Shown: positions 1-64,000 of the stretch, one piece after another
Numbering within the stretch: the first letter of the stretch is position 1
Layout of the letters: each line of letters starts with the position of its first letter
IMG/VR virus record: IMGVR_UViG_3300020048_000032
Coordinates: 19,147 to 83,146 of that record
Length of the DNA stretch: 64,000 nt
Direction: 5' to 3' (one strand)
DNA from: a virus
Lineage: Duplodnaviria; Heunggongvirae; Uroviricota; Caudoviricetes
The notes under the pieces: generated by a model
The model's database searches: none
Seen by the model: only the letters and a program-made list of their open reading frames with translations
Told to the model about the DNA's origin: nothing
Position numbers and translations under genes: made by a program

Positions 1-69
1 TCTAACGCGTCTCCCTTCGCCCTAATCAGGTTGTTCTTATATAGCTCTTTGATATCATCTGCGTTCATG
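1..69 (-). CDS. hypothetical protein, N-terminal part only; gene runs off the left edge
   Basis: ATG at 67-69 (minus strand) abuts the stop of the upstream ORF; frame is open to position 1 (MNADDIKELYKNNLIRAKGDAL...). Confidence 0.35.
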
Positions 70-318
70 TTATTCTACCTCTCTAAATTCAAAATAATGT
101 ATATTCTTTAATGCTATTCCACGGAATAAATGGCAGGTTCCAACTTTCCACTCAGGACTATTTAATGGTTTATATTCAAACTTTGTTTCCCAATGGTCTA
201 ACAGAAACTGCAATTTTTCTTTTAGTGTCATTACACTCCCTTTTTGATTCTGCTCAATCACTCTATTCTTTTCTTCTACAGTAACCCCTTCAACAATTTC
301 AATTATTGGCGACCACAT
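70..318 (-). CDS. hypothetical protein
   Basis: ORF track; tightly packed minus-strand gene array. Confidence 0.5.
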   Translation of the reverse strand: MWSPIIEIVEGVTVEEKNRVIEQNQKGSVMTLKEKLQFLLDHWETKFEYKPLNSPEWKVGTCHLFRGIALKNIHYFEFREVE

Positions 319-319
319 A

Positions 320-640
320 CTACTCCTCCTTTATCTTAAGATATTTACCTAACGAATACTTTTCGATAAGTTCTTTTGTAAGCCGCTTAATCTGGTGCGG
401 CTGGTCTATATAGTATTTTCCTTCAACTATACGTAAACATACCCAGACGTCTTCAGACTCTACTAAGGTTATACTCTTGCCGACAAAATCTGTTATACCA
501 TCTGAAGTAAGAAATGTTTTAACTTTTCCTATATCTTCTAATGCTACCTTAGGTTTTAATACGATGTGTGGATATTTAACTTCATAGCTGATTATCTTTT
601 CTTCCGTAGATACTTCTACTTTTTTTATGCGACCCATCAA
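320..640 (-). CDS. hypothetical protein
   Basis: ORF track; 1-nt gap to downstream gene, 4-nt overlap with upstream gene (operon packing). Confidence 0.5.
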   Translation of the reverse strand: MMGRIKKVEVSTEEKIISYEVKYPHIVLKPKVALEDIGKVKTFLTSDGITDFVGKSITLVESEDVWVCLRIVEGKYYIDQPHQIKRLTKELIEKYSLGKYLKIKEE

Positions 641-873
641 GTTTCCTTTGTTACTAGATAAAAGAAGTCATGGTGACTGCCATAATCAAATAAAGTATTA
701 CCGTACTCATCAAACCAGCTGCGCATATAAAAACACTGCACCTTCATGGTCTTGTGCATCTCTTCAAAAAATGCAAGACGAATCTCTTCAAAGTCGTCCG
801 CTTTAAATGTTCTAATCAGTATGCTGTCCTTAACATCGTACCCAGGACCCTGTCTTAATTCAAACTCTGGCAT
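637..873 (-). CDS. hypothetical protein
   Basis: ORF track; GGAGG-like RBS upstream. Confidence 0.5.
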   Translation of the reverse strand: MPEFELRQGPGYDVKDSILIRTFKADDFEEIRLAFFEEMHKTMKVQCFYMRSWFDEYGNTLFDYGSHHDFFYLVTKET

Positions 874-981
874 ATAGGCCTCCGTTCTTTTTTATAATAT
901 TAGTAACAATAGAATGATAACAAGAATTATCTCAACGCATAACGCAATGATAAACCCTCTAAAAAATTCCATAGGGATACC

Positions 982-1157
982 TATTTAATCAACAGGTCAA
1001 ATATACCCGCCATATAAAATAGTCCCATTTGAATTAAAAACGCAATAAATGTAATCCAAAAATTATTATAACCCTTCTTGGGCATGCCGTGTTCTGACAT
1101 AGATACGCCCATACCCAAAAATACTAAAATAAAATATATGATTAAATATATATTCAT
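982..1157 (-). CDS. small hydrophobic membrane protein (58 aa), missing from the 60-aa ORF track
   Basis: ATGA start/stop overlap with ORF 1154..1618; translates to MNIYLIIYFILVFLGMGVSM...FIAFLIQMGLFYMAGIFDLLIK with two predicted TM helices. Confidence 0.4.
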
Positions 1158-1618
1158 CTGTTCTCCTTTATGTTGTCTTCAACAATTTTTTCAAAGTTTG
1201 TATCTATGAAGTAAACCATTTCAAATCCTTGAACATATATTCTTCTTGACATAACCATTACATTATTAGAAGGGATATAATCACAACTTAACTCTGTCTT
1301 AATAGGTTCTTTGTCGGTTGTAGCCATATTCAATTCATTAACGATTTTGTCATATACCTTTTTGTTTACTTCTTCTACTTTTTCACTTTCTTTTACTAAC
1401 TTTTCTAATAGTTCTTCAATTACCTTTTGGCGATATTCAAGCCGCAAACTCATTTCGTATTTATCTGTCCTAAAAAATAATTCGAACGGATTTTTAGATT
1501 GAGAGATAATCTTTTTATCTCTAACATAGCTGTCTTCCTGTTCTCCCATGCGAAGTGATTTATATAGGTCTAATATTTGTTCCTTAGCGTTCATATCATT
1601 TCCTTTCATTATAAGCAC
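1154..1618 (-). CDS. hypothetical protein
   Basis: ORF track (154 aa). Confidence 0.5.
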   Translation of the reverse strand: MLIMKGNDMNAKEQILDLYKSLRMGEQEDSYVRDKKIISQSKNPFELFFRTDKYEMSLRLEYRQKVIEELLEKLVKESEKVEEVNKKVYDKIVNELNMATTDKEPIKTELSCDYIPSNNVMVMSRRIYVQGFEMVYFIDTNFEKIVEDNIKENR

Positions 1619-2022
1619 TTTCTCAATTCATCAAGTGATACTTCTGTGTCAAGTTTGATAAATCGAAACACATTGTAAAATGGTAGCCAAGTAGGTATTG
1701 CGAACTTATTTCTTACATACAAAGAACCGTTAGCGTCAACACCAATAACATCCATATCCTCAAATACATTTCTAACTATCGCCTTTTCATCTTCACTCAA
1801 TGTGTATTTAGGCAAGGGTGTAATTTCGGCATCAAGCAAATCGCTAATAGAAAAATCGTTATATTCCCACTCATCAGTGATACGGTTATAACCTTCAATT
1901 TTAAGTTGCTCACGAATAATTCTATATTTTTTACCAAGATTAAATTCACTGCACATAAATTCTGTTTTTCCTACTTCTATTCCTAAATGTGATAAGAACT
2001 GCTCTGTTGTCATTTTAGGCAT
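1609..2022 (-). CDS. hypothetical protein, paralog family A (N-term TTEQFLSHLGIEV, central EITPLPKYTLSEDEKAIVR, C-term LDELRKCL)
   Basis: Clear sequence similarity to ORFs 21074..21544, 42641..43051, 43051..43473 and 43479..43943. Confidence 0.6.
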   Translation of the reverse strand: MPKMTTEQFLSHLGIEVGKTEFMCSEFNLGKKYRIIREQLKIEGYNRITDEWEYNDFSISDLLDAEITPLPKYTLSEDEKAIVRNVFEDMDVIGVDANGSLYVRNKFAIPTWLPFYNVFRFIKLDTEVSLDELRKCL

Positions 2023-2282
2023 AAGTTCGCCGCCTTTCTTAGTAGGTCATTGTACTCATCAAACAAGGTTTCATAAGTTCTGTCAATCATCATTAAGATT
2101 TCTTTCATCTCTTCTTCTCCGATAATATATTCATTTAACTGGTCTAATCTAATTGCATAGGGCATCTCGTTTACCCTTAACTCTAAAGTTGAGCTAATTT
2201 TAGCAAACTTAAAACAAGTAACAATATCAGTAACATAAATAATCTTCTGGTCCCTTTTACTGAATACTGCAATTTTAGTCAT
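2010..2282 (-). CDS. hypothetical protein
   Basis: ORF track. Confidence 0.5.
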   Translation of the reverse strand: MTKIAVFSKRDQKIIYVTDIVTCFKFAKISSTLELRVNEMPYAIRLDQLNEYIIGEEEMKEILMMIDRTYETLFDEYNDLLRKAANLCLK

Positions 2283-2505
2283 TGTCTAAACTCCTTTGCA
2301 ATTTGAACTTAACATCATTAGGATAAACCCAAGGGTTATTTAGGTTATAATAATTTTCTACATATATAAATCCATTTTCTTCCCAAATCTTACTAACAGG
2401 GTCAATCCACTCATGTTCCGTTCCATCTTCTCTAATTAGGCAAAACTGCATTTGTTCTTCTTGTGTAAACTCCTGTGTCATTATTTCAGTCATGCTGCTC
2501 CTCAC
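2275..2505 (-). CDS. hypothetical protein
   Basis: ORF track. Confidence 0.5.
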   Translation of the reverse strand: MRSSMTEIMTQEFTQEEQMQFCLIREDGTEHEWIDPVSKIWEENGFIYVENYYNLNNPWVYPNDVKFKLQRSLDND

Positions 2506-2686
2506 TTATTTCTAACCATACCAATGAGGCATATAAGATGCTAAAAAGGAATTGTATTATATGACCCCAATTGCCTGTGTTTAAATAAATAGGAATGAAA
2601 CTAATAACAGCCGAAGCTAAACTAAGTAAAAACAGAAATCTAGTCCATACTTTCTCAAAGTGTTTCATTAGTATCCTCCTCATCAA
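2486..2686 (-). CDS. small membrane protein
   Basis: ORF track; two hydrophobic segments. Confidence 0.45.
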   Translation of the reverse strand: MMRRILMKHFEKVWTRFLFLLSLASAVISFIPIYLNTGNWGHIIQFLFSILYASLVWLEISEEQHD

Positions 2687-2930
2687 GAAATGGGAATTGT
2701 AATGCTCTCATAACGTCTTCATGCATTCTCTTTTCAGAAAAGTTAAGTAACCCCAGCTGTTCCTCAAGCTCTAGTAAAACTATTTTTTGCTGCTTAATTT
2801 TATCTAGATGAGACTCTATAGCATCTCTAGACACGTCTAAGTTCTTTCTTAGTTCTAAATAATCTTTCCTTGTCATTTGAAATTCTTTCTTGGAACCTTC
2901 GTAGTGGTCGATAGATTTTTCTGTTGGCAT
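2655..2930 (-). CDS. hypothetical protein
   Basis: ORF track. Confidence 0.5.
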   Translation of the reverse strand: MPTEKSIDHYEGSKKEFQMTRKDYLELRKNLDVSRDAIESHLDKIKQQKIVLLELEEQLGLLNFSEKRMHEDVMRALQFPFLDEEDTNETL

Positions 2931-2948
2931 TTTAATCTCCTTTGTTGT

Positions 2949-3353
2949 TTAACCGAAGTATAAGTTTCTTCTGTGCTTATAACAGTATTCAAACGCTTGA
3001 ATAAAGTCTTGATTAATATAGTATGCAGTACTTCCGTCTAGCGGGTCTAGCTTTAGTTTTATTAACTCATTATAGATTAAGCGACATTCTTTAGGAGTAA
3101 ACATTCCATCGCAGTCGCTGTGCTCCAAGAATACCTTTAGGCCTTCATTTTTTGATAACAAGTCCCAGTAATAATGTTCTTCTGTATACGTGATATCATC
3201 CTGATAAGGAATCGACATTGCCTTCTTATAAATCTCTCCAAGTGTTTTATCATATGCTTTCGCAACAGATAACCTATAGAAATTGAAAGTGCTATAACAG
3301 ATTCTAATATAAGCCTCTATTGCATCATTTTTTGTATAGGTAGCTAACCCCAT
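2949..3353 (-). CDS. hypothetical protein
   Basis: ORF track. Confidence 0.5.
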   Translation of the reverse strand: MGLATYTKNDAIEAYIRICYSTFNFYRLSVAKAYDKTLGEIYKKAMSIPYQDDITYTEEHYYWDLLSKNEGLKVFLEHSDCDGMFTPKECRLIYNELIKLKLDPLDGSTAYYINQDFIQAFEYCYKHRRNLYFG

Positions 3354-3656
3354 TTAGTTCTCCTTTGGCGTGTTTTCTTCCACTAGTTTAAGTGCAAGTT
3401 CATCGAGTTTTTTCTCATAGTTTTTCTTTACTTTGTGTAGCGTCTTTATCATAGCTTTTGCTTCAGGCAAGCCTATAGTAAACTGCCAAGTATCATCTTT
3501 CTGATAGTCTTCCTTCTTTATAATATACAAATTATCTTTTTTAAGCTTCTTAGAATCGCTATATTCCCTGAGCAAGGCTATTTTGCGTTCTGCATCGCTT
3601 ATTAAGCCGTGACAAATCTGCATATGAGTCAAAGTTGCTTTAGATACTGGGTTCAT
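3354..3656 (-). CDS. hypothetical protein
   Basis: ORF track. Confidence 0.5.
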   Translation of the reverse strand: MNPVSKATLTHMQICHGLISDAERKIALLREYSDSKKLKKDNLYIIKKEDYQKDDTWQFTIGLPEAKAMIKTLHKVKKNYEKKLDELALKLVEENTPKEN

Positions 3657-3805
3657 TTTCTTTCTCCTTATAGTTGTCTATTAGTTCTTTTAGTTTCATA
3701 ATCGCTACATCAAACTGCTTATATTCAACAAAAGACAAATCACGCTTATTAAAAAGTTTGCTTACCTTTTCTAACGCTTCTTGATACTCCCTTTTAGTTC
3801 TCATC
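3657..3805 (-). CDS. small protein (about 50 aa), MRTKxEYQEAL family; missing from ORF track
   Basis: ATG at 3803-3805 overlaps the stop of 3794..4102; N-terminus MRTKREYQEALEKV matches ORFs 62503..62817 and 62807..63088. Confidence 0.45.
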
Positions 3806-4102
3806 AATCCACCCTAACTCTTTCATTTGTTGTGTAATTGCTTTTAATGTAGGCATATCAACCCAGCTATATTGCTCTTTATGTTTCTTATCAATATAAC
3901 AAACTTTAAACTCATATGTGAACTTAGATATTGTTAATATACACTCATCCTGTTGATATGCTATGCTTCCATTATTCTCATATGCAAAAGCCCAGCCTAT
4001 CTTCTTAAACATTTCCTTAGCCGATAAAGGTTTATTATCTTCTTCGTTGAATCTTTCAATTATTCTTTCAGCATCATCATAACAACAGCCTTTAGTTTTC
4101 AT
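3794..4102 (-). CDS. hypothetical protein, paralog of 63066..63317 (shared C-terminus ITQQMKELGWIDEN)
   Basis: ORF track; about 40 nt of near-identical DNA at both loci. Confidence 0.55.
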   Translation of the reverse strand: MKTKGCCYDDAERIIERFNEEDNKPLSAKEMFKKIGWAFAYENNGSIAYQQDECILTISKFTYEFKVCYIDKKHKEQYSWVDMPTLKAITQQMKELGWIDEN

Positions 4103-4281
4103 TTGCTCTCCTTGAAAGTTAAGCGTTTTGCGTATTCTTTTTGAGAAATGTGGGCGGGGTTATAAACGGTTGAGGCATCCCGACTAGACGTAATATGAAA
4201 ATTGCTTTTAAAAGACAGAGGGTCTTTCACGCGGTAGGCTTCCTCTTTAGTACAACGTTGCTTTTTCATAATGCGTTTCAT
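4099..4281 (-). CDS. hypothetical protein
   Basis: ORF track; 4-nt overlaps on both sides. Confidence 0.45.
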   Translation of the reverse strand: MKRIMKKQRCTKEEAYRVKDPLSFKSNFHITSSRDASTVYNPAHISQKEYAKRLTFKESK

Positions 4282-4637
4282 TTTAAGTTTAATCCTTGAG
4301 AGGCATGGTCTCTAGCAAGCATAAGCAGCGCACGGTCCGTTATTCCATAACGTCTGAGCTGGCCTTCTCTCGCAATAAGATAAGTAACAATTACTTTCTT
4401 TACTAAGTTGGCAATTACTACCACACCTGTAGTCGTTACTGTATGCAATTCTAATCCCTCGGTGTGACCTGTATCTACGATATAAGAAGAATGCTTCTTA
4501 AATTCACCTAAGGCAAGTGCTGCATCGCGGCGAGTTTTACGATAAGATTCATGAATGGTGTTAACACATTCTAATTCTAAGGCATTTAATTCAGAAGATT
4601 CTTTTACTTCAAATTTTGTTCTAGCTGTTTGTGTCAT
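4278..4637 (-). CDS. hypothetical protein
   Basis: ORF track; AGGAGA RBS; directly downstream of a consensus promoter. Confidence 0.55.
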   Translation of the reverse strand: MTQTARTKFEVKESSELNALELECVNTIHESYRKTRRDAALALGEFKKHSSYIVDTGHTEGLELHTVTTTGVVVIANLVKKVIVTYLIAREGQLRRYGITDRALLMLARDHASQGLNLK

Positions 4638-4653
4638 GTTTATCTCCTAATTC

Positions 4654-4682
4654 ATTATATCATGCTTTTTGACATTTGTAAA
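4654..4682 (-). promoter_or_regulatory. sigma-A-like promoter, minus strand: -35 TTTACA, 17-nt spacer, -10 TATAAT
   Basis: Plus strand reads cATTATAtcatg...TGTAAA; one of five near-identical copies (also 12646, 22285, 24909, 37518). Confidence 0.65.
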
Positions 4683-4685
4683 TAA

Positions 4686-4874
4686 TTATTTATTCTTTGT
4701 ACCAATTGGTTCTAACAAACTTAAGATAGCTTCGTTATGTTCACTTGTAATCTTAGTTGCTACGGAATATTCTAACCCTTCTACTATTTTATACCCAGTA
4801 TAAGTTTCAACAATTATCTTACCGTTCCCTACGTCTGATACTCTCCACAATAATCCATTTAAATATTTATCCAT
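4686..4874 (-). CDS. hypothetical protein
   Basis: ORF track. Confidence 0.45.
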   Translation of the reverse strand: MDKYLNGLLWRVSDVGNGKIIVETYTGYKIVEGLEYSVATKITSEHNEAILSLLEPIGTKNK

Positions 4875-4952
4875 TTGTTCCTGCTTTCTTTAAATAACTC
4901 TCCATTAATATATACTCTTTATCTTAATCCTGAGTTAGAGAAAGCACAGTTG

Positions 4953-5165
4953 TTACTGTGCTTTAATTTCTTCTTCTTCTTTTTCACTTTGCATATATGC
5001 TAACAATATTTGACCCGTAACTACGGAAGACTGCGCCATAGCATCGGCTAATCCTTTTATAATCTCTCCAAATCCGTTAACGGATGATGCTAAACGTGTA
5101 ATTGCCAACCAATAGCCCATTCCGAGCCCCAGGGAGAACAATACTAAACCCGCCAAGTATAACAT
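4953..5165 (-). CDS. small membrane protein
   Basis: ORF track; hydrophobic N-terminal half; stem-loop at its 3' end (4941-4964). Confidence 0.5.
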   Translation of the reverse strand: MLYLAGLVLFSLGLGMGYWLAITRLASSVNGFGEIIKGLADAMAQSSVVTGQILLAYMQSEKEEEEIKAQ

Positions 5166-5371
5166 TACTCTTTAAACCAATGCTTCTCAAACTCAATTAA
5201 ATACTCCTCAAGGCGTTCGTCTTCTATATAGAATAGGTCATCTATCCTATAGGTAGCATGCATGTACTCTTGGAACGCACCAAGCAATTGAATAAATCTC
5301 AAGTCAGGTGATTTCTTCCATAGTCGGCTTAGGGTACGTAATAAATTACTTATTCGCTTAGGGTCACGCAT
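5165..5371 (-). CDS. hypothetical protein
   Basis: ORF track. Confidence 0.5.
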   Translation of the reverse strand: MRDPKRISNLLRTLSRLWKKSPDLRFIQLLGAFQEYMHATYRIDDLFYIEDERLEEYLIEFEKHWFKE

Positions 5372-5757
5372 CAGCTAAACTCCTCTTCCATAAACTCATA
5401 CCCGTAAGGGTCGGTATATACATTTAAGTCTACCTTAGCATGCAGACGTCTTGGTTCCTTAAACTGCCTATAATTAATGAGCTCTAGCAAATCACCAAAA
5501 GAAAGTTCTTGGTTGTACTCATCGACTACTTTCAAATACTTTTTATTCTCTGAGTAAAATTGTTCAAACTCTATATAGGTACTGAAGTAGTCTGACTTCA
5601 TAAACAATGCCGCCCAGCCCATAGACATCTTACAGATGTGTAACACCTTAGTGTCAAACACTCTTTTGAAGGGTCTATGGATTCTTATTGAAACCCATTT
5701 GGTATCTATCTTATAATCTTTGTCATGCTTATGAATAAAATAATAGTTTGTTCCCAT
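5371..5757 (-). CDS. hypothetical protein
   Basis: ORF track. Confidence 0.5.
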   Translation of the reverse strand: MGTNYYFIHKHDKDYKIDTKWVSIRIHRPFKRVFDTKVLHICKMSMGWAALFMKSDYFSTYIEFEQFYSENKKYLKVVDEYNQELSFGDLLELINYRQFKEPRRLHAKVDLNVYTDPYGYEFMEEEFS

Positions 5758-5760
5758 TGT

Positions 5761-5894
5761 TATTTCCTCTTTACGTATGGATTTCTTACAGGAGTACTTG
5801 CGATATTTTTTGCTCTAAGTGCTGCAAATGCTCCAACGCTTAAAGTAAGTAGGAATACCCAAACTGCCCCAGCTGATACATGTCTATTTTTCAT
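5761..5894 (-). CDS. small membrane protein (about 44 aa), missing from ORF track
   Basis: Strong RBS TAGGAGGACAA-ATG; MKNRHVSAGAVWVFLLTLSVGAFAALRAKNIASTPVRNPYVKRK; stop overlaps the start of 5371..5757. This replaces the plus-strand ORF 5725..5964. Confidence 0.45.
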
Positions 5895-5902
5895 TTGTCC
5901 TC

Positions 5903-6238
5903 CTATAAAACTCTACATGATATACTGTCTAATTTATAAATTAATTTTCTTAAGATATTGCTAAATATAATTCTTATACGATTGCCATGTAGAGTTTTGT
6001 ATAGGTAGTCGTTCTTGTCTATACTTATTGGTGTGTTCACTTTTATAGGAAGGACTTCAGAGATATGGTCTATAATTACCAATCCAAGCTGAACAGAATG
6101 TTTGTCAAGCCATAACAGTAATGTCCCATACGAATTAAACTGCGCTACGTATGTTCTACCTGTAGTGTACTTAATAATAAACTTTTCTTCTGTACCTGCA
6201 TACTTAGCAAGTAATTCTAGGCTTCTCTTTATTTCCAT
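5903..6238 (-). CDS. hypothetical protein
   Basis: ORF track. Confidence 0.5.
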   Translation of the reverse strand: MEIKRSLELLAKYAGTEEKFIIKYTTGRTYVAQFNSYGTLLLWLDKHSVQLGLVIIDHISEVLPIKVNTPISIDKNDYLYKTLHGNRIRIIFSNILRKLIYKLDSISCRVL

Positions 6239-6239
6239 A

Positions 6240-7598
6240 TTAAACTCCCGGGTATGTTTTTGATTCTAACTCCTCGAATAAGTATTGTGTCGAATTGATA
6301 TACTTCCCTGATTTGCTTACATTCAATCGTAAGAAACCTGGCATGCTGCTAAAGAATAAGTGGTCTGAGAAGTCTGTATCACTTGTTACTGCAGGCGCAA
6401 AGATTAAACTTTCCTGAACACCACGATACATATTTTTATTCTTGTGTGAATATGAATGCCAGTGGCCTGCTAAGAAATAGTTAATATGACGGTCATGTCT
6501 TGTTGAACCATTTTCTAATAGGCGTTCAGACCGTGAATATTTATGTCCATGTGAAACTAACATAGTAGCCCCATCGAATTCTAAAATAAATTCCGACTTC
6601 TGGATATAAGTCAAGTTAAGTAAGTCATTGTATTTGTGTGCCATATTAATGTCACTTTCAATTCGTGCTGTTACTAATAGTTGTAATGAGTCTTCAAGTT
6701 CATTTCTCTTTGTATTAAATGTTCTCAACTGGGAGTGGTTATCATCGTTAACATGAAGCATGGTAATCTTTACGTCTGAATGTTTCTTTGCAAACTTCTG
6801 AAGTGTTTCAGATAAGAATGTAGAATAGTCCCTTGCTTGAACAGTCATATCTTCTGTTATACGCATTAGCTGCGATACACGTAATGAACTGCCTTCAATG
6901 TCATCAGCTAAATCTATAATAAAGATTTCTTTCAGTTTATACTGTATAATCTGCTCACTTATAACTCGATAGATTGCCTCTATTCTGCCTGCAGCAATCT
7001 CTGGATTATAGGGTGTCTGGTCAGGTTTATTTCTATATCCCCAATGAACATCACCATATGCATAAATAGGTGGACGTCCGGAGCCAACATTCAAAACAAC
7101 AAACTCTGGAATTGGGTTAAACACTATATTCCATAAGCGTATCATGGTCTCTACAGTAGCACTTCTGGTTGCGTTCTCTTTGGCGTAACCCTCTACTATT
7201 GCACGCTCAAGCACAAGTCTTTTACGCTCTTCTCTAAGCTCTGCCATAGCTCTGGCAGCTCTCTGTATAATATTTTCATTTCGGTCTATAGTAGATTGTG
7301 AGATTGTTGGATTAGGATTCTCTATTTCAGTACTAGAGTCCGTGGCTTCCAGAACATCTTCTACAATTTCTGCCATCTCTGTGTCAGATACTTCCCATGG
7401 TCTTGAATCGTAGTGATATGCGCGGTAGTATGTTGACTTCTCACAGTCTAATCCTAGTTCCTTATTAATACAATCTGCCGCCTGCTGAATTGTACATCCT
7501 TCGTCCATACAGTATCCATAAAGCTCTACTGCCTTCTGTCGATTTTCACCTTTAAGGGTAGTTCTCGGTTTTCTAATTGTCAAGTAAGTTTCCTCCAT
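6240..7598 (-). CDS. two-domain protein: N-terminal HTH-like region plus C-terminal calcineurin-like metallophosphoesterase
   Basis: Motifs GDVHWG (GDxHG), LADDIEG, NDDNHS, SHGHKY in the C-terminal half. Confidence 0.5.
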   Translation of the reverse strand: MEETYLTIRKPRTTLKGENRQKAVELYGYCMDEGCTIQQAADCINKELGLDCEKSTYYRAYHYDSRPWEVSDTEMAEIVEDVLEATDSSTEIENPNPTISQSTIDRNENIIQRAARAMAELREERKRLVLERAIVEGYAKENATRSATVETMIRLWNIVFNPIPEFVVLNVGSGRPPIYAYGDVHWGYRNKPDQTPYNPEIAAGRIEAIYRVISEQIIQYKLKEIFIIDLADDIEGSSLRVSQLMRITEDMTVQARDYSTFLSETLQKFAKKHSDVKITMLHVNDDNHSQLRTFNTKRNELEDSLQLLVTARIESDINMAHKYNDLLNLTYIQKSEFILEFDGATMLVSHGHKYSRSERLLENGSTRHDRHINYFLAGHWHSYSHKNKNMYRGVQESLIFAPAVTSDTDFSDHLFFSSMPGFLRLNVSKSGKYINSTQYLFEELESKTYPGV

Positions 7599-7954
7599 TA
7601 CTTCAATAAGTCTTCTGTTTCATTTAATTCATCTGACAATCGCGCTGCTGCACGAAGTAAACGAACTAGTTTAGAATATTCCTTTTTCTTATTAATTTCC
7701 ATAACACTATCTACTAATGTCTCTAGGTCTGAGGATACTTTATCTAGTACCTTCTTAACTGCTTCTGGACTTGCTGCTTCCTCTGGTTCATACTCTTCAG
7801 TATCACCTTTTTCCTCAGGTTCAAATCCAGGGTCTAACTCATCAAGCTCTGCATCTTCGATAATATCGTTATCTTCAACTGGCACATCGCTTTGTGTATC
7901 TGCTTTTCTAGTCTGTCCTAGGTTACCAACTACTTTTGCTAATGATGATTTCAT
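7598..7954 (-). CDS. highly acidic hypothetical protein
   Basis: ORF track; D/E-rich; GGAGGGAG RBS; class-2 promoter immediately upstream. Confidence 0.55.
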   Translation of the reverse strand: MKSSLAKVVGNLGQTRKADTQSDVPVEDNDIIEDAELDELDPGFEPEEKGDTEEYEPEEAASPEAVKKVLDKVSSDLETLVDSVMEINKKKEYSKLVRLLRAAARLSDELNETEDLLK

Positions 7955-7968
7955 TTTCTTTCTCCCTC

Positions 7969-8002
7969 CTAAATAAATACTTTAGAATATTTTCTTAAGT
8001 TA
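7969..8002 (-). promoter_or_regulatory. phage-specific promoter class 2 (minus strand): TAACTT, 15 nt, AG, TATTTATTTA, then RBS
   Basis: One of nine copies that align at fixed spacing. Confidence 0.5.
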
Positions 8003-8006
8003 CAAT

Positions 8007-8096
8007 TGGCGACAGAGGTGAGATTCGAACTCACGGAACAGTTTTGTTCTCCGGGTTTCAAAGCCGGTGCCTTAAACCAGAATCGGCCACTCTGCC
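8007..8096 (-). tRNA. tRNA-Ser(TGA): tRNA-Ser(TGA), class II with long variable arm, CCA encoded
   Basis: Hand fold: acceptor GGCAGAG/CTCTGTC, anticodon loop TTTGAAA, variable arm AGAACAAAACTGTTCC, T-arm GTGAG-TTCGAAT-CTCAC, 3' CCA. Confidence 0.75.
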
Positions 8097-8100
8097 TTCA

Positions 8101-8625
8101 TTACTTTGTTTTAATTGCGCGTTTATTTTCTAAAATTATTCTTCTTGCTTTATTAACTTCACGATGCATTGAACCGATATACTGACGATAAATCTCGTCA
8201 TGTGATAGCTTAAGCTCCACGCTCTTCGCGCGTTTAAATGAACTCAACGTATATGGGAGTTCGTGAGCGGGATTTCTCCAAGCTTCGTATACTAAAACAA
8301 ACACCCCTATGTCTTCTGGAATGTCTTTTTTAACTATTTCATAAAGTTCTTGTGGCATAACATAATAGTTATAATGCCCTATAAATGTTTTCTTCGCTCG
8401 TGAATAAAAATCGGCTTTAGATGATTTTATTTCATAGCATCTCCAGATAGGATTAAACGTAATAGGTTTACCTCTGCCATTATGTGAGGTCTTAAGTTGG
8501 TAGGATAGCATATCGACAATACCTAATCGCTTGGGCATTGTGACTTCCTCTATACCAAACTGGCCTGCTTCTTCACAGTAATTAAGGAGTGCTACTTCTA
8601 AAGTTCTTGTTAGTTCTGTTTTCAT
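8101..8625 (-). CDS. MmcB-like / PD-(D/E)XK nuclease-fold protein
   Basis: Motif WRCYEIKSSKADF (CYEIK-S-aDF is typical of the MmcB/DUF1052 family); upstream D residue. Confidence 0.5.
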   Translation of the reverse strand: MKTELTRTLEVALLNYCEEAGQFGIEEVTMPKRLGIVDMLSYQLKTSHNGRGKPITFNPIWRCYEIKSSKADFYSRAKKTFIGHYNYYVMPQELYEIVKKDIPEDIGVFVLVYEAWRNPAHELPYTLSSFKRAKSVELKLSHDEIYRQYIGSMHREVNKARRIILENKRAIKTK

Positions 8626-9004
8626 TACGCTCCTTACTTAAAAATAAGATAACTGTTGTTCGACATCAAAGGGCTTAACACCTACCACATGCCTGTGGAC
8701 TGTCTGATACAGTTATCTTATCCAGCCAACCCATACAATGTAATTGGACTGTGGACACCGTAGTGCACAATGTCTCCATTGCCAAGCACGGTATAACGCC
8801 TGCCTGTTTTGTGTCTCAAGGCTGACTTCCGGCCCATTCGTCCGGGTCCTACCTCGTGATAGCACTGTTTTGTATATTGCTTGAGTTCACAATATTGTTT
8901 GTCAATGTTCACTATGCTTTAGGGTGTTTTTGCCTTTCTTCCAACGATGTTAGCACCGTCTGAGAGTTAGATATAACCCTAAGATTATATCTCGGTTAAA
9001 AATG

Positions 9005-9150
9005 TTCTCTCGGTAAGGATTTGCACCTTACATGCAAAGGGTTCCGCGTCGTGTTGTCGTGCCTTGATGCACTTTCACATGTGCGACATGAACTGGGAAC
9101 ACATCTTCTTGCTTATATCAAGTAGCGTCTACCTATTCCGCCACGAGAGA
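9005..9150 (-). ncRNA. tRNA-like structured RNA element, copy E1 (146 nt)
   Basis: 7-bp closing stem TCTCTCG/CGAGAGA; D-arm-like GCG-GAATAGGTAGA-CGC; about 75-nt structured insert; hairpin GTAAGG-TGCAAAT-CCTTAC. Same architecture with compensatory stem changes at 17233..17360 and 17530..17643. Confidence 0.55.
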
Positions 9151-9154
9151 TATT

Positions 9155-9298
9155 TTAGTATTTTAAATTTCTAGCAAGCTGCTTATCGCAGGATGCACAG
9201 ATTATTCTTCCGTCTTTATTTGATGTTTGACTATACAATCTCTTATTGCATTCTTTACACACCGCCTGCACTGAGCGTTTCTTTTTCTTTCCGTTCAT
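9155..9298 (-). CDS. small zinc-ribbon protein (47 aa), missing from ORF track
   Basis: GAGG RBS 7 nt upstream; MNGKKKKRSVQAVCKECNKRLYSQTSNKDGRIICASCDKQLARNLKY (CxxC...CxxC). Confidence 0.45.
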   Translation of the reverse strand: MNGKKKKRSVQAVCKECNKRLYSQTSNKDGRIICASCDKQLARNLKY

Positions 9299-9313
9299 AG
9301 GTACCTCGCTTTC

Positions 9314-9841
9314 TTAATCCCAAAGTCCAGTAAGATGTTTTCCAAATGCCTCTAATCCTGCTTGCGCACGAGTAGCTGCATCTCTATGTTCTTCAAATGT
9401 TTTTTCACTAAATGGTGTAAGATAACAATTGTCATCAATTATCCATTGTAAGCCATAAAGCATTTCTTCTATTATTTTATCCCAAGCAGTACAAGGGTCT
9501 TCATCACGTGATGATGCGGTGTTATCAAAAAAGTCCACTGGGCATCCATGCTTCTCCATTTTACTAAATCGTACAAGTAACGGGTATATTTTCCAAGCCA
9601 CAGTATAATCTAATCCCCATAACTCAGTTTTCTTAGTAGGTCTATCCCAGTGAGTAGCACCTAAAGCACGCAACTCTTTTGCAACAAATATTCGGTCTAA
9701 TACCCAATCGATGGGCGGAATTTTTATTTGCATCCTTAAGATACGACCAGGTAAGATTCTAAGTTCATCACGTAGAGTCCAATCATCCATATTGTTGTCA
9801 TCGCTCTTCTCAAAAAGGTAATGCATAATCTTTTTTAACAT
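9314..9841 (-). CDS. hypothetical protein
   Basis: ORF track; 4-nt gap to the RNA ligase gene. Confidence 0.5.
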   Translation of the reverse strand: MLKKIMHYLFEKSDDNNMDDWTLRDELRILPGRILRMQIKIPPIDWVLDRIFVAKELRALGATHWDRPTKKTELWGLDYTVAWKIYPLLVRFSKMEKHGCPVDFFDNTASSRDEDPCTAWDKIIEEMLYGLQWIIDDNCYLTPFSEKTFEEHRDAATRAQAGLEAFGKHLTGLWD

Positions 9842-9845
9842 AGTA

Positions 9846-10901
9846 CTACTCCTTATTTTTCATTAAGAACTCTGGACTAACCGCTTTAAATGAACGCACT
9901 AGTCTACCAAAATCATCATATTGTCTAAACACTAGACCCTCTGCTAAGACATCCTTGTTTAGCGTAGATGGATAAGTTGCCATCTCTAAGATGTCATCAA
10001 CTTGTTTATCCTTAATATTAACCCAAGGGAATCTCACCGGGACATTCATAATATACTCATGCCCATTAAAGTTAGGTTGTTCTAGTGCAAGGCTTACACC
10101 ATCAATAATAAAATTAAACATATAAAATCTAATGTCGTCCAAGCCATACTTATTACCTTGAATCTTTGGTCCTATAATCTCACCTTGGATAACAACGGTC
10201 TTTGCACTAGTAGTTCTAGCAAACGACGTTAGGACACCTTTAATATTATATTTTACAGCAATCTTTGCCCAAATATTATCTTCATCATAAATACGATTGT
10301 TTCTAGAACAAATAATAAATTCATTATCCTTAAGTGCATAAGTAGCAGATGAACCATCTAGTTTTTCTGTAGCGGTCCAGCCACCATCTTCTTTAAGAAA
10401 CGCTGTATTATTTTGAATGCGGTCTTCGTCTGTTTTACGAATCCACCCAGGCCAATTAGATGTAACCTTTTTTCTAGAGATAGTCTTCTTGAATAGTTTT
10501 CTAAACCAAAGATATCTCATCATAAAAGAAAACAGTCTGCCTAACAGAGTCTTGCGTACTTCTACTTCTTTGTTATATTGTATGATGCCTAATTCTTTAG
10601 TAACATCATCACCAAGCTTATGCTTCTTCTTTAGGATACTAAGAGGGAACACAATTCCCTCGCTTCTTACCCCGGACATTTTCATAGTTTTAATAATATA
10701 ACGTTTTGATTCAAGAAACTTAAATTCTTCTTTAGGTGGAAGTTGACTATCAATTTCCACGTAAACACATAGGTCACCATTTTGAAACTGCCCCTTGACC
10801 ACAATAACATTCCAACCATCAACTTTAACTTGCTCGATACGGTCTTTACCTTCAATAGGGCGAATGTCACTAACTTGTCTAATTGTTGCTAGCTTTCTCA
10901 T
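9846..10901 (-). CDS. ATP-dependent RNA ligase (Rnl-type nucleotidyltransferase)
   Basis: Ligase motif I KxDG in TEKLDGSSATYAL; N-terminal MRKLATIRQV...VDGWNVIVVKG domain as in phage/bacterial RNA ligases. Confidence 0.6.
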   Translation of the reverse strand: MRKLATIRQVSDIRPIEGKDRIEQVKVDGWNVIVVKGQFQNGDLCVYVEIDSQLPPKEEFKFLESKRYIIKTMKMSGVRSEGIVFPLSILKKKHKLGDDVTKELGIIQYNKEVEVRKTLLGRLFSFMMRYLWFRKLFKKTISRKKVTSNWPGWIRKTDEDRIQNNTAFLKEDGGWTATEKLDGSSATYALKDNEFIICSRNNRIYDEDNIWAKIAVKYNIKGVLTSFARTTSAKTVVIQGEIIGPKIQGNKYGLDDIRFYMFNFIIDGVSLALEQPNFNGHEYIMNVPVRFPWVNIKDKQVDDILEMATYPSTLNKDVLAEGLVFRQYDDFGRLVRSFKAVSPEFLMKNKE

Positions 10902-10912
10902 GTACCCTCCGT

Positions 10913-11815
10913 TTATTTAGTTGTGTCTACAATAGCTGAGCCTGTAGTAATAGTTACCCAGCCCCATTTAATTCTTGCTTCCATTTCCATTTTCTTTAAA
11001 ATCTCTGGAGTGATGGAGAACGATAATAATTTATTTGCGTCAGCAGCTGTTTGAGCTTCGATTAAAGTAACCTTAGCTGCGGCCTCTGCTTCAATGACTT
11101 TAGTGGCTGCTTCAATGCGTGCTTTCTCTTGCGCTTGTAATGCTGTTTCAGCATCTTTTTTAGCGACAGCTTCTCTTACAATAGCACTCTCGATAGCTTC
11201 ACCTGCATCCGTATCTACTAAGGTTAAGTATTTAAAATTAATACCTACTGCGGACAGTTCCTCTTGAAGTCTTACATTTACTTCAGCAATTAAGTCTGCA
11301 CGAGCAACCCCTAGAATATCGATAATGTTATACCTTACCGTAACTTCTGAAATAGTTTTACGTAGTAAGTCTGGGATAAGAACCTCATCTACTGCTTTTA
11401 GAGTTCTAAACCCTTTAAATACAGCACTAGGTTCTGAGACATTGTACTTTAGATTGACTATAATAGTTACATATTGTGAATCTTTAGTTTGAGCATATAA
11501 CCCTTCAACAGTTTTCTCACGGACCTCAGTAGAGATAACATACAAAGTGTCTAATGGGGATTTAATATGCATGCCTTGTTCAATAACAGAGGTCTCACCT
11601 GTAACTTGATTAAACAAGATACCGGTAGAATTAACTGGCACTGAGGCATACATGGCAAATGCAATTAAGAGAAGTGGTAATAACCCTAAGAGAGTCTTTG
11701 CTTGAATCTTAAACGTAAGCTTGTCATTCCCCGCCTTGTCTGTAACAATACGAGCAGAAGCTAAAACTAATCCAATAATGGTAAATACGATAGATAGTAC
11801 TAAAAATAACATTTT
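10913..11815 (-). CDS. SPFH/band-7 (prohibitin/HflKC-like) membrane protein
   Basis: N-terminal TM helix; SPFH-like core; Ala/Glu-rich coiled coil (AQEKARIEAATKVIEAEAAAKVTLIEAQ). Start moved to MLFLVLS (RBS AAAGGAAAT) rather than the upstream in-frame ATG at 11899. Confidence 0.6.
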   Translation of the reverse strand, partial: KMLFLVLSIVFTIIGLVLASARIVTDKAGNDKLTFKIQAKTLLGLLPLLLIAFAMYASVPVNSTGILFNQVTGETSVIEQGMHIKSPLDTLYVISTEVREKTVEGLYAQTKDSQYVTIIVNLKYNVSEPSAVFKGFRTLKAVDEVLIPDLLRKTISEVTVRYNIIDILGVARADLIAEVNVRLQEELSAVGINFKYLTLVDTDAGEAIESAIVREAVAKKDAETALQAQEKARIEAATKVIEAEAAAKVTLIEAQTAADANKLLSFSITPEILKKMEMEARIKWGWVTITTGSAIVDTTK

Positions 11816-12046
11816 GTGATTTCCTTTCAATAGAGATAGCCAGTCTTTCCTTGCCTCGGGAACTGGCTGTGGCATGGTACCATGCGCCCTGTACAACATG
11901 CAGTGTTGTGAGCCGGTCAGTTTACTAACTGACTAAAGAGAGGTTTTTAATCTAACCACCCAACCTCTAAGGTCCCGCTTTTTTGTATTCTACCAGTACG
12001 GGCGTTTACTGAAGCAGTTTTATGACCACGTACTCAGGTCAGCTGA

Positions 12047-12382
12047 TTATTCGATAGACTCAACAACGTCTGGTTGAAGTTGTTTTTTGTTCTGCTTTAG
12101 CCAATATAAAGTATTTCTTAAATCGTTGATACGACCTTCCGCACCACTCAATGCATAAGACTGCTCAAAATTAAATGGTTCCTTCGATATACGAATGAAA
12201 CGCTCAATATCGTTATTTAACGCACTCTCATAACGTTTAATGGTATCGTCTAAACTCTGCAATAACGTCTTACGTGGATAATCTGGATTCTTTTTCATCT
12301 CTGCGCATAAATTGCAATACACCTTCGCATGATTTTCAACTACTATATGTAATTCACGACCACAACTACTACACTTTATCAT
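12047..12382 (-). CDS. hypothetical zinc-ribbon protein
   Basis: CSSCG...CNLC at N-terminus; GGAGGACAAG RBS. Confidence 0.5.
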   Translation of the reverse strand: MIKCSSCGRELHIVVENHAKVYCNLCAEMKKNPDYPRKTLLQSLDDTIKRYESALNNDIERFIRISKEPFNFEQSYALSGAEGRINDLRNTLYWLKQNKKQLQPDVVESIE

Positions 12383-12394
12383 CTTGTCCTCCTG

Positions 12395-12428
12395 ACCACA
12401 AAAATTTAGACCCTCAACGAAGAGGGTC
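12395..12428 (-). terminator. rho-independent terminator (minus strand)
   Basis: Minus strand reads GACCCTC-TTCGTT-GAGGGTC followed by TAAATTTTTG. Confidence 0.55.
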
Positions 12429-12477
12429 GTTTCAATCTAACCGTATGTTAAGTCCAACGAAGGACTAACGGGTAATA

Positions 12478-12618
12478 TTACTTCATCAAGTATACTATCA
12501 ATAATACCCAGCACAAAGTATCTAGGCTTGATAGTGCAATGACCAAAGCAGGATTCGTTCTCATCATATAACTTATACGCTGATTAGCACGGTATACTGC
12601 ATAGTTAACTCGTTTCAT
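12478..12618 (-). CDS. small hydrophobic protein (46 aa), missing from ORF track
   Basis: Strong RBS AAAGAGGACACCAA-ATG; MKRVNYAVYRANQRISYMMRTNPALVIALSSLDTLCWVLLIVYLMK; sits between promoter 12646..12674 and terminator 12395..12428. Confidence 0.45.
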   Translation of the reverse strand: MKRVNYAVYRANQRISYMMRTNPALVIALSSLDTLCWVLLIVYLMK

Positions 12619-12645
12619 TTGGTGTCCTCTTTCTTTAATAAATTC

Positions 12646-12674
12646 ATTATATCATGTATTGCTTATTTTGTAAA
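12646..12674 (-). promoter_or_regulatory. sigma-A-like promoter: -35 TTTACA, 17 nt, -10 TATAAT
   Basis: Conserved cATTATATCATG...TTTGTAAA block on the plus strand. Confidence 0.6.
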
Positions 12675-12714
12675 CATTTATTTTACAAAGTTCTTAATAT
12701 ATTCAATAAATCTT

Positions 12715-13386
12715 TCAGTCATTTTTATTCTCATATCGTTTTTCTATTTTTAACATCTTATTTAACTTCTCAATATCTGTTAACATTGTTGATAAAAACA
12801 TTGGACTTACATTTGACTCATTTTTATATATAGCATACATTCTTTCCGACCGTTCTAATTCATCCTTAAGGATATCTCCGATTATCGACATAAATTGTAC
12901 TTCCTCCTTTGGGCCTCTTGAGTCTAACGGTCCCATATCATGTTGCTTAAATTTACCCTGATATTTATCCCTACGCTGGGTTAACTCCCACATTAATTTA
13001 GTCATTAACACTAGTCCATATGGATTATAATTATCGTGACCCTTCGCAAAATTTATGCATGCTTTGTCTATTACGCTTTTAAATATTTCAATTCTACTAT
13101 TAATGTAGGCTTCATTAAAATAGTATCCGCAGCTTCTATCAATAGCATCTAATATTTTATCATCACAACTAATAGCAAATGCAAAGTCGTCTTCATACAT
13201 ATGGTTCCAGTAATTATCAAAATTAACCTTTGTACCACAGTTAGGACAATACACACCACCATAAGTGCCAGTACCAACTCCAACCCCACCATAAATAGCT
13301 TCTTCGCATGCGGAGAGCATATTTACGTAATCGCAATATCCACAGTAGCCTCCACCGCACAGCTCTTGACCAGTGACTATGCTCAC
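12715..13386 (-). CDS. Cys-rich hypothetical protein
   Basis: ORF track; CGGGYCGYCDY...CPNCG cluster near N-terminus. Confidence 0.5.
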   Translation of the reverse strand: MSIVTGQELCGGGYCGYCDYVNMLSACEEAIYGGVGVGTGTYGGVYCPNCGTKVNFDNYWNHMYEDDFAFAISCDDKILDAIDRSCGYYFNEAYINSRIEIFKSVIDKACINFAKGHDNYNPYGLVLMTKLMWELTQRRDKYQGKFKQHDMGPLDSRGPKEEVQFMSIIGDILKDELERSERMYAIYKNESNVSPMFLSTMLTDIEKLNKMLKIEKRYENKND

Positions 13387-13655
13387 TTAGTGTGCTGACC
13401 TTTCCAGTATGCAAACCAGGTTAACAAATAAACTAGAGTTGTGTGCATTGTAATAATCAGCAAGATGATTAGTATATCGCTTTTAGGTGACTTTAAATAA
13501 GTAGATATCAATATGCCTATAAACAAAAATAAATCAATTAACAATATAGGCCATAACCCTCCATGTACTTTTGTATTTAGCACTTGTGTTATTTTTTGAG
13601 ATACAAAGAAGTACCCCATGCCAATTAATACTAATAGTATATACCCATAATTCAT
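13383..13655 (-). CDS. membrane protein (3 TM helices)
   Basis: ORF track; hydrophobic throughout. Confidence 0.5.
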   Translation of the reverse strand: MNYGYILLVLIGMGYFFVSQKITQVLNTKVHGGLWPILLIDLFLFIGILISTYLKSPKSDILIILLIITMHTTLVYLLTWFAYWKGQHTK

Positions 13656-13681
13656 AATATACCTCCGATGTTAATAATTAA

Positions 13682-13788
13682 GCCGCCCCAGGGGAATTGA
13701 ACCCACAGACCCTACTATACCACTCCGCCACTAAGGCGGTGCGGAATCGAACCGCTAGTAGACGATACCATCGGGGCGGATTTGGTCA
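13682..13788 (-). ncRNA. tRNA-like segment I could not fold cleanly (two T-arm-like motifs; possible 98-nt long tRNA or two degenerate tRNAs)
   Basis: GCGG-TTCGATT-CCGC and GGG-TTCAATT-CCC motifs; ends CCGCCCC...GGGGCGG could pair as an acceptor stem. Confidence 0.3.
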
Positions 13789-13862
13789 TGCTACGCAGAA
13801 TTGAACTGCGATTGGTAGGATGAAAACCTACTGTCCTTCCATTAAACGATAGCACGATGAGA
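13789..13862 (-). tRNA. tRNA-Glu(TTC): tRNA-Glu(TTC), CCA encoded
   Basis: Hand fold: acceptor CGTGCTA/TAGCATG, D-stem GTTT/GGAC, anticodon arm GTAGG-TTTTCAT-CCTAC, T-arm CGCAG-TTCAATT-CTGCG, A-CCA. Confidence 0.7.
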
Positions 13863-13917
13863 ATGTCTTTTCGTGAAGGCTAGGCATACAGAACCTTAAT
13901 TACATTATATCACAATT

Positions 13918-14718
13918 TTATTCTTTTGTAAACTCTTCTTCTATACTTTTTTTAACTATCTGTTTAATTAGGTCATTTACTTTATAGAGAGTAGTACCTT
14001 CAATTGGATAAAGGACTTCCTGTTCTTGCTTTTCCCTCTTCAACTTTTCAATTAAATATTTTGCAGCTTCTTCTGCCTCGTCTAAAGTTAACTTACCTAC
14101 CTTAATGTCCAGCATACTATCACGCGCTGGGCCTTCTGAAAACCACAGGCTGTTTGTAAAGCTTATTCCCATTACTAGTCTATCCATCATGTGAGATAAT
14201 CTTGCAATGTGATGTAGCTGCTTTGGGTCATAGCCAAACTTTTCTATTTTCTCGAGCGTGGCTGGATACGGATGCTTCAGGGCCTTCTGTTTCTCTAAGG
14301 CCATACCATATATACATTTTATTAAAAGTGCCTTACGGTCGCTTACAATGTCCGGTAGGAAGTCTCTAATTTGTTTCCATTCATCTGAATAATCAGTAAC
14401 GAAAATATTACTGGCTAGGAGTTCCAAGTAACTCGGATTCGCTTTAGCCAGTAACTCTTCTAACAACCTAACATCTTTGATTTCTACTTGGCCCCAATCT
14501 GTCTTAATAACTTTTGAGACCATTTTATTAGTATAAATATCATCGAAGTCTGGCAAGACAAAAGCCTTGCAATCAATATCAGAGGAGTAGTCTGGACTGT
14601 AGATATCTAAATTATAGTTCTGAGACCCGTGTAAAACTATTACGAATACTTTGTACCCGTCTGCTTTTAAGTCACATGTGACCTTGGCTAGAACGCCTAT
14701 AATTTCTTTCTTATTCAT
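13918..14718 (-). CDS. Pol-beta superfamily nucleotidyltransferase (RNA-repair-associated type; possible CCA/tRNA nucleotidyltransferase role)
   Basis: Motif LHGSQNYNLDIYSPDYSSDIDCKAF (hG[GS]...DxD); class-2 promoter upstream. Confidence 0.45.
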   Translation of the reverse strand: MNKKEIIGVLAKVTCDLKADGYKVFVIVLHGSQNYNLDIYSPDYSSDIDCKAFVLPDFDDIYTNKMVSKVIKTDWGQVEIKDVRLLEELLAKANPSYLELLASNIFVTDYSDEWKQIRDFLPDIVSDRKALLIKCIYGMALEKQKALKHPYPATLEKIEKFGYDPKQLHHIARLSHMMDRLVMGISFTNSLWFSEGPARDSMLDIKVGKLTLDEAEEAAKYLIEKLKREKQEQEVLYPIEGTTLYKVNDLIKQIVKKSIEEEFTKE

Positions 14719-14769
14719 TGATACTCCTCCTCTGTTGTTATTAATTATCTCTTCCCTATATAAATAAAT

Positions 14770-14803
14770 ACTACATAAAAAGAATCTAAGTTAATTTACT
14801 TTG
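14770..14803 (-). promoter_or_regulatory. promoter class 2 (TAACTT, 15 nt, AG, TATTTATTTA)
   Basis: Aligned copy. Confidence 0.5.
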
Positions 14804-15335
14804 TTCCTTTTTTGTCTGTACGTTTTCTAAACAAATATGCAGCAATAATAATTAGTACTAAAATCCAAAACGGAATTGTGCCTATCATAAACCACATCCA
14901 ACCTCCACCACAGAAGGTACAGACAAGTTTATCAACGTAAACAATTTTTTCGACAACTTTATCCACATAAATAATTTTATCTACTAAAATTTCTTTAGTA
15001 ATAATTTTATCAACATAAACAGTTTTAACTACCTCTTTGTCTACATATACAATTTTATCTACATAGATGTTTTTAATTACTTCTTTGTCGACATAGATAA
15101 GCTTGTCCACATAAATGGTCTTAATGACTTCTTTATCTATATATACAATCTTGTCTACATAGATAATTTTTGGTTCACATGTACATTTTGGGTCATCATG
15201 ATGGTTACTGCCATCATTATGTACATTTTCATTATGGTTACAATTATCATTGTCATGGGCACTAACATTTGCGGCCGGTGCAAACAATAACAGCACAACT
15301 ACAGAAAGCAGTAGTATACTAACTAATTTTTTCAT
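14796..15335 (-). CDS. secreted, membrane-anchored tandem-repeat protein (signal peptide; His/Asp/Asn-rich segment; about 9 YVDK repeats; C-terminal TM helix)
   Basis: MKKLVSILLLSVVVLLLFAPAANVSA signal; HDNDNCNHNENVHNDGSNHHDD; repeats YVDKIVYIDKEVIKTI; the DNA carries 48-nt tandem repeats at about 14935-15175; C-terminal WMWFMIGTIPFWILVLIIIAAYLFRKR. Confidence 0.6.
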   Translation of the reverse strand: MKKLVSILLLSVVVLLLFAPAANVSAHDNDNCNHNENVHNDGSNHHDDPKCTCEPKIIYVDKIVYIDKEVIKTIYVDKLIYVDKEVIKNIYVDKIVYVDKEVVKTVYVDKIITKEILVDKIIYVDKVVEKIVYVDKLVCTFCGGGWMWFMIGTIPFWILVLIIIAAYLFRKRTDKKGTK

Positions 15336-15434
15336 TATGAGTCCTCCTTTTGGACAGAAGGTCGGTTACACTATTAGCTTCATATTGTTCAAGTGTCCAT
15401 ATACAAACAATACTTCATCGCGTCCAATTTATAC

Positions 15435-15713
15435 TTAGCTTTCGCTAGAGTATTTTGCTAACTTCTTTAAATCTGATATCTTCCAATTCTTATTCAGTCT
15501 TAATCCCGCTTTATGATAAGTAGAGTAGCGACGCATTGTTTTAGTATTTGTCTTCTCTGTGCAATAGGAACAAGAGCAATGAATCTTGTTCTTACTTAGT
15601 CTACCATCGTCTCTCCACCATGGATAATCATTTGACCAAATCTTAGTTAGAATGAATTTCTTCTTTTTAATATGGCGTTCTCTTTCGTAGATAATTTTTT
15701 CTCTAGTGTGCAT
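15435..15713 (-). CDS. basic hypothetical protein
   Basis: ORF track. Confidence 0.45.
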   Translation of the reverse strand: MHTREKIIYERERHIKKKKFILTKIWSNDYPWWRDDGRLSKNKIHCSCSYCTEKTNTKTMRRYSTYHKAGLRLNKNWKISDLKKLAKYSSES

Positions 15714-15743
15714 AGTTCCTCCATATATTATATTGGCACCCCA

Positions 15744-16331
15744 CTACTGTTTTGTCTGTACCTTGCCTGCTCTTGGGCCACGGATAACACCTTTTTGAGC
15801 AGCAGATATTCTTGCTCGGTGTTCTTCTGAAAATGGAGGAAGTTTTCGCCCTGTTAATGCTTTTGATAGGTTCTTTTTATGCACTTCCGACCTAGGTGCT
15901 CGCTTAACCCCGGTATGAGCAATTGACATCTTCTCTTTTGTTTTATCTGAATGACATTTGCCTTTCATCCAGGGTACTTGACCTTTATTAGATAAAGATG
16001 CTTTTAATTTAGATTCTTCTGAATGAGCGGCATACTCTCCACCTGTTGTAGAATTATATCCAAACTCATAATTAGTAGAATTATGTTCTGCAATCAGCTT
16101 AATTTCAAGTGCACAGGCATCTTCTTTTGTTAAGCCAGATGCTATAATCTCATGCTGTACATTTTCCCAACTATACTTCTGGATAGCCCTAGCTAAATTT
16201 GGCTGACTAACCTCTTTGTATTTATTACCAAAAGTTCCCCACCTGCTTGTTGGTATTTTTGCCCCAGTTAATCCTATATAAACTTTTCCATTAGGAAATG
16301 TATGTTTATAGACTACATAAGATTTAATCAT
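15744..16331 (-). CDS. GIY-YIG homing endonuclease with NUMOD3-like DNA-binding repeats
   Basis: YVVYKHTFPNGKVYIGLT (GIY...YIG); repeats GKCHSDKTKEKMSIAHTG, RSEVHKKNLSKALTG, FSEEHRARISAAQKG. Confidence 0.75.
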   Translation of the reverse strand: MIKSYVVYKHTFPNGKVYIGLTGAKIPTSRWGTFGNKYKEVSQPNLARAIQKYSWENVQHEIIASGLTKEDACALEIKLIAEHNSTNYEFGYNSTTGGEYAAHSEESKLKASLSNKGQVPWMKGKCHSDKTKEKMSIAHTGVKRAPRSEVHKKNLSKALTGRKLPPFSEEHRARISAAQKGVIRGPRAGKVQTKQ

Positions 16332-16794
16332 AATTTACCTCCAAATTTTCTTTCCTAAACAATATTTATATTAGATACTTATGTTTAATTGGTCCGCTCA
16401 GAAGAACTTGAATCCTCAACCTTCTCGTTCGAAGCGAGCTGCACTATTCAATTGTGCTATAGGCGTATAGAAGTCCCCCTAACGCGCAACACTATCCCTT
16501 TGATATAAGGTCGTGTCAGATGCACCAGAAGCAGAGTTCTTTCATCTGCCGAAGGACTATATTGAATCTGGTTACCGCTTGCCTTGGTAATATCGTTTAT
16601 CCAAGACGCTCTAAATCTTAGTATGTCGCCAAACATACCATTACTGTCAATTAGTGGAGTAGCACATTTTTCAATTGTTAGTGGTCAACCGAAATCGTCA
16701 CTTGTTTTATGTCTGGACGCCAGATGGCAGAGTACTCCCAACTCTTCCCGATAGTTTTAATGGCACTATCTACGCCCATAGATTTATTTGGTGG

Positions 16795-16830
16795 AGCTGA
16801 CGAGAATCGAACTCGTGTTAGTTACTGTGC
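16795..16830 (-). ncRNA. tRNA-Ala/tmRNA-like 3' terminal module (T-arm CGAG-TTCGATT-CTCG, then CAGCTCC-A-CCA) with no canonical 5' partner nearby
   Basis: Minus strand reads ...ACGAGTTCGATTCTCGTCAGCTCCACCA. Confidence 0.35.
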
Positions 16831-17232
16831 TGGCTCTATACATTCGTACTTACAGCACTACTAGTATAGACACCGTGCGTTGTAACTCTGACCATGACAA
16901 CCCCATAAGTTGAGCAGTTAGATAGCATGCTCAGGCTTTCTCACCCTGGTAATTCGCAATACCAGAATCGGTAAGTAAGTATCTTCGTCAAGACTTACTT
17001 ATCTTATGGTTTCTCGTCGACTGCAACCATCAAACTCCGACTGCCCCTTGACCATATACTTTAACTAGGGTAAGTGCCTGTAAGTACTGTTGGATTCGAA
17101 CCAACGGCTCAGCCATTACCAATCAACGATAACTCGTTAACTCGTAATGATGAATACCGATATGTGCCTCGGTATAACGGCTAACTGTCTAGCCAGTTAT
17201 ATTTATAGTGCATACTGGTTAGCACATAGTTT

Positions 17233-17360
17233 TCTTCCAGTAAGGATTTGCACCTTACACGATTGTCGACCAAACACAATAACTCCATATACGTTTATTG
17301 TGAGTCACCAGTATGAACCATCGTTCAAGCCTGTGTGTCTACCTATTCCACCATGGAAGA
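17233..17360 (-). ncRNA. tRNA-like structured RNA element, copy E2
   Basis: Closing stem TCTTCCA/TGGAAGA (compensatory relative to E1); GTG-GAATAGGTAGA-CAC; hairpin GTAAGG-TGCAAAT-CCTTAC. Confidence 0.5.
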
Positions 17361-17529
17361 ATCTTAGCTCCCACTTACTGGTAGGGTACACCATATCTAG
17401 TAGGTTGGCTATGTCCCTACATCTCTTTAAGACCACTGTATTCTTCGATGTATGCGTTGAAAGTATTCTCCGTAATAAGCGTTGTTGATTCGTGGTGTGG
17501 CAGCTGCCTGTTCTGCCCTTAGATAAATA

Positions 17530-17643
17530 TTTCTTGGCAAGGAATCGTCACCTTGCACTGCTGTCCTAATTGGTGTTCACCGTCCCAGCACACCAGCAAA
17601 ATTGAACCAAACCTGTTGCGTCTCACTTTTCCGCCACAAGAAA
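17530..17643 (-). ncRNA. tRNA-like structured RNA element, copy E3 (divergent)
   Basis: Closing stem TTTCTTG/CAAGAAA; GCG-GAAAAGTGAGA-CGC; hairpin GCAAGG-TGACGATT-CCTTGC. Confidence 0.4.
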
Positions 17644-19191
17644 TATTAATGTAGGCGTTCCAATCCTACTTCCGTCGCTGGCTTACTCAATCCTATAAGA
17701 GTTACCTTGGCGTTATCGACGAACCTTTCGGGTGTTTCCCAACTCCTGGATGGTTATCCGATTCTGTCGCATACTGGCATATGCATTGAACTTTGTTACA
17801 TACTCTCCATATGTAGTCCAACTAGAGACTCTTTTTTCGTAAAGAAAGAGCCTTAAACGTTAAAATGGTCTGGATTATTTATCACTATTCTAGCATGGCG
17901 CTAGCGCCATGCCGCCATACAGGGGCGGAGGGAGCCAATGTCGAACCTTACTCTATCCATCATTCGAGTTCGTGGCATCGGGAATTTTAGCTCTACCCGT
18001 AAGAGTACTAGTTATAGGTTTATCGTCTCCAGACCGACTAGATAGCATACTATCATCTGACCTAGTTTCCGTCTCATAGGCTGACAGTGAATACTTACGT
18101 TTCACATGAAAGGATTGCTCCCTTATTCTGGTTGATTACGAGCCATAACTCGCTTTCGCCCGCGCATTTACGAGCCCTAGGTTGCTGGTTTAGCGACACG
18201 GCTTGTCGGATAGTCTGTGGATTGTGGCCACATTCTCATCATGATGGTGTATGCACTCTCCCTTTAAACTCAAGCTTCATGAGTACCATCACTAATACCG
18301 TTCTCTTTGGCACACGGTAACACTGTGCGATTGGCAATACCGCCTATTTCACTGTCGTCGGGTAAGCAACGTATAGTTCTTAAGGAACCACAAATTAAAT
18401 CGCGATTAATCTGCAGTCCCTCATCCCGCTCATACGTCAGGATTGCCACAGCGAACTATAAAGTCTTATCTTCTAGTGGTATCTATACGAAGATATCGTG
18501 GTGTAGATTTTGTTTACGTGTTCCTCGCGAGTCTACGCTTTTTTGTCCTACAAACACTAGCCTTATTCTGTAGCTTAACATAATACGCTTCTTAGGGCGT
18601 CAAATTTGCTCCCTTTTCTGGAAGACTTTCGCTCGTTTTTGAGACCATACTCACATGGTTAGTGAGAACTAATAGACCTTGCGAGGTTATAGTATTGGCC
18701 ATAGAGTGAGCATTTTTATAACTTGCTCAGGTTAACACATTTTATATATACCCCGTACTAGATAGAGGAGCTGCCCTTGATGTTACTCCAGGGAAACAGC
18801 AGTGTATTGGTAGTTTTTAGACGTGTCCGGTCTTGTATATTACCACATAGTGGTTTATACCAATTTAGGTACCAACTGTCGGACTTGCACCGACATCCCC
18901 CGTGGTCATCGCCCATATTGAGTGGACGACTACTGACAGGGCCTCTGCTAATTGATAAGTAGGTTGGTATAATGATGGTTCCGCCTGCGGTTTTACGCAT
19001 ACTGTAGCGACGCCTATTGAAGGTCGTTAGTCTTCTGTCTCTGGATTAACAGTCCAGTATGTTACTTTACACTATTTAGGTTTTTCAAGTGGCGAAACCG
19101 TGAAGTAGTAAATGGATTTTGTCGAGAGGTTTGCTCCGGAGCTACTCAGTTTTGTTCCATTTCACGCGGCCATTATAACGACCGCATATTA

Positions 19192-19845
19192 TTAGTCTAC
19201 TTTTTCGAATACATCTAAAACATATCCTAAAGCATCTTTCTTACGGGTATTCCTTAATAGGATACTCTCATCTATTTTAATCTTTCCATTCTCATCGGTT
19301 ACTACATCATTGCGACCTGTAACAGTAAATAAATATTCTCTAGCATACCATTCTTCCAAGAAATGATAATTCTCTTTTGGCAACCTGCCTACAATATTTG
19401 CAGGCGTATGCTCTGGAACAGGTTTATAATCTACTACAGCAATTGATACGTTTAAGTGATTCCTACTGTCCAGCTTAGCACCATGAATATGACCATGGAT
19501 ATTTAATACTGAGTCATTAACCTTGATGGGTTCGTGACTAAGCACAATGCGTTTAGTAAAATAAATAGGTCTATCATGCACTTCTGTAAAATAAGTATAG
19601 TACTCATTAATAGGCCTGTTGTCATGATTTCCCATAATAAGAATTTTCCTGCCATTCAATTTGCGAACATTTTCTGCTTCGCCTATATCACCTAGGATAT
19701 AGAGTACATCATTTAATTTAACTACTTTATTAATTTGTTCTATAATAAAATTGTCATGTTCTTGAATTGTTGAAAACTGCGTTCTCTCGAACTTTAAAAT
19801 ATTAGCATGACCGAAGTGAAGGTCAGAGATAAAGTATGTGTTCAT
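19192..19845 (-). CDS. calcineurin-like metallophosphoesterase (candidate end-healing phosphoesterase for RNA repair)
   Basis: Motifs SDLHFGH, LGDIGE, MGNHDN, HGHIHG. Confidence 0.7.
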   Translation of the reverse strand: MNTYFISDLHFGHANILKFERTQFSTIQEHDNFIIEQINKVVKLNDVLYILGDIGEAENVRKLNGRKILIMGNHDNRPINEYYTYFTEVHDRPIYFTKRIVLSHEPIKVNDSVLNIHGHIHGAKLDSRNHLNVSIAVVDYKPVPEHTPANIVGRLPKENYHFLEEWYAREYLFTVTGRNDVVTDENGKIKIDESILLRNTRKKDALGYVLDVFEKVD

Positions 19846-19867
19846 GTGACCTCCTATAGGTGTTCTG

Positions 19868-21058
19868 TTAGTCTTGTGCTTTATAATTAAATAACGTTTT
19901 AAGATGTGTTACTACTTCATATTGCTCAGACACCAACTTCTTAATTTCTTCCGCTGGTTTATATGCATCTGGTGCTTCATCCAAAGTACTTTCATTTACA
20001 GAAGCTGACCAAATGTCTTTCATAGTTTCTTTGAAGTCTTCTACGTTCAAGGTTTTCTTAGCAGTAGACCTGCTCATGGTTCTACCCGCACCATGGGGCG
20101 CAGAATTGTTCCAGGTGAGGTTTTCTTTACCCTGGCATATTAACGTGCCGTCTCTCATATTAAGAGGAACCAGGAATAACCCCGAGGCTCTAATAGCACC
20201 CTTACGAAGAATCATTTCATTGAAATCAATATAGTTATGTACTGATTCAATTTTTTGTCCGACTATCCAACCCATTTTATTAAAAATAGTTTCAGCAATC
20301 ATTCTTCTATTTTTGTAAGCAAACATCTGCGCAATCTCCAAATCATTAAGGTAAGCACCCATTTCAGTTCCTGTTAAAAACGCTAAGTCTTTACTTTGGT
20401 TTAATTCATCTTCGTGAGCTTCCTTATAAGCTTTAACTTCTCTTTCAATTTCTTGAGCTTTGCCTTCTACTTTTAATCTTGCGATTAATGCCTGTACTCC
20501 AGAATTCTTAACTAAGTCTTCTGCTTTATCTTGATGATGACGCGCTACCTGTAAGCCCAGGTTTCTCGAACCTGTATGGATAATCAAGTAATGATTTGTC
20601 CCATCCGATTCAACAGAAATAAAGTGGTTTCCTCCTCCAAGAGTACCCATAGAACATTTAATTCTACTTGCTGTCTTCGCGGGCAAAGGAGTAGATAATC
20701 CAGCTAATAAGAATCCTACATCAAAATTCTCTACTTCGTGTACCTGCATTCCTGATGGTATGTAATTGTTTATTACGGATTGTAGCTGTTCAAAATCAAT
20801 ATCCTGGGCAGGAATCTTATATGCAACTACACCACAGCCAATATCAACACCAATTAAATTTGGTACAATACGGTCTGTAATAGTCATAGTTGTTCCAATA
20901 ACACAACCAGCTCCTGCATGGACATCTGGCATAATAACAATATTTGAATTCAAAGAAGCAGGGTGACTAATAAGTCTTGCAATTTGTGCAATGGCCTCTT
21001 GCTCAATGTTATCAGTTGTAACTAATGCATTAGCGTATTTTCCTTTTAGTTCAAACAT
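19868..21058 (-). CDS. rtcB: RtcB-family RNA ligase (3'-phosphate/5'-hydroxyl)
   Basis: 396 aa; GGNHF motif, metal-binding His/Cys pattern, C-terminal NSAPHGAGR. Confidence 0.85.
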   Translation of the reverse strand: MFELKGKYANALVTTDNIEQEAIAQIARLISHPASLNSNIVIMPDVHAGAGCVIGTTMTITDRIVPNLIGVDIGCGVVAYKIPAQDIDFEQLQSVINNYIPSGMQVHEVENFDVGFLLAGLSTPLPAKTASRIKCSMGTLGGGNHFISVESDGTNHYLIIHTGSRNLGLQVARHHQDKAEDLVKNSGVQALIARLKVEGKAQEIEREVKAYKEAHEDELNQSKDLAFLTGTEMGAYLNDLEIAQMFAYKNRRMIAETIFNKMGWIVGQKIESVHNYIDFNEMILRKGAIRASGLFLVPLNMRDGTLICQGKENLTWNNSAPHGAGRTMSRSTAKKTLNVEDFKETMKDIWSASVNESTLDEAPDAYKPAEEIKKLVSEQYEVVTHLKTLFNYKAQD

Positions 21059-21073
21059 GTTGCCCTCTTTCTT

Positions 21074-21544
21074 TTATAGACACTTTCTCAAGTCACTAAT
21101 TAATATACAGTCTCCCTCTTTAATAAATGTGAACAGACTATCCTTAAAATAAAGGGGTTGCACTCTTTCATTTTCTTTAAGTAGACAAAGTGTAATATAT
21201 CCACCAAAAATAGTATTTACATTCCTTCTTGCAATACAATACCCGCTTGGAGTATCAAATGATTTAATAATTACCTTCTCGTCTTCTGTTAAGGTATATC
21301 TAGGCAGCAGCCTAATCTCCTCATTCATAAGTAAGCTTACTGATTCCCAATATGAAACATAAGGACCATCCCAGTTATAATTTACCCTAATAGTACCAAT
21401 ATCCCCAATTTCTAAAATGGTTATAATGCCGTGGTCTCCGCATTCGAATGGTACATTAAGTGTTATTCCAAGAGAATCTATAAAGTCTTTTGTTGTCATC
21501 AGTCGCATATGTGGACTCCTTTGTTTTTTAAGTTTAATACACAT
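21074..21544 (-). CDS. hypothetical protein, paralog family A
   Basis: MTTKDFIDSLGI...YTLTEDEKVIIKS...ISDLRKCL. Confidence 0.55.
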   Translation of the reverse strand: MCIKLKKQRSPHMRLMTTKDFIDSLGITLNVPFECGDHGIITILEIGDIGTIRVNYNWDGPYVSYWESVSLLMNEEIRLLPRYTLTEDEKVIIKSFDTPSGYCIARRNVNTIFGGYITLCLLKENERVQPLYFKDSLFTFIKEGDCILISDLRKCL

Positions 21545-21873
21545 TCATTTAAATATTGAGTAGTATGTTCACAGTATATTGGATGCCAGTATGGTATCAC
21601 TAATGCGGTGCTTAAGCTAAGCATGGGTGCGGTCTTGCCGCGATAACGACTATCTTCCCAAACAGGGTCTACATTATAACCACGTCGTTCCATTTCTTGC
21701 ATAACTAATCTATGGTATCCAACTAAGCAACCATAATCATGTTCAAATACGTAATTAACTGTTGCATGAGGTTTACCCCATCCATTTCCACGAAGTGCAC
21801 AGCATTCACGATGCTGACCTAACAGCTGTTGTCGTGGTAACTTAGTAATTAAATCTTGGTGCCAAAGTCTCAT
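21499..21873 (-). CDS. pyrimidine-dimer DNA glycosylase (T4 endonuclease V / DenV-like)
   Basis: N-terminus [29 protein letters not shown] parallels T4 DenV [45 protein letters not shown] segment also matches. Confidence 0.5.
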   Translation of the reverse strand: [124 protein letters not shown]

Positions 21874-22259
21874 TTACTTGGCTCCAATATATCTATAATG
21901 GTACGCGCATAATTAAGTAGACGCTCCTCAGTCAATGAATAAACCTCATGATTTTTAACCTCAAAGCAAATCCACTTAGGTGCTATGTAAGTACTCGACA
22001 GACCATTAATCCCATAACACCATCGCAAGGCATCAAGGTCTTTTTGTGAAGTAATATAATACAACCAAGTAGAATCTGCAGCTCCGTTTAAATAGAGTTC
22101 ATGCTGTTTCATTTTATTGCAAACATCAAACGCATTCCCATTAAGTTCAGTTTCGCGTTCTTCTGCTTCTTCTCTTGTATTCCATTGGCTTTTGTCACTG
22201 GCCTCAAACTTAGTTATAGTTGTTACCACGGTGTGTTTTACTTCAGTAATTTGTTTCAT
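21870..22259 (-). CDS. hypothetical protein
   Basis: ORF track; consensus sigma-A-like promoter 25 nt upstream. Confidence 0.55.
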   Translation of the reverse strand: MKQITEVKHTVVTTITKFEASDKSQWNTREEAEERETELNGNAFDVCNKMKQHELYLNGAADSTWLYYITSQKDLDALRWCYGINGLSSTYIAPKWICFEVKNHEVYSLTEERLLNYARTIIDILEPSK

Positions 22260-22284
22260 CTTGGTACCTTATCTTTCTAAAAAC

Positions 22285-22313
22285 ATTATATCATATTTTA
22301 GTTACTTTGTAAA
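22285..22313 (-). promoter_or_regulatory. sigma-A-like promoter: TTTACA, 17 nt, TATAAT
   Basis: Conserved block. Confidence 0.6.
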
Positions 22314-22329
22314 TAACTATTTAATAAAT

Positions 22330-22403
22330 TGGCGGGAACACTAGGAATTGAACCCAGGTCAGTGAGGTTGGAGCTCACGATTTTGCCACTAAACTATATT
22401 CCC
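22330..22403 (-). tRNA. tRNA-Trp(CCA): tRNA-Trp(CCA)
   Basis: Hand fold: acceptor GGGAATA/TGTTCCC, anticodon arm GTGAG-CTCCAAC-CTCAC, T-arm CTGGG-TTCAATT-CCTAG, G-CCA. Confidence 0.8.
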
Positions 22404-22404
22404 A

Positions 22405-22479
22405 TGGTTGCTCGGAAGGGATTCGAACCCTCGACCTCCGGGGTATGAACCCGACACGCTACCGCTGCGCTACCCAGCT
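22405..22479 (-). tRNA. tRNA-fMet(CAT): tRNA-Met(CAT), initiator-like (three G:C pairs in anticodon stem; 1:72 mismatch)
   Basis: D-arm GCGC-AGCGGTA-GCGT; anticodon arm TCGGG-TTCATAC-CCCGG; T-arm GAGGG-TTCGAAT-CCCTT; ...CCGAGCA-A-CCA; acceptor has an A1 x A72 mismatch. Confidence 0.6.
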
Positions 22480-22646
22480 ATAAATTAAATTGTCGGAAAG
22501 GTTAGATTGGTTACTAACACTCGTTGCTATTCCCTACTCCCCCGTAGTGGGCATATCTTCGATATACCTGGTTCACCTCGGCAGAGGGTTATATTCACAA
22601 CATCCCTCCCATGAGGGTGCGCTTGATTTATCGCTACTTTCCGATA

Positions 22647-22722
22647 TGGTGCCCTCTCGGTGAATCGAACACCGATTTGATGCTTACAAGGCATCTGTAA
22701 TAGCCTTTATACATAAGAGGGC
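22647..22722 (-). tRNA. tRNA-Thr(TGT): tRNA-Thr(TGT)
   Basis: Acceptor GCCCTCT/AGAGGGC; D-stem TGTA/TACA; anticodon arm GATGC-CTTGTAA-GCATC; T-arm CGGTG-TTCGATT-CACCG; A-CCA. Confidence 0.75.
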
Positions 22723-22727
22723 ATTTA

Positions 22728-23147
22728 CTACATATGCTTATCTGAATATTTTTTACGACCTACTCTACCATTTCCCATGTTTAGACTCCGGTAAGTTGAA
22801 GTTAAACTGTGACAATTAGGACACAACAATGTTAGATTATCCTCTGACATATTGTCATGATGTCCATCGATGTGCTCTACTTCCAAAGGTATTCTACCTG
22901 TAGTATGATTTATCTGATGCCACCCACACTGTGCACATTGACTGTCATACTTCTCGAATAGGTATCTCCTAACATGGCTAGATATTGAATATTCACCTGC
23001 TGCACCACTGACCGCTCCGATTTTCCACTTATCAATAAAACTCTTATATTGATAATTAAGTTGACACTTTTGTGAGCAGTATTTAGTTGCTCTGTGTTTG
23101 TATATTAATTCTTTTCCACAATGTATACAATGCTTTTCTTTCCTCAT
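22728..23147 (-). CDS. HNH homing endonuclease with N-terminal zinc ribbon
   Basis: CIHCGK...CSQKC; EVEHIDGHHDN...CPNCH (HNH motif); sits inside the tRNA cluster. Confidence 0.7.
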   Translation of the reverse strand: MRKEKHCIHCGKELIYKHRATKYCSQKCQLNYQYKSFIDKWKIGAVSGAAGEYSISSHVRRYLFEKYDSQCAQCGWHQINHTTGRIPLEVEHIDGHHDNMSEDNLTLLCPNCHSLTSTYRSLNMGNGRVGRKKYSDKHM

Positions 23148-23174
23148 TACTCATCCTTTCTAAGGTGTTCGGAT

Positions 23175-23203
23175 GTAAGCCCCAGATGAGGGGGCTTACT
23201 TTT
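23175..23203 (+). terminator. strong GC stem-loop followed by a T-run on the plus strand
   Basis: GTAAGCCCC-agatgag-GGGGCTTAC-TTTT. Confidence 0.35.
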
Positions 23204-23381
23204 ACCTATATAATACTTGCAAATATTATACAGAACCATTAAATCTTATTGCCCTCAGTAAGTGTGCATTGTTAAGAGGCATCTGAGGTACTGTCAATAC
23301 TGAGCAACCAGCGGGACTTTAACCCACATTCTCCACACAATCACACGTGTGCCATTCTAATTAAAATATGGTTGCATAAGT

Positions 23382-23460
23382 TGGACGAGGAAGGAGTTGA
23401 ACCTTCATACCTAAACTTGTTAACTGAGCACTCAACGCTTTACCCTTAAGCTACTCGTCC
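23382..23460 (-). ncRNA. tRNA-like gene with aberrant anticodon arm (pseudo-tRNA or non-canonical tRNA)
   Basis: Perfect acceptor GGACGAG/CTCGTCC, D-arm GCTT-AAGGGTA-AAGC and T-arm GAAGG-TTCAACT-CCTTC, but I found no 5-bp/7-nt anticodon stem-loop. Confidence 0.35.
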
Positions 23461-23590
23461 ATATGATGCCTGTTGTTTAAACAGGGAGGCATCACCCTAT
23501 GCCACAATTGTTACTGACGGAATGTGGGAAACCAATGTCATGAATCATCAGTTTAATTAGGAGATGAAACTGATAAAGAACCTTAAAATT

Positions 23591-23677
23591 TGGTGAGTTA
23601 GGTAGGATTCGAACCTACGAACCCGTTCAGGGGACAGAGTTACAGTCTGCCTGCTTTAACCACTTGCATACTAACCC
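23591..23677 (-). tRNA. tRNA-Tyr(GTA): tRNA-Tyr(GTA), class II
   Basis: Acceptor GGGTTAG/CTAACTC; anticodon arm GCAGA-CTGTAAC-TCTGT; variable arm hairpin CCC-TGAAC-GGG; T-arm GTAGG-TTCGAAT-CCTAC; A-CCA. Confidence 0.75.
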
Positions 23678-23678
23678 A

Positions 23679-23755
23679 TGGTGGACCATGTAGGACTTGA
23701 ACCTACAACCAACCGGTTATGAGCCGGGAGCTCTGCCAATTGAGCTAATGGTCCA
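23679..23755 (-). tRNA. tRNA-Met/Ile(CAT): tRNA-Met(CAT) elongator type, or tRNA-Ile(CAT, lysidine)
   Basis: Acceptor GGACCAT/ATGGTCC; D-arm GCTC-AATTGGCA-GAGC; anticodon loop CTCATAA; T-arm GTAGG-TTCAAGT-CCTAC; A-CCA. Confidence 0.7.
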
Positions 23756-23944
23756 GATGAGGCATTTGATAACTGAGTGCCTCGACTCAGGACCTCTCGG
23801 TCACCAAGTATCAAAAGTAATGCAGGAGTATGTAAACGGTGAGTAATTCCGTTAACACCAATAAGTGCAACTTTAGGTAAGTTGCCAACCCTTCTAAGGA
23901 GGTAATCAAGAATATGTAAACAGTTATCACTCTGTTAACATTAA

Positions 23945-24150
23945 ATGTTGGGAACTGCTGGACTCAAACCAGCAACGATAGTTTTATAGCGCGCATCTTC
24001 CTATCACCAGGGTCTAATCCCCAGCTCGTATTTCAATTCCGACAAGTTCCCATAGATGAGGGGTTTGTAGGAGTTGAACCTACCGTAGTCTGCCGACTAC
24101 CGACCGCAGTATAGTGGAGTTGAACCACTCAGCACGTGCAGAAGCTGCCA
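23945..24150 (-). ncRNA. three further T-arm-containing tRNA-like segments that I could not resolve into canonical cloverleafs
   Basis: Minus strand motifs GCTGG-TTTGAGT-CCAGC+AGTTCCC, AGTGG-TTCAACT-CCACT+ATACTGC, GTAGG-TTCAACT-CCTAC+AAACCCC. Confidence 0.3.
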
Positions 24151-24160
24151 ATTTACCCTC

Positions 24161-24194
24161 ATAAATAAATACTATAGATAATGTTTATAAGTTA
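24161..24194 (-). promoter_or_regulatory. promoter class 2 (TAACTT, 15 nt, AG, TATTTATTTA) reading into the tRNA cluster
   Basis: Aligned copy; first downstream elements are tRNA-like genes. Confidence 0.5.
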
Positions 24195-24617
24195 AGCAAT
24201 CTTAGTAAATCTTTCGCAATATGTGTCGTATTCTTTCTTTGCTTTGTTATACTCAGCTGTTAGAATTTCTATTGGAGTTGGCTCTGTGCCAAACAAGGAA
24301 ATTTGCTCTGGTTCACTTAAGCGGATAGTTGCTTTCTCTAATTCCAATTTATGATGATAGAAATCTGATGCATACCCTACGTCAATCATTAAGCCTAGCT
24401 GGTGAGCTAAACTTAGATTGTTCTGTGGGCGATATGTATACAGTCGTCCAGTTTTAGAATAAGTTACGTATACTCTGGTCTTATCCCCAGGATAGTAAGT
24501 TCTTTTCCCGTCGGCATCTACTTGCCAACCTGAACCAGGGTGATTAATAGAGCCATTAGGATTCTTTTCCATAAAAGCTTTTTGTACATCCTCAAACATA
24601 ACTTTTATTGTTAGCAT
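24192..24617 (-). CDS. hypothetical protein
   Basis: ORF track. Confidence 0.5.
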   Translation of the reverse strand: MLTIKVMFEDVQKAFMEKNPNGSINHPGSGWQVDADGKRTYYPGDKTRVYVTYSKTGRLYTYRPQNNLSLAHQLGLMIDVGYASDFYHHKLELEKATIRLSEPEQISLFGTEPTPIEILTAEYNKAKKEYDTYCERFTKIA

Positions 24618-24632
24618 GTTGTGCTCCTTTTG

Positions 24633-24824
24633 TTACAGTAGAGTTGTTAGCAAATCTCCATACCCTACAAACATAAACTTTGCATTTTTCGTCATGTTCG
24701 TCTCTGGGTCATAATATCCTTTAATAAGGTAGTTAACGTCCTTAAGTCTTTTCTTACCGTCTTGGAATACTTCTATAAATCCAATTACTTTAAAATTTTT
24801 ATCTTTTAAGATTAGTCTTTGCAT
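24633..24824 (-). CDS. hypothetical protein
   Basis: ORF track; AAGGAGGA RBS; long structured 5' leader. Confidence 0.5.
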   Translation of the reverse strand: MQRLILKDKNFKVIGFIEVFQDGKKRLKDVNYLIKGYYDPETNMTKNAKFMFVGYGDLLTTLL

Positions 24825-24908
24825 TTAATCCTCCTTAGTATACTGCGGCCAGATATTCTACAATTACGTATTACTATCCGGCCGGGTATTTCATTTTTCA
24901 TCCTATGA

Positions 24909-24937
24909 CATTATATCATACAATTTAATATTTGTAA
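24909..24937 (-). promoter_or_regulatory. sigma-A-like promoter: TTTACA, 17 nt, TATAAT
   Basis: Conserved block; followed by an approximately 85-nt leader containing a 10-bp stem (CGGCCGGATA...TATCTGGCCG). Confidence 0.6.
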
Positions 24938-24941
24938 ACAA

Positions 24942-25397
24942 TTATTTTAAGAAATGTTCTAAGTCTTCGCATGCGCCTTTTAACTCTGATACTGCGGCAC
25001 GTGCTTGTCTATAAGCGTCGCGCAGTAGTGTTGCTATGGCTCGATTGGATTCCACCTGTCCATCAATAACACCTAGGACTGATTCACGCTCTGCTATGAG
25101 ATAAGATTCTATTTCATTTATCATTTCAAAAACGCTTTCAAAAGAGGTCTCACCTGTAACTTGAGCTTCTGATACAGGCACAAAGTCCTGATTCCGCGCA
25201 ACGGCTTGATTAGTATCCATTGCAGAATGGTCATTACCTTCTTTTTTCTTTTCTTTTATTTGCTGGATGCCACTTAGTTTACTGACTCTTCCGGCCGAAA
25301 AGTCTTGACTCACGGCTTCCTTCACTGCTGTTTTGGGTTGTTCTAGCGTAGCTAAAAGGTCCACCATAAGTTTATCATACGAACCGCCTTGGGCCAT
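24942..25397 (-). CDS. hypothetical protein
   Basis: ORF track. Confidence 0.5.
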   Translation of the reverse strand: MAQGGSYDKLMVDLLATLEQPKTAVKEAVSQDFSAGRVSKLSGIQQIKEKKKEGNDHSAMDTNQAVARNQDFVPVSEAQVTGETSFESVFEMINEIESYLIAERESVLGVIDGQVESNRAIATLLRDAYRQARAAVSELKGACEDLEHFLK

Positions 25398-25400
25398 AGG

Positions 25401-27650
25401 TTAATCCTCCTGTTTTAGCAAGTTTTTAAATAATAGTTTCTTGCGCTCTATGTCTCTACTTAATAAGGTTTCTGTTACTGTTCTATAGGTAACTTCATCC
25501 ATACCTGCAACATTATAATATTTATTTACTGCCTCAAATAAGGCAACGCTCTGCTCAATGTTTTCACTTGTAAATCCCTCAACTGCAAATTTATAAGTAA
25601 GTGATTCTGCTGCAGACCTATAATCTTTAGGCCCATGAATTGCTAATTTTTCTAGGTCGTCCACTAACTTCAGTTTATTACTATTTGAAGCATAGTATTG
25701 TACGCCAGGTATTTTAGACAATCCAAAAGATTCTATTGGGTTATCTTCATCATACTCTTTAGAAAGTGACCCTAATGGAATACCTGTGTCTCCAGGTTCG
25801 TAGTCTCCGCCAGCTCCACCCGTTGGGGTTTCTACGGGTGTCTCTTCTCCCGTTGAAAGTTCTTCAGGTTGCCCAAGCTCTCCAAAGTCTTCGCCACCCA
25901 AGTCTAGCGGGCTTCCACCACCCATACTAAATGAATCACTACCACCAAAGCTTGGAGCAGCTATGCCACCTCCAGGTGCCTCTAGGTCTAATCCAGCTTG
26001 GTCTGCTGTTTGAGCTTCTTTCTCTGTAAGTAGTCCGTTTACTTTTAAATCTAGAACGGTACTATACATTGTTTTGCCCGTGTTGATACTATTAACTCTT
26101 GCTTCATTCAATTGAGAATTTATATTCAAATGACTGATTGCAATTGCTTTACTTAATAGGTCATCGAATATTTCTTTTATTCTCGGAGAATCCATATACT
26201 CATCAACAAGTTCTGTATATAATTGAACCAAGTTTACAGTGTCTGGACCATACTGAGAAACAGATTTTACAATATTATCAATTACTTCTATTCTCTTTAG
26301 AGTTTCATCAAGACGAGAAAGTTCTTCTGCACTTGATGGATTTGTCATTCTAATTGCATACTTCTTCGTATCATAGACACGTCCACGACTTACAAGGTAT
26401 GCATCAATTAAGTCTTCAACACCACGGAGTAATGCAAGCTGAACTCGTCTTACTGCTCTGGTATATCGGATATCTAATTTGGCCAGTGTCGCATCACCAG
26501 GGTTGGTTGGCAAGGATTCTTCAAAACCTAAGAATGTCTTAGGGATTTGTAACCCTGCAAACATCTTACTTCTAAAGTATTCCACGTCAACAATAAATTG
26601 AGTTTCTACGTTACCGCCTAATTCTTTTACGTCAATAGCACCTACGCCTTTATTAACTGAATTAAACAAGGCATCAGCGGCTGGACGATAAATTCTTTGT
26701 GACTGATATTCACCAGTAGCACCATCAAATCTTGGTTTAGCATCGAATAATCTTTTTAATTTATTTATTACTCTTGCTGCGCCTTCACCTGTTGCTTCAC
26801 CAACTTCAACGTTAAAGATACGTACATATTCTGAACGAGCTATCTTATTCGTAATAACAGTATCTTCAAGAAGTCGAAGGATACGATAATTTACACGGAC
26901 AGGTTCTAATATTGAACGGCCTTTTAATATGTTTAATTCTAAAGGAGAAATTGTCCCACCTTCATTTATTGCCTGGATGACAACAGAGTTTACTCTTGGC
27001 GTATCATCTAGATAGAAGTGGGTAAACTTGTTTATAGCATAAGCATCAAATTCACTTGTACTATGCGAATGTACTGCAACCTTACGGTCGTCTCTCTTTA
27101 CAACAAATCCTTCTGAATCATCTTCATGGTCTATGAGATGAAGGATATTCTCTGGTACAGATACAGGTTTTATATTGATTAAGTATCCATGTTTATTATA
27201 CATGTTCTCTAAATATAAATCTCCGAACTGTGCAATTTGATATGCCCAACCCCATAGCTTATAGTCAATCTGAATATTACTTAAAAAGTTTGTAAGCTCT
27301 GCCCCCAGTGCAGGGTCTTCTGTATCAATCCATACCGGAACATTCTTAATGTTATCAAATATTGTTGCATCATCTGCGTATGAACGAAGTGCTGCGGCAA
27401 TAATTACTTCATTTTCCATATTCTTGTATTCGCTGTACTTATCGTTGTGTACGGCTAACGGATTTCTTAAATCATTAATAATTTTATTTAGATTCACTAA
27501 CGAGGTTGAATCTATAAATTCCCCAAAATTTCCTTGTGAGACTGGTTTATTTAAAAATTTAGTAAAATCATCACTAGGATTAGTGGATGAAATAACATTG
27601 CTTTTAAATAAACGGGAAAGCGACCATCTCCAATTTGTGCGTTCAGCCAT
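25401..27650 (-). CDS. large virion-associated protein, portal-like (assignment tentative), with Gly/acidic low-complexity insertion
   Basis: 750 aa from MAERTNWRW (GGAGG RBS); size and position near terminase; segment GGGSPLDLGGEDFGELGQPEELSTGEETPVETPTGGAGGDYEPGD. Confidence 0.4.
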   Translation of the reverse strand: MAERTNWRWSLSRLFKSNVISSTNPSDDFTKFLNKPVSQGNFGEFIDSTSLVNLNKIINDLRNPLAVHNDKYSEYKNMENEVIIAAALRSYADDATIFDNIKNVPVWIDTEDPALGAELTNFLSNIQIDYKLWGWAYQIAQFGDLYLENMYNKHGYLINIKPVSVPENILHLIDHEDDSEGFVVKRDDRKVAVHSHSTSEFDAYAINKFTHFYLDDTPRVNSVVIQAINEGGTISPLELNILKGRSILEPVRVNYRILRLLEDTVITNKIARSEYVRIFNVEVGEATGEGAARVINKLKRLFDAKPRFDGATGEYQSQRIYRPAADALFNSVNKGVGAIDVKELGGNVETQFIVDVEYFRSKMFAGLQIPKTFLGFEESLPTNPGDATLAKLDIRYTRAVRRVQLALLRGVEDLIDAYLVSRGRVYDTKKYAIRMTNPSSAEELSRLDETLKRIEVIDNIVKSVSQYGPDTVNLVQLYTELVDEYMDSPRIKEIFDDLLSKAIAISHLNINSQLNEARVNSINTGKTMYSTVLDLKVNGLLTEKEAQTADQAGLDLEAPGGGIAAPSFGGSDSFSMGGGSPLDLGGEDFGELGQPEELSTGEETPVETPTGGAGGDYEPGDTGIPLGSLSKEYDEDNPIESFGLSKIPGVQYYASNSNKLKLVDDLEKLAIHGPKDYRSAAESLTYKFAVEGFTSENIEQSVALFEAVNKYYNVAGMDEVTYRTVTETLLSRDIERKKLLFKNLLKQED

Positions 27651-27760
27651 AACATTACCTCCATTATTTGAATGTAGTATAGGTATGTCGTGAAACATAC
27701 CTATCGTTCTCAACATATAAGCTATACAGACTTACAGTTATAATATAATTTTGGCGGATA

Positions 27761-28198
27761 TTAAGCTTTATTTTCTGTTTCTTGGTGTACAATTAAGAAA
27801 GTTTTTAACAATGCATGAAACATGTTCTCTAATGCAAAAGATTTATATGACATTTGTGCATGTCGGTCCTCATCTGCAATAAAATTGCTCATAATTACAT
27901 CTTCTACAAAGTATCTATCGTCACCTTCTCCAATATCTGCTGCAAAAATGTGCACAACGGCCTCTCCAATCGCAATATCTACATCCATATCGTTGCTACT
28001 CATCACTGGAATAGGTAATCCTGTGACATTAAAGGTAATTGTTAGGATAGATGGGTCAGTTTCTTCTTCCTGTACCGATTCACTGAGCTTTATCCCAGAG
28101 ATATTGTATCCAAGAGCTTGTACTGTCTTAAAAATCTGTCCTATGTCGTATGCGGGCGGACGCTGGTCTAGCGTCGCTGTTTGTAATTGTTCAGTCAT
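27761..28198 (-). CDS. hypothetical protein
   Basis: Start placed at MTEQLQ (AAGGAGA RBS) to avoid a 100-nt overlap. Confidence 0.45.
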   Translation of the reverse strand: MTEQLQTATLDQRPPAYDIGQIFKTVQALGYNISGIKLSESVQEEETDPSILTITFNVTGLPIPVMSSNDMDVDIAIGEAVVHIFAADIGEGDDRYFVEDVIMSNFIADEDRHAQMSYKSFALENMFHALLKTFLIVHQETENKA

Positions 28199-28508
28199 TA
28201 GTCTCCTTAGTGTTTTTAATATTTTGTAAATCCTGAATTCCAACTGCTTCATAAGTCTTATAAAAAATATCTGGTTTACATGGATACAATTCTCCATTTA
28301 CTCCTTGAATAACAAAATCACCTTCATTTACTGTCATGTCTCCTTCAAGAGTTCTAATAACTGTTAGAGTAGTGCTCTTCGATTTTGCCGTAATCATCAC
28401 GCGTCCGTCTTGCCAAGCTTCAACAAACCATTTTGGCATGTTATCGGAATAGTCACTAAAGTATTCAAATGCCTCAATTATAATTGGTCTCTTTTTATAA
28501 AGTGCCAT
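28191..28508 (-). CDS. hypothetical protein
   Basis: ORF track. Confidence 0.5.
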   Translation of the reverse strand: MALYKKRPIIIEAFEYFSDYSDNMPKWFVEAWQDGRVMITAKSKSTTLTVIRTLEGDMTVNEGDFVIQGVNGELYPCKPDIFYKTYEAVGIQDLQNIKNTKETND

Positions 28509-28520
28509 ACGTCCTCCTTG

Positions 28521-28844
28521 TTAATTTTTATTGGCTTGCAAATTACTATATAAAACTATCTCAAGTAAAGAGCCAGTCATCAAGTCATAAATATAGTCTA
28601 AGCTAACAATATCAAATAATAAATCTTTCCCATTGATATCTAGCACAACAAACTCTTTAACAGTTTGATAATGTTTGAAGTCAATAAGCTTGCCTTGTGG
28701 TACGTTTACTCTTACAAAGAATTCGCGTCCTGGATAAATATTATTAGGGGTTTTACCTTGAGTAATATTATAATCCTTAACCGTTATGGTTATAAATTTA
28801 ATATTGAGCAGTCTTGCGAAAATATTTCTAAAAAAGTTTTTCAT
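28521..28844 (-). CDS. hypothetical protein
   Basis: ORF track. Confidence 0.5.
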   Translation of the reverse strand: MKNFFRNIFARLLNIKFITITVKDYNITQGKTPNNIYPGREFFVRVNVPQGKLIDFKHYQTVKEFVVLDINGKDLLFDIVSLDYIYDLMTGSLLEIVLYSNLQANKN

Positions 28845-28847
28845 AGT

Positions 28848-29552
28848 TTATTTATGATACACATAGTTGAAATAATCTATAGTAGTGTAACTCTGTACAA
28901 TTAGCGAGAATACTCTGTTTAATACTAACTGTTTAGTGTGCGTTTCCGTGCTAAAATTACTAATGTGTTCCTTGTACTCCTCTTTTGATTCTGCTAGATA
29001 CATATGTAAACCATCCATAAAATCTGCTAAAATCATACATATAAGTATTCTAATTTGTAACTTTGGGTCCTTGTATTTATTACCAGCATCTATTACTAAA
29101 TGATTCATATTTAAAATTGATACGTACGTTCTTGAGTCACTTCCTCTTGCAAGCAGAGTTGCATAATCCCACGCATAATCATTTTTTCTTAGTATTCCTG
29201 AAGTGGCTACAACATCTCCGGAGCCATTATGAAATACCGTATTTAAAGATAGGTCATTATGACAGATAACATGTGGGACTAACTGGCTATCAATTTTTAC
29301 TGCTAACGGTCGAATCATCCGGTCGTATAATTTTAAAGTCTGCTTAAGTACATCATCAGTATCTTTTAGCTCTTTCGCTTCTCTAACTAAACTATCTAGG
29401 TGTGAAGTAATATCAAAAGACTTAAAGCTAGGGTCTGTTGGCATATCATGGTAAGCCATCAACGCAGTGGTAAATGACTCTCTTTTATTTATTACGTCGT
29501 GTATACCTGTATAGGCGCCATACCCTGCGGGCACCTTCTCTAAAGCAATCAT
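28848..29552 (-). CDS. phosphotransferase/kinase-like protein (APH/choline-kinase fold?)
   Basis: HVICHNDLSLNTVF resembles the HxDxxxxN catalytic loop. Confidence 0.35.
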   Translation of the reverse strand: MIALEKVPAGYGAYTGIHDVINKRESFTTALMAYHDMPTDPSFKSFDITSHLDSLVREAKELKDTDDVLKQTLKLYDRMIRPLAVKIDSQLVPHVICHNDLSLNTVFHNGSGDVVATSGILRKNDYAWDYATLLARGSDSRTYVSILNMNHLVIDAGNKYKDPKLQIRILICMILADFMDGLHMYLAESKEEYKEHISNFSTETHTKQLVLNRVFSLIVQSYTTIDYFNYVYHK

Positions 29553-29749
29553 AACTTGTTAGTAAAGCCGAGCAACTCTACAACCTCATACAATACTTTA
29601 CTTTTAATCTTTGGTGTAAATGACGCAATAATATTTCTGTTTATTGCATCATACACTACTAAGTTGTGGTCGGCATTTATTTCTAATAATAGTTTCCCTG
29701 AAGGGTCTTTATAGGACCCCCAGACATCTGTAATCGTTTTATATGACAT
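29549..29749 (-). CDS. hypothetical protein
   Basis: ORF track. Confidence 0.45.
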   Translation of the reverse strand: MSYKTITDVWGSYKDPSGKLLLEINADHNLVVYDAINRNIIASFTPKIKSKVLYEVVELLGFTNKL

Positions 29750-29760
29750 AACAATACCTC

Positions 29761-31440
29761 CTATTTCAGTTCTACTAATACAGAGTTTTCTGTACTAACA
29801 AATAATGATATGGCCGATACTGCGTTTTCTAAAACTGATTTTGCAACTAGGTACGGGTCATATACTTTACAATCTTCTTTATCTAATACTTCTAATTTCA
29901 TTGTGTCTAGATTAATATACAGTATAGTACTTTCTAGTTTTTTGTGATTCATGCCCTCTGCTGTCTTTACAAGCTCTTCATAATTTACTAAGCCGCTATT
30001 CATTGGGATAAGCTGGAAGGGTAATCGTAATGAATCCATCAGTAATAAGAATCCGATATATTCATTTGGACGATTCGCTTTCATATCTGAAATTTCTTGA
30101 GCATAGTTTTTCAAAAGCCAGTAGTACGCTTTGAAGTAGGTATACCCTCCTCCAATAACAACACCTTCTTTGCTTGCGGCATGAGTTGCTAGAACTGCAT
30201 CATCATATTTTAACTTACGTTCTGTGCGTTCAATGTCGGTTACTCCGCCTACTTCTATAGTAACTGCAATGCCATTCAACTTAGAAATACGCACAGCCAA
30301 GTTTGCAAAATCTCCTGCTTGACCTTCGTCCGTCATATTCCCTTGTGTTTCTTTTAGCAATGCAATATGGTCTTCAACTGCTTTTTTATTTTCTAGAGTA
30401 TCTTGTGCCACAACATAAGTAATCTTTTTACTCGCTTTAATATTCTTAGCATGTCCCACTGCATTTACTAAATCATTGATGTCTAGTTTTGAGACTTGCG
30501 CTGAGATAATCTTTGCACCCGTAATTATGCTTAAATCTTGGAATGTACCCATATGGTCAACTGTTTGTGGAACTTCAACTGGAATAATCGGTACGCTTAT
30601 TTTATCAGTTCTCATAAACCAATTGTAATGAATAACTTTAAGTGCTTCTCCGTCTAACTTGTTACATAATACAATAAGAGGTGTATCGTAAGTAAGGCCA
30701 TGACGTTTAATTAACGCTGCGTAGGTATTGATAATTGCCGACGCATCTTCCGTTGTCATAATCATCCTGTCTAAAATTAGAACTAAGGGGTCAATACAAT
30801 CAATAGGTTTATTTGAGAACATTTCTTGATTTGCAAACCCACCGGTAAACTCATACCCATTTGAATAGTTTACTGCATCTTCGCTATTCCTAGAAAGACG
30901 AATATTAACCAATCCATCTGGACCAAGTTTATCTCGTAGCTCTCCAACAATCTTACCAATTTCTTTTGAACCAGATGAGCTCTCTGCAATATTAATAAGA
31001 ATGTCTTTAGTCACGTCTTTGTTTACTACGCTTTTGAGATATTCTAGAATTAAATCCTTTGCGCGATTTATACCTTTTCTAACAAGCACCGGATTTGATA
31101 ATTCCTTCTGCTTCATTAACTCAATATACTTTGAAATCACACTGGCTGCAATAAGATATGTACTTGTTGTACCGTCTCCTACATCCTCCTCTGTTTTCTT
31201 TGAGGAGGTATAGACTAGTTTTGCTCCAAGCAGCTCTAGGTCTGAAAGCGTGCTCAATGCGAACTCAACTACTCTTACCCCATCATCTGTAAGCAACGGC
31301 TGACTTCGTTCCGCTCGGGTGTCCATAATGGCTACATTGCGACCATACGGACCTAAGGTACATCTGACAATATCTGCTACCTTCTGTACCCCTTCATTCA
31401 TTTGTATTTGTGTTTCTGGATTCTTAATAAGTGATTTCAT
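29761..31440 (-). CDS. groEL-like: GroEL/Cpn60-family chaperonin
   Basis: VRCTLGPYGRNVAI matches GroEL VKVTLGPKGRNVVL; EEDVGDGTTSTYLIAASVI matches ANDAAGDGTTTATVLAQAI; NPVLVRKGINRA matches NPMDLKRGIDKA. Confidence 0.8.
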   Translation of the reverse strand: MKSLIKNPETQIQMNEGVQKVADIVRCTLGPYGRNVAIMDTRAERSQPLLTDDGVRVVEFALSTLSDLELLGAKLVYTSSKKTEEDVGDGTTSTYLIAASVISKYIELMKQKELSNPVLVRKGINRAKDLILEYLKSVVNKDVTKDILINIAESSSGSKEIGKIVGELRDKLGPDGLVNIRLSRNSEDAVNYSNGYEFTGGFANQEMFSNKPIDCIDPLVLILDRMIMTTEDASAIINTYAALIKRHGLTYDTPLIVLCNKLDGEALKVIHYNWFMRTDKISVPIIPVEVPQTVDHMGTFQDLSIITGAKIISAQVSKLDINDLVNAVGHAKNIKASKKITYVVAQDTLENKKAVEDHIALLKETQGNMTDEGQAGDFANLAVRISKLNGIAVTIEVGGVTDIERTERKLKYDDAVLATHAASKEGVVIGGGYTYFKAYYWLLKNYAQEISDMKANRPNEYIGFLLLMDSLRLPFQLIPMNSGLVNYEELVKTAEGMNHKKLESTILYINLDTMKLEVLDKEDCKVYDPYLVAKSVLENAVSAISLFVSTENSVLVELK

Positions 31441-31452
31441 TTTTCTTCTCCT

Positions 31453-33573
31453 TTAGTCATCGAATTCGTCATTAAACATTTTGTCCAATTGGTCAAAGAT
31501 GTCTTTATTTTGTCTAATCTTTTTACCATTAAATTCTTCTGGTAATACTGTATCACGACCAAGCTGTGCATCCAAAGATGCTTCTTGTATTCTAGCTAAC
31601 TCACTTGCTGAAATTACTTTCTGCTGATTTATACTAGCGTTATAGAATGCTCCTGTAACTCCGTCCGCAAGGTCTTTACTGCCGGAAATCGGGTGGTCTA
31701 TCTTACCTGTACGTTTGTCTTCAATCAATTCAGTAATTTCTGTTTCAAGAAGTAAATTCGTGATTGTGTCCACGCGTTCTTCATAAATAGATTTTCTAAA
31801 CGCTAGGTATGCTACGGGAGTTCTATCCACAGATACGGTCGTCATATTAAATCCGTTTTGTAACAACTCTTGCTGTAAGAATAAGGACTGATACGTATCA
31901 GTTGATACTGATGCAATATTCAATCCAGCATTACGTAAATGTACAATAAGCTCTAATAGCTTTCTATATGGAATCATATCCCCTACAGGAGCTTCTATAC
32001 CCATTGCACCTAGTACATAGTATGTATAGTCTCTAACTCGGACTATAATACCTTGGTCAAACCGGTCAACATCTCTGTACTCCGATGACCTAGCAACAAT
32101 TCCTATCCCAGTTCTATCATTATTTTTAGAGGTATCTAAGTGAATGTATACCTGTAAATGTCTAAGATTATCCGGTATTCTTGATAGGTCAACCAATGGA
32201 ACTAAAGAGTCTGCAGTACCTAATCCGGATTTTACAACCTCAACCTTAAAGATATTGTTTCTAACTTTACTAATACATTTAACGTATTTATTTGCATCAA
32301 TGTATTTAGAGCTGGAAGACAGCGCAATGCCCGCATCGTCTGTTAAAGCTTTGTCAGCATCTAATTCAAAATCTTTTCTATACTCTTCTGGTACATCTAA
32401 GACTTTGCGGCCCTGACTTTCAATCAATGCCCAGTCTTCGTCTGGAGAAAGTATTCTTGTACTATTGTACTTGTCTCCGACAGCTACTTTAAATCGCTTC
32501 CCAGAATACTTTCCTTTGATATTCCAAATTGGCTCATCAACAATAAGTACAGTAGGGTCTTGACGATACTTGTTAGCATACATTTCCAATGCTTCATTCT
32601 CGGCTTTCTTCGATGATACCATGAATATAACGCCAGGTATCTTTCCATAAACCATGAATCGAGATTGCATACGACGTTTAATCGCCATGTAAACTTGCAT
32701 GATTTCCGTTGCAGTAAATGATTCATTAGTATTTGGTACTTGCTTCCCTTTTTCATAGAAGTTCATTTCATCCAAGAATGCACAGAATACATCATATCCG
32801 GTAAAGTGAGTTACTTTTGACCCAATAAGAATTGTTATATCTTTACTTGGTTCAAAAGTTAATTCATCTATTGCAGCTTGTGGGACTTCATTTCCGGCTA
32901 GTACTTGATTTGTAACTAGGGTTGCTGTTCGACCCCTTAGAATCCCGTGTTTAATAAACCACGGAGATTGTTTTAGAGTTGCTTGAAGTTTGCCATAACC
33001 AATACCAGTAACGTGTTGTAAGTCAATATTAAATATTGCTTCCGCTATTTTAGAACCACCCATTAATCCATAATACTCTGCAGGTGATTTTAAACACATC
33101 AATCGATATAAAGTATATGCCATACCAATTACAGCTACGGTAGACTTACCGATACCAATAGCCCCAGTTAAAACTACTTCCATAATTTTGCTATCTGGGG
33201 CAAATATCTTTTCTAAAACTTTTATCCAGTAAGGATAAATAGAAGTACCACCATCTGTTGATTTCCCTAAATATTCTGGGTCACAAATAAATGTACGGAT
33301 ATCTACTGGTATTTCTTCGTAGTCTTCTGCTCTGATTCTATTATAAATTGCTGATTCACCAGCCTCAACCGTTTCCGCTAGGATTTCTAAGAAAACAGTA
33401 TATTCCTCGTCGGTCATTCTGTCCACTAGGCTAAGCAGTTCTTCACTCAATACCTTTGTGGACAGCTCCGCCATTACTTGTTTAAACTTCTCTTTGGACT
33501 CTTTTGGGAACTGCTTTAGCTTCTCAATAGTCTCCTTTAATGCTTCTGCAGTTTCGTTTGGTACATTAGTCAT
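31453..33573 (-). CDS. terL: terminase large subunit
   Basis: Walker A GAIGIGKST; size 707 aa; start MTNVPN with GGTGAGG RBS. Confidence 0.7.
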   Translation of the reverse strand: MTNVPNETAEALKETIEKLKQFPKESKEKFKQVMAELSTKVLSEELLSLVDRMTDEEYTVFLEILAETVEAGESAIYNRIRAEDYEEIPVDIRTFICDPEYLGKSTDGGTSIYPYWIKVLEKIFAPDSKIMEVVLTGAIGIGKSTVAVIGMAYTLYRLMCLKSPAEYYGLMGGSKIAEAIFNIDLQHVTGIGYGKLQATLKQSPWFIKHGILRGRTATLVTNQVLAGNEVPQAAIDELTFEPSKDITILIGSKVTHFTGYDVFCAFLDEMNFYEKGKQVPNTNESFTATEIMQVYMAIKRRMQSRFMVYGKIPGVIFMVSSKKAENEALEMYANKYRQDPTVLIVDEPIWNIKGKYSGKRFKVAVGDKYNSTRILSPDEDWALIESQGRKVLDVPEEYRKDFELDADKALTDDAGIALSSSSKYIDANKYVKCISKVRNNIFKVEVVKSGLGTADSLVPLVDLSRIPDNLRHLQVYIHLDTSKNNDRTGIGIVARSSEYRDVDRFDQGIIVRVRDYTYYVLGAMGIEAPVGDMIPYRKLLELIVHLRNAGLNIASVSTDTYQSLFLQQELLQNGFNMTTVSVDRTPVAYLAFRKSIYEERVDTITNLLLETEITELIEDKRTGKIDHPISGSKDLADGVTGAFYNASINQQKVISASELARIQEASLDAQLGRDTVLPEEFNGKKIRQNKDIFDQLDKMFNDEFDD

Positions 33574-34207
33574 TAACCTCACCCGATACTTTTATAATGG
33601 AAGCGATGCGGCTATCATGTAAATAATAACTCGCGCCATCTGTTCTGTTTTTGGTTGGATAAGAGAAGACTTTTGCATACACATTAACTGCATCATCTTT
33701 ATTTAATGTCTTAATGATTTCTGCCATTCGGCCGACACCTGTTAGTTTTGCAATAACTCTACGCCCATCTGCATTTTCTGTCATAACAAGAATACTGATA
33801 GAGGTAATATCTTTACTCACTGTCTCTGGACTTATTTTAATAATTGTACCTGTCATATCGAGAACGGAGCCGGTTGCTAAATGAAGGTTTAACTCTTCGT
33901 TTTCTTTTAACTCTTCTGGAGTAACTATCGCAACCGTCTCTAACGACACCGCGATATCGCTAAGGGATTCTGTTATTTTTGATTTAACTAAGTCACCCGT
34001 ATACTTAATATAATTACCCACTGTAAACAGTGCTGTATCAAACTTGCCTTGCTCAAAGTAAAGTCTCAGGTGGTCAACTTTAGAGTTCTTATCCCCACGA
34101 TATGACAATACTGTTACGCTATTAAATACTTTTCCCTCATGATAGTGATTGGCTATTGGGGCTTCTTCTACGACTACTAATCCTTTAACTGTTGCTTTTG
34201 TTAACAT
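33566..34207 (-). CDS. hypothetical protein
   Basis: ORF track. Confidence 0.5.
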   Translation of the reverse strand: MLTKATVKGLVVVEEAPIANHYHEGKVFNSVTVLSYRGDKNSKVDHLRLYFEQGKFDTALFTVGNYIKYTGDLVKSKITESLSDIAVSLETVAIVTPEELKENEELNLHLATGSVLDMTGTIIKISPETVSKDITSISILVMTENADGRRVIAKLTGVGRMAEIIKTLNKDDAVNVYAKVFSYPTKNRTDGASYYLHDSRIASIIKVSGEVND

Positions 34208-34419
34208 TATAAATGTCCACCTTTCTTATTGAAATTAAATTTGGTACCTTGGCTGCCCTCTCGAATAAGCTGTGCTTCCGAAAAGGTTAACCTTAAACTC
34301 CCAACCAGGATAGTATATTCAATCCCACGAGGTGTCATAAAAACATCAACAATCTTTCCTTTAATGCCATTAGCGGTATTAGTTACATACCAGCCACGCT
34401 TATACTTTGCTAAAGCCAT
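34207..34419 (-). CDS. hypothetical protein
   Basis: ORF track. Confidence 0.45.
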   Translation of the reverse strand: MALAKYKRGWYVTNTANGIKGKIVDVFMTPRGIEYTILVGSLRLTFSEAQLIREGSQGTKFNFNKKGGHL

Positions 34420-35106
34420 TTATTTCTTCTTAGAAGCAGCAACCCAATGTTCAGGCAGATGTACACCGTCTAACACGTCTGCTGTCATGCGGTTAGTGTT
34501 ACTCATAAAACAACATTCTGCAGACTCTCCTGGGCTACAATATTCTACCCCGGTCATACAAGGATGAACATTTTTACTAGGCATCGCAGTTGCAGTTGTC
34601 GAGGCGATATTTAATGGTTTCGTTGAATTAGATACTATAGTAGAACCTGAAGATGCAGGCGTAGATGTCAATACTCCAGTGTCTGTTGCCACATTACTTG
34701 GATTCAGATATCCAGCGGTGGTTACAGTAATAGGAGTACCTTCTGGTATTGCACTAGTAGAAACATTAGTATAGTAAGGATATCTCCAATAGTCCCAACC
34801 GCCAAATGGTACATTCTGATATTGTGGCAGATATACAATCTTTTCTTTTACATTATGCTTTTCTTTTTCGAGCTCATTTTTTAATTTCTGAATCTCTAAC
34901 TCTTTTTCTAATAAAGCTACTCTTACATCGGGAGCAAATTCAGCTTTAGGTTCTGTAAAGCGGTCTAACAAGATATCGATAATCTTACGTCGAGTTTTAG
35001 CTACTTGTACTGCAGACCAGTCCTCCGTCTCAACATAATGATTGATGTCCTTTATCTCAAAGTCCAATTGTTCTAATAAGTATTCTATGATTAGATGTTC
35101 TTCCAT
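34420..35106 (-). CDS. hypothetical protein (coiled-coil N-terminus, Thr/Ser-rich and Cys-rich C-terminus)
   Basis: ORF track. Confidence 0.5.
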   Translation of the reverse strand: MEEHLIIEYLLEQLDFEIKDINHYVETEDWSAVQVAKTRRKIIDILLDRFTEPKAEFAPDVRVALLEKELEIQKLKNELEKEKHNVKEKIVYLPQYQNVPFGGWDYWRYPYYTNVSTSAIPEGTPITVTTAGYLNPSNVATDTGVLTSTPASSGSTIVSNSTKPLNIASTTATAMPSKNVHPCMTGVEYCSPGESAECCFMSNTNRMTADVLDGVHLPEHWVAASKKK

Positions 35107-35483
35107 TATTTGTTTTCCTCCATTATTTTATTATATAAGGCTGTTCCAGCACTTATCTTTAAAAAGATATCTGCATTACGCACAAGGGATATCGACCCAT
35201 ATTCGAATAATTTAAATGATTCTACTGCTGTTGCCCATACGCACACTAAGTCCCCTACTTCTGCTAACAGAGGTGGGGTATCACAATCCATTGACTCGAA
35301 GCATGGTTCATCAATAATTCTACAAATATTCATATACTTTCCTTGAAACTTGTCATCTACTCCAACTTCTGCAAACCCGTCACGGTGGACGTTGTTTACA
35401 TCTACTCCCTTAACTACTTCAATAATATACCAAGGAAAGTTAGCTGTTAAACTTTCTGTTAATACTATAGGTTCTTTATCCAT
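35106..35483 (-). CDS. hypothetical protein
   Basis: ORF track; class-2 promoter upstream. Confidence 0.5.
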   Translation of the reverse strand: MDKEPIVLTESLTANFPWYIIEVVKGVDVNNVHRDGFAEVGVDDKFQGKYMNICRIIDEPCFESMDCDTPPLLAEVGDLVCVWATAVESFKLFEYGSISLVRNADIFLKISAGTALYNKIMEENK

Positions 35484-35500
35484 TTTGTTCTTTCTCCTTC

Positions 35501-35534
35501 ATAAATAAATACTCATAAAACATTCTTTAAGATT
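35501..35534 (-). promoter_or_regulatory. promoter class 2 (variant -35 AATCTT)
   Basis: Aligned copy. Confidence 0.4.
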
Positions 35535-36177
35535 CCTTAAACTCAGCGTCTATGACATTCTCTACTATAACTTCTTCTGTAGGGGTCTCAGCATTTAATG
35601 CATCAATAAACAAGGTAGTCATACGCTCAATTTTCTTTCTAGAATCTAACGATAATATTTGTGTTGTTGATGTATACCCTAGGTTGCGGTTAGTACTTAT
35701 TTCATCATTAATATTATTTAAATTAACAACAAATAAATTCATTAACGTTTCTGATTCTGTTAGTTTTAGCATTAAGCTGACGCTTGCAGTAATTGATGTT
35801 TGAATCTGGTCTATCATTGCCAAGGCTGTTTTTGGATTCATATACTGGCTACTCAGTAATGTGTCGTAATACTTTGTTTCAAGTCGCTCCATGGTCTTCA
35901 CAAGTCGCGCCAGGCGAGACATACTATCACTCGTATATAAAACCACAAAGGTTTTAATATTGTTGACATGGACTGGCGAAAGGTACCGTGAGATGTCTAC
36001 TCCTACCTTACTTATTTTTGAAAGCTCCTCCATAGACAAGCTATTCAATAACATAGGAGACTGGTCAAGCATCTCAGTTATAGCTTGAATATCATCTGGT
36101 CCAAACTTTACTTTACCTACGATTGCTCTAATTTGTTTTATAGCTTTACTACTAGATATGTTAACTAAATTATTCAT
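35527..36177 (-). CDS. hypothetical protein
   Basis: ORF track. Confidence 0.5.
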   Translation of the reverse strand: MNNLVNISSSKAIKQIRAIVGKVKFGPDDIQAITEMLDQSPMLLNSLSMEELSKISKVGVDISRYLSPVHVNNIKTFVVLYTSDSMSRLARLVKTMERLETKYYDTLLSSQYMNPKTALAMIDQIQTSITASVSLMLKLTESETLMNLFVVNLNNINDEISTNRNLGYTSTTQILSLDSRKKIERMTTLFIDALNAETPTEEVIVENVIDAEFKES

Positions 36178-36556
36178 CGCTGGCCTCCATTGGAATACTA
36201 GGGTCTACATCAAAAATGGAGTTTACATCTCCAGCACTATATCTATCTAATAGTTCTTTATTAAACTGAGTAATTATTGCTTCAGACAGGAAGTCACGAC
36301 CAAGTTTTACCGTATCATGTATTCTATCTGTGAGTAACTGGCTTGCGCCTATTTTAATATCTTGATAATCTCTGTTGTCTATAGTGATACTACCAACTTC
36401 AATAAAGTCAATGTCCTCATCTGAGAGCTGACTTTCTAAAAGGTTGTCTAGAATCACTAGCTCATATGCGTCTAAAACGAGCTTCACCACGTCTAACTTT
36501 AATCCGGTAAAGCTCGCTATTTCCCCGACTACATCGGTATGCTTAACTTCTGTCAA
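36170..36556 (-). CDS. acidic hypothetical protein
   Basis: ORF track. Confidence 0.5.
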   Translation of the reverse strand: MTEVKHTDVVGEIASFTGLKLDVVKLVLDAYELVILDNLLESQLSDEDIDFIEVGSITIDNRDYQDIKIGASQLLTDRIHDTVKLGRDFLSEAIITQFNKELLDRYSAGDVNSIFDVDPSIPMEASDE

Positions 36557-36592
36557 ATTTGTACCTCAACTTTTTTGTAATGTTGTTGGTAA

Positions 36593-36952
36593 TTAAATTG
36601 TATTGATATAGGATGTGATATCCGCATCCATAATCTCAGCTGCGGTTGCGACCTTCCAGGTAACTCTTAATATTGGTTTCGCTTTAGATGTCTTTGTGTA
36701 TCGGTTATATAGCTCTTCTTGTTCTTCTTTGAACTTCTTAGAATCGAATAAAGTCTTTTCTACACCTTCTACCTTAGTAAAGGTTGCAAGAGTATCTTCA
36801 ATTGTTTTTAATTGTGAAGTTTCCATCTCTGTATCCAAAATCTTTAGCAAGTCTTTCTCTTGCGCTTCTAAGGCAGCGATGGTTCTCTTGATTTCTAAAA
36901 GTCTACTGACTACTCTTGGTTTTACTTGTAGTGATTCTGTTAATGTTTTCAT
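36593..36952 (-). CDS. hypothetical protein
   Basis: ORF track. Confidence 0.5.
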   Translation of the reverse strand: MKTLTESLQVKPRVVSRLLEIKRTIAALEAQEKDLLKILDTEMETSQLKTIEDTLATFTKVEGVEKTLFDSKKFKEEQEELYNRYTKTSKAKPILRVTWKVATAAEIMDADITSYINTI

Positions 36953-36954
36953 TG

Positions 36955-37485
36955 TTATTTTCCTCCGTTTAGGTTTTTCATCAATGCAGTAAGCTCAGCT
37001 GTCATTTGAATATAGGTTACATTACCTGTAGTAGACCTACGTACTGCGCGTTTTTGCTGGCGTACTTGACTAACCGCTTTAGCCTCATCCTTCGAAGCAT
37101 ATGTAGAAATATGATATTTTCCAGGGTACGTATTGTTAACTAATTTAGCAAGTGCTTGAAATTTTGGTCCATGTCCCGGATTTTCGTATCTAGGATTTTT
37201 TACTTGAGAGAAATTAATCGCATGAATTACTTCGTGCATTAAGGTCTCATGAGCAAGTTCAACTGGAATGTCCGCACTTACTTTAATAATACGCTTAGTA
37301 ACAATAAACTTTCTTTCGCCCAGTATTGTATAGTCTCTTTGATAGAATTCACAATAATTACCATGTGCTCTTGTCATTCTCTTAGAGACTTTATATTCGA
37401 TTCCATTAGGTACGCTAATTCCTAATGCTCTGATATCTTGTTTAACTTCGCTAAGAACTGTCATAAGTTGCGTCTGGGTTAACAT
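36955..37485 (-). CDS. SprT-like zinc metalloprotease-fold protein
   Basis: HExxH motif in LMHEVIHAINF; preceded by a consensus promoter. Confidence 0.45.
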   Translation of the reverse strand: MLTQTQLMTVLSEVKQDIRALGISVPNGIEYKVSKRMTRAHGNYCEFYQRDYTILGERKFIVTKRIIKVSADIPVELAHETLMHEVIHAINFSQVKNPRYENPGHGPKFQALAKLVNNTYPGKYHISTYASKDEAKAVSQVRQQKRAVRRSTTGNVTYIQMTAELTALMKNLNGGK

Positions 37486-37517
37486 GGGTTTCTCCTTGGC
37501 GTTTCTCGCTCTTAAAC

Positions 37518-37546
37518 ATTATATCATGGATTCAATTATTTGTAAA
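37518..37546 (-). promoter_or_regulatory. sigma-A-like promoter: TTTACA, 17 nt, TATAAT
   Basis: Conserved block. Confidence 0.6.
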
Positions 37547-37555
37547 CAATTATTT

Positions 37556-37852
37556 TCACTTTGTGTATCTTTTCATTATTGTTGAGATACTCTCGAATGA
37601 ATCCGAGATAGAAACTAGCGTATTATTTATCTTTCCTAATATTAATAGGATAGTTGCATCATCTGCAATCTCTAGAGAGTACTCGAGAGTTCTTATTAAA
37701 TTATCGAACTGAGTGTTATTATTATCAACTATACCGACTGCCTGCGCCATAGTTAATCTCTCTATAAGGACTTCTTTTACTCCAATGAAATCAGGCTGCT
37801 CTTTAAACAGGACCGCATTAGACTGGTTAAATAGTTTTTCTAAATCACTCAT
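37556..37852 (-). CDS. small regulator candidate (SPO1 gp33-like by size and position)
   Basis: 98 aa, immediately downstream of the 198-aa sigma-like protein. Confidence 0.3.
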   Translation of the reverse strand: MSDLEKLFNQSNAVLFKEQPDFIGVKEVLIERLTMAQAVGIVDNNNTQFDNLIRTLEYSLEIADDATILLILGKINNTLVSISDSFESISTIMKRYTK

Positions 37853-38441
37853 ATCGTGTAGTTAAAGTTTCCGCAAGTTCCGGAGAAATAACTCCGTTCT
37901 CTAGTAGGTCTGTAAATATTGTTTTTGCAACTTTATCAAACAGTTCTTTAGCTACATAAGTATCTTGGCAATGAACAGGTGCAATGGCTTGTGGAGGTGT
38001 TTCCGTTTTTACTACTGCAGTGATATCAGGCACCTTGTGCTCCGCTGCATCCATTATATCTTTAAATACTTTCCATCGATTTCTAAGAAGTCGTCTTCCG
38101 CCTTTTGTAGGTGCAACTCCGAGTTTTTTCATTACTTCATTCCAACTAAGACCTTTAACATTATAATAGTAATAACTCATAACCCCAAGTAAATTGCTTT
38201 GTAATTCTTCTCTTGTTGGAATATATAAACTTGTTCCTCCAAAGTAATTTATTAATTCAGAGTATGCTTCATAACTTATAATTAAAGCTAATTCTGGACT
38301 TACTTTTGTTCGCATATTTACGGACATTGCAAGGTTTGCTAAGTAATATAGTTCTGGAATTGAGTTAACATCCTCTAAAATATCCCGGGACTCAGCATGA
38401 TAAAATTTTGTGCTATCTATTCTTTTGACTTTTGGACTCAC
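37845..38441 (-). CDS. sigma-factor-like/HTH transcription factor (SPO1 gp34-like by size)
   Basis: Region-4-like HTH GLSWNEVMKKLGV; 198 aa. Confidence 0.35.
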   Translation of the reverse strand: MSPKVKRIDSTKFYHAESRDILEDVNSIPELYYLANLAMSVNMRTKVSPELALIISYEAYSELINYFGGTSLYIPTREELQSNLLGVMSYYYYNVKGLSWNEVMKKLGVAPTKGGRRLLRNRWKVFKDIMDAAEHKVPDITAVVKTETPPQAIAPVHCQDTYVAKELFDKVAKTIFTDLLENGVISPELAETLTTRYE

Positions 38442-39136
38442 TCGAACCCTCCCTTATTTGCATGGCTGTAATTCTCCACCGCTGCATCTGCATCAATTAT
38501 AGCTTGCAGTGTGCTATATTCATGGTTATTTAGGGTTTCCATAGATTTTTCATAAATTGACTTACGTACTAATTTACAAATAAAATCTACATATGAGGCA
38601 TAGTCCTCCGACAATCCTATAACTGCTTTTTCATTAAAGAAATTTGCAATAACAGATAGATATAACTTACGATTAAAAACTATGTTTGTTGTTCTACTAA
38701 ATCTAAGCACATCTACTTTAATTTCTTCAAATAAAGTTTGTAGATAATCTTCTAGTTCAAACTTTCTAATATACTCATTGCGATTCGACGACCCGTACAT
38801 TTTAGTAATAAAAGAATCTTTTGCTACTGGGTCTAGTATCGTGGTCTCTATCTGAGTTCTATTATGCGCCTTATAGTAATTATACAATGTGGAAGAAACA
38901 TTCAACATAATATACTTTGTCCAATTATTAATTACTACTCCATTGCACAATCTAAGCCACAGGTTTATCGCATAGTCATGCGCAACCTGGTCAACGTCTT
39001 CTCGGTCTGTAACTAGATTCTTAACCACAAGTATTTTTTCAGTCAAAGTTCTAAGAACCACATACATATTTTCATCGTAAGGGTTCTTAGCAAATTGTGC
39101 TTTTACATCCAATTCTAACTTAACTAAGATATTCAT
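38438..39136 (-). CDS. hypothetical protein (possible second sigma/regulator)
   Basis: ORF track; position in a regulator cluster. Confidence 0.4.
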   Translation of the reverse strand: MNILVKLELDVKAQFAKNPYDENMYVVLRTLTEKILVVKNLVTDREDVDQVAHDYAINLWLRLCNGVVINNWTKYIMLNVSSTLYNYYKAHNRTQIETTILDPVAKDSFITKMYGSSNRNEYIRKFELEDYLQTLFEEIKVDVLRFSRTTNIVFNRKLYLSVIANFFNEKAVIGLSEDYASYVDFICKLVRKSIYEKSMETLNNHEYSTLQAIIDADAAVENYSHANKGGFE

Positions 39137-41016
39137 TTTACTACTCGGGAAATATTGTTCTCTTTTCTAACAACCAGCATGTTGTCATAGTCGATATCTG
39201 CATCATTCTTATGTGTAATCAAGAAGATACTATTAATAGTTGATTTCTGATTAGTAATCAAATCTAAAACGGTAGATACTCCTAAGCTATCTAGGTGGTC
39301 AAATACCTCGTCAATAATTAAAAGGTTGGAAGCAAATCCAGCTTCACTCATTACTAAGTCTCTGATAGCGAGTTGTAAAATTATATCCGCGCGACGATGT
39401 TCGCCACCAGATGTATTCTCAATTTGCTTTTCCCCAAGGAATATATCTAGACTAGAATTATCTACAACGAGTGCTACTTTATCTGAATCAAATAAATATC
39501 CAGAATATTCCGCACATCTCATATTTAAAAATTCGATAACTCCTCCTAACATGTAGGAACGAAGACCTCTCGACATTTGAGAAGTGAACCACTTTGCAGT
39601 TGTTAACTTAGCTTCTACCTTAGACGCTTCTCTGTTCAGACTCACTTCTTCTGCTTGTAATACTTTATTACTGTCCGTTAATTCTACAATCTTTACTTCA
39701 TAGGCATCTGTGCTCTCAACTTTAATTGCCTTAAGATTTAACAGTTGTTTTATTTTATTGTTTAATTCTTCCCTGTCCATAATTAACCGACGACTTTCTG
39801 TATTAAGGTCGCGGATAATTGAGGAGTACTGCGAATTCTGTTGCTCTAAATTATCAACTTGCGATTTTGAGAACTGTGTCGTTTCTTTAACTATTCCTAA
39901 AGCGATTGTCCATTCCTGTACTTTCTGAACATCGGCTGTTGCTAATTCTTTTGTATCACTTAAAGATTGTAATAGTTGCTTGCGCAAGTTATCTGTAAGG
40001 TCTTTGTCAACTTCTTGATGGCAGGTAGGACATTCGTTATCTTTAAGTGCATCTAGCTCTTGTCGCGTACGCGTCATAGTTTCAGTAAACTTTGCGATTT
40101 CTTGACGAAGTTTAGCCGTGCCCATTTCTAGAGAAGATTGTTCAGCAGCTTGAAGATTATACGTTGTGGTCAAATCACGGAGGTCTGCTACAATTTTTTC
40201 TTTAAGGTCACTATTCTGTAAAATGCTTTGCTGAGTTTTCTCATAGCTTTCTACATTAGCTTTAACCAGGTCTTCGTAAGCACTAATCCCGGCATCAGCG
40301 TCACTTGCTAAACTCACCGTGGTATTCTTTGCTTTAATGTTTGTAATAGTATCTAACAAGGATTTAATCATACTATCATTAGTTCCAGACTTTATGCTAT
40401 TCTCATAAATTTGTTTTTGTAAGATATTCCATTTTGACTGGTATCTTAATTCTACAGTGTCTGCTAGTCCTTTAACATTATTATAAATCATATCTACTTT
40501 AGATAATTCTTCTAATTTCTCTTTGCGGTCTCTGTTATTCATTGTAGATAATCCCCCAATGAGTCCTTGAGATAATATTACAATTGAAGTCAATACAGAC
40601 CAGGTGAGTTCAGGAAATTCAGTTTCAAAGTATTCTTCTGTTTCTCGAATTTTTGACTTCGTAACGTTCTCGCCATTCTTTATAATAGTCAATCCATTAG
40701 CCGCTGCTGAACCAATAGTGCCTCGAGTAATAGTATACTCGATATCATTCTTTTCAAGCACCACGGTCACCGATGCGCCCCGTGGTAGATACAGATTTTT
40801 AACTTCATCCGCATTTCTACTTGTGCGACCAGTTAAGCACCATAACAAGCTTTCAGATACTAAAGCGGACTTTCCAGACCCATTAGAATCTGACTTAGAA
40901 TCTTGCCCGTTTTCTCCTTTAATAAAAACCACACCTGCTTGGTTTATTTCAAGCTCTTCGTGGTCATACGATAAGAACGAATCCAATACTATTTTTTTAA
41001 ATATTATATTATTCAT
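39133..41016 (-). CDS. sbcC: SbcC/Rad50-like ATPase (T4 gp46-like recombination nuclease subunit)
   Basis: Walker A GENGSGKS; long coiled coil with CPTC zinc hook; signature SGGEHRRAD; Walker B LLIIDEVFDHLD. Confidence 0.75.
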   Translation of the reverse strand: MNNIIFKKIVLDSFLSYDHEELEINQAGVVFIKGENGQDSKSDSNGSGKSALVSESLLWCLTGRTSRNADEVKNLYLPRGASVTVVLEKNDIEYTITRGTIGSAAANGLTIIKNGENVTKSKIRETEEYFETEFPELTWSVLTSIVILSQGLIGGLSTMNNRDRKEKLEELSKVDMIYNNVKGLADTVELRYQSKWNILQKQIYENSIKSGTNDSMIKSLLDTITNIKAKNTTVSLASDADAGISAYEDLVKANVESYEKTQQSILQNSDLKEKIVADLRDLTTTYNLQAAEQSSLEMGTAKLRQEIAKFTETMTRTRQELDALKDNECPTCHQEVDKDLTDNLRKQLLQSLSDTKELATADVQKVQEWTIALGIVKETTQFSKSQVDNLEQQNSQYSSIIRDLNTESRRLIMDREELNNKIKQLLNLKAIKVESTDAYEVKIVELTDSNKVLQAEEVSLNREASKVEAKLTTAKWFTSQMSRGLRSYMLGGVIEFLNMRCAEYSGYLFDSDKVALVVDNSSLDIFLGEKQIENTSGGEHRRADIILQLAIRDLVMSEAGFASNLLIIDEVFDHLDSLGVSTVLDLITNQKSTINSIFLITHKNDADIDYDNMLVVRKENNISRVVK

Positions 41017-41174
41017 CTTTATCCTCCGTATCCTGAACAGGTATTATAACATTGAAGCAGCAAGCGTCAGTACCTTCAAGAGCTTCTATTTCTATTCTAT
41101 AGTCTATCTTCCGCTTAGTAAGCATATGAACAGTCGATGCTAATGACTCTAAATTATATACCTTCTTAACTATG

Positions 41175-41390
41175 CTACTCATTTGAGTCCTCTGATGTAA
41201 ATATAATCATAATCTTAGGATAAGGTTTATCTTCCCAGTCCAGCTCATCAATTTGTATTACACTTATTAGATTAAAGTTAATATTATGATTAATATACTC
41301 GCGATACTTGTATTCTGACTTATCATTACTATTCAACCAGTTGAGAGCATCATCTATATCATCAAATACTATCTTCTTGTAAGCTTTCAT
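41175..41390 (-). CDS. hypothetical protein
   Basis: ORF track. Confidence 0.45.
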   Translation of the reverse strand: MKAYKKIVFDDIDDALNWLNSNDKSEYKYREYINHNINFNLISVIQIDELDWEDKPYPKIMIIFTSEDSNE

Positions 41391-42460
41391 TCGGCACCTC
41401 CGGTAATATAATCACTAAGCAGCATCGCTTCCATTTCTTTTCTGGACATTGGTAACTTTGCATCCTGAACTGTTTTTATAAAGCCCATAAGAATTTCTAC
41501 AGGGGTTGATGTTAATCTAATGTTTGTAACTGAGCCATCAACATTATTTATCTTTTTGTTTTCTTTTGCATTGCTTACAATAATAGAAGAAAGTATTTTT
41601 GAGTTTTCTTTCATATACTTGTCGAGCAATAAGCGTATTTCTGGTTTTGCTTCGTTCATACATTGTATTCTTAAATAAAAATTATTGGGCAGAAGTAACA
41701 AGTCTTCAATTCCTTTTTTAACCTGTAACAGGTCGCTAGACTCTATAGTGAAGTATAGTACGGCATATGGGTTAGGAATTCTTGTAACATCGCCAGTCTC
41801 TGTATCAATTAAGATTGCGGAAGGCAAACCTTTTGCATAGTCATCTCCTAGACCATTACCGATAAAAGAACCCGTATTCATTACAATACCTAGCTGGTCT
41901 GGAATATGGATATGTCCATTAAAAACTACTTCAAAGTAATCTTTAAGTATTACCGGGTCGAACCCACTTGTACAAAATATATTTCTTGCATACTGTGTTC
42001 CAACAATATCTACATGACTAAATAAAATTTTATTTCTCAATGCCTCTAAGGTTTCTAAATTTATCTCTGACGTATAAGGTAGAAAAGATACCTCATTAAT
42101 TTTTAATGGAGTATCAATAACTGTTACGTTTGAATAATTACGAAGGATAGCTAAAGCGTTTGTTGCTGTGTCTTTTCTATCATGATTGCCTACCAAAACA
42201 TACTCTGGGATATTCGTAGTATTTTTTGCAAAGGACTCTTCTATCGCGTGTGCTTCCCTTGCCATAATCATTGGCTTATCTAGCAAGTCTCCCCCATGAA
42301 CAATAAGGTCCACATTATAGTTTCTCGCCTGTTCATAAAACCAAGCAAAAGACTCGATAATTAAATCAAGCCGAGTACTATATTTAGAATTTCGTCTAGC
42401 CTCATTAGATAAGGAGCCAAGCTCTTTAAAATGCGGGTCTGTTTCAAATAGTATTTTCAT
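41387..42460 (-). CDS. sbcD: SbcD/Mre11-like nuclease (gp47-like)
   Basis: Phosphoesterase motifs DPHF, HGGDLLD, GNHDR, GHIH. Confidence 0.75.
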   Translation of the reverse strand: MKILFETDPHFKELGSLSNEARRNSKYSTRLDLIIESFAWFYEQARNYNVDLIVHGGDLLDKPMIMAREAHAIEESFAKNTTNIPEYVLVGNHDRKDTATNALAILRNYSNVTVIDTPLKINEVSFLPYTSEINLETLEALRNKILFSHVDIVGTQYARNIFCTSGFDPVILKDYFEVVFNGHIHIPDQLGIVMNTGSFIGNGLGDDYAKGLPSAILIDTETGDVTRIPNPYAVLYFTIESSDLLQVKKGIEDLLLLPNNFYLRIQCMNEAKPEIRLLLDKYMKENSKILSSIIVSNAKENKKINNVDGSVTNIRLTSTPVEILMGFIKTVQDAKLPMSRKEMEAMLLSDYITGGAE

Positions 42461-42461
42461 G

Positions 42462-42650
42462 TTACCTGCTTTCCAGTAATCTTTTTAATTCATCAATAAT
42501 AGCTTCATTAACTTGATGCGTATCTTTTAATGTATAATAGAATGTAGATACACCTTGTCTGCTCAATATTCGATTTAATACAGCTTGCTCTGTAACTTTA
42601 GATTTAAATAATCTAGTAAGGGTAGCTCTCATCCATAAAGTCATAGACAC
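42462..42650 (-). CDS. hypothetical protein
   Basis: ORF track. Confidence 0.45.
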   Translation of the reverse strand: MSMTLWMRATLTRLFKSKVTEQAVLNRILSRQGVSTFYYTLKDTHQVNEAIIDELKRLLESR

Positions 42651-43051
42651 TTCCTTAATTCATCGAGAGGTATTTCGCTGCCTTTATCCATAAAAGCAAA
42701 CATTTCGTGAAAGACCATAAATGATGTTCTGTCACCACCTTTTTCAAGTAGTACTAACCCCCAATCATCAGTTCTTCTTAGTGCTTTGTATCTTGGGTCC
42801 TTAATGCTTCTAATTATTGCCTTCTCGTCTTCCGTCAATGTGTATTTAGGGAGTGGTGTGATTTCTTCATCGAGCAAATCTTTAATATCACTTGCAGACT
42901 TTAACCATTTTTGAAAAATATCTGAATATAATTCCAGAACATATGATTTCGATATTCTGTATTTTGTGGAACAATCTCCGCTCCAAGTGAACTCTCGCTC
43001 TACTTCTATTCCAAGATGCGATAAGAACTGCTCTGTTGTTATTTTGCTCAT
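42641..43051 (-). CDS. hypothetical protein, paralog family A
   Basis: MSKITTEQFLSHLGIEV...EITPLPKYTLTEDEKAIIRS...LDELRKCL. Confidence 0.6.
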   Translation of the reverse strand: MSKITTEQFLSHLGIEVEREFTWSGDCSTKYRISKSYVLELYSDIFQKWLKSASDIKDLLDEEITPLPKYTLTEDEKAIIRSIKDPRYKALRRTDDWGLVLLEKGGDRTSFMVFHEMFAFMDKGSEIPLDELRKCL

Positions 43052-43473
43052 TACATGTACCTCTTTAAGTCGTGGATACGGACTCTTTCACCACATCTAA
43101 TACAATTAAATACGTTTGCAAGTGGGAATAAAACGAGTTCTTCCTCGTCTTTCATACCTGCGAATCTAACAATGAATAAATCTACACCATTAGGACTTCG
43201 CTCAATACAATCATTGCTACAGTAACCCTCCAGTAACTTGGTAAGGATAACCTTATCCGCGTCTGATAGAATATATTTTATTATCTCACAATCAAGTAAG
43301 CTCCCTAAGTTATCTTCGCTTTCCGCCCAAGATTTTTTAATCGGATTGAAATAATGTAATGTAACTGGATTTTCTGTAACCTTAATCTTTCTAGTAAATC
43401 CGTTAGGATATCTGCAATTAAACTCTGCACCTATTCTTATTCCAAGATGGTCTAGGAATTCTTGTGTTGTCAT
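43051..43473 (-). CDS. hypothetical protein, paralog family A (divergent)
   Basis: MTTQEFLDHLGIRIG...IHDLKRYM. Confidence 0.55.
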   Translation of the reverse strand: MTTQEFLDHLGIRIGAEFNCRYPNGFTRKIKVTENPVTLHYFNPIKKSWAESEDNLGSLLDCEIIKYILSDADKVILTKLLEGYCSNDCIERSPNGVDLFIVRFAGMKDEEELVLFPLANVFNCIRCGERVRIHDLKRYM

Positions 43474-43478
43474 TTTGT

Positions 43479-43943
43479 TTATAAACCCTTTCTCAATTCA
43501 TCAAGTGATACAGGTTCGTCATTTTCCCACTGTATGAAATTGAATACATTTACGAACATTTTCATATACAGATAATTACCATCGTTAGAACTCCAATCAA
43601 GAGATTGTTTACTTGCCTTAAATGGTTTTTCTGTGCAGACAAACAATCCGTAAATCTTATCTCTGACAATCCACTTATATTCTTTTGAAATACATCTTAC
43701 TATTGCCTTTTCGTCTTCAGTAAGTTTGTACTGAGGTACCGACTTAATTTCTTTGCCTAGCAGCCAACTAAGAGGGTATGCAGTATCAGTCCACCCTAAA
43801 TCGTAGTGGTGCTTTGTCCAAATCATAATATTATATTTTTCATCAACGGCAAATAGGTCATCATCAACCTTAAAAGGTTTCCATATAGTTATTCTCAATT
43901 GTTCTAAGAATTGCTCTGCTGTCATTTTACCCATTGTCTTCAC
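43479..43943 (-). CDS. hypothetical protein, paralog family A
   Basis: MTAEQFLEQL...KSVPQYKLTEDEKAIVRC...LDELRKGL. Confidence 0.55.
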   Translation of the reverse strand: MKTMGKMTAEQFLEQLRITIWKPFKVDDDLFAVDEKYNIMIWTKHHYDLGWTDTAYPLSWLLGKEIKSVPQYKLTEDEKAIVRCISKEYKWIVRDKIYGLFVCTEKPFKASKQSLDWSSNDGNYLYMKMFVNVFNFIQWENDEPVSLDELRKGL

Positions 43944-44223
43944 ACCTCTCTAAATATTCAAGCAGATTTTGTCTAATACGCTCTGCTTTTTTGCCTATCT
44001 CTCTTGCTGACCCGCGGTCGTCTGTATCCCGTTTCGACATACTTCGTATCATACCACACAAGTGTGTTAATAACTCTTCGTACGTATCTAAGTTTTCAAG
44101 AACTTCTCTATCATGACTACTTTCACAGTAAATCTCTAAATCACCTGCTAATGATTTTACTACTTCAATAACGTTGAATTGCCTCATTTTGTTACCTCTG
44201 GTTTCTTTAGTGCTTGTAAACAT
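43927..44223 (-). CDS. hypothetical protein
   Basis: ORF track. Confidence 0.45.
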   Translation of the reverse strand: MFTSTKETRGNKMRQFNVIEVVKSLAGDLEIYCESSHDREVLENLDTYEELLTHLCGMIRSMSKRDTDDRGSAREIGKKAERIRQNLLEYLERCEDNG

Positions 44224-44459
44224 TCATAACTTGGGCATACTTTAATATGCTCCGATAATACCCACATTCCACACTTAGGACATCTAAGATTTTTACCATC
44301 GTATGTCATACTTTGTGGGATGGTCTTATCTATTAATTCCTGGAGTAATGCTTTATCTTTTGCTAAGAGGTCATAATCTACACTCCGCTCCCTTTGTGTA
44401 ATAAATATTACATATTCAAATTTTGACATTCTATCTAGTGCTTCTTGGTACTTATTCAT
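44184..44459 (-). CDS. small zinc-ribbon protein, family MNKYQEAL (tandem array member 1)
   Basis: Start trimmed to MNKYQEALDR; C-terminal CPKCG...CPSYEC. Confidence 0.5.
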   Translation of the reverse strand: MNKYQEALDRMSKFEYVIFITQRERSVDYDLLAKDKALLQELIDKTIPQSMTYDGKNLRCPKCGMWVLSEHIKVCPSYECLQALKKPEVTK

Positions 44460-44709
44460 CCTTGCTCCAGTCGATTGCTTGGCCGCAGTCTTGGCAACAA
44501 TCATAATACCCGCCATTTGAGTCATTCACTAGGAAGCTGAAACACGCGGGACACTTTGGAAAATCATTCCACATAATATATTTCTTTGGTGTCGCCCTAT
44601 CTACTAACCCTTGGAGCACGTTATACTCAACTTTTATATTATATGCGTTAGGACTTTCACCTGCGATTTTAAGTAATTTATTCAGTGCTTCTTGATGTTT
44701 ATTCATTTT
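44452..44709 (-). CDS. small zinc-ribbon protein, family MNKYQEAL (member 2)
   Basis: Start trimmed to MNKHQEALNKL; C-terminal CPAC...CQDCGQAIDWSKDE. Confidence 0.5.
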   Translation of the reverse strand, partial: KMNKHQEALNKLLKIAGESPNAYNIKVEYNVLQGLVDRATPKKYIMWNDFPKCPACFSFLVNDSNGGYYDCCQDCGQAIDWSKDE

Positions 44710-45007
44710 TCTTCTTCCAAGCGATTGCTTGACCGCACCCTTCTTTTTCGTGAAAATGAATATCTCTATCGCTGTAAACAAAGTCATTACAGCATGGGCA
44801 TCTACCCCTCCACATAGTAGGATAGTTTCTGAACATGTCTCTTTCATATACTCTAATGTTCAATACTTTCTTTACAGTTGCTTTGTCTAATAACTTGTAT
44901 AACTCTTCTGCTGAACACAGTTCCGTTTCCCCAAGGCCTGTCAGCCTTGCAATAACTGTATCATGATGCGTTAGCAATTCAAGTAATTCTTCAAGTGTGT
45001 ATTTCAT
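44699..45007 (-). CDS. small zinc-ribbon protein (related C-terminus CGQAIAWKKKNE)
   Basis: CPCCNDF...EGCGQAIAWKKKNE. Confidence 0.5.
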   Translation of the reverse strand: MKYTLEELLELLTHHDTVIARLTGLGETELCSAEELYKLLDKATVKKVLNIRVYERDMFRNYPTMWRGRCPCCNDFVYSDRDIHFHEKEGCGQAIAWKKKNE

Positions 45008-45362
45008 CTTTACTCCAGTCTAGTGCTTGGCCACAATTCGAACAAAAGTCGTTTTCCTCTTCTCGAACAGAATAACTTATCTTCATATTCTCTTCATAAT
45101 CATAGTCTATGTCCTGCTCTAATATATCATGTGTCAAGCCGTGAGTTTCATGACAGCCAGGACATTTACCATTAACAGGTTTCATCGGTGTTGCTTTGTC
45201 TACTAACCCCTTAAATAAAACTATGTCCTCAAAAAATATTTCTTGGTCGTAGATGTCATATACAAGATGGGTTATTGTATCATTGTTGTGGCTGTCTTCC
45301 CTTATTTCTTCTAATGTTTTATAATTAAAAGTTCTATCGAATGCTTGTTGATATTTGTTCAT
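44991..45362 (-). CDS. small zinc-ribbon protein, family MNKYQEAL (member 3)
   Basis: MNKYQQAFDR...CPGCHE...CSNCGQALDWSKDE. Confidence 0.5.
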   Translation of the reverse strand: MNKYQQAFDRTFNYKTLEEIREDSHNNDTITHLVYDIYDQEIFFEDIVLFKGLVDKATPMKPVNGKCPGCHETHGLTHDILEQDIDYDYEENMKISYSVREEENDFCSNCGQALDWSKDEIHT

Positions 45363-45366
45363 AAGT

Positions 45367-45663
45367 TTATTTCTTTTTATTAAATGTTATTGTAGTATCT
45401 GTAGAGACGGTCGTTCCTGGTTTTAAAATCAAATTAGAAATATCACTTTCCATCTTACTGTCTTTTGTTTCTGGAACTGAATCAATAAAAACTTCTTTAG
45501 GAGTGTTTGATATCATTGCCTCACGGGTTTCAACCGTATGCCTATAACCACAGCCACTACAAATATATTCTTGAGAATGAATTGCAGGCAAGACAGTATA
45601 GACCATTGATTTACCAAGGGTCCAAGCTGTTCCGCCGCACTTAATACAAATTAGTTTTTCCAT
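45367..45663 (-). CDS. zinc-ribbon hypothetical protein
   Basis: CIKCGG...CSGCG. Confidence 0.45.
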   Translation of the reverse strand: MEKLICIKCGGTAWTLGKSMVYTVLPAIHSQEYICSGCGYRHTVETREAMISNTPKEVFIDSVPETKDSKMESDISNLILKPGTTVSTDTTITFNKKK

Positions 45664-46328
45664 TATTCTTCCTCCGGTATTTCTATGTCGATATAGTATT
45701 TTATTAATTTAACATTATCCTTAGAAAACATATTGATATAGGTTGTGTATACATCGTTAAATAAAATCTCTGCTGAGTTTAACTTTATAAAGTACTCTTC
45801 AAAACTAGAGAACTTCCCTAAAATACTTTCTGCATTAACTAACTGGTGGGGGTTTGAGGTGTATGGCGACACATGTATTATTGCAATACTCCATCCCTCA
45901 ACCAGCCTATGGTAGACGGAAAGCATTTCATCAATACTTACGTCTTCTGTTGCAACTAACTTACTATAAACTGCATCACTAAATATGGACTTGTCCAGAA
46001 TTAATCGAAGCTTGCGTGGTCTAAATGCCCTCCATATTTCTGGGAATAACTCCATAATTGGCAGGCGTAAAACATATCTGTTCTGTACACTAGTTATTCT
46101 TTCATATTCAATTAAGTCGTAGTCCGGACGATATACTAAAGTTCTCGGCATATCTAGCCCACGGCCCATTTGTATTAAATCTCTCTCGTATAAAACATTA
46201 TATAAATTTTTGATTAAATAGTTCTTTCCAACAAACTCAAAGCCTTCAATAATAATGATATCACTATTCTGTACAAGCTCTGCTAATGTTGCTATATTTG
46301 TTGTTTTACTATCATATATTTCTGGCAT
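45663..46328 (-). CDS. hypothetical protein (possible P-loop kinase-like)
   Basis: IIIIEGFEFVGKN is a weak P-loop; class-2 promoter upstream. Confidence 0.35.
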   Translation of the reverse strand: MPEIYDSKTTNIATLAELVQNSDIIIIEGFEFVGKNYLIKNLYNVLYERDLIQMGRGLDMPRTLVYRPDYDLIEYERITSVQNRYVLRLPIMELFPEIWRAFRPRKLRLILDKSIFSDAVYSKLVATEDVSIDEMLSVYHRLVEGWSIAIIHVSPYTSNPHQLVNAESILGKFSSFEEYFIKLNSAEILFNDVYTTYINMFSKDNVKLIKYYIDIEIPEEE

Positions 46329-46349
46329 ATTTCACCTCTGTTCCCATAC

Positions 46350-46381
46350 AAATAAATACTGTTTAAATAAGTTATAAGTTA
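46350..46381 (-). promoter_or_regulatory. promoter class 2 (TAACTT, 15 nt, AG, TATTTATTTG)
   Basis: Aligned copy. Confidence 0.5.
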
Positions 46382-49300
46382 GCTTATTACGATATTTACT
46401 TTACGTGTAACTTCTAATCTATGTGTACCTGTTAGGTAACTAATGTTCTTCTTAGGAGTAAACAAATCTTCCTTAGGAACGTATACTGGTTTAGGCTCTT
46501 CTTCGTCTACCCACTCCACGGATTTATAAACTTTCTTCCAGTTCTCGATGAGTAAATTAAAATCCTCTTCTGGGCCACTCAAAACCATACTGCCTACTGT
46601 ATTCGAACTGTGTGTAATTTCTGTAGCTTTCAATTCTTGCCCCATAGATATTCCAAGCACGATGTCAGCTGTTGCAGGCACTTGGTATTCTTGCATTGGA
46701 TACTCATTCATAGTCTTCGCAATGACCTCAATCATCTCAAACAGCTCTAATGGATGAATATCAAAGTATAATGCATCATGGACAAACGAGAATGCTTTAG
46801 ATAGGAAGTTATTTTCTTTTACGTACTCAATAATCTTGAATAGCACAACCCCCGCAATATCATTACTAAACCCTTGAATAGGGTAGTTCTGAGAACATCT
46901 AAATCCTTTAGCGCGTTTACCATTATATTTTTCATCGTGCTTATCAGGCTTAGGAATCATAATAAGGCGGTTGGACATTAATGTAACGTAACCTGTCATA
47001 TCCCAAAGCTTGTGCATTGTATCAATCCAAGTTTTTAATTTTGGATATCCTAAATAGTACTTATCAAATAGTTCTTGGGCACGCTGTACATCTCCACCCA
47101 TAATATCTTCCGCGACACTCTTAACGCTTGACCCATACAGGATAGCAAATGTAACCGCTTTAGAGAAACCACGTTCTGCTGATGTGATATCTTCTTTTCT
47201 CTTTTGGTATACCGCCATCGCAGTTTTCTTGTGGATATCCTCATTATTCATAAAGGCTTCCAGCATAGTTGTTTCTCTTGCAATAGCAGCTAACGCACGG
47301 ACTTCCATCTGAGAATAGTCTGGAGAACAAATTATCCCACCAGTATATCTTGAAGTATAAATGTTCTTAATTGTACTGCCCGCAGGTATGGTGTGAATTC
47401 CACTTCTCCAACGCCCAGTTTCAGCTGTACATATTCCGAAGTCAACTGATAGCAACATGTCCTCGGTCTCCGGGTTGAATGTTCCTACATCGTTATACTT
47501 ACGTATACGTTTTGGTAACAAATCACTTATAGCATTTTTATCTACAACAGTAACTGACTTTCTTCCTACTGACCCAATAATAGAGGAGGTAATCATCTTT
47601 ACTGATTTCTTATAGCTTCTAAAATTAACTAACCATGCATACTCTGGGGTCCATGTCGATTCATCTTCGATTTCTACTCCGAGGTATTTAAACTTTTGGT
47701 GCATCTTAATCATGATGTCATCGCGCATTGCTGTAATCTCTTTTGTCATTTCTGTATTATACAGCTCAGCAAAACGCAGGTCCTCGGATAAATCTATCTT
47801 ACTAACGTACTCTTTAAATGTTTTAAATACTTTTCTTGCTGGTAAGAACTTTGGTTCTGCTTTAACGGACTCCTCGCCATTATGTTTTTTAACCGCATCA
47901 ATAAAAGCAAACAGTTTAATAGTGGCTTGAGTTTTAGGTGTAATGAATACAGGGTTTTCCCAGTACCTATTTGAACCTGATTCTTTTACGCAAGCAACAT
48001 ACAGTTCTGCAAATCTTAAGTCCTCTGAATTAAGAACGGTATTTATTAATGCAAAGTGTTCCTTTGTTGATTTTGCTGGATTAAAGATTTTCTTTAAGTC
48101 AGAGTAAACAGTAATACTATCTCTGCTTACTAAACGGTTAAACATCTCTTCAAATTCTGGTTCAAACAAAGGTTCAAGTTCTTCTTTATACGTTTCATAT
48201 AGACGATTAAATCTAACAGATAAAGCCGTGCCTGTATCCCCATTATCTACAATAATATCAAGAAACTTAACCTGTACTTTTTGAAGATAATTTGTTCCCT
48301 TAGATGAAAAGAAATTATGTAGCTTTTCCGCCGCGCGAGATAGCGGTACGAACTTTACAACTTTCGTGTAATCCTCTTCCTCTGGTATGTTATTAAGTTC
48401 CTCTGCGGCATCAACAATAATTTTATTGTATAAATCCAATTTGTTCTTCTCTTTAATATATGAGGCAAACTTTTGATTATCAAAAAGGTTAAACCAAGAG
48501 TCTATTGCCTTGCGATTTAACCATACATATTCCTTTGAGGCTACGTCATCATCCCAATGTGCCCCAGACATTTCCAAATTAATGCCAGCATCAAACTGAG
48601 CTTTAACTCCTTCATACCCTTTTCTAAAATCAAAGTAGTCATATGAGTTATCTCCAGAAATGGAATGCAATACGTCTCTAATAGACTGAGAACGTTCATC
48701 AAATTTAGAATCGCAATAAGTATTTAATTCGTAAGTTGCTATAGCATCTAGCGCACCATACTTTGAAATAATCTTCATAGGAATCATACTATAAGGTATT
48801 ACATCGGTTTCAAGTCCACCTAATTCTACTATCTCATTAATACGGTCAATAAGAAGACCAAATAAAGGAGTTTCAATTAAATCATTTAAGGCAAGTACTT
48901 GCAAGACTGACATAAGACTAATTACAAATTCTGTCTCTCTATAGTTTCCCGCTGCTAAATTAGCGTAGATAGTTGCTGTGTCAGTAAGCGTCTTGTCTCT
49001 AAAAATTTGTTCATAAATAATATTATCGTCAAAGCGTTCAGCTTTTAGTTTCTTCGCTGCTTTTAAATAAAGTAGTGTATTGATAATATTCTTTACTGCC
49101 TTAGTATACATAGCAAGCTCCGAATCCCAATCCGCATATCCAAGTAAGCGGGCAGCGGCAGGTTTTAACCCAGCAGCTTCCCCTGTAAAAAGTATACGAC
49201 ACTTAATCATCGTGTCTTCAATTACGTCATTTTTTATTTCATAGCCCATACAATTAATCGTGTATGGGTTCTCATACTTTCTATTATGTACAATAATATG

Positions 49301-49774
49301 CTTACTCTTCTTCATTAATACTTTAAATACTCTGATAATTCTATCCCATTCAGAATCAGATAAGACAAAATCTAAGGACTCTCTTACTATGTATATTCCT
49401 GTGTTTTCTGAAAAAGAAACAGAAAAGCCAATGATTTTGGCATTGGCTGACTTTGGGTCTTCTGCATTAGTTTCAATATCGTACGCAATCTTACCTGTAT
49501 TTAAATAATTTTCATTGCTAGAAACATTAGTAAAAACATAATTCTCAAAGTCTTTACTTGTAAGCGCAATATACAGCTTCTTGTTATTAATTAATGTTTC
49601 TGGCTTTATTAACTTTGAAGTGTCAATAAAGGTAAAACGCTCTCTTGCAACTGTTTGTGTATCAAGGTCTTCGTCATCTTCGTCTTCCAAGTCTTCCTCG
49701 ATTTCAACATCTTCCAACAGAGGGTCGATATCATCTATTAGTTTTTCGTCTACTAAACTGTTTTTGATAGTCAT
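46379..49774 (-). CDS. polA: family A DNA polymerase (Pol I-like) with 3'-5' exonuclease domain
   Basis: Exo I YDIETNA; motif A DYSQMEVRALAA; motif B RGFSKAVTFAILYGSS; motif C FVHDALYFD. Confidence 0.9.
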   Translation of the reverse strand: MTIKNSLVDEKLIDDIDPLLEDVEIEEDLEDEDDEDLDTQTVARERFTFIDTSKLIKPETLINNKKLYIALTSKDFENYVFTNVSSNENYLNTGKIAYDIETNAEDPKSANAKIIGFSVSFSENTGIYIVRESLDFVLSDSEWDRIIRVFKVLMKKSKHIIVHNRKYENPYTINCMGYEIKNDVIEDTMIKCRILFTGEAAGLKPAAARLLGYADWDSELAMYTKAVKNIINTLLYLKAAKKLKAERFDDNIIYEQIFRDKTLTDTATIYANLAAGNYRETEFVISLMSVLQVLALNDLIETPLFGLLIDRINEIVELGGLETDVIPYSMIPMKIISKYGALDAIATYELNTYCDSKFDERSQSIRDVLHSISGDNSYDYFDFRKGYEGVKAQFDAGINLEMSGAHWDDDVASKEYVWLNRKAIDSWFNLFDNQKFASYIKEKNKLDLYNKIIVDAAEELNNIPEEEDYTKVVKFVPLSRAAEKLHNFFSSKGTNYLQKVQVKFLDIIVDNGDTGTALSVRFNRLYETYKEELEPLFEPEFEEMFNRLVSRDSITVYSDLKKIFNPAKSTKEHFALINTVLNSEDLRFAELYVACVKESGSNRYWENPVFITPKTQATIKLFAFIDAVKKHNGEESVKAEPKFLPARKVFKTFKEYVSKIDLSEDLRFAELYNTEMTKEITAMRDDIMIKMHQKFKYLGVEIEDESTWTPEYAWLVNFRSYKKSVKMITSSIIGSVGRKSVTVVDKNAISDLLPKRIRKYNDVGTFNPETEDMLLSVDFGICTAETGRWRSGIHTIPAGSTIKNIYTSRYTGGIICSPDYSQMEVRALAAIARETTMLEAFMNNEDIHKKTAMAVYQKRKEDITSAERGFSKAVTFAILYGSSVKSVAEDIMGGDVQRAQELFDKYYLGYPKLKTWIDTMHKLWDMTGYVTLMSNRLIMIPKPDKHDEKYNGKRAKGFRCSQNYPIQGFSNDIAGVVLFKIIEYVKENNFLSKAFSFVHDALYFDIHPLELFEMIEVIAKTMNEYPMQEYQVPATADIVLGISMGQELKATEITHSSNTVGSMVLSGPEEDFNLLIENWKKVYKSVEWVDEEEPKPVYVPKEDLFTPKKNISYLTGTHRLEVTRKVNIVIS

Positions 49775-49790
49775 TGTTTTACCCTTCCTT

Positions 49791-49825
49791 CATAGATAAA
49801 TACTCTAATTAATACTTACGAGTTA
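49791..49825 (-). promoter_or_regulatory. promoter class 2 upstream of the DNA polymerase (TAACTC, 15 nt, AG, TATTTATCTA)
   Basis: Aligned copy. Confidence 0.5.
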
Positions 49826-50082
49826 AAAGCTTTCTTCATCATCTGAATTACTTTGTCTCTTGTCGTGTACCCCATAATTCTTCCAGCCTCTTGGTTATCT
49901 TTCAGAAATACCAAGGCAGGCACAGACATGATGTTATATTCCGCAACTTTAAACAGGTCTTCTTCTGCATTAATCTTTATCAACTCAATGTTATGCTCTT
50001 TAGACAACTGCTCTACAATTGGGTATAGAATCTTACAAGGCGCACACCAACCTGTAGAGAAATATAAAATTTTAGCTCCCAT
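49816..50082 (-). CDS. trx: thioredoxin
   Basis: WCAPCK active site; 88 aa. Confidence 0.85.
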   Translation of the reverse strand: MGAKILYFSTGWCAPCKILYPIVEQLSKEHNIELIKINAEEDLFKVAEYNIMSVPALVFLKDNQEAGRIMGYTTRDKVIQMMKKAFNS

Positions 50083-50333
50083 TATAGTGTTTCCAATTTC
50101 TTGAGTAACTCTTCTTTTTCTTCTAGAAGAAGTCTTTTAAGCTCCTCTTTAATATAACTGTTTAACTTATCGTCATTAATATAAATATCGAGTGATGTAA
50201 ACCTTCCTCTAATTGAAAATCTTTCCTTTTGAAATTTAAATGATAATGTATCTTTTAACCCATTTAACTCATCATCAATTCGTTTTAGCCTGTCGCAGGT
50301 GTAGTTAGCAATATTAATGTTTTCTTTCTTCAT
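50082..50333 (-). CDS. hypothetical protein
   Basis: ORF track. Confidence 0.45.
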   Translation of the reverse strand: MKKENINIANYTCDRLKRIDDELNGLKDTLSFKFQKERFSIRGRFTSLDIYINDDKLNSYIKEELKRLLLEEKEELLKKLETL

Positions 50334-50481
50334 TTAGCTCCTTTTCTATTAAATACGCGGTGTATAATATCCATCACGGTAGCATACGCTAAAGTGCCTA
50401 TAATCATTATAACACAAATAAACATAATTGTAAATGTAATTACATCATTTGCAGTAAAAACTATATGGAACATGTTCCTCC

Positions 50482-50964
50482 TTAGAACGTATTTGAGCGC
50501 TTGGCTTCAAACACTTTGCTCTTACTTCTTAAAATCAATACTTCAGATTTCAAATAATTAATAACTTGCTCTAAACGATTTATCTTATTCTTCATATTTA
50601 GCAGCTTGTTACTATCTTTTGACATTGCTTCTGCTTCTACCGCAGCCTGATTCGGTCTACCTGCTCTTGTGAGTGATGCAAAGATAGGGTCGTATTGTGA
50701 CCTAAATTCCAAAGTTAGTTGCTCATAGCTTCTAAGCAAACTATAAATCAAATAATTAAACTCTGACTCTAACATAGTCAATGTTTCCATTGCGTCCATG
50801 ACTGCCGCATAATTATTTACCGTTTGTGTTTTAGCAAATACTATCCCGTCTAAAATAATCTTTTTCTCATAATCTGATAAGACTACTCCAGCCGTGGCTT
50901 TAATCTCAGAGTCTATTGTTTCTACCATACTATTAATACGATTATCTACAATTTCATTTGGCAT
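50482..50964 (-). CDS. hypothetical protein
   Basis: ORF track. Confidence 0.5.
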   Translation of the reverse strand: MPNEIVDNRINSMVETIDSEIKATAGVVLSDYEKKIILDGIVFAKTQTVNNYAAVMDAMETLTMLESEFNYLIYSLLRSYEQLTLEFRSQYDPIFASLTRAGRPNQAAVEAEAMSKDSNKLLNMKNKINRLEQVINYLKSEVLILRSKSKVFEAKRSNTF

Positions 50965-51979
50965 AGGTGTTTATATTTCCTGCTTCCTTTCTTGTACGTG
51001 ATACGTGACTAATCATTTTAGTATAATCGAAAGAATTTATCCCTTCACAACTGAGTGCCTTTACTACATCAATTAACATCGGAGTTTGACATGCCTTAAT
51101 AAGTTCACCGATTAATTCTGACATAACTATCGGGTCCATATCAATTAAGGACAAATCTATTAGCTGTTTATTAATCAGATACTGTTCGTGATTATCTATA
51201 AACTTTTTAAAATAAGGTTCTTTCATCTCTGACATAATAGGGAGGTATGCTTCTGGATTTTCATGGGCAGAGATAATATAGTCTGTCAATACTTCCGCAC
51301 GTTTGTCTCCTAGACCATGTGCAACCTTCGGGATATTATCCGATGGGTCACCGACGATTGCCTTGTGAACTACGTAGCTTCTTGCATCATTGAATACAGG
51401 GTGCTTTGCTTTCTCAAAAGTAACCACTTCACCCCGATTTCCATCTTCATCCAATCTGATAGGTCTAAAGATTTGCGTTGTTGGTGAGAGTAATTGATAA
51501 AGGTCTTTATCATCTGTTACAATAACTCCGTTGTCCGCAATTCTAGAAAGGATAGCCATAAGGTCATCACCTTCCCAACCACGAATAGATACTACAGGTA
51601 CTCTCATAACACTTAGTAAATACTTTATTACGTCTCCCTGTCTATACAATTCATCTAAATACTCATTTGCCGCTGCATCTTTTGTTATTAGCCCTGATGA
51701 GATATCATTTTGTTTTTTATCATTCTCAAGTTTAACATCTTCAGTATGCTTATAATTAGGATAAAGGGCTAAACGTCTAGCGCTTCGCCCCTTATCAAAT
51801 ACAATAATCGGATAATGAGTAGGGTATTTATTTAATGCAACTAGTAACGACCGGAAGAATCCAAACACAGCACCTGTTCTTTTGCCTTGGTATTTTAAGT
51901 CCCAAAGCTCTTGTTGACTTAGCTGTCTGTGTAATAAATTCGACCCATCTATTATTAATATTTTCCCTAACAAATTCAT
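50954..51979 (-). CDS. 5'-3' exonuclease / flap endonuclease (T4 RNase H-like, Pol I 5'-nuclease family)
   Basis: KILIIDGSNLLHR N-terminal motif; acidic metal-binding clusters. Confidence 0.75.
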   Translation of the reverse strand: MNLLGKILIIDGSNLLHRQLSQQELWDLKYQGKRTGAVFGFFRSLLVALNKYPTHYPIIVFDKGRSARRLALYPNYKHTEDVKLENDKKQNDISSGLITKDAAANEYLDELYRQGDVIKYLLSVMRVPVVSIRGWEGDDLMAILSRIADNGVIVTDDKDLYQLLSPTTQIFRPIRLDEDGNRGEVVTFEKAKHPVFNDARSYVVHKAIVGDPSDNIPKVAHGLGDKRAEVLTDYIISAHENPEAYLPIMSEMKEPYFKKFIDNHEQYLINKQLIDLSLIDMDPIVMSELIGELIKACQTPMLIDVVKALSCEGINSFDYTKMISHVSRTRKEAGNINTYAK

Positions 51980-51981
51980 GC

Positions 51982-52473
51982 TTACCAGCCCTTCGTCATT
52001 CCTTCTGTAAGTACAGAGATTCTTTCAGTCAATGCTTTATAGTAAGATTCCATTACTGTTTTTTGTAATGAATATTTGTCTCCTACTATATCCATAAATA
52101 CTAACCTCATAACTAAATAGAATACTTCGTTAGTACGCATGATTTCAATCCAATCATCAAATCGTTTATTACCTGCAAACTTATTAAGGAATTCAAAATA
52201 GAACTTTCCAGTTAAATCTAGTTCCTTGGAAGCGGTAAGTAATGGATTAATATGCCACCACCCGCCGTTAGAGGTTAAGTAATCTCGTTCTTGAAAATAC
52301 TTTAGAAAGGAATAAGCTTCATCTAAACGTCCACCTAGTTTGTTATCAAACACAATTGGGATATTATTAATCTTAGGACTAAGCTTTGTCTTATCTAAAC
52401 TTACAGCGGAGAAATCTCTTACTGCCATACCCGTATTCTCATCATATTCTGTTTTCTTCTTGTCGATATACAA
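51982..52473 (-). CDS. hypothetical protein
   Basis: ORF track. Confidence 0.5.
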   Translation of the reverse strand: MYIDKKKTEYDENTGMAVRDFSAVSLDKTKLSPKINNIPIVFDNKLGGRLDEAYSFLKYFQERDYLTSNGGWWHINPLLTASKELDLTGKFYFEFLNKFAGNKRFDDWIEIMRTNEVFYLVMRLVFMDIVGDKYSLQKTVMESYYKALTERISVLTEGMTKGW

Positions 52474-52802
52474 ACGTAAATGCTCATCGTGTTTTACCTT
52501 TGTTCTTATCCTTAGGCTCTTTATCCTAAGCTCTAGGGCTCTTACCCATTTTCATCGATATGTTAATTCATATCTAGTGTAGACTATATCATCACTCTAT
52601 TGAGTGTCAGTATTTCGTGGACCTTACGGTCTAGTCGTTGAACCTTTATCTGGTCTAGATAATTGGTTGCACTTGGTTGCCCAATCTTAAGCGATTTCAC
52701 TATACCAACTCCGTTACTAGTTGCCATTAATATATTCCTATATTAACTTAGTTGCTTAAGCTCTAAGGGTCGTTCCTGCAATTAAACTGATTTTACTTGG
52801 AC
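52474..52802. repeat. intergenic region with several short direct repeats (iteron-like); candidate origin or regulatory region
   Basis: CCTTAGGCTCTT / CCTAAGCTCTAGGGCTCTT / CTTAAGCTCTAAGGG; GGTTGCacttGGTTGC; GGTCTAG twice. Confidence 0.35.
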
Positions 52803-53648
52803 CTATTTTACTATACTACAATTTAATGACTTCGTACTAATTATTACCGGAATTTCTACAAATCGTCTAACCCAGCAAAACTTCAAACTATTTTTCGCGC
52901 AATATTCTAAGGCGCCCTCGACTTTGTCTGGAAATTCAGCTGCAGATTCTTTGTACTTTACCTCTATAAGATACTGCTGACCTTCTAATGTGCACTCTAT
53001 GTCTGGGACATATGTATGCTCTACCCCATTAATATAATAAGGTACTCGGCGGTGTTCTTGTATAATATCAGTTGCACCTATTTGCTCGAGAGCAAGGATT
53101 AACTCATGTTCGCCTTGTGACCTACAGTAGTAGTTTTTGTATCGTACAGGTTTGCCAAATATACTTTTTTTATAACTATTTAGCATTTTTGAAGAAGCCT
53201 TAGGGTCTTTCCATAACTTACGGAATAACTCCGACTTCTTTTTAATAATCTCTGGATTTTTATTTAGTTTATTCTGGGTAGCTCTTGCAGCATCTGACCG
53301 CCTCTTTCTATATTCAGGATTTTCCCACATTTTGATATTATTCTTAGCAGTTCGCTCTGACATTTTTGTCTTAGCGCTAGGCTTTGCTAACCCTTGTTTT
53401 ACTTTTTCAATATGTGTGATACTTTTATTCATTTCCTGAGTGGTCTGTCGGGCTTTTTCCGATTTATTTCTTGCAGTCATTGTTTTTGATGCATGCTGTA
53501 TCATTATATCGGAAATAACTTGAGCTTCCGGATAGTCTTTTCTATATTCTTTTGTAGTAAGCTTATGCGCACTCTTTAAGTGATAAACTATATTTCCTGA
53601 TTGGTAATCGCAAATTAAACATTTTGGCATGTTAATTCCTCCTACCAT
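52803..53648 (-). CDS. zinc-finger plus PD-(D/E)XK nuclease-fold protein
   Basis: CLICDY...HLKSAH at N-terminus; VPDIECTLEGQQYLIEVKYK near C-terminus. Confidence 0.45.
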   Translation of the reverse strand: MVGGINMPKCLICDYQSGNIVYHLKSAHKLTTKEYRKDYPEAQVISDIMIQHASKTMTARNKSEKARQTTQEMNKSITHIEKVKQGLAKPSAKTKMSERTAKNNIKMWENPEYRKRRSDAARATQNKLNKNPEIIKKKSELFRKLWKDPKASSKMLNSYKKSIFGKPVRYKNYYCRSQGEHELILALEQIGATDIIQEHRRVPYYINGVEHTYVPDIECTLEGQQYLIEVKYKESAAEFPDKVEGALEYCAKNSLKFCWVRRFVEIPVIISTKSLNCSIVK

Positions 53649-53674
53649 ATAAGCGATACAGTTTGTCAGTTACG

Positions 53675-54358
53675 TTACGCTTTTAATCCAACGCCACCAC
53701 CAGCACCAACAATTAAGTTTCCATAAGAGTCGGAACTGAGTATAACTTGGTTTAGAAGAATCAATATAATATCAATCTTTTCTAACCATGGATTCAAGTC
53801 GTTCATTCTTGACTTAATAACACGGGCGCGATTTCTAGCATCCATACGTGATGCTGTTTCTTCTTCTTCACCCTTACCTTTAGTAATCGTATCCCATACT
53901 ACAAACAATGGAATGCGTTTACCAGAAGCTGATTCTTTTTTACTTGTCATATCAACAAGCTTAAGCAGCGTATCGAACCCAGAATCAATCGAGTTGGACT
54001 TTACACGAATTACTCGGTGTGAATCTAACCCAAGATATTCCAAGCGACTGGGGTCAGCAGATGACTCCTGGTCGAGTATTATTACTATACCATCTGGTTC
54101 CTGATTAAGAAACTCTGCAGCAGACTCATATGCTTCGGTGGATTTACCACCAGAAGGTGGACCAAACGACCCTGTAATCGAGCCATATGGTCTGCCACCT
54201 CCGAGTAAGCAATTTAATACTTCTATTCTACTACGTACTTTTCCTCGAGTATTTAAAATATGATTATCGGATAGAATTGATACTCCATCCAATCCTTTTA
54301 TAAACGACTCAAGGTCTAGAGACGCATCTACTTCTACAACTTTTTCTTTTTTAGCCAT
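53675..54358 (-). CDS. RecA-superfamily recombination ATPase (Sak4/UvsX-core-like)
   Basis: Walker A GPPSGGKST; Walker B IVIILDQES; 227 aa. Confidence 0.6.
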   Translation of the reverse strand: MAKKEKVVEVDASLDLESFIKGLDGVSILSDNHILNTRGKVRSRIEVLNCLLGGGRPYGSITGSFGPPSGGKSTEAYESAAEFLNQEPDGIVIILDQESSADPSRLEYLGLDSHRVIRVKSNSIDSGFDTLLKLVDMTSKKESASGKRIPLFVVWDTITKGKGEEEETASRMDARNRARVIKSRMNDLNPWLEKIDIILILLNQVILSSDSYGNLIVGAGGGVGLKA

Positions 54359-54365
54359 GAGCCTC

Positions 54366-55550
54366 CTAGAATGATGGTTTTACTTTATAGGGACAGAATT
54401 TTTCAGCTAAACAGTCATCACAAGATTTTTTCTTTGGGTCATAATGAGTATCACAATCTACATTGATAAAATCTTTAATTCCACCTAAATCAAAGGTAGG
54501 GGTAACAGGTGCTACAGTAGGCTGAGCTACTTGACTAGGGTACCCAGTAGTAGGCATTGGCACATTCGTAGTTGGGATAGGCGCAGCAACGACTGCAGGC
54601 TGCATGGCTGGATTGAACACAGGCAATGGGTCACTAGCAATTGGAGCGATGTGCATAGCAGGCTGAGCAACTGATTGTACAAATTGCTGAGGTGCAGGCT
54701 GTGCTTGAACTACTCCAGGCGCCATCATCTGAGGCGCAGCTTGTTGAACAATACTTGCTCCAAGGGGTTGTGCTTGATTTGTCATCTGATTCATAGTAGG
54801 CGTAGAAATATTAGTAGGCTGAGGGCGTAAGCTATTCATAACTTGAGTAGCTGCATTACGAAGTTTTGTATAATCTTCTTCAGTAATTCCACCAAAGAAT
54901 GCTACGCTTTCCAACGAAGGCAAGCTCGCAAGAAACAATTCCATGTTTGGTGCATCATAACCTGAATTAAACTTATTAAATGGGTCTAGCATTACAATAA
55001 CTTGTTTACCTTGTGCATCACGAGCAATTGTTACAATTGTACCAATTGGGTCTGCAATAAGTTTTGAATAGTTTTCAAAACCAACATTCAATAAGGATTC
55101 ACTAATACTCGTATGCAATGAAGTAGGTCCAAGAACTAAAATAGTTTCCCCAACTGCTGGGCATGGAAATTCTTCTGTCCAGTCATAGCCGCTGGAACTA
55201 ATATATTGAGCAAACATAATTGCTCTGCCTTTAGCGGATTCTTGTGCTTTAACCTTAGTCAAATTAAACTTTGATTGCAATGCATCACAAAGTTCACATG
55301 TAGGGTTGTTTTTGTTATTGCGTCCGCAAGATACTTTAGACCCGTCGGACAGTTCGTGAATGGTGTATGGGAACGAAACTGCGTCGTTCTTGACATTATA
55401 CAAAATTCGCACGTTTAACTTTGCAGTGTTATTCGGTCTTACGAATACTGCGCGGTAGGGGTACTTGCGGCCTGACCCCTGTGATTTTGACGCATTTGCC
55501 TGCGTCGTTTGAAACTTAGATTCTAGGTTTTTAAAATTGATTTGTGTCAT
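54366..55550 (-). CDS. putative ssDNA-binding protein (gp32-like zinc subdomain) with long Gln/Pro/Ala-rich linker
   Basis: CGRNNKNNPTCELCD; low-complexity QAQPLGASIVQQAAPQMMAPGVVQAQPAPQQ; position between recombinase and primase. Confidence 0.35.
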   Translation of the reverse strand: MTQINFKNLESKFQTTQANASKSQGSGRKYPYRAVFVRPNNTAKLNVRILYNVKNDAVSFPYTIHELSDGSKVSCGRNNKNNPTCELCDALQSKFNLTKVKAQESAKGRAIMFAQYISSSGYDWTEEFPCPAVGETILVLGPTSLHTSISESLLNVGFENYSKLIADPIGTIVTIARDAQGKQVIVMLDPFNKFNSGYDAPNMELFLASLPSLESVAFFGGITEEDYTKLRNAATQVMNSLRPQPTNISTPTMNQMTNQAQPLGASIVQQAAPQMMAPGVVQAQPAPQQFVQSVAQPAMHIAPIASDPLPVFNPAMQPAVVAAPIPTTNVPMPTTGYPSQVAQPTVAPVTPTFDLGGIKDFINVDCDTHYDPKKKSCDDCLAEKFCPYKVKPSF

Positions 55551-55580
55551 GTTTCCTCCTATGACTTTGCGTTGTATTAC

Positions 55581-55793
55581 TTATTCTTTTGATTCTGCTA
55601 GAGCTATTGGCTCTGGTCCTGCCATTGATTCTACTGCGTGTGCTAGACGACGTCTTGCATATTCTAAATTAACTTTTCCAGCTTCTGCTTCTAATAACTG
55701 ACGTTGTACTTCTAGTTCGTTTAAACTAACTTCAATTTGCATTTGTCTAATATACAATTCATCTTCTGAAAAATCTTTTAATAATTGTTCCAT
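55581..55793 (-). CDS. coiled-coil hypothetical protein
   Basis: ORF track. Confidence 0.45.
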   Translation of the reverse strand: MEQLLKDFSEDELYIRQMQIEVSLNELEVQRQLLEAEAGKVNLEYARRRLAHAVESMAGPEPIALAESKE

Positions 55794-55806
55794 GTTCCTC
55801 CTTTCT

Positions 55807-56775
55807 TTACAATCCTAATGAGACTAACATATACTCATTCATATTCTTTATTCTAACAGCGTTGGCAATAAGAGTATTTCTATAATAGTCTCGGCCAACA
55901 TCAACGGCATCTTTTCCTGGAGGCATTCTTACTAAGTATATCTCTGACTTAGAGTTATTTAATAGCTTGCCCACTAGTTCATCTACTTTATACTGTGTAG
56001 GGTCACGCATAATACCATCTTCTGGTTTTGCATCATTGTCAAGTGATACATAAATACGTTTTGAGTTTTTACCTACAATCTGGCGTATTTGCTCATCCGT
56101 TACAGATTTTCCATAAGTCGCAACAGAATCATATCCTGCAGCGATAGAAGTTAGTACTCCCTCGTTTATAATAATTTGTTCACAGTTTTCTTTTTGATTA
56201 TGCAAATTAAATACTGTGCGTGCTCTCGGACTATTCTTAGGATTCAGATACTTTGGCTCTAATCCAGTATAAGTGCGAGCGGAATACATATCTGTCCATT
56301 GAGTTGCAATGATTTTATTCGGAATAACAATACGCCCGAAAAATCTCATATTATCCTCTCGTGTAGGCACTCTCATATTGTACCATAAGACATCTTCATA
56401 AGATATCCCACGTTGATTTAAATATAAAACCGCAGGGTCATCTCGTAAAGGTACTTGCGTAGGTATCTTAAAAAACACAGGGTCCGTGGATTCCACAACT
56501 GCTGTAGATATTCCGGAAAATGTTTCCAGCGTCTTAAAAAACTTGCTAGTAGTTCCCTCTTGTAAATAATCATCGGAGGAAAGCTTGCCTTTCCAATCGC
56601 ATCGAAAACAATGAAACATAAGTGTATCATAACTTACATACAGTTTACGGTCTTCATATGTTTTCCCTAATTCTTTACAGTGGGGACATTCATAGCGTAA
56701 ATCATGAGATGAAGTATCATCAACATAGTTTTCACCAAAGTTTGTTATGATTGTGTATCTGTAGTTATTTGGCAT
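55807..56775 (-). CDS. DNA primase (zinc finger plus TOPRIM)
   Basis: CPHCKE...HCFRCDWKG; TOPRIM EGVLTSIAAGY...YVSLDNDAKPEDG. Confidence 0.7.
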   Translation of the reverse strand: MPNNYRYTIITNFGENYVDDTSSHDLRYECPHCKELGKTYEDRKLYVSYDTLMFHCFRCDWKGKLSSDDYLQEGTTSKFFKTLETFSGISTAVVESTDPVFFKIPTQVPLRDDPAVLYLNQRGISYEDVLWYNMRVPTREDNMRFFGRIVIPNKIIATQWTDMYSARTYTGLEPKYLNPKNSPRARTVFNLHNQKENCEQIIINEGVLTSIAAGYDSVATYGKSVTDEQIRQIVGKNSKRIYVSLDNDAKPEDGIMRDPTQYKVDELVGKLLNNSKSEIYLVRMPPGKDAVDVGRDYYRNTLIANAVRIKNMNEYMLVSLGL

Positions 56776-56787
56776 ACCTTTTCTCCT

Positions 56788-56821
56788 ATAAATAAATACT
56801 ATTAAAATAAATTACAAGCTA
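56788..56821 (-). promoter_or_regulatory. promoter class 2 upstream of primase (TAGCTT variant)
   Basis: Aligned copy. Confidence 0.45.
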
Positions 56822-57148
56822 GTCTTCTAAGATGCCTTGTCTTAATTTTTTAACACGTTCACGATAATTTTTATGAATTTTGTCATGACGCGCTGCTTTG
56901 TCGGTAAATTGTTTTGCTTTGCTCTGATAATCTCTTGCAGTGCTTAGCTCTATCTTTCTAAGAGCTAAATGCATTTCCGCTTGAGCACGTGCTGCTGCGA
57001 GTCTACGCCCAAGGTCTTCGTTCCATACATCATCTTTACTACAGTAAGCAATACCAATAACTTTTCGCATTTCGCAATAGTCTACTGGATACTCAATTCT
57101 ACACACAACAGTTCTCTTCTCTTCATTTACAGTATAGGTTGTAATCAT
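56819..57148 (-). CDS. hypothetical protein
   Basis: ORF track. Confidence 0.5.
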   Translation of the reverse strand: MITTYTVNEEKRTVVCRIEYPVDYCEMRKVIGIAYCSKDDVWNEDLGRRLAAARAQAEMHLALRKIELSTARDYQSKAKQFTDKAARHDKIHKNYRERVKKLRQGILED

Positions 57149-58545
57149 TAACGGTCCTCTTTTCCTTTGTAATTTGATTTTTTTGGTTCCCCGAATCCGG
57201 CTGCATTTGCAATATCATAAAGTTCATTCTTTCGCACTGCATAATCTGTTTCGCTCATTTCGGAAATTTTCTGCTGTGCTAATTCTAATTTTAGTCTAAT
57301 CCATTCCCCCGTAGTGCCTTCTCTTATCTTTGCAAGCAACATAGTCGCAATGTCAGCTTCTCGTTTAATCTTTCCAATTGTAAGTGTGATATCTACAATA
57401 TGAAGTTTCTTTGAGGATTCCGCAATACCAGAAAAAGGAATTACTTCTTCGTCATAGTATGCGTTCTTTGGCTGAGATGCGGTTAATACAACACATCTAT
57501 TATTAACTGCAATTGCCTTTAGCTTGTCATAAATCTTACCTCCGTTTTGATATAAGGCTTCGTGCTCTTCTGCAAAGTTATCTGCGTAGTCAATAATTAT
57601 CATGTCAAAGTGTACTTCATATTTATCCTGTAACTTATTGATAATTGCTCGCAGCTTATCTACGGACATTTCACCTGGGGCGAAACGCGTTGTAAATATT
57701 CTATTAAATATCTTCATAGTTTTAATACGAGGGTCATTCATTAAAACATTATTGTAATTTTCCGGATGTAGCGCATAAGTATCGATTGGCATCCCTGTTA
57801 GTCTGGCCATATATCTATTACCTGCGGTGATTTCATTCATATCTCCCAAGTAAACGTGGAATACATTGAATCCTTGGAAACTTGCAGCGAGTCCCTCATT
57901 AATTAAGAAGGATGTCTTACCGGTTCCGGGGGCAGCAACAACCGTAACGAGGTCTGTTGGCTTATACCCTTTATAGGTTAAGTGCTGATTTAGCGTTGGA
58001 AAGCTAGATTTTATAATTTTGTTCTGGTCAATTGAACCAAATAGTTCTTCTCTTATTTCAGAGTACATTGAGAAGTCGTCTAATCGCATAGCTTTTACAT
58101 CAGTTACTTGGTAATCATATGCCTGCAAGAAATCTTCCATGATTCCATCAATAGTATATGTCTTGTCACTTGTAGACTTTTGTGCAGCGTCTGAGATTAA
58201 CTCTTCAAATTTAGCCCGCTTAACAAAAGTTTCAATCGAGGCTAAAACAAATGGAACGTTAGAAATCTGTGCGTTTAATACCTCCGTGGTATCAGCAATA
58301 ATTTCTGATAAGTTACCAAGCTCTGGTTTATAATCTCGTTTCAATAAGAAATGCAGCTCAGGCTCTGTTGGCACTTTGTGATATGCTTTGTAGTATTGTG
58401 CAATTACTTTATATAAGAATTGATAATTGTTACTGCTAAAAAAGCTGTCTTTCATGTCATCTATGATACTTCCAAGTAAATTCGAATCATTAAGTATAGC
58501 GGTTAATACAATCTTTTGTAAGTCACTGCTGGTTTGAATTGCCAT
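57148..58545 (-). CDS. dnaB: DnaB-like replicative helicase
   Basis: Walker A AAPGTGKTSF; Walker B IIIDYADNF; 465 aa. Confidence 0.8.
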   Translation of the reverse strand: MAIQTSSDLQKIVLTAILNDSNLLGSIIDDMKDSFFSSNNYQFLYKVIAQYYKAYHKVPTEPELHFLLKRDYKPELGNLSEIIADTTEVLNAQISNVPFVLASIETFVKRAKFEELISDAAQKSTSDKTYTIDGIMEDFLQAYDYQVTDVKAMRLDDFSMYSEIREELFGSIDQNKIIKSSFPTLNQHLTYKGYKPTDLVTVVAAPGTGKTSFLINEGLAASFQGFNVFHVYLGDMNEITAGNRYMARLTGMPIDTYALHPENYNNVLMNDPRIKTMKIFNRIFTTRFAPGEMSVDKLRAIINKLQDKYEVHFDMIIIDYADNFAEEHEALYQNGGKIYDKLKAIAVNNRCVVLTASQPKNAYYDEEVIPFSGIAESSKKLHIVDITLTIGKIKREADIATMLLAKIREGTTGEWIRLKLELAQQKISEMSETDYAVRKNELYDIANAAGFGEPKKSNYKGKEDR

Positions 58546-60097
58546 TGGCTCCCTCTGCTTTCTCCAATAATAAATACTGCTCTAAAATTTTCTGAGTTTG
58601 TATTGAGTCAAATATATTTTCTTCTTTGACTCCAATAATATTAAGAAACATTTCTCGTCTAGCTACAGAGTGCCGATTTAGAATTGTATCCTTATCATCT
58701 GTAAAGTCTATTATGTATGCGTATTTGCCGCTCTTGCCTTTTCTTAAAACCCTACCGATACCTTGAATAAACACTCGTTGTTCTACTCCAACAGAGTATA
58801 ATACCACAACATCTAACACTGGGATATCTGCGCCCTCGTACATTACGGAGGTTGCAATCACAATATTTATTTCACCGCGAGTGAGCATTTCAACTGGGTC
58901 ATCAGGTTCTTTTTCAATTTCACCGGTACTGCCTTGTTTATAGTATTCATTTCCGCCAAAAACAGTTCTTGACAAATTACCTAAACCAAGTTGCCATAAT
59001 TCATTTAAAATCTGGAATGCAAAATCTTTTGTTTCCGCTAGGATTAATATTTTGCAGTTGGTACTTATAAAGGGTAATATTGAAAGCGCACACTGTTTAC
59101 TTCGGGTAATGGAGCCTACTCGGTGTTTTTTAATTGCTTGATAATCCACTCCATTATATTTATAGGCGTTCTTACTTTTTTTCTTTGGAAGCTCTTCGTC
59201 TGCCGCGTTATATACTCTAAACACAATCGGCGTTGCTAGTATTCCCTGATTTATGTAGTAGGCCGGTGGGAAATTGATAAGCAGCTTACCTGCAACCCCT
59301 ACAATTAAACTTTCATCAAAATCTAACTCTAATAAAGAAGAAAATTTTACTTTATCTTGACTTATGATTGATGCGGAAAATGCTAACTTAACCTCTAGGT
59401 TTTGTGCACTATCTAAAATCGTGCGCCAAGTTATTGCAGATAGGTGATGTCCTTCATCACATATAATGCAATTTAATGTTGCTAGACTGTCTTTATTTTT
59501 GTCTAGGTCATTATAGAGTGATGCAGGATGTGTAACCTTAATTCCGTCAATTGTACGGTCTGCTTTATATTCTGAAGACTCTATCCCATACTTTTTAAGT
59601 CGTGCAATAGTCTGATTAACTAACTTCACAGTAGGCTCAAGAATTATTATATTCGGATAGTAATTTAATTCACTATGCCAATACTTAATGATTGCACAAA
59701 TGATTTCTGTTTTACCTGAACCTGTTGCGAGTTGAAATATCCCGCTCTTTTCATTTAGAGCATATAATACTGAGATAACCTGGTCTTTACGTAAGACTAC
59801 GCTAGGTAGGATATTTTGTACCCTACCTAACATTTTTGTGATTGATTCGTTGTTAAACAATACTCTTGGTATCATTGTAGTACGTAGGTCTAGTATGTCT
59901 GTTACATCAAAAGGTAAAAAACTTAAATATCCGACTGGAATTTTTACTAAGCCTTCCTCTAAAATAAACATTTGTTGTCTCTCTTTTGTTTGAGGGTCGG
60001 TAAGTGTTAAGTAATTTAAAATATCCCGTACAAAGTCTTGATGTGCGTTTGCATACTCTTCATCAATAACTATATAGGTATTTGTTATCTTTATCAC
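58523..60097 (-). CDS. superfamily-2 DNA helicase (UvsW/SNF2-like, DExH box)
   Basis: Motif I LATGSGKTE; motif II CDEGHH; helicase C-domain motifs. Confidence 0.7.
   Translation of the reverse strand: MIKITNTYIVIDEEYANAHQDFVRDILNYLTLTDPQTKERQQMFILEEGLVKIPVGYLSFLPFDVTDILDLRTTMIPRVLFNNESITKMLGRVQNILPSVVLRKDQVISVLYALNEKSGIFQLATGSGKTEIICAIIKYWHSELNYYPNIIILEPTVKLVNQTIARLKKYGIESSEYKADRTIDGIKVTHPASLYNDLDKNKDSLATLNCIICDEGHHLSAITWRTILDSAQNLEVKLAFSASIISQDKVKFSSLLELDFDESLIVGVAGKLLINFPPAYYINQGILATPIVFRVYNAADEELPKKKSKNAYKYNGVDYQAIKKHRVGSITRSKQCALSILPFISTNCKILILAETKDFAFQILNELWQLGLGNLSRTVFGGNEYYKQGSTGEIEKEPDDPVEMLTRGEINIVIATSVMYEGADIPVLDVVVLYSVGVEQRVFIQGIGRVLRKGKSGKYAYIIDFTDDKDTILNRHSVARREMFLNIIGVKEENIFDSIQTQKILEQYLLLEKAEGANGNSNQQ
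58566..58599 (-). promoter_or_regulatory. promoter class 2 upstream of helicase (weak -35 AAACTC)
   Basis: Aligned copy. Confidence 0.4.
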
Positions 60098-61224
60098 TCA
60101 GTTGTCCCGTCCCAAAAGAACGGTATTTGTAGTGCATCTAACTCAAGCTTATTCTCTACAATCCAAGCTGTATTTAGATATGCCAACAGCTTTAAGATTT
60201 CTGGCTCAAAAGCATTCGCATGTATAACTCTTCTAAACTCTACAAGAGTCAATTCGCCTAGTAAATCCATCATATCTTTATAAGTGAGGTCTTTTGAGAA
60301 ATACAAATGAGGCTTCGCAGTCTTCAGTTTATCATGAATTAAGTCTGGGTCGGTAACCGTTGTTCTTGTGTTATCGTAGTAGAAATAATATTCAGGCAAT
60401 TTTTCATAAAGATTGGTTATCTTTTCTGATAACGATGGGTCAATAAACCCATATTCTTCTATAATCTCTCCTAACCATTGCGCAGCGTCTGTTGCTAGCT
60501 GTTTCGTAGATTGCATAGTTCTAAGTAATTGAATGGTCTCAAATAAAGAGAAACGGAATGATTCATCATTTTCAGGTTGGAATTCTGGCATATTAATTAT
60601 ACTGTACTCATAACCAGAGAAGTCAACATCCAATAATGAAAATGCATGCTTCTTACCAATAAGTTTAGCATCGAACACCTTGTAAACTTTAACGTTATTT
60701 AAAGTGTCTGTTCTAATCGCGAAACAAGTTATGCTTGCGGTTTCAGGAAAGAATATATTAATGGTATCAATAGTATAGCTTTCTGTGTGTCGAGTTTCTA
60801 CTGCAAGTAATCCAACTTTGGTACCATCAAAAAGTACTGTTCGTACTTGTACTTGGTTTTCTGCAAATTGTTCATACATCAGTGCTAGTTCAGAGACTTC
60901 CTCTTCTAAAGGATTTTCTAAGAATGAATAAATAACGGTCCCATCACCGTTTGTATACATTGGATGGTTCTCTAACTCTGCGGACCATCCTGTTAAAGCA
61001 TCAGTAAAATATTCCCATTTCACGGGATTAAATAAACTTAACTTAGTTGCTGCTTTAGTATTAGGTAAGCCTGCAATATCCGCAATATAATCTGATGCTG
61101 CTGGGTATAGTTCTAGATACTCTCCCGATGGTTCTAAAATCATGCTTGGAGCAATCCAGATGCTTCCTGGCACTAATACCATAATACTTAAGTCTATATC
61201 CTTAAATCTTTTAATTAGTCTCAT
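60094..61224 (-). CDS. hypothetical protein
   Basis: ORF track (376 aa). Confidence 0.55.
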   Translation of the reverse strand: MRLIKRFKDIDLSIMVLVPGSIWIAPSMILEPSGEYLELYPAASDYIADIAGLPNTKAATKLSLFNPVKWEYFTDALTGWSAELENHPMYTNGDGTVIYSFLENPLEEEVSELALMYEQFAENQVQVRTVLFDGTKVGLLAVETRHTESYTIDTINIFFPETASITCFAIRTDTLNNVKVYKVFDAKLIGKKHAFSLLDVDFSGYEYSIINMPEFQPENDESFRFSLFETIQLLRTMQSTKQLATDAAQWLGEIIEEYGFIDPSLSEKITNLYEKLPEYYFYYDNTRTTVTDPDLIHDKLKTAKPHLYFSKDLTYKDMMDLLGELTLVEFRRVIHANAFEPEILKLLAYLNTAWIVENKLELDALQIPFFWDGTTE

Positions 61225-61232
61225 ATGTCCTC

Positions 61233-61724
61233 CTAGGGCTTTTTGACCTGCTTAGCTAAATCTAAATAAGTTACACCTACTGCAAAAGCACTCCAAATGT
61301 CTGCCTTAACCCCATAAAAGAAATCAGGGTTATCCTTAGTTCCTTTACCATTTTTAAAATCAAACTTGGCAAAGCGCTTAATTAAGGCTGCTCTAATATT
61401 TGTATCTTTTGCTTTCATAGTCCCGCATAATACAATCTTTTCTTGTCTACGATATATGTACTCTACGGGTAATGTCTCTGCACATTCAATAAATCTTCCT
61501 ATCCATACACACGTCTCAAACACGTCTTTACCTACACCCATACCCATAAAACCTATCATCTCAATAATAACCTTATCTAAAGTAAAAGGTAGCTGGTCTC
61601 GGTGCCTAAGCCATATTGATAAACTTTCATTTGGTACTTTGCCTTTTTCTATTATTTCATATTCTGAGTTTATAACGCAATAAGCAGAAAAGATGTTGCC
61701 TGGGTCTATCGCTAAAATTTTCAT
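61233..61724 (-). CDS. RuvC-like Holliday-junction resolvase
   Basis: N-terminus MKILAIDPGNIFSAYCVI (RuvC ILGIDPG motif); 163 aa. Confidence 0.65.
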   Translation of the reverse strand: MKILAIDPGNIFSAYCVINSEYEIIEKGKVPNESLSIWLRHRDQLPFTLDKVIIEMIGFMGMGVGKDVFETCVWIGRFIECAETLPVEYIYRRQEKIVLCGTMKAKDTNIRAALIKRFAKFDFKNGKGTKDNPDFFYGVKADIWSAFAVGVTYLDLAKQVKKP

Positions 61725-61870
61725 TAAATCTCTTCACTACTGTACTTTTGTTTACGTCTGTTTTTCTTTTCGACACGAGAGATTTTTGAACTATTTTTTA
61801 CTTGTTCGTAATATTTTCGCAGTTCTTCATCTGTCATTTTAGTACGTGTCTTCCTAATTTTTACCTTCAT
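61725..61870 (-). CDS. small basic protein (48 aa), tentative
   Basis: MKVKIRKTRTKMTDEELRKYYEQVKNSSKISRVEKKNRRKQKYSSEEI; the start overlaps a class-2 promoter -10 element, so the true start may be the internal Met. Confidence 0.3.
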
Positions 61871-62088
61871 TTAATAAATACTCCTTTTTTATTTTTCAAG
61901 TTAGCTATTGTTTTGTCTTCTAAATATTTTTTATATAGGGATTGACTGACGCTACTCTCTGTCATGCTGTCATATTCTTTTATGGGGTATCTAGAACCAC
62001 AGTCATTATACTCAAGAAAGGAATCATCAAAACTGTCTTTAGGTTTTTCTTGAGGCAAAGCACTCATTTTCCACATCCGATATGCCAT
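61867..62088 (-). CDS. hypothetical protein
   Basis: ORF track. Confidence 0.45.
   Translation of the reverse strand: MAYRMWKMSALPQEKPKDSFDDSFLEYNDCGSRYPIKEYDSMTESSVSQSLYKKYLEDKTIANLKNKKGVFIK
61870..61903 (-). promoter_or_regulatory. promoter class 2 (TAACTT, 15 nt, AG, TATTTATTAA)
   Basis: Aligned copy. Confidence 0.45.
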
Positions 62089-62360
62089 AGGGTAGACCCA
62101 CCGGAACTGAGTAAAGGTTCAATGGAGATACCACCAATAGTACCACCGTTATCAACTGCATAAGACCATGTATATACAACGTCTGTTTCTTTATCGCATA
62201 CAACTCGTACTTGTAGAAAACCTACCTTTTGATAAGATAAAATCTCAAAACGTTCTCCAGATGTATCGACAGCTTTAATATCATTTCGCTTCGGAGCGAA
62301 CGTAAGAAGGCTCATAAGAACAACCGCTAATAATACTATAATCGATATTTCTTTTTTCAT
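62064..62360 (-). CDS. secreted/lipoprotein-like hypothetical protein
   Basis: N-terminal signal MKKEISIIVLLAVVLMSLLTFA. Confidence 0.5.
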   Translation of the reverse strand: MKKEISIIVLLAVVLMSLLTFAPKRNDIKAVDTSGERFEILSYQKVGFLQVRVVCDKETDVVYTWSYAVDNGGTIGGISIEPLLSSGGSTLWHIGCGK

Positions 62361-62502
62361 TTTGTTTCCTCTGTAATTAACCCAAGTCTTTTTAATATAA
62401 TATCCAAGTTTTTAATTTTTCTGCATGCAACATAATCTAAATTATACCATGTGTGCTTTCTATGCCTTTCTATAATATATTTGACAGTTAATCTGCGTTT
62501 CT

Positions 62503-62817
62503 TCATGTGTTGTCCTCAGCAGGGTCTTTGCTTTCCCAGTCAAACTTAGTTCCACACAAACAACAGTAGTCTTCTTTATCAGAAACCCAAGCACCACAAC
62601 GACATTCGCCATCAACTTCGCCACCCCAATATTCTCTTTTTATAGGAATCCAAACTAGTTCCTTTACGCTGTCTATCAATTCTCTAAACAATTCAAGATT
62701 ATGCTCAAGGTCTTTTTCACACTGTGCAAGGCATTCCTTCTTAACGTGAACTAAATATATTTGATACTTAATTTCAAAATCGTCTAATGCGTTTTCGTAT
62801 TCTTCCTTAGTTCTCAT
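62503..62817 (-). CDS. small zinc-ribbon protein linking the MRTKxEY and CGxxxDW(S/E)KD families
   Basis: N-terminus MRTKEEYENALDDF; C-terminus CRCGAW...CCLCGTKFDWESKD. Confidence 0.5.
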   Translation of the reverse strand: MRTKEEYENALDDFEIKYQIYLVHVKKECLAQCEKDLEHNLELFRELIDSVKELVWIPIKREYWGGEVDGECRCGAWVSDKEDYCCLCGTKFDWESKDPAEDNT

Positions 62818-63088
62818 TTTTCTCCTTACTTAATCTTTTTAGTATTTCGTTTACTTTTGTTCTATCTTCATCTTCAACTATTTTAGGAACATCTTTGAAA
62901 GTTTCAAATACATTCTTAGTAGGTAAGTTGTCTATCAGTTCTTGAAGTATATCAAAAGTTGAACCATATATTGTCTTTATGTCTTCATAAAGCTCGTGAC
63001 CATGCGAAATACCAATCTCTATGTCTATATTCCCAATCTTGTTTAGTGCGTCTTGATACTCTTGTTTAGTTTTCATCAATCCACCCAA
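62807..63088 (-). CDS. small protein, MKTKQEYQDAL family
   Basis: Same N-terminal motif as 3657..3805. Confidence 0.5.
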   Translation of the reverse strand: MGGLMKTKQEYQDALNKIGNIDIEIGISHGHELYEDIKTIYGSTFDILQELIDNLPTKNVFETFKDVPKIVEDEDRTKVNEILKRLSKEKNEN

Positions 63089-63317
63089 GTTCTTTCATTT
63101 GTTGTGTAATTGCAAGATGAAGGCTTACGTCTACTGGCGCTTGTGTTGTTCCTTTTGTATAATCGTCATAGAATACATCATAGAGTTGGGTTTGGTCATA
63201 AAATATAACGTGCTTCTTATTTTTATAATCATCTACAACCTTACTATATACTACGCAAACATCGTCATGTCTAATCAGACTATACCCTAACTTCCTAAAC
63301 ATTTCTTCTGCGTTCAT
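63066..63317 (-). CDS. hypothetical protein, paralog of 3794..4102
   Basis: C-terminus LHLAITQQMKELGWIDEN. Confidence 0.55.
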   Translation of the reverse strand: MNAEEMFRKLGYSLIRHDDVCVVYSKVVDDYKNKKHVIFYDQTQLYDVFYDDYTKGTTQAPVDVSLHLAITQQMKELGWIDEN

Positions 63318-63470
63318 AGTAGTCCTTGTTTTTCCAAGTAGGACAAGATAGTATTTCTTGCATCGGTTAAACTCATTTCAAGTTTTCCTACTTTAATTAC
63401 TTCTGCTTCATCACATAAATTATCTTTAAGATGCTGCCACGCTAAGAAATACATAAAAGCTACTGCTTGG

Positions 63471-63665
63471 TCAATCTTTATAGTATCCATGTAATTGTTC
63501 CTTTGTTAAAATTTTGTATATGTCCCGTAAAAGACCTAACTCTCTAACTAGTTGTGAATACTTATCCATATCGTAAATGACTGCGTTTTTTGCGGCAAAC
63601 TCTTTATTCCGCATTTCGTCTTGCGCATATGAGATAAGTGTTTGAATGTCATTATTATACATCAT
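63471..63665 (-). CDS. hypothetical protein
   Basis: ORF track. Confidence 0.45.
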   Translation of the reverse strand: MMYNNDIQTLISYAQDEMRNKEFAAKNAVIYDMDKYSQLVRELGLLRDIYKILTKEQLHGYYKD

Positions 63666-63868
63666 CTCTCTCCAGGTATGTCACAGATTTCATAAGGTTC
63701 GTCTAATAGGTCTTGTGGGCGTAAAATAATTCCAAGTCCAGCAAAAACTAGACCTTCATTCTCATAATAGACCACTTTCAATCGGTGACCTCTCCAGATA
63801 ATTTCACTTTTAACCTGGAGACCCATGGCCTGTAAAAGGTTTTCGTTAGTAAACGTTCTAGTAGGCAT
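63662..63868 (-). CDS. hypothetical protein
   Basis: ORF track. Confidence 0.45.
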   Translation of the reverse strand: MPTRTFTNENLLQAMGLQVKSEIIWRGHRLKVVYYENEGLVFAGLGIILRPQDLLDEPYEICDIPGER

Positions 63869-64000
63869 TAGAGTAACTCTGGGGTAGAAAGCAAAACTTC
63901 ATTAACAGTTAATCCTGTTTGCCATTTTGTGGGTTCTCCCGCATATCTTTTGTAGAGCCCTGTTTCGTTAATACTATACACCATAGTAAATCCGGAGAGT
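63867..64000 (-). CDS. hypothetical protein, C-terminal part only; gene runs off the right edge
   Basis: Frame open from the window edge to a TAA that overlaps the ATG of 63662..63868 (TAATG). Confidence 0.3.

What the first reader, a model, noticed from the sequence alone, without database searches (positions are those of the whole stretch)
16795..17049. tRNA-Ala/tmRNA-like 3' terminus with a candidate G3:U70 acceptor partner about 250 nt upstream
The minus strand ends a structured stretch with ...ACGAG-TTCGATT-CTCGT-CAGCTCC-A-CCA. That is a canonical T-arm followed by the acceptor 3' strand and encoded CCA, identical in its last 11 nt to the E. coli tmRNA/tRNA-Ala terminus. There is no GGAGCTG about 70 nt upstream, so it is not a normal tRNA. 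About 250 nt upstream (plus 17043-17049) the minus strand reads GGGGCAG followed by TCGGAGTTTGATGG.... This would pair with CAGCTCC including a G3:U70 wobble, the alanine identity element, but with one A:A mismatch at pair 6:67. A short tmRNA-like molecule or a tRNA-Ala-like gene with a large insertion are both possible. I could not find a convincing tag reading frame ending in ...AA plus stop, so this stays speculative.
Basis: partly seen in the sequence, partly recalled or inferred. Interest (0 to 1): 0.6.

Follow-up and report, generated by a model that had tools for sequence, protein, structure and literature searches.

The report
Phage tag-less tmRNA-like alanine RNA
A large virulent-type phage, probably of gut or rumen Clostridia, encodes a 116-nt RNA with the alanine-accepting end and overall layout of the tRNA-like part of tmRNA but no message part; it most plausibly competes with the host's ribosome-rescue RNA, and it is a divergent variant of a rare, already described kind.

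Summary
The proposed 5' partner, GGGGCAG about 250 nt upstream, is chance-level. The true partner is GGGGUUG at 16904-16898, which gives a perfect 7-bp acceptor stem with G3:U70 and a 116-nt molecule (16789-16904, minus strand).

Its layout is that of a tmRNA tRNA-like domain (TLD): acceptor stem, a 10-nt linker containing AUGG, one long helix, a 3-nt linker and the T-arm. It has no D-arm, anticodon arm, pseudoknots or convincing tag frame. Given the 3' module, this fold has a chance probability of about 0.0015.

ARAGORN calls nothing, and Rfam's tmRNA model scores 37.8 bits against a threshold of 47. TLD-only tmRNAs are already known in phages (mycobacteriophage DS6A), and I found them to be common in viral metagenomes. 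A model of that family scores its members 56-84 bits. The window's RNA scores 34.9, the same as tRNA-Ala controls (33-40), so it is not a member by profile.

Its last 30 nt match chromosomal tmRNAs of gut and rumen Clostridia exactly. No integrase or SmpB was found in the 60 ORFs scanned. The most likely role is an alanine-charged, tag-less tmRNA mimic. That role is inferred, not shown.

The parts
16789..16904 (-). Whole predicted RNA, 116 nt, from G1 to the encoded CCA
   Evidence: Rfam tmRNA hit 16789-16904, 37.8 bits, full model span. R1 46.9 bits and R2 34.9 bits, both end to end. The MFE fold gives acceptor stem, long helix and T-arm.
16898..16904 (-). Acceptor stem 5' strand GGGGUUG (RNA positions 1-7); G3 pairs with U70
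   Evidence: Pairs 7/7 with CAGCUCC. It is the only perfect partner in the 450 nt upstream; 0.085 are expected by chance.
16888..16897 (-). Single-stranded linker UCAUGGUCAG, the D-loop analogue; it keeps AUGG but lacks the conserved UUCGAC
   Evidence: Alignment to R1 and to the Rfam tmRNA consensus. Comparison with host-type tmRNAs, which read CAAUGGCUUCGAC.
16882..16887 (-). P2/H2-like helix, 5' strand AGUUAC
   Evidence: Six Watson-Crick pairs with 16820-16825, placed as in TLDs. Joint chance with the acceptor stem is 0.0015, or 0.0002 for Watson-Crick pairs only. All modelled pairs are canonical.
16826..16881 (-). 56-nt insert that continues the helix as an irregular hairpin (GGUGUCUAUAC / GUAUAGAGCC), where DS6A-type RNAs have a loop of about 19 nt
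   Evidence: Folds; on its own it is not significantly stable (z -1.3). No homologue in 50,697 phage records.
16820..16825 (-). P2/H2-like helix, 3' strand GUAACU
16817..16819 (-). 3-nt linker AAC, where tmRNAs have G-GAC
16800..16816 (-). T-arm ACGAG-UUCGAUU-CUCGU
   Evidence: Sequence. Identical to the T-arm of clostridial chromosomal tmRNAs.
16793..16799 (-). Acceptor stem 3' strand CAGCUCC (U70 at 16795)
16789..16792 (-). Discriminator A73 and encoded CCA
   Evidence: The canonical tRNA genes checked in the window also encode CCA.

Best explanation
Window 16789-16904 (minus strand) is a phage gene for a 116-nt tRNA-like RNA. It is built on the plan of the tRNA-like domain (TLD) of tmRNA and lacks the mRNA-like domain.

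Shown by sequence and computation:
- A perfect 7-bp acceptor stem with G3:U70, discriminator A and an encoded CCA.
- A canonical T-arm.
- A single-stranded linker containing AUGG in place of a D-arm.
- One long helix in place of the anticodon arm, joined to the T-arm by 3 nt.

Inferred from established tRNA and tmRNA biology:
- It is cut out of a long minus-strand transcript, by RNase P at G16904 and by 3' trimming to the encoded CCA.
- The host AlaRS charges it with alanine through G3:U70 plus A73.
- EF-Tu binds it.

Most likely role (inferred, about 0.35-0.4 on its own): it acts as a tag-less tmRNA mimic that competes with the host tmRNA for SmpB, AlaRS, EF-Tu or stalled ribosomes. That would damp tagging and degradation during infection. 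This is what is reported for a TLD-only molecule modelled on mycobacteriophage DS6A.

Its T-arm and acceptor 3' strand are identical to the tmRNAs of gut and rumen Clostridia, which are the likely host group.
For: Structure: a unique 7/7 acceptor partner; acceptor plus anchored 6-bp helix, p about 0.0015; 0.0002 for Watson-Crick pairs only.

Rfam's tmRNA model beats the tRNA model at this site, scoring 37.8 bits over the full model span. ARAGORN finds no tRNA.

The last 30 nt are identical to full-length phage tmRNAs (L001, L002, L004). The last 26 nt are identical to 30 chromosomal tmRNAs with canonical tags, mostly from Clostridia.

Context: same strand as all neighbouring genes; a tRNA-Arg 323 nt downstream; RtcB, a second RNA ligase, a phosphoesterase and a nucleotidyltransferase nearby. 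The canonical tRNA genes checked in the phage also encode CCA.

Precedent: phage DS6A carries a TLD-only tmRNA, and a similar molecule strongly inhibits E. coli tmRNA, perhaps by titrating SmpB (PMC4131195, PMC11915505, both citing Mao et al. 2009). I located the DS6A RNA at JN698994 28478-28560.

Such short forms sit inside phage tRNA clusters and are common in viral metagenomes, with strong covariation support for the same architecture.

AlaRS identity rules, RNase P processing and SmpB binding at the elbow are taken from PMC3968760.
Against: Profile membership in the DS6A-type family fails. R2 scores the element 34.9 bits, against 56-84 for held-out members and 33-40 for tRNA-Ala controls with the same ends. 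The earlier R1 score of 46.9 turned out to come only from the shared acceptor stem and T-arm.

The most conserved TLD-specific motifs are altered (UUCGAC to UC--AG, GGAC to UAAC). SmpB binding needs the D-loop/T-loop elbow (PMC3968760), so SmpB binding is uncertain.

No homologue of this variant was found, so its own body has no covariation support. The closest relative, L007, lacks it.

Thermodynamic stability is only marginal (z -1.9). Expression, charging and any effect on trans-translation are untested.
Confidence: 0.5

Rival explanations
1. It is a decaying relic: a former phage tmRNA or tRNA-Ala gene that lost its interior by deletion and no longer has a function.
For: The TLD signature motifs are degraded, and the profile score equals that of tRNA-Ala controls. 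It lies in an ORF-poor stretch with other tRNA-like oddities and low-scoring tRNAs (16393-16466 at 45.5 bits, 19011-19081 at 29.3 bits). The nearest relative lacks it. The 56-nt insert is not significantly structured.
Against: Every functional element of the top half is intact: 7/7 acceptor pairs, G3:U70, A73, CCA, a 5/5 T-stem, a consensus T-loop and six Watson-Crick P2 pairs in the correct geometry. Neutral decay would be expected to break some of these first.
Confidence: 0.2
2. It is an alanine-accepting tRNA top-half RNA with a role unrelated to SmpB. Examples would be a decoy or sponge for a host factor that targets tRNAs or aminoacyl-tRNAs, or a substrate linked to the phage's RNA-repair enzymes.
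For: The tRNA-generic parts (acceptor stem, T-arm, CCA) are perfectly kept while the SmpB-related motifs are not. The neighbourhood is rich in RNA-repair genes: RtcB, an Rnl-type ligase and a phosphoesterase. T4 RNAC is an analogous tRNA-like stable RNA of unknown role in a tRNA cluster beside tRNA-Arg and a GIY-YIG endonuclease.
Against: No direct evidence for any such target. RtcB is not linked to short tmRNA-like RNAs in 20 other loci. The layout, with linkers of 10 nt and 3 nt, matches TLD geometry specifically.
Confidence: 0.15
3. It is a working miniature tmRNA with a very short tag, for example resuming at GUG-CUG-UAA in the apical loop after UAGUA, or at GCA-CGG-UGU-CUA-UAC-UAG-UAG.
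For: Both frames exist. tmRNAs with 2-residue tags are reported (PMC11915505).
Against: ARAGORN calls no tag even at relaxed settings. There is no PK1, and the candidate frames lie inside a base-paired hairpin. Neither ends in the usual hydrophobic ...AA-type C-terminus seen in the 30 host-type tmRNAs. With no homologues, conservation cannot be tested.
Confidence: 0.05
4. The 3' module is an attP-type copy of the 3' end of the host ssrA gene, used for integration or left over from it, and is not an RNA gene.
For: A 30-nt block is identical to the 3' ends of clostridial and phage tmRNA genes and stops at the CCA. tmRNA genes are frequent integration sites (PMC11915505).
Against: No integrase or recombinase was found among the 60 window ORFs scanned, and none is adjacent. 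The phage has virulent-type replication and packaging genes. An attP core needs neither a complementary 5' strand nor an anchored P2 helix (p about 0.0015).
Confidence: 0.04
5. One reading: a molecule of about 259 nt from GGGGCAG (17047) to CCA, either a short tmRNA or a tRNA-Ala with a large insertion.
For: GGGGCAG-UCGGAGUUUGAUGG faintly resembles the tmRNA 5' consensus. The 261-nt fold can close these ends.
Against: The pairing is 6/7 with an A:A mismatch, at chance frequency. No model picks this 5' end. In the 261-nt fold the inner 116-nt hairpin domain persists, and the extra 140 nt are not significantly structured. The only frame there, GCA GUC GAC GAG AAA CCA UAA, starts 23 nt from the 5' end.
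Confidence: 0.02

Closest known systems
TLD-only ('Standard, no CDS') tmRNA of mycobacteriophage DS6A (Mao et al. 2009; PMC4131195; PMC11915505), located here at JN698994 28478-28560
   Same: Phage-encoded. Acceptor stem with G3:U70 and discriminator A, a single-stranded D-loop analogue containing AUGG, one helix in place of the anticodon arm, a T-arm, and no tag or pseudoknots. DS6A also encodes RtcB.
   Different: DS6A and its roughly 80-nt relatives share conserved motifs (AUGGnUUCGAC, GGAC, and a loop like AAAnCCGCAYGCGG) and score 56-84 bits on model R2. The window's RNA is 116 nt with a 56-nt hairpin insert, lacks those motifs, and scores 34.9 bits, the same as tRNA-Ala controls. DS6A is temperate; this phage looks virulent.
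Standard one-piece bacterial tmRNA (Rfam RF00023), specifically the 350-360-nt tmRNAs of gut and rumen Clostridia
   Same: The last 30 nt are identical (T-arm, acceptor 3' strand, ACCA). The 5' start is similar (GGGGyUG..AUGG). Same alanine identity set.
   Different: No pseudoknots, no tag reading frame, about 240 nt shorter, and UUCGAC/GGAC altered. Below Rfam's gathering score and not called by ARAGORN.
CDS-less organellar tmRNAs (jakobid mitochondria, Rfam RF02544; two plastid sequences of about 65 bp)
   Same: tmRNA derivatives that keep the tRNA-like part and have lost the tag frame (PMC11915505).
   Different: Those are organellar and mostly permuted two-piece genes that co-occur with SmpB. 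There was no hit to them here.
Phage T4 RNAC / RNAD (species 1 and 2 stable RNAs)
   Same: Small RNAs of unknown role encoded in a phage tRNA cluster beside tRNA-Arg and a GIY-YIG homing endonuclease. RNAC ends in a canonical T-arm closed by an acceptor-like helix, with long hairpins in place of the D and anticodon arms.
   Different: RNAC has no G3:U70 alanine set, no perfect 7-bp acceptor stem and no encoded CCA. It has two inner hairpins rather than one, and there is no sequence similarity (R2 23 bits).
tRNA-Ala
   Same: The acceptor stem, G3:U70, A73, CCA and T-arm are of the same type. Some tRNA-Ala genes share the exact 26-nt 3' end.
   Different: No D-arm, no anticodon arm and no anticodon. 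Not called by ARAGORN, and Rfam's tRNA model scores lower than its tmRNA model here.

Membership tests
tmRNA, standard one-piece (RF00023) | 7-bp acceptor stem with G3:U70, discriminator A and a CCA end | tested here: met
   GGGGUUG/CAGCUCC pairs 7/7, with A at 16792 and CCA at 16791-16789.
tmRNA, standard one-piece (RF00023) | T-arm with a 5-bp stem and a UUCGAnU loop | tested here: met
   ACGAG-UUCGAUU-CUCGU.
tmRNA, standard one-piece (RF00023) | Reduced, stemless D-loop with the conserved ..UGGnUUCGAC, matched by GGAC 5' of the T-arm | tested here: inconclusive
   It is stemless and AUGG is present, but UUCGAC is replaced by UC--AG and GGAC by UAAC. A possible C-G to G-C flip keeps one pair.
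tmRNA, standard one-piece (RF00023) | Helix H2/P2 leaving the TLD | tested here: met
   AGUUAC/GUAACU in the right register; p about 0.0015 jointly with the acceptor stem.
tmRNA, standard one-piece (RF00023) | Pseudoknots PK1-PK4 | tested here: not met
   Only 56 nt lie inside P2, and they fold as one hairpin.
tmRNA, standard one-piece (RF00023) | Tag reading frame with a resume codon and a stop codon | tested here: not met
   ARAGORN finds no tag; only noise at a relaxed threshold. The short frames lie inside the helix and have atypical ends.
tmRNA, standard one-piece (RF00023) | Score at or above Rfam's gathering threshold | tested here: not met
   37.8 bits against 47; absent from the gathering-threshold scan.
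tmRNA, standard one-piece (RF00023) | Binds SmpB and is charged by AlaRS | not testable with these tools
   Requires biochemistry. No SmpB was found in the 60 window ORFs scanned.
DS6A-type TLD-only tmRNA | Profile (sequence plus structure) score in the family range | tested here: not met
   R2 scores held-out members and DS6A 56-84 bits, tRNA-Ala controls 33-40 bits, and the window 34.9 bits. The R1 control gave the same message.
DS6A-type TLD-only tmRNA | Length 79-85 nt with a short P2 loop carrying an AAAnCC-GCAYGCGG-like motif | tested here: not met
   116 nt, with a 56-nt hairpin insert and no such motif.
DS6A-type TLD-only tmRNA | Architecture: acceptor stem, stemless linker, a single helix, a short linker and the T-arm, with no tag | tested here: met
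   The family architecture is supported by covariation.
DS6A-type TLD-only tmRNA | Phage-encoded, on the same strand as phage tRNA genes and among them | tested here: met
   The window's tRNAs are all on the minus strand, and tRNA-Arg lies at 16393-16466. Ten of 17 short forms abut tRNAs.
tRNA-Ala | Cloverleaf with a D-arm and an anticodon arm bearing an alanine anticodon | tested here: not met
   No ARAGORN call, even with introns allowed. Rfam's tRNA hit here was lower than the tmRNA hit and was dropped in clan competition.
attP / ssrA 3' fragment | An integrase or recombinase nearby | tested here: not met
   None in the 60 window ORFs scanned. The neighbours are a GIY-YIG endonuclease, a phosphoesterase and RtcB. 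The remaining 84 kb of the 148-kb genome were not available.
attP / ssrA 3' fragment | An identity block with the 3' end of the host ssrA | tested here: met
   30 nt identical to phage tmRNA genes and 26 nt identical to clostridial tmRNA genes.

The most novel reading that the evidence does not exclude
This is the first example of a distinct class of phage RNA: an alanine-charged tRNA top half carrying a long arm that has dropped the SmpB-binding signature. On this reading it acts through something other than SmpB titration. It might be a decoy for a host defence that targets tRNAs or aminoacyl-tRNAs, or an SmpB-independent way of entering or blocking stalled ribosomes. It would be spread with its RNA island by the adjacent GIY-YIG homing endonuclease.
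Probability: 0.15. Interest if true: 0.75.

Novelty: new variant of a known kind. Interest (0 to 1): 0.45.

Why it matters
Trans-translation is the main ribosome-rescue pathway in bacteria and a drug target. A phage RNA that mimics only the tRNA-like end of tmRNA would be a natural competitor of it.

One such RNA (phage DS6A) has been described, and the 2025 tmRNA database lists only 9 tag-less standard forms among 97,179 sequences. Standard finders miss the window's RNA entirely: ARAGORN gives no call and Rfam is below threshold.

Following it up showed that DS6A-type short forms are common in viral metagenomes.

The window's RNA keeps the alanine-charging determinants but alters part of the presumed SmpB-contact region. 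It is therefore a natural test of which parts of the TLD are needed for what.

Practically, annotation pipelines would benefit from a dedicated model for tag-less tmRNA-like RNAs. Such models also need tRNA-Ala controls, because the acceptor stem and T-arm alone gave a deceptively good score here.

Tried and rejected
1. Two gapped DNA patterns were mis-specified (5 N instead of 4 between GTTCGATTC and CAGCTCC). They returned nothing and wasted two viral scans.

2. Synteny through RtcB. There were no relatives in IMG/VR. Four contigs with RtcB at 57-79% identity (L007-L010) were fetched, and none carries the element. L005 and L006 are 100% identical to the window, so they add nothing.

3. I first read the R1 score (46.9 bits, all pairs canonical) as membership of the DS6A-type family. 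The control with tRNA-Ala genes that share the same ends (42.7-47.3 bits) showed the score came from the acceptor stem and T-arm, which my training set held fixed. I withdrew that reading. A model built from sequences with varied acceptor stems (R2) then placed the element in the control range.

4. The MAFFT alignment of the 55 varied short forms I submitted (A2) put the 5' acceptor strands out of register. I replaced it with a model-guided alignment (A3).

5. ARAGORN with introns allowed and at an 80% threshold gave only noise, including a 'permuted tmRNA' whose tag frame runs through a T-arm. Rfam's permuted-tmRNA model gave E = 0.62.

6. RtcB linkage. RtcB is present in DS6A and in this phage, but not in any of 20 other loci carrying short forms, within the flanks I held. 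I dropped it as a general association.

7. Promoter and terminator scan: nothing near the element on its strand beyond chance.

8. Thermodynamics alone did not discriminate between the 116-nt and 261-nt versions (z -1.9 and -1.8).

9. Mao et al. 2009 is not in the library. Its result is quoted second-hand from PMC4131195 and PMC11915505.

10. The element's 5' 88 nt against 50,697 phage records gave only chance hits at E about 9.

Full report
**1. What is in the sequence**

On the minus strand the window reads ...ACGAG-UUCGAUU-CUCGU-CAGCUCC-A-CCA, ending at 16789.

The proposed 5' partner, GGGGCAG, lies at 17047-17041 and pairs at only 6 of 7 positions. Partners that good are expected 1.64 times per 450 nt by chance, and two are present.

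It pairs 7/7 with CAGCUCC, including G3:U70, where 0.085 such sites are expected. This gives a 116-nt molecule, 16789-16904 (minus strand).

**2. Detectors**

- ARAGORN finds 8 tRNAs in the window, all on the minus strand, and no tmRNA. It calls nothing at this site, even with introns allowed or thresholds relaxed.
- Rfam at gathering thresholds reports tRNAs, a c-di-GMP-II riboswitch and a skipping-rope RNA, but nothing here.
- A permissive local scan gives a tmRNA (RF00023) hit over exactly 16789-16904. It scores 37.8 bits against a threshold of 47, spans model positions 1-374, and replaces 269 interior model positions with 35 nt. It outscored the tRNA model in clan competition.

**3. Architecture**

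The minimum-free-energy fold has these parts:
- a 7-bp acceptor stem;
- a 10-nt single strand, UCAUGGUCAG;
- a 6-bp Watson-Crick helix, AGUUAC/GUAACU, extended by an irregular hairpin within a 56-nt insert;
- a 3-nt linker, AAC;
- a 5-bp T-arm, then A-CCA.

It has no D-arm and no anticodon arm. This is the layout of a tmRNA tRNA-like domain, in which helix H2 leaves the elbow and the D-loop has no stem (PMC3968760).

The placement is not random, however. Given the 3' module, dinucleotide shuffles of the upstream sequence produce both a perfect acceptor partner at 77-200 nt and a correctly anchored helix of at least 6 bp with probability 0.0015, or 0.0002 for all-Watson-Crick helices as observed. 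So this is a self-contained fold and not only a 3' fragment.

**4. Genome context**

The window is from a large virulent-type phage. It carries DNA polymerase, DnaB-like helicase, SbcC, GroEL, portal and terminase genes, all on the minus strand. The source is a 148-kb contig.

The element lies in an ORF-poor stretch, about 16467-18757. On one side are a tRNA-Arg (16393-16466) and a GIY-YIG homing endonuclease (15744-16331). On the other are a phosphoesterase and RtcB (19192-21058). A second RNA ligase is at 9846-10901.

I scanned 60 ORFs with PHROGs or Pfam and found no integrase, recombinase or SmpB. There is no promoter- or terminator-like site near the element on its strand beyond chance. 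That fits excision from a long transcript, as for tRNAs. The canonical tRNA genes checked in this phage also encode CCA.

**5. Relatives of the 3' module**

- The exact 26-mer occurs in four viral contigs. Three hold full-length tmRNAs (424-439 nt) inside phage tRNA clusters. The fourth, L003, holds an 81-nt molecule that passes Rfam's tmRNA threshold at 56.9 bits.
- With the T-stem left free, the pattern mostly recovers ordinary 76-nt tRNA-Ala genes and full tmRNAs. The terminus alone is therefore not diagnostic.
- In 185,579 species genomes the 26-mer ends 30 chromosomal tmRNAs, mostly of gut and rumen Clostridia: 28 are 350-377 nt with canonical tags such as ANDTELAYAA, and two (L267, L328) are the 438-nt phage-type form with a long atypical tag. 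It also ends 33 tRNA-Ala genes, mostly Omnitrophota.
- The window's RNA matches the clostridial tmRNAs over its last 30 nt, and at the 5' end in GGGGyUG..AUGG only.
- Together with the c-di-GMP-II riboswitch, this points to a clostridial host. This is an inference.

**6. The known kind**

The literature describes a TLD-only tmRNA in mycobacteriophage DS6A. [quoted passage not shown] 2009, which I could not read). The 2025 tmRNA database counts 9 'Standard, no CDS' sequences among 97,179.

I assembled such short forms from viral metagenomes:
- 15 unique sequences of 78-84 nt share the window's type of 3' end.
Of 119 complete copies, 118 have 7/7 acceptor pairing, 118 have G3:U70, all have discriminator A and 5/5 T-stems, and 77 are unique, with a modal length of 82 nt.
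- Their structure is strongly supported by covariation. 98.2% of cells are paired, 13 of 18 pairs show double changes, the covariation score is 0.736 against 0.15 in shuffles, and slid-register controls drop to 41-56% paired.
- Ten of 17 abut tRNAs on the same strand.
- A model built only from metagenomic sequences finds the DS6A RNA at JN698994 28478-28560 with 68 bits. These are therefore the DS6A type.

**7. Membership test, and a correction**

My first model (R1) scored the window's RNA 46.9 bits end to end with all pairs canonical, and I took that as membership. A control showed otherwise. tRNA-Ala genes with the same acceptor stem and T-arm score 42.7-47.3 bits on R1, because the training set held those parts fixed.

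A second model (R2), built from 100 short forms with varied acceptor stems, separates the classes cleanly:

| Class | R2 score (bits) |
|---|---|
| Held-out short forms and DS6A | 56-84 |
| tRNA-Ala controls | 33-40 |
| Window's RNA | 34.9 |

So by profile the window's RNA is not a member of the DS6A-type family. It differs in several ways:
- It lacks UUCGAC, reading UC--AG instead.
- It has UAAC where the family has GGAC.
- It lacks the loop motif AAAnCC-GCAYGCGG.
- It carries a 56-nt hairpin insert.

Some features do persist. AUGG is kept, and so is the AC just 5' of the T-stem. The linker UCAUGGUCAGAG resembles L083's CAAUGGUUAGAC at 9 of 12 positions. The C-G pair that opens P2 in the family may be flipped to G-C. 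I treat these as hints only.

**8. No homologues of this variant**

The RtcB-linked relatives lack it. The nearest, L007 (79% RtcB identity), keeps the flanking anchors, the phosphoesterase, the tRNA-Arg and a 92-aa protein. But it has about 480 nt where the window has about 1,510 nt, and it also lacks the GIY-YIG endonuclease. The RNA island and the endonuclease are thus present or absent together. The element's 5' 88 nt have no match in 50,697 phage records. Its own helices therefore have no covariation support.

**9. Mechanism**

Shown: the fold elements and the identity determinants.

Inferred from established rules (PMC3968760): RNase P makes the 5' end; G3:U70 plus A73 direct AlaRS; the acceptor/T-arm top half is what EF-Tu and the processing enzymes see.

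Most likely role: an alanine-charged, tag-less tmRNA mimic that competes with the host tmRNA, as reported for the DS6A-like molecule.

The main doubt is SmpB. SmpB binding needs the D-loop/T-loop elbow, and part of that region is altered here.

**10. Closest analogue by context**

T4 RNAC and RNAD are small stable RNAs of unknown role in the T4 tRNA cluster, beside tRNA-Arg and the GIY-YIG endonuclease segB. RNAC is strongly structured (z -4.6), with a canonical T-arm closed by an acceptor-like helix and long hairpins in place of the D and anticodon arms. It lacks the alanine identity set and has no sequence similarity to the window's RNA.

**11. Verdict**

This is a real, unannotated RNA gene of 116 nt. 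It is tmRNA-TLD-like in plan and tRNA-Ala-like in identity, and it has no tag. It is a divergent variant of a rare known kind, and its function has not been demonstrated. Interest is moderate.

The most useful by-products are two. First, DS6A-type tag-less tmRNAs are common in phage metagenomes. Second, the acceptor stem and T-arm alone can fake family membership unless tRNA-Ala controls are run.

Noticed in passing
Loci L334-L452 (IMG/VR); also L003, L014, L038, L062, L083, L246, L249, L252-L263: DS6A-type tag-less (TLD-only) tmRNAs of about 82 nt are common in viral metagenomes. Many abut tRNAs within 1-2 nt. The 2025 tmRNA database lists only 9 such forms. ARAGORN calls none of those tested.
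   Followed up: yes
window 17066-17200 (-): A strongly structured segment (MFE -45.8 kcal/mol, z -4.8, 0 of 200 shuffles as stable). It forms a multi-helix junction that includes a T-arm-like hairpin, GUUGG-UUCGAAU-CCAAC, but has no acceptor partner. No Rfam or ARAGORN match. It resembles T4 RNAC in style.
   Followed up: partly
window 17232-17362 (-): A tRNA-like piece with a perfect 7-8-bp closing stem (UCUUCCA/UGGAAGA), a D-arm-like GGUGGAAUAGGUAGACAC and a T-arm-like UAAGG-UGCAAAU-CCUUA, but about 45 extra nt inside. Not called by ARAGORN or Rfam; z only -2.1.
   Followed up: partly
window 17392-17527 (-): A skipping-rope RNA (RF02924, 51.9 bits) carrying a 54-nt insertion. It lies in the same ORF-poor RNA island as the finding.
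   Followed up: no
window 15352-15434 (-): A cyclic-di-GMP-II riboswitch aptamer (59.8 bits) in a phage, just upstream of ORF 14796-15335 (179 aa, no family match). It suggests a clostridial host and second-messenger control of a phage gene.
   Followed up: no
window 17655-17861; L009 13945-14157: A 213-nt non-coding block is 84% identical between the window and a relative whose RtcB is only 62% identical. This is far more conserved than the surrounding genes. No Rfam match.
   Followed up: no
window 15744-18038 compared with L007 3402-4018: The RNA island (about 1 kb, including the finding and the skipping-rope RNA) and the GIY-YIG homing endonuclease are both absent from the closest relative, which keeps the flanking genes and the tRNA-Arg. 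The arrangement mirrors T4's segB, tRNA-Arg, rnaD, rnaC. It suggests spread by endonuclease-driven gene conversion.
   Followed up: partly
window 23380-23461 (-): ARAGORN reports a tRNA with a four-base anticodon (gctc) and undetermined identity inside the main tRNA cluster. Rfam's tRNA model scores it 48.6 bits. It does not encode CCA. It could be a frameshift-suppressor-type tRNA or a mis-call.
   Followed up: no
window 9846-10901, 13918-14718, 19192-21058 (-): An unusually full RNA-repair set for one phage: RtcB, an Rnl-type RNA ligase with a PHA02142 OB domain, a phosphoesterase and a nucleotidyltransferase.
   Followed up: partly
L014 7371-7673 (-): ARAGORN calls a 303-nt 'tmRNA' with a repetitive tag (VPIMGLIVPIMGLIV...). 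A 78-nt TLD-only form sharing the same 3' end fits far better (66.9 bits on R2).
   Followed up: partly
L001, L002, L004 (IMG/VR); L267, L328 (MAGs): Full-length tmRNAs of 425-439 nt embedded in phage tRNA clusters, with long atypical predicted tags. They share the window's exact T-arm and acceptor 3' end. L001 and L002 also have sub-threshold YrlA (Y RNA-like) hits nearby.
   Followed up: no
L015 4156-4286 (-), from a 371-kb viral contig: Another long (131-nt) RNA with a GGGGCUG/CAGCUCC acceptor stem and a T-arm, GC-rich, that also falls in the control range on R2 (34.3 bits). It may be a second divergent tag-less form, in a jumbo phage.
   Followed up: no

What the first reader, a model, noticed from the sequence alone, without database searches (positions are those of the whole stretch)
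29761..31440. Phage-encoded GroEL-family chaperonin with no recognisable GroES partner
The 559-aa ORF aligns by eye to GroEL across the ATP-binding and equatorial motifs: TLGPxGRNV, DGTTT/S and NP..(K/R)G(I/V). Viral Cpn60 homologs are rare; the Pseudomonas phage EL gp146 class is the known precedent. The 66-aa ORF downstream (29549-29749) has no GroES-like motifs, which points to a single-ring, co-chaperonin-independent enzyme. It lies in a block with terminase and a kinase-like gene, so it may serve virion assembly.
Basis: partly seen in the sequence, partly recalled or inferred. Interest (0 to 1): 0.6.

Follow-up and report, generated by a model that had tools for sequence, protein, structure and literature searches.

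The report
Divergent phage GroEL-like chaperonin, no GroES
An uncultured 148-kb phage carries its own GroEL-type protein-folding machine between its DNA-packaging and portal genes, with an intact ATPase, a rebuilt client-binding surface and no detectable GroES lid; this adds a new lineage to an already known class of phage chaperonins rather than a new kind of system.

Summary
Window 29761-31440 (-) encodes a 559-aa Cpn60/GroEL-family protein (Pfam 2.9e-33, PHROG 'chaperonin groEL' 9e-85, group I fold with TM up to 0.88).

It is not of the phage EL gp146 class. With about 14 metagenomic relatives it forms its own fully supported lineage, at most ~30% identical to any other chaperonin, and it scores below every NCBIfam GroEL cutoff.

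No GroES/Cpn10 was found in the window, in 20 kb of flanking sequence, or in the relatives' loci, although the same profile recovered three phage GroES genes as controls. Only 1 of 9 canonical GroES/substrate-groove residues is kept, and the GGM tail and inter-ring contact residues are missing. Independence from a co-chaperonin is therefore plausible but unproven: 64 kb of the genome was not seen, and cryptic partners like T4 gp31 exist. 'Single-ring' cannot be tested here.

The gene sits in a clade-specific six-gene block between TerL and the portal, always with a degenerate choline-kinase/APH-fold gene. A distant relative, Bacillus phage HSE3, has GroES but no GroEL.

Phage GroELs are not rare (243 phage records), and GroEL-only phages are documented. 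Verdict: a new variant of a known kind, of moderate interest.

The parts
29761..31440 (-). 559-aa divergent group-I-type chaperonin (Cpn60/GroEL family)
   Evidence: ORF; Pfam PF00118 2.9e-33; PHROG 5725 9e-85; PDB GroELs ~1e-47; AF2 pLDDT 83.6; Foldseek TM 0.83-0.88 to GroEL/mtHsp60; NCBIfam GroEL models 224-235 bits, below cutoffs of 352-582.
31162..31179 (-). Codons for GDGTTS (aa 88-93), the phosphate-binding loop that includes D89 (= E. coli D87)
   Evidence: Alignment to E. coli GroEL; G88, D89 and G90 are invariant across 49 homologs.
30271..30864 (-). Apical domain (about aa 193-390) with a remodelled helix H/I groove: F202, N204, E206, M207, S234, I237, L267, H271, Y272 in place of E. 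coli Y199, S201, Y203, F204, L234, L237, L259, V263, V264. It also has 8-aa and 4-aa insertions.
   Evidence: The positions fall inside predicted helices 230-247 and 265-275.
31441..31452 (-). 12-nt TerL-chaperonin spacer carrying the Shine-Dalgarno site (AAAGGAGAAG spans the TerL stop codon)
   Evidence: Sequence read; no promoter or terminator signal above chance in 25-37 kb.
31453..33582 (-). Large terminase subunit (709 aa), immediately upstream and apparently co-transcribed
   Evidence: PHROG 2699 (weak); tblastn to annotated TerL of Bacillus phage HSE3 (42%), Maribacter and Vibrio phages; PF27249 on the orthologs.
29549..29749 (-). 66-aa ORF directly downstream (11-nt gap, TAGGAGGT RBS); small clade-restricted protein, not GroES-like
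   Evidence: No Pfam, PHROG or NCBIfam hit; GroES HMM E=1; hhalign vs GroES probability 0.1%. Homologs confirmed in L001 and L021; same-sized 71-aa ORFs at the same position in L028-30 (homology not tested); absent from L002 and L020.
28848..29552 (-). 234-aa choline-kinase/APH-fold homolog lacking the N-lobe. The HNDLSLN catalytic loop is kept, but the metal-binding Asp is replaced.
   Evidence: BLASTP to L021_316 2e-59 and to L003_322 8e-14; L003_322 matches Pfam Choline_kinase 7.3e-20; alignment. Adjacent to or near the chaperonin in every locus examined.
28521..28844 (-). 107-aa beta-rich protein found in the clade-A loci compared (L020's 91-aa match is marginal, E=0.009; 108-aa ORFs at the same position in L028-30 untested); function unknown. 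Tested as a cryptic co-chaperonin without support.
   Evidence: only 6 proteins in the database; pLDDT 60.6; no Cpn10-like fold hit.
28191..28508 (-). 105-aa protein (PHROG 419/4502, weak PGDYG-like match). It belongs to the inserted block in the window, but no homolog was confirmed in the other loci (L001's second 105-aa ORF gave no BLAST hit).
27761..28198 (-). ~145-aa protein conserved in all five clade-A loci compared by sequence (145-aa ORFs at the same position in L028-30 untested). The longest ORF runs to 28297, but homologs support the later start.
25401..27716 (-). T4 gp20-type portal protein, which closes the block
   Evidence: Pfam Portal_T4 3.6e-43; PHROG 213; tblastn to the SP-15, HSE3 and LIS04 portals.

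Best explanation
The ORF encodes an ATP-driven, ring-forming chaperonin of the group I (GroEL) type. It belongs to a small, previously undescribed phage lineage. It is translated from the same tightly packed late operon as the large terminase and the portal. Most likely it works without a canonical GroES lid, binding and releasing non-native phage proteins in an ATP-dependent way, as the lidless phage chaperonins EL gp146, OBP gp246 and AR9 gp228 do. Its apical binding surface has been rebuilt for a narrow set of phage clients.

Shown: family membership, fold, intact nucleotide-binding and hydrolysis residues, the divergent apical groove, the missing C-terminal GGM tail, the absence of any detectable Cpn10 in 84 kb, and the conserved gene neighbourhood.

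Inferred: ring assembly, ATPase activity, independence from a co-chaperonin, and the identity of the clients (head/packaging proteins or the adjacent kinase-fold protein).
For: Family and fold.

Catalytic residues: D53, D89, T91, T92, D414, GGG430-432 and D528, with TLGP, are all conserved in the window protein and across both subclades apart from one A-for-G in P0005's GGG.

Constraint: about 14 homologs keep the full length and a clade-specific groove.

No GroES: Pfam on 79 small ORFs gave no Cpn10 at E<0.009. GroES HMMs found nothing in six-frame translations of the window, 20 kb of flanks and six related loci (best E~0.9). The same HMMs recovered an unannotated phage DAC16 GroES (6.5e-18) and HSE3 gp047 (5e-9). 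No Cpn10 is on record in the flanks.

Groove: 1/9 identical to E. coli, including Y203->E/D and L234->S/T. That compares with 9/9, 8/9, 5/9 and 3/9 in phage GroELs that have a GroES, and 2-4/9 in EL, Miami and AR9-like.

Other: no GGM tail, R197->G, hinge G375->I/V, inter-ring residues not kept. No lid-sized apical insertion.

Operon: 11-12-nt gaps and strong RBSs.

Synteny: TerL-GroEL-...-portal in L001, L002, L020, L021 and L028-30, whereas HSE3 and SP-15 have TerL directly followed by the portal.

Precedent: EL, OBP and AR9 chaperonins function without a co-chaperonin (PMC7185714, PMC9598537).
Against: Only 84 of ~148 kb of this genome was searched, and the 20 kb of flanks came from other assemblies of what appears to be the same phage (their identity to the window was not checked), so a GroES elsewhere is possible. 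T4 gp31 shows that a co-chaperonin can be undetectable by sequence. Flavobacterium phage elemoC keeps only 3/9 groove residues yet has an adjacent GroES, so groove divergence does not exclude a co-evolved partner. The oligomeric state, ATPase activity and clients are all untested. The placement between TerL and the portal could reflect an insertion hotspot rather than functional coupling. In clade B the gene follows polA-SfsA instead.
Confidence: 0.55

Rival explanations
1. The phage chaperonin is lidded by a phage-encoded co-chaperonin that was not recognised. It could be a Cpn10 in the unseen ~64 kb, or a sequence-divergent partner like T4 gp31 among the conserved small neighbours (the 107-aa, ~145-aa or 66-aa proteins).
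For: Phage GroES genes lie next to or near GroEL in immuto, elemoC, Calle_1 and DAC16. ElemoC keeps only 3/9 groove residues yet has a GroES. The 107-aa family is beta-rich, GroES-sized and found across the clade-A loci. From general knowledge, T4 gp31 has no detectable sequence similarity to GroES.
Against: No Pfam, HMM or hhalign signal. The fold search of the 107-aa model gave no Cpn10 hit, although the model is weak. The 66-aa ORF is absent from L002 and L020. None of the clade-A small neighbours has a homolog next to the clade-B chaperonins.
Confidence: 0.2
2. The phage chaperonin borrows the host's GroES. This would be the mirror image of T4 or HSE3, which supply a GroES to the host GroEL.
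For: Marine et al. 2017 raise this possibility for their GroEL-only viral clade. The hinge residues G192 and G410 and the ATPase machinery are intact. Host GroES would be abundant.
Against: Eight of the nine groove residues that contact the GroES mobile loop and substrates are changed, including Y203->E/D and L234->S/T. From general knowledge of GroEL mutagenesis (Fenton et al. 1994), single changes at these sites abolish GroES binding. EL gp146, with a similarly diverged groove, does not bind GroES (PMC7185714).
Confidence: 0.15
3. The protein no longer acts as a foldase. It might serve as a structural or scaffolding ring, or as a regulatory ATPase in head or packaging assembly, or it might be drifting towards loss.
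For: The canonical substrate-binding residues and the GGM tail are lost. It scores below all NCBIfam GroEL cutoffs.
Against: Full-length conservation in about 14 homologs with every catalytic residue kept and a clade-specific groove that is itself conserved. This is the pattern of purifying selection on an active ATPase.
Confidence: 0.05

Closest known systems
Bacterial group I chaperonin GroEL (E. coli GroEL; PDB 1aon, 4ki8; E. faecium 9c0d)
   Same: Same three-domain fold (TM up to 0.88). Best sequence matches (E~1e-47, ~25-29% identity). All nucleotide-binding and hydrolysis residues conserved, and hinges G192 and G410 conserved.
   Different: Scores 224-235 bits against NCBIfam cutoffs of 352-582. 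Only 1/9 apical groove residues kept. R197 and G375 are replaced, the inter-ring contacts are not conserved, and there is no GGM tail. It has four 4-8-aa insertions and no groES partner gene.
Co-chaperonin-independent phage chaperonins: Pseudomonas phage EL gp146 (6tmt), OBP gp246 (6hdd), Bacillus phage AR9 gp228
   Same: Phage-encoded, GroEL-like, no GroES gene, diverged apical groove, R197-E386 pair lost (as in EL and OBP). This is the most likely working model (PMC7185714, PMC9598537).
   Different: A different lineage: E=7e-19 and 1e-14 to 6tmt and 6hdd against 1e-47 to GroEL, and it branches apart from EL, Miami and AR9-like in the tree. The genome is ~148 kb, not a jumbo phage. The gene sits between TerL and the portal and is linked to a kinase-fold gene.
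Virioplankton 'GroEL' clade without neighbouring GroES (Marine et al. 2017, ISME J, PMC5649160)
   Same: Metagenomic viral GroELs that lack a co-chaperonin gene. The same two explanations apply: no co-chaperonin needed, or the host one is used.
   Different: The present clade has its nearest cultured relatives among phages of Bacillota (HSE3, SP-15, LIS04) and has a TerL-portal context that the paper does not describe.
Phage groES-groEL pairs (Flavobacterium phages immuto and elemoC, Cellulophaga phage Calle_1, Bacteroides phage DAC16)
   Same: Phage-encoded group I-type chaperonins at a similar distance (~26-29% identity).
   Different: They carry a recognisable Cpn10 next to or near GroEL and mostly keep the groove (9/9, 8/9, 5/9, 3/9). 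The window clade has neither.
GroES-only phages (T4 gp31; Bacillus phage vB_BceM-HSE3 gp047)
   Same: HSE3 is the nearest cultured relative found: TerL 42%, portal 32%, and a shared replication module. Both phages intervene in the chaperonin system.
   Different: HSE3 encodes a GroES and no GroEL. The window phage encodes a GroEL and no detectable GroES, which is the opposite solution.

Membership tests
Cpn60/TCP-1 chaperonin superfamily (Pfam PF00118) | Profile match above the curated threshold | tested here: met
   115.7 bits against a gathering score of 34.3, E=2.9e-33; PHROG 5725 full length 9e-85.
Cpn60/TCP-1 chaperonin superfamily (Pfam PF00118) | Equatorial-intermediate-apical three-domain fold | tested here: met
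   AF2 model pLDDT 83.6; Foldseek TM 0.83-0.88 to GroEL and mtHsp60 chains over ~565 columns.
Cpn60/TCP-1 chaperonin superfamily (Pfam PF00118) | Nucleotide-binding and hydrolysis residues (GDGTT loop, D52, D87, D398, GGG414-416, D495) | tested here: met
   Window D53, GDGTTS 88-93 (T91->S), D414, GGG430-432, D528; the same in all clade members apart from one GGG variant, GAG in P0005.
GroEL proper (group I equivalog, NCBIfam TIGR02348 / NF000592) | Score above the curated equivalog or subfamily cutoff | tested here: not met
   224.1 bits against 582.1 (TIGR02348); 235 against 397 (NF000592); 235.3 against 352 (NF009487).
GroEL proper (group I equivalog, NCBIfam TIGR02348 / NF000592) | Closer to group I than to group II chaperonins | tested here: met
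   GroEL models E~1e-70 against thermosome/CCT 1e-18 or weaker; PDB GroEL 1e-47 against thermosome 8e-12.
GroEL proper (group I equivalog, NCBIfam TIGR02348 / NF000592) | Partner Cpn10/GroES gene | tested here: inconclusive
   None in 64 kb of window plus 20 kb of flanks or in six related loci, with positive controls. About 64 kb of the contig was not available.
GroEL proper (group I equivalog, NCBIfam TIGR02348 / NF000592) | Conserved hydrophobic apical groove (Y199, S201, Y203, F204, L234, L237, L259, V263, V264) | tested here: not met
   Only L259 is kept (1/9); the mapping is the same in two alignments and lies in predicted helices H and I.
GroEL proper (group I equivalog, NCBIfam TIGR02348 / NF000592) | C-terminal Gly-Gly-Met repeat tail | tested here: not met
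   The protein ends ...STENSVLVELK, and 22 residues are missing relative to E. coli.
GroEL proper (group I equivalog, NCBIfam TIGR02348 / NF000592) | Back-to-back double heptameric ring | not testable with these tools
   The inter-ring residues (K105, A109, E434, R452, E461, S463, V464) are not conserved, but this does not determine the oligomeric state.
EL/OBP/AR9-type phage chaperonins | Sequence and phylogenetic affiliation with EL gp146, OBP gp246 or AR9 gp228 | tested here: not met
   6tmt 7e-19 and 6hdd 1e-14 against GroEL 1e-47. In the NJ tree, clade A+B has 200/200 support and is separate from EL+Miami (200/200) and AR9-like.
EL/OBP/AR9-type phage chaperonins | Functions without a co-chaperonin, always-open ring | not testable with these tools
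   Biochemical and structural property. Only indirect support is available here: no GroES found and a diverged groove.
Group II chaperonins (thermosome/CCT) | Built-in helical lid protrusion in the apical domain | tested here: not met
   The largest apical insertions are 8 and 4 residues. Matches to thermosome/CCT cover only the N-terminal equatorial segment.
Choline/ethanolamine kinase - APH fold (neighbour gene 28848-29552) | Profile match | tested here: not met
   The window protein has no Pfam or NCBIfam hit. Homology is shown only through a chain: BLASTP 8e-14 to L003_322, which matches PF01633 at 7.3e-20.
Choline/ethanolamine kinase - APH fold (neighbour gene 28848-29552) | Catalytic loop HxDxxxxN, metal-binding Asp and ATP-binding N-lobe | tested here: not met
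   HNDLSLN is present, but the Asp of the D-x-E segment is replaced (VATSG) and about 80 N-terminal residues are missing. The motifs also degenerate in L001 (HGN), L002 (FNS) and L020 (NNI).

The most novel reading that the evidence does not exclude
The chaperonin and the degenerate choline-kinase/APH-fold protein that always accompanies it form a dedicated two-component system of this phage lineage. The kinase-fold protein would be either an obligate client or a non-Cpn10 cofactor of a lidless chaperonin, and the system would have been acquired as a cassette between TerL and the portal to serve portal, terminase or head assembly. That would be a chaperonin-cofactor pairing with no described counterpart.
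Probability: 0.1. Interest if true: 0.7.

Novelty: new variant of a known kind. Interest (0 to 1): 0.4.

Why it matters
Three lidless phage chaperonins (EL, OBP, AR9) are the only experimental models for how a GroEL-like ring can work without GroES, and their natural clients are poorly defined. This lineage is an independent, more GroEL-like example from a mid-sized phage related to phages of Bacillota. It keeps the ATPase core intact while replacing almost the whole GroES/substrate-binding groove.

It also sits in a compact operon that offers a short list of candidate clients or cofactors: TerL, the portal, a kinase-fold protein and three small proteins. Set against a distant relative that encodes only GroES, it gives a natural comparison of the two ways a phage can take over the chaperonin system.

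The practical value is as a target for expression and cryo-EM. It does not change current concepts.

Tried and rejected
(1) Near-identity DNA search of 28.8-33.6 kb against 50,697 phage records gave no match, so the phage is not in INPHARED.

(2) Single-sequence phmmer with E. coli and Flavobacterium-phage GroES gave nothing. It was superseded by the 4- and 6-sequence HMMs.

(3) The 66-aa ORF as the detached N-lobe of the kinase-like gene. L002's single 305-aa gene suggested this. I rejected it because L021 has both a 70-aa ORF and a full-length 316-aa kinase-like gene, and the 66-aa family has no similarity to the kinase N-termini.

(4) The 105-aa ORF between TerL and GroEL in L021 as a GroES. 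Rejected: it is a coiled-coil, Pro-rich sequence with no HMM hit, and it is absent from the other loci.

(5) The 107-aa conserved neighbour as a cryptic co-chaperonin. hhalign probability was 0.2%, only 6 homologs exist, the AF2 model is weak (pLDDT 60.6), and Foldseek gave no significant hit and no Cpn10. The result is inconclusive rather than negative.

(6) A built-in lid. Rejected: the apical insertions are at most 8 residues.

(7) The first bootstrap tree with Biopython timed out and was redone with numpy. The tree is NJ on corrected p-distances, midpoint-rooted, without a group II outgroup, so only the well-supported groupings are used.

(8) The Vibrio phage VP-1 sequence aligned poorly, probably because I extracted the ORF wrongly. 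I ignore it.

(9) A capsid gene next to the block as a candidate client. Beyond the portal (lower coordinates) the window holds tRNA-repair genes and tRNAs, not a capsid module.
Full report
**1. The observation**

Window 29761-31440 (minus strand) holds a 559-aa ORF. Its ATG lies 12 nt after the stop of the upstream 709-aa gene and 5 nt after an AAAGGAGAAG Shine-Dalgarno site. The 66-aa ORF at 29549-29749 follows after 11 nt with its own TAGGAGGT site. No promoter-like or terminator-like signal in 25-37 kb exceeds the shuffled expectation. The genes therefore read as one tight operon.

The protein matches Pfam Cpn60_TCP1 (E=2.9e-33, 115.7 bits against a cutoff of 34.3). It matches PHROG 5725 'chaperonin groEL' over its full length (9e-85) and solved GroEL structures at E~1e-47. 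An AlphaFold2 model built on 49 homologs (pLDDT 83.6) superposes on GroEL and mtHsp60 chains with TM 0.83-0.88.

**2. Catalytic and functional residues**

I aligned the protein with a verified E. coli GroEL. Every nucleotide-binding and hydrolysis residue is present: TLGP 28-31, D53 (=D52), GDGTTS 88-93 with D89 (=D87), D414 (=D398), GGG430-432 and D528 (=D495). The only change is T91->S. All clade members show the same residues, apart from one GGG variant (GAG in P0005).

The nine apical residues that form the GroES/substrate groove are a different matter. Y199, S201, Y203, F204, L234, L237, L259, V263 and V264 become F, N, E, M, S, I, L, H and Y, so only L259 is identical. Two independent alignments give the same mapping, and the positions lie in predicted helices H and I.

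Several other GroEL features are also missing:
- R197 of the R197-E386 pair is Gly.
- Hinge residue G375 is Ile or Val.
- The inter-ring contact residues are not conserved.
- The 22-residue C-terminal tail with the GGM repeats is absent.
- Insertions are small (8, 4, 8 and 8 residues), so there is no lid-sized protrusion of the group II kind.

**3. Which chaperonin it is**

The exact protein occurs on a 148,196-bp metagenomic contig. The relatives fall into three tiers:
- nine at 56-79% identity (clade A);
- four at 36-38% (clade B), plus one fragment;
- everything else at no more than ~33%.

This held in 5.8 billion clustered proteins and in an exhaustive scan of 1.84 billion representatives. 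In a neighbour-joining tree, clades A, B and A+B each have 200/200 bootstrap support. They branch apart from the EL+Miami and AR9-like jumbo-phage chaperonins and are not nested among cellular or other phage GroELs. The tree is crude: distance-based, midpoint-rooted and with long branches.

EL gp146 (6tmt) and OBP gp246 (6hdd) match only at 7e-19 and 1e-14. NCBIfam's GroEL models are the best hits, but at 224-235 bits they fall far below the curated cutoffs of 352-582. The protein is GroEL-like, not a GroEL equivalog, and not of the EL class.

**4. The co-chaperonin question**

- Pfam on all 79 small ORFs of the window gave no Cpn10 at E<0.009.
- I built GroES HMMs from E. coli GroES and phage co-chaperonins. 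They recovered an unannotated 87-aa ORF upstream of the Bacteroides phage DAC16 GroEL (6.5e-18) and HSE3 gp047 (5e-9) as positive controls.
- The same HMMs found nothing (best E~0.9) in six-frame translations of the window, 10 kb beyond each end of it (from other assemblies of what appears to be the same phage; their identity to the window was not checked), and six related loci.
- hhalign of the four conserved small-neighbour families against the GroES alignment gave probabilities below 1%.
- The best-conserved, GroES-sized neighbour (107 aa) has only six homologs. Its model is weak (pLDDT 60.6) and has no Cpn10-like fold match, so this test is inconclusive.
- The 66-aa ORF has confirmed homologs in two of the four other clade-A loci compared (L001 and L021) and is missing from L002 and L020; same-sized ORFs occupy its position in L028-30. 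It is unlikely to be an obligate partner.

As an empirical calibration, I counted canonical groove residues in other phage GroELs. Those with a GroES gene nearby keep 9/9 (immuto), 8/9 (DAC16), 5/9 (Calle_1) and 3/9 (elemoC). EL, Miami and AR9-like have no annotated or detected GroES in the ±2.5 kb I fetched, and they keep 2-4/9. The window clade keeps 1/9.

This favours independence from a canonical GroES. ElemoC, however, shows that a diverged groove can coexist with a co-evolved GroES. About 64 kb of the genome is also unseen.

**5. Genomic context**

Upstream is the large terminase. Downstream, in order, are:
- the 66-aa ORF;
- a 234-aa protein;
- a 107-aa protein;
- a 105-aa protein;
- a ~145-aa protein;
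- a T4 gp20-type portal.

The order TerL-chaperonin-(66-71 aa)-kinase-like-~107 aa-...-~145 aa-portal recurs in L001, L002, L020, L021/22 and L028-30.

The nearest cultured phages are Bacillus phage vB_BceM-HSE3 (TerL 42%, portal 32%, plus a shared replication module at 25-39%), Bacillus phage SP-15 and Listeria phage LIS04. In HSE3 and SP-15 the portal gene directly follows TerL, and none of the six intervening genes has a homolog there. The 3.7-kb block is therefore specific to this clade.

HSE3 encodes a GroES (gp047) but no GroEL anywhere in its genome. Two distantly related phages have thus taken opposite routes.

The strong GGAGG-type ribosome-binding sites, 36% G+C, the c-di-GMP-II riboswitch and the cultured relatives all suggest a Bacillota host. 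This is an inference.

**6. The 'kinase-like' gene**

The 234-aa protein is homologous to 228-316-aa proteins next to every clade-A chaperonin (E down to 2e-59). It is also homologous (8e-14) to a 322-aa protein two genes downstream of the clade-B chaperonins, and that protein is a bona fide Pfam choline/ethanolamine-kinase member (7.3e-20).

The window version keeps the HxDxxxxN loop (HNDLSLN). It lacks about 80 N-terminal residues and the metal-binding Asp. Other clade-A members degrade the loop in different ways. It is probably not catalytic.

A profile search found only four clusters of this family in the whole database, all beside these chaperonins. Clade-B phages share polA (36-50%) with the window phage but place the chaperonin after polA-SfsA, not after TerL. 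The chaperonin and the kinase-fold gene have therefore stayed together through rearrangement. This is the most unusual feature and the basis of the novel reading. It may also simply reflect shared descent of a small cassette.

**7. Mechanism**

Shown: a conserved, full-length group I-type chaperonin fold with an intact ATPase site, a remodelled but clade-conserved apical groove, no GGM tail, no detectable Cpn10, and co-transcription with the packaging genes.

Inferred, by analogy with EL, OBP and AR9 chaperonins (PMC7185714, PMC9598537): a heptameric ring that binds non-native phage proteins and releases them on ATP hydrolysis, without encapsulation under a lid.

The clients are unknown. The operon suggests the portal, the terminase or the kinase-fold protein. 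The major capsid protein, which is the T4 precedent, is not in the window.

Ring number cannot be inferred from sequence.

**8. Novelty and verdict**

Phage GroELs are not rare. 243 phage records give hits, and Marine et al. 2017 describe abundant viral GroELs, including a GroES-less clade. JGI already labels relatives 'chaperonin GroEL'.

What is new is the lineage itself: at most ~30% identity to anything characterised, and separate from the EL type. Its near-complete replacement of the groove with a preserved ATPase is also new. So are its fixed place between TerL and the portal and its constant kinase-fold companion.

I rate it a new variant of a known kind, with interest 0.4.

Noticed in passing
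window 15352-15434 (-): Cyclic-di-GMP-II riboswitch aptamer (Rfam RF01786, 59.8 bits against a gathering score of 53.5) directly upstream of a 179-aa ORF (14796-15335) that has no Pfam, PHROG or NCBIfam match. A phage-borne c-di-GMP riboswitch controlling an unknown gene may deserve its own look.
   Followed up: partly
window 16400-18700: A 2.3-kb stretch with raised G+C and no convincing ORF. It holds a skipping-rope RNA (RF02924, 17392-17527, 51.9 bits), a tRNA (16393-16466) and a tmRNA-like match below threshold (16789-16904, 37.8 bits against 47). ARAGORN found no tmRNA. The content of the rest is unexplained.
   Followed up: partly
window 22330-23754 (-), also 8007-8096, 13783-13856, 19011-19081: A cluster of tRNA genes (Trp, Met, Thr, Tyr, Met and others). 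One, at 23380-23461, is read by ARAGORN with a four-base anticodon 'gctc', i.e. an enlarged anticodon loop.
   Followed up: no
window 9846-10901, 13918-14718, 19192-19845, 19868-21058 (all -): A tRNA/RNA-repair gene set interleaved with the tRNAs: RNA ligase, nucleotidyltransferase, phosphoesterase and RtcB-type ligase. This fits a counter-measure against host anticodon nucleases.
   Followed up: no
window 15744-16331 (-) and 22728-23147 (-): A GIY-YIG-type homing endonuclease and an HNH endonuclease sit among the RNA genes.
   Followed up: no
L012 2218-2481 (Bacteroides phage DAC16, MT074137.1): An 87-aa ORF annotated 'hypothetical protein' directly upstream of the equally unannotated GroEL is a clear GroES (HMM E=6.5e-18). 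The DAC phages therefore carry an unannotated groES-groEL pair.
   Followed up: yes
L023 4131-7093 (HSE3), L024 1500-6973 (SP-15), L003 2099-7117: The TerL genes of HSE3 and SP-15 are split (an intein-region ORF, and pieces spread over several kb), and the clade-B polA carries an intein. The window TerL and polA are uninterrupted.
   Followed up: no
L021 6579-6791 and 6773-7723: The gene calls on this Logan contig run a few codons past a table-11 stop codon. This may be an artefact of the gene caller's choice of genetic code.
   Followed up: no
phage collection hits H1, H9, H12, H13, H82: Several unannotated records labelled as 'phage' (Staphylococcus phage SA 1306 Kay, Listeria phage LM 4-14-1, Enterococcus phages, a Salmonella Infantis contig) give the strongest GroEL hits. 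They look like bacterial groEL sequences in mislabelled or contaminated records, so the count of 243 phage records is somewhat inflated.
   Followed up: no
L008 1-10000 and L006 10250-20249: Beyond the window ends the phage carries T4-like baseplate genes (Phage_base_V, gp53-like) on one side. On the other it carries nucleotide-metabolism genes (thymidylate synthase, dNK-like, dGTP diphosphohydrolase-like).
   Followed up: no
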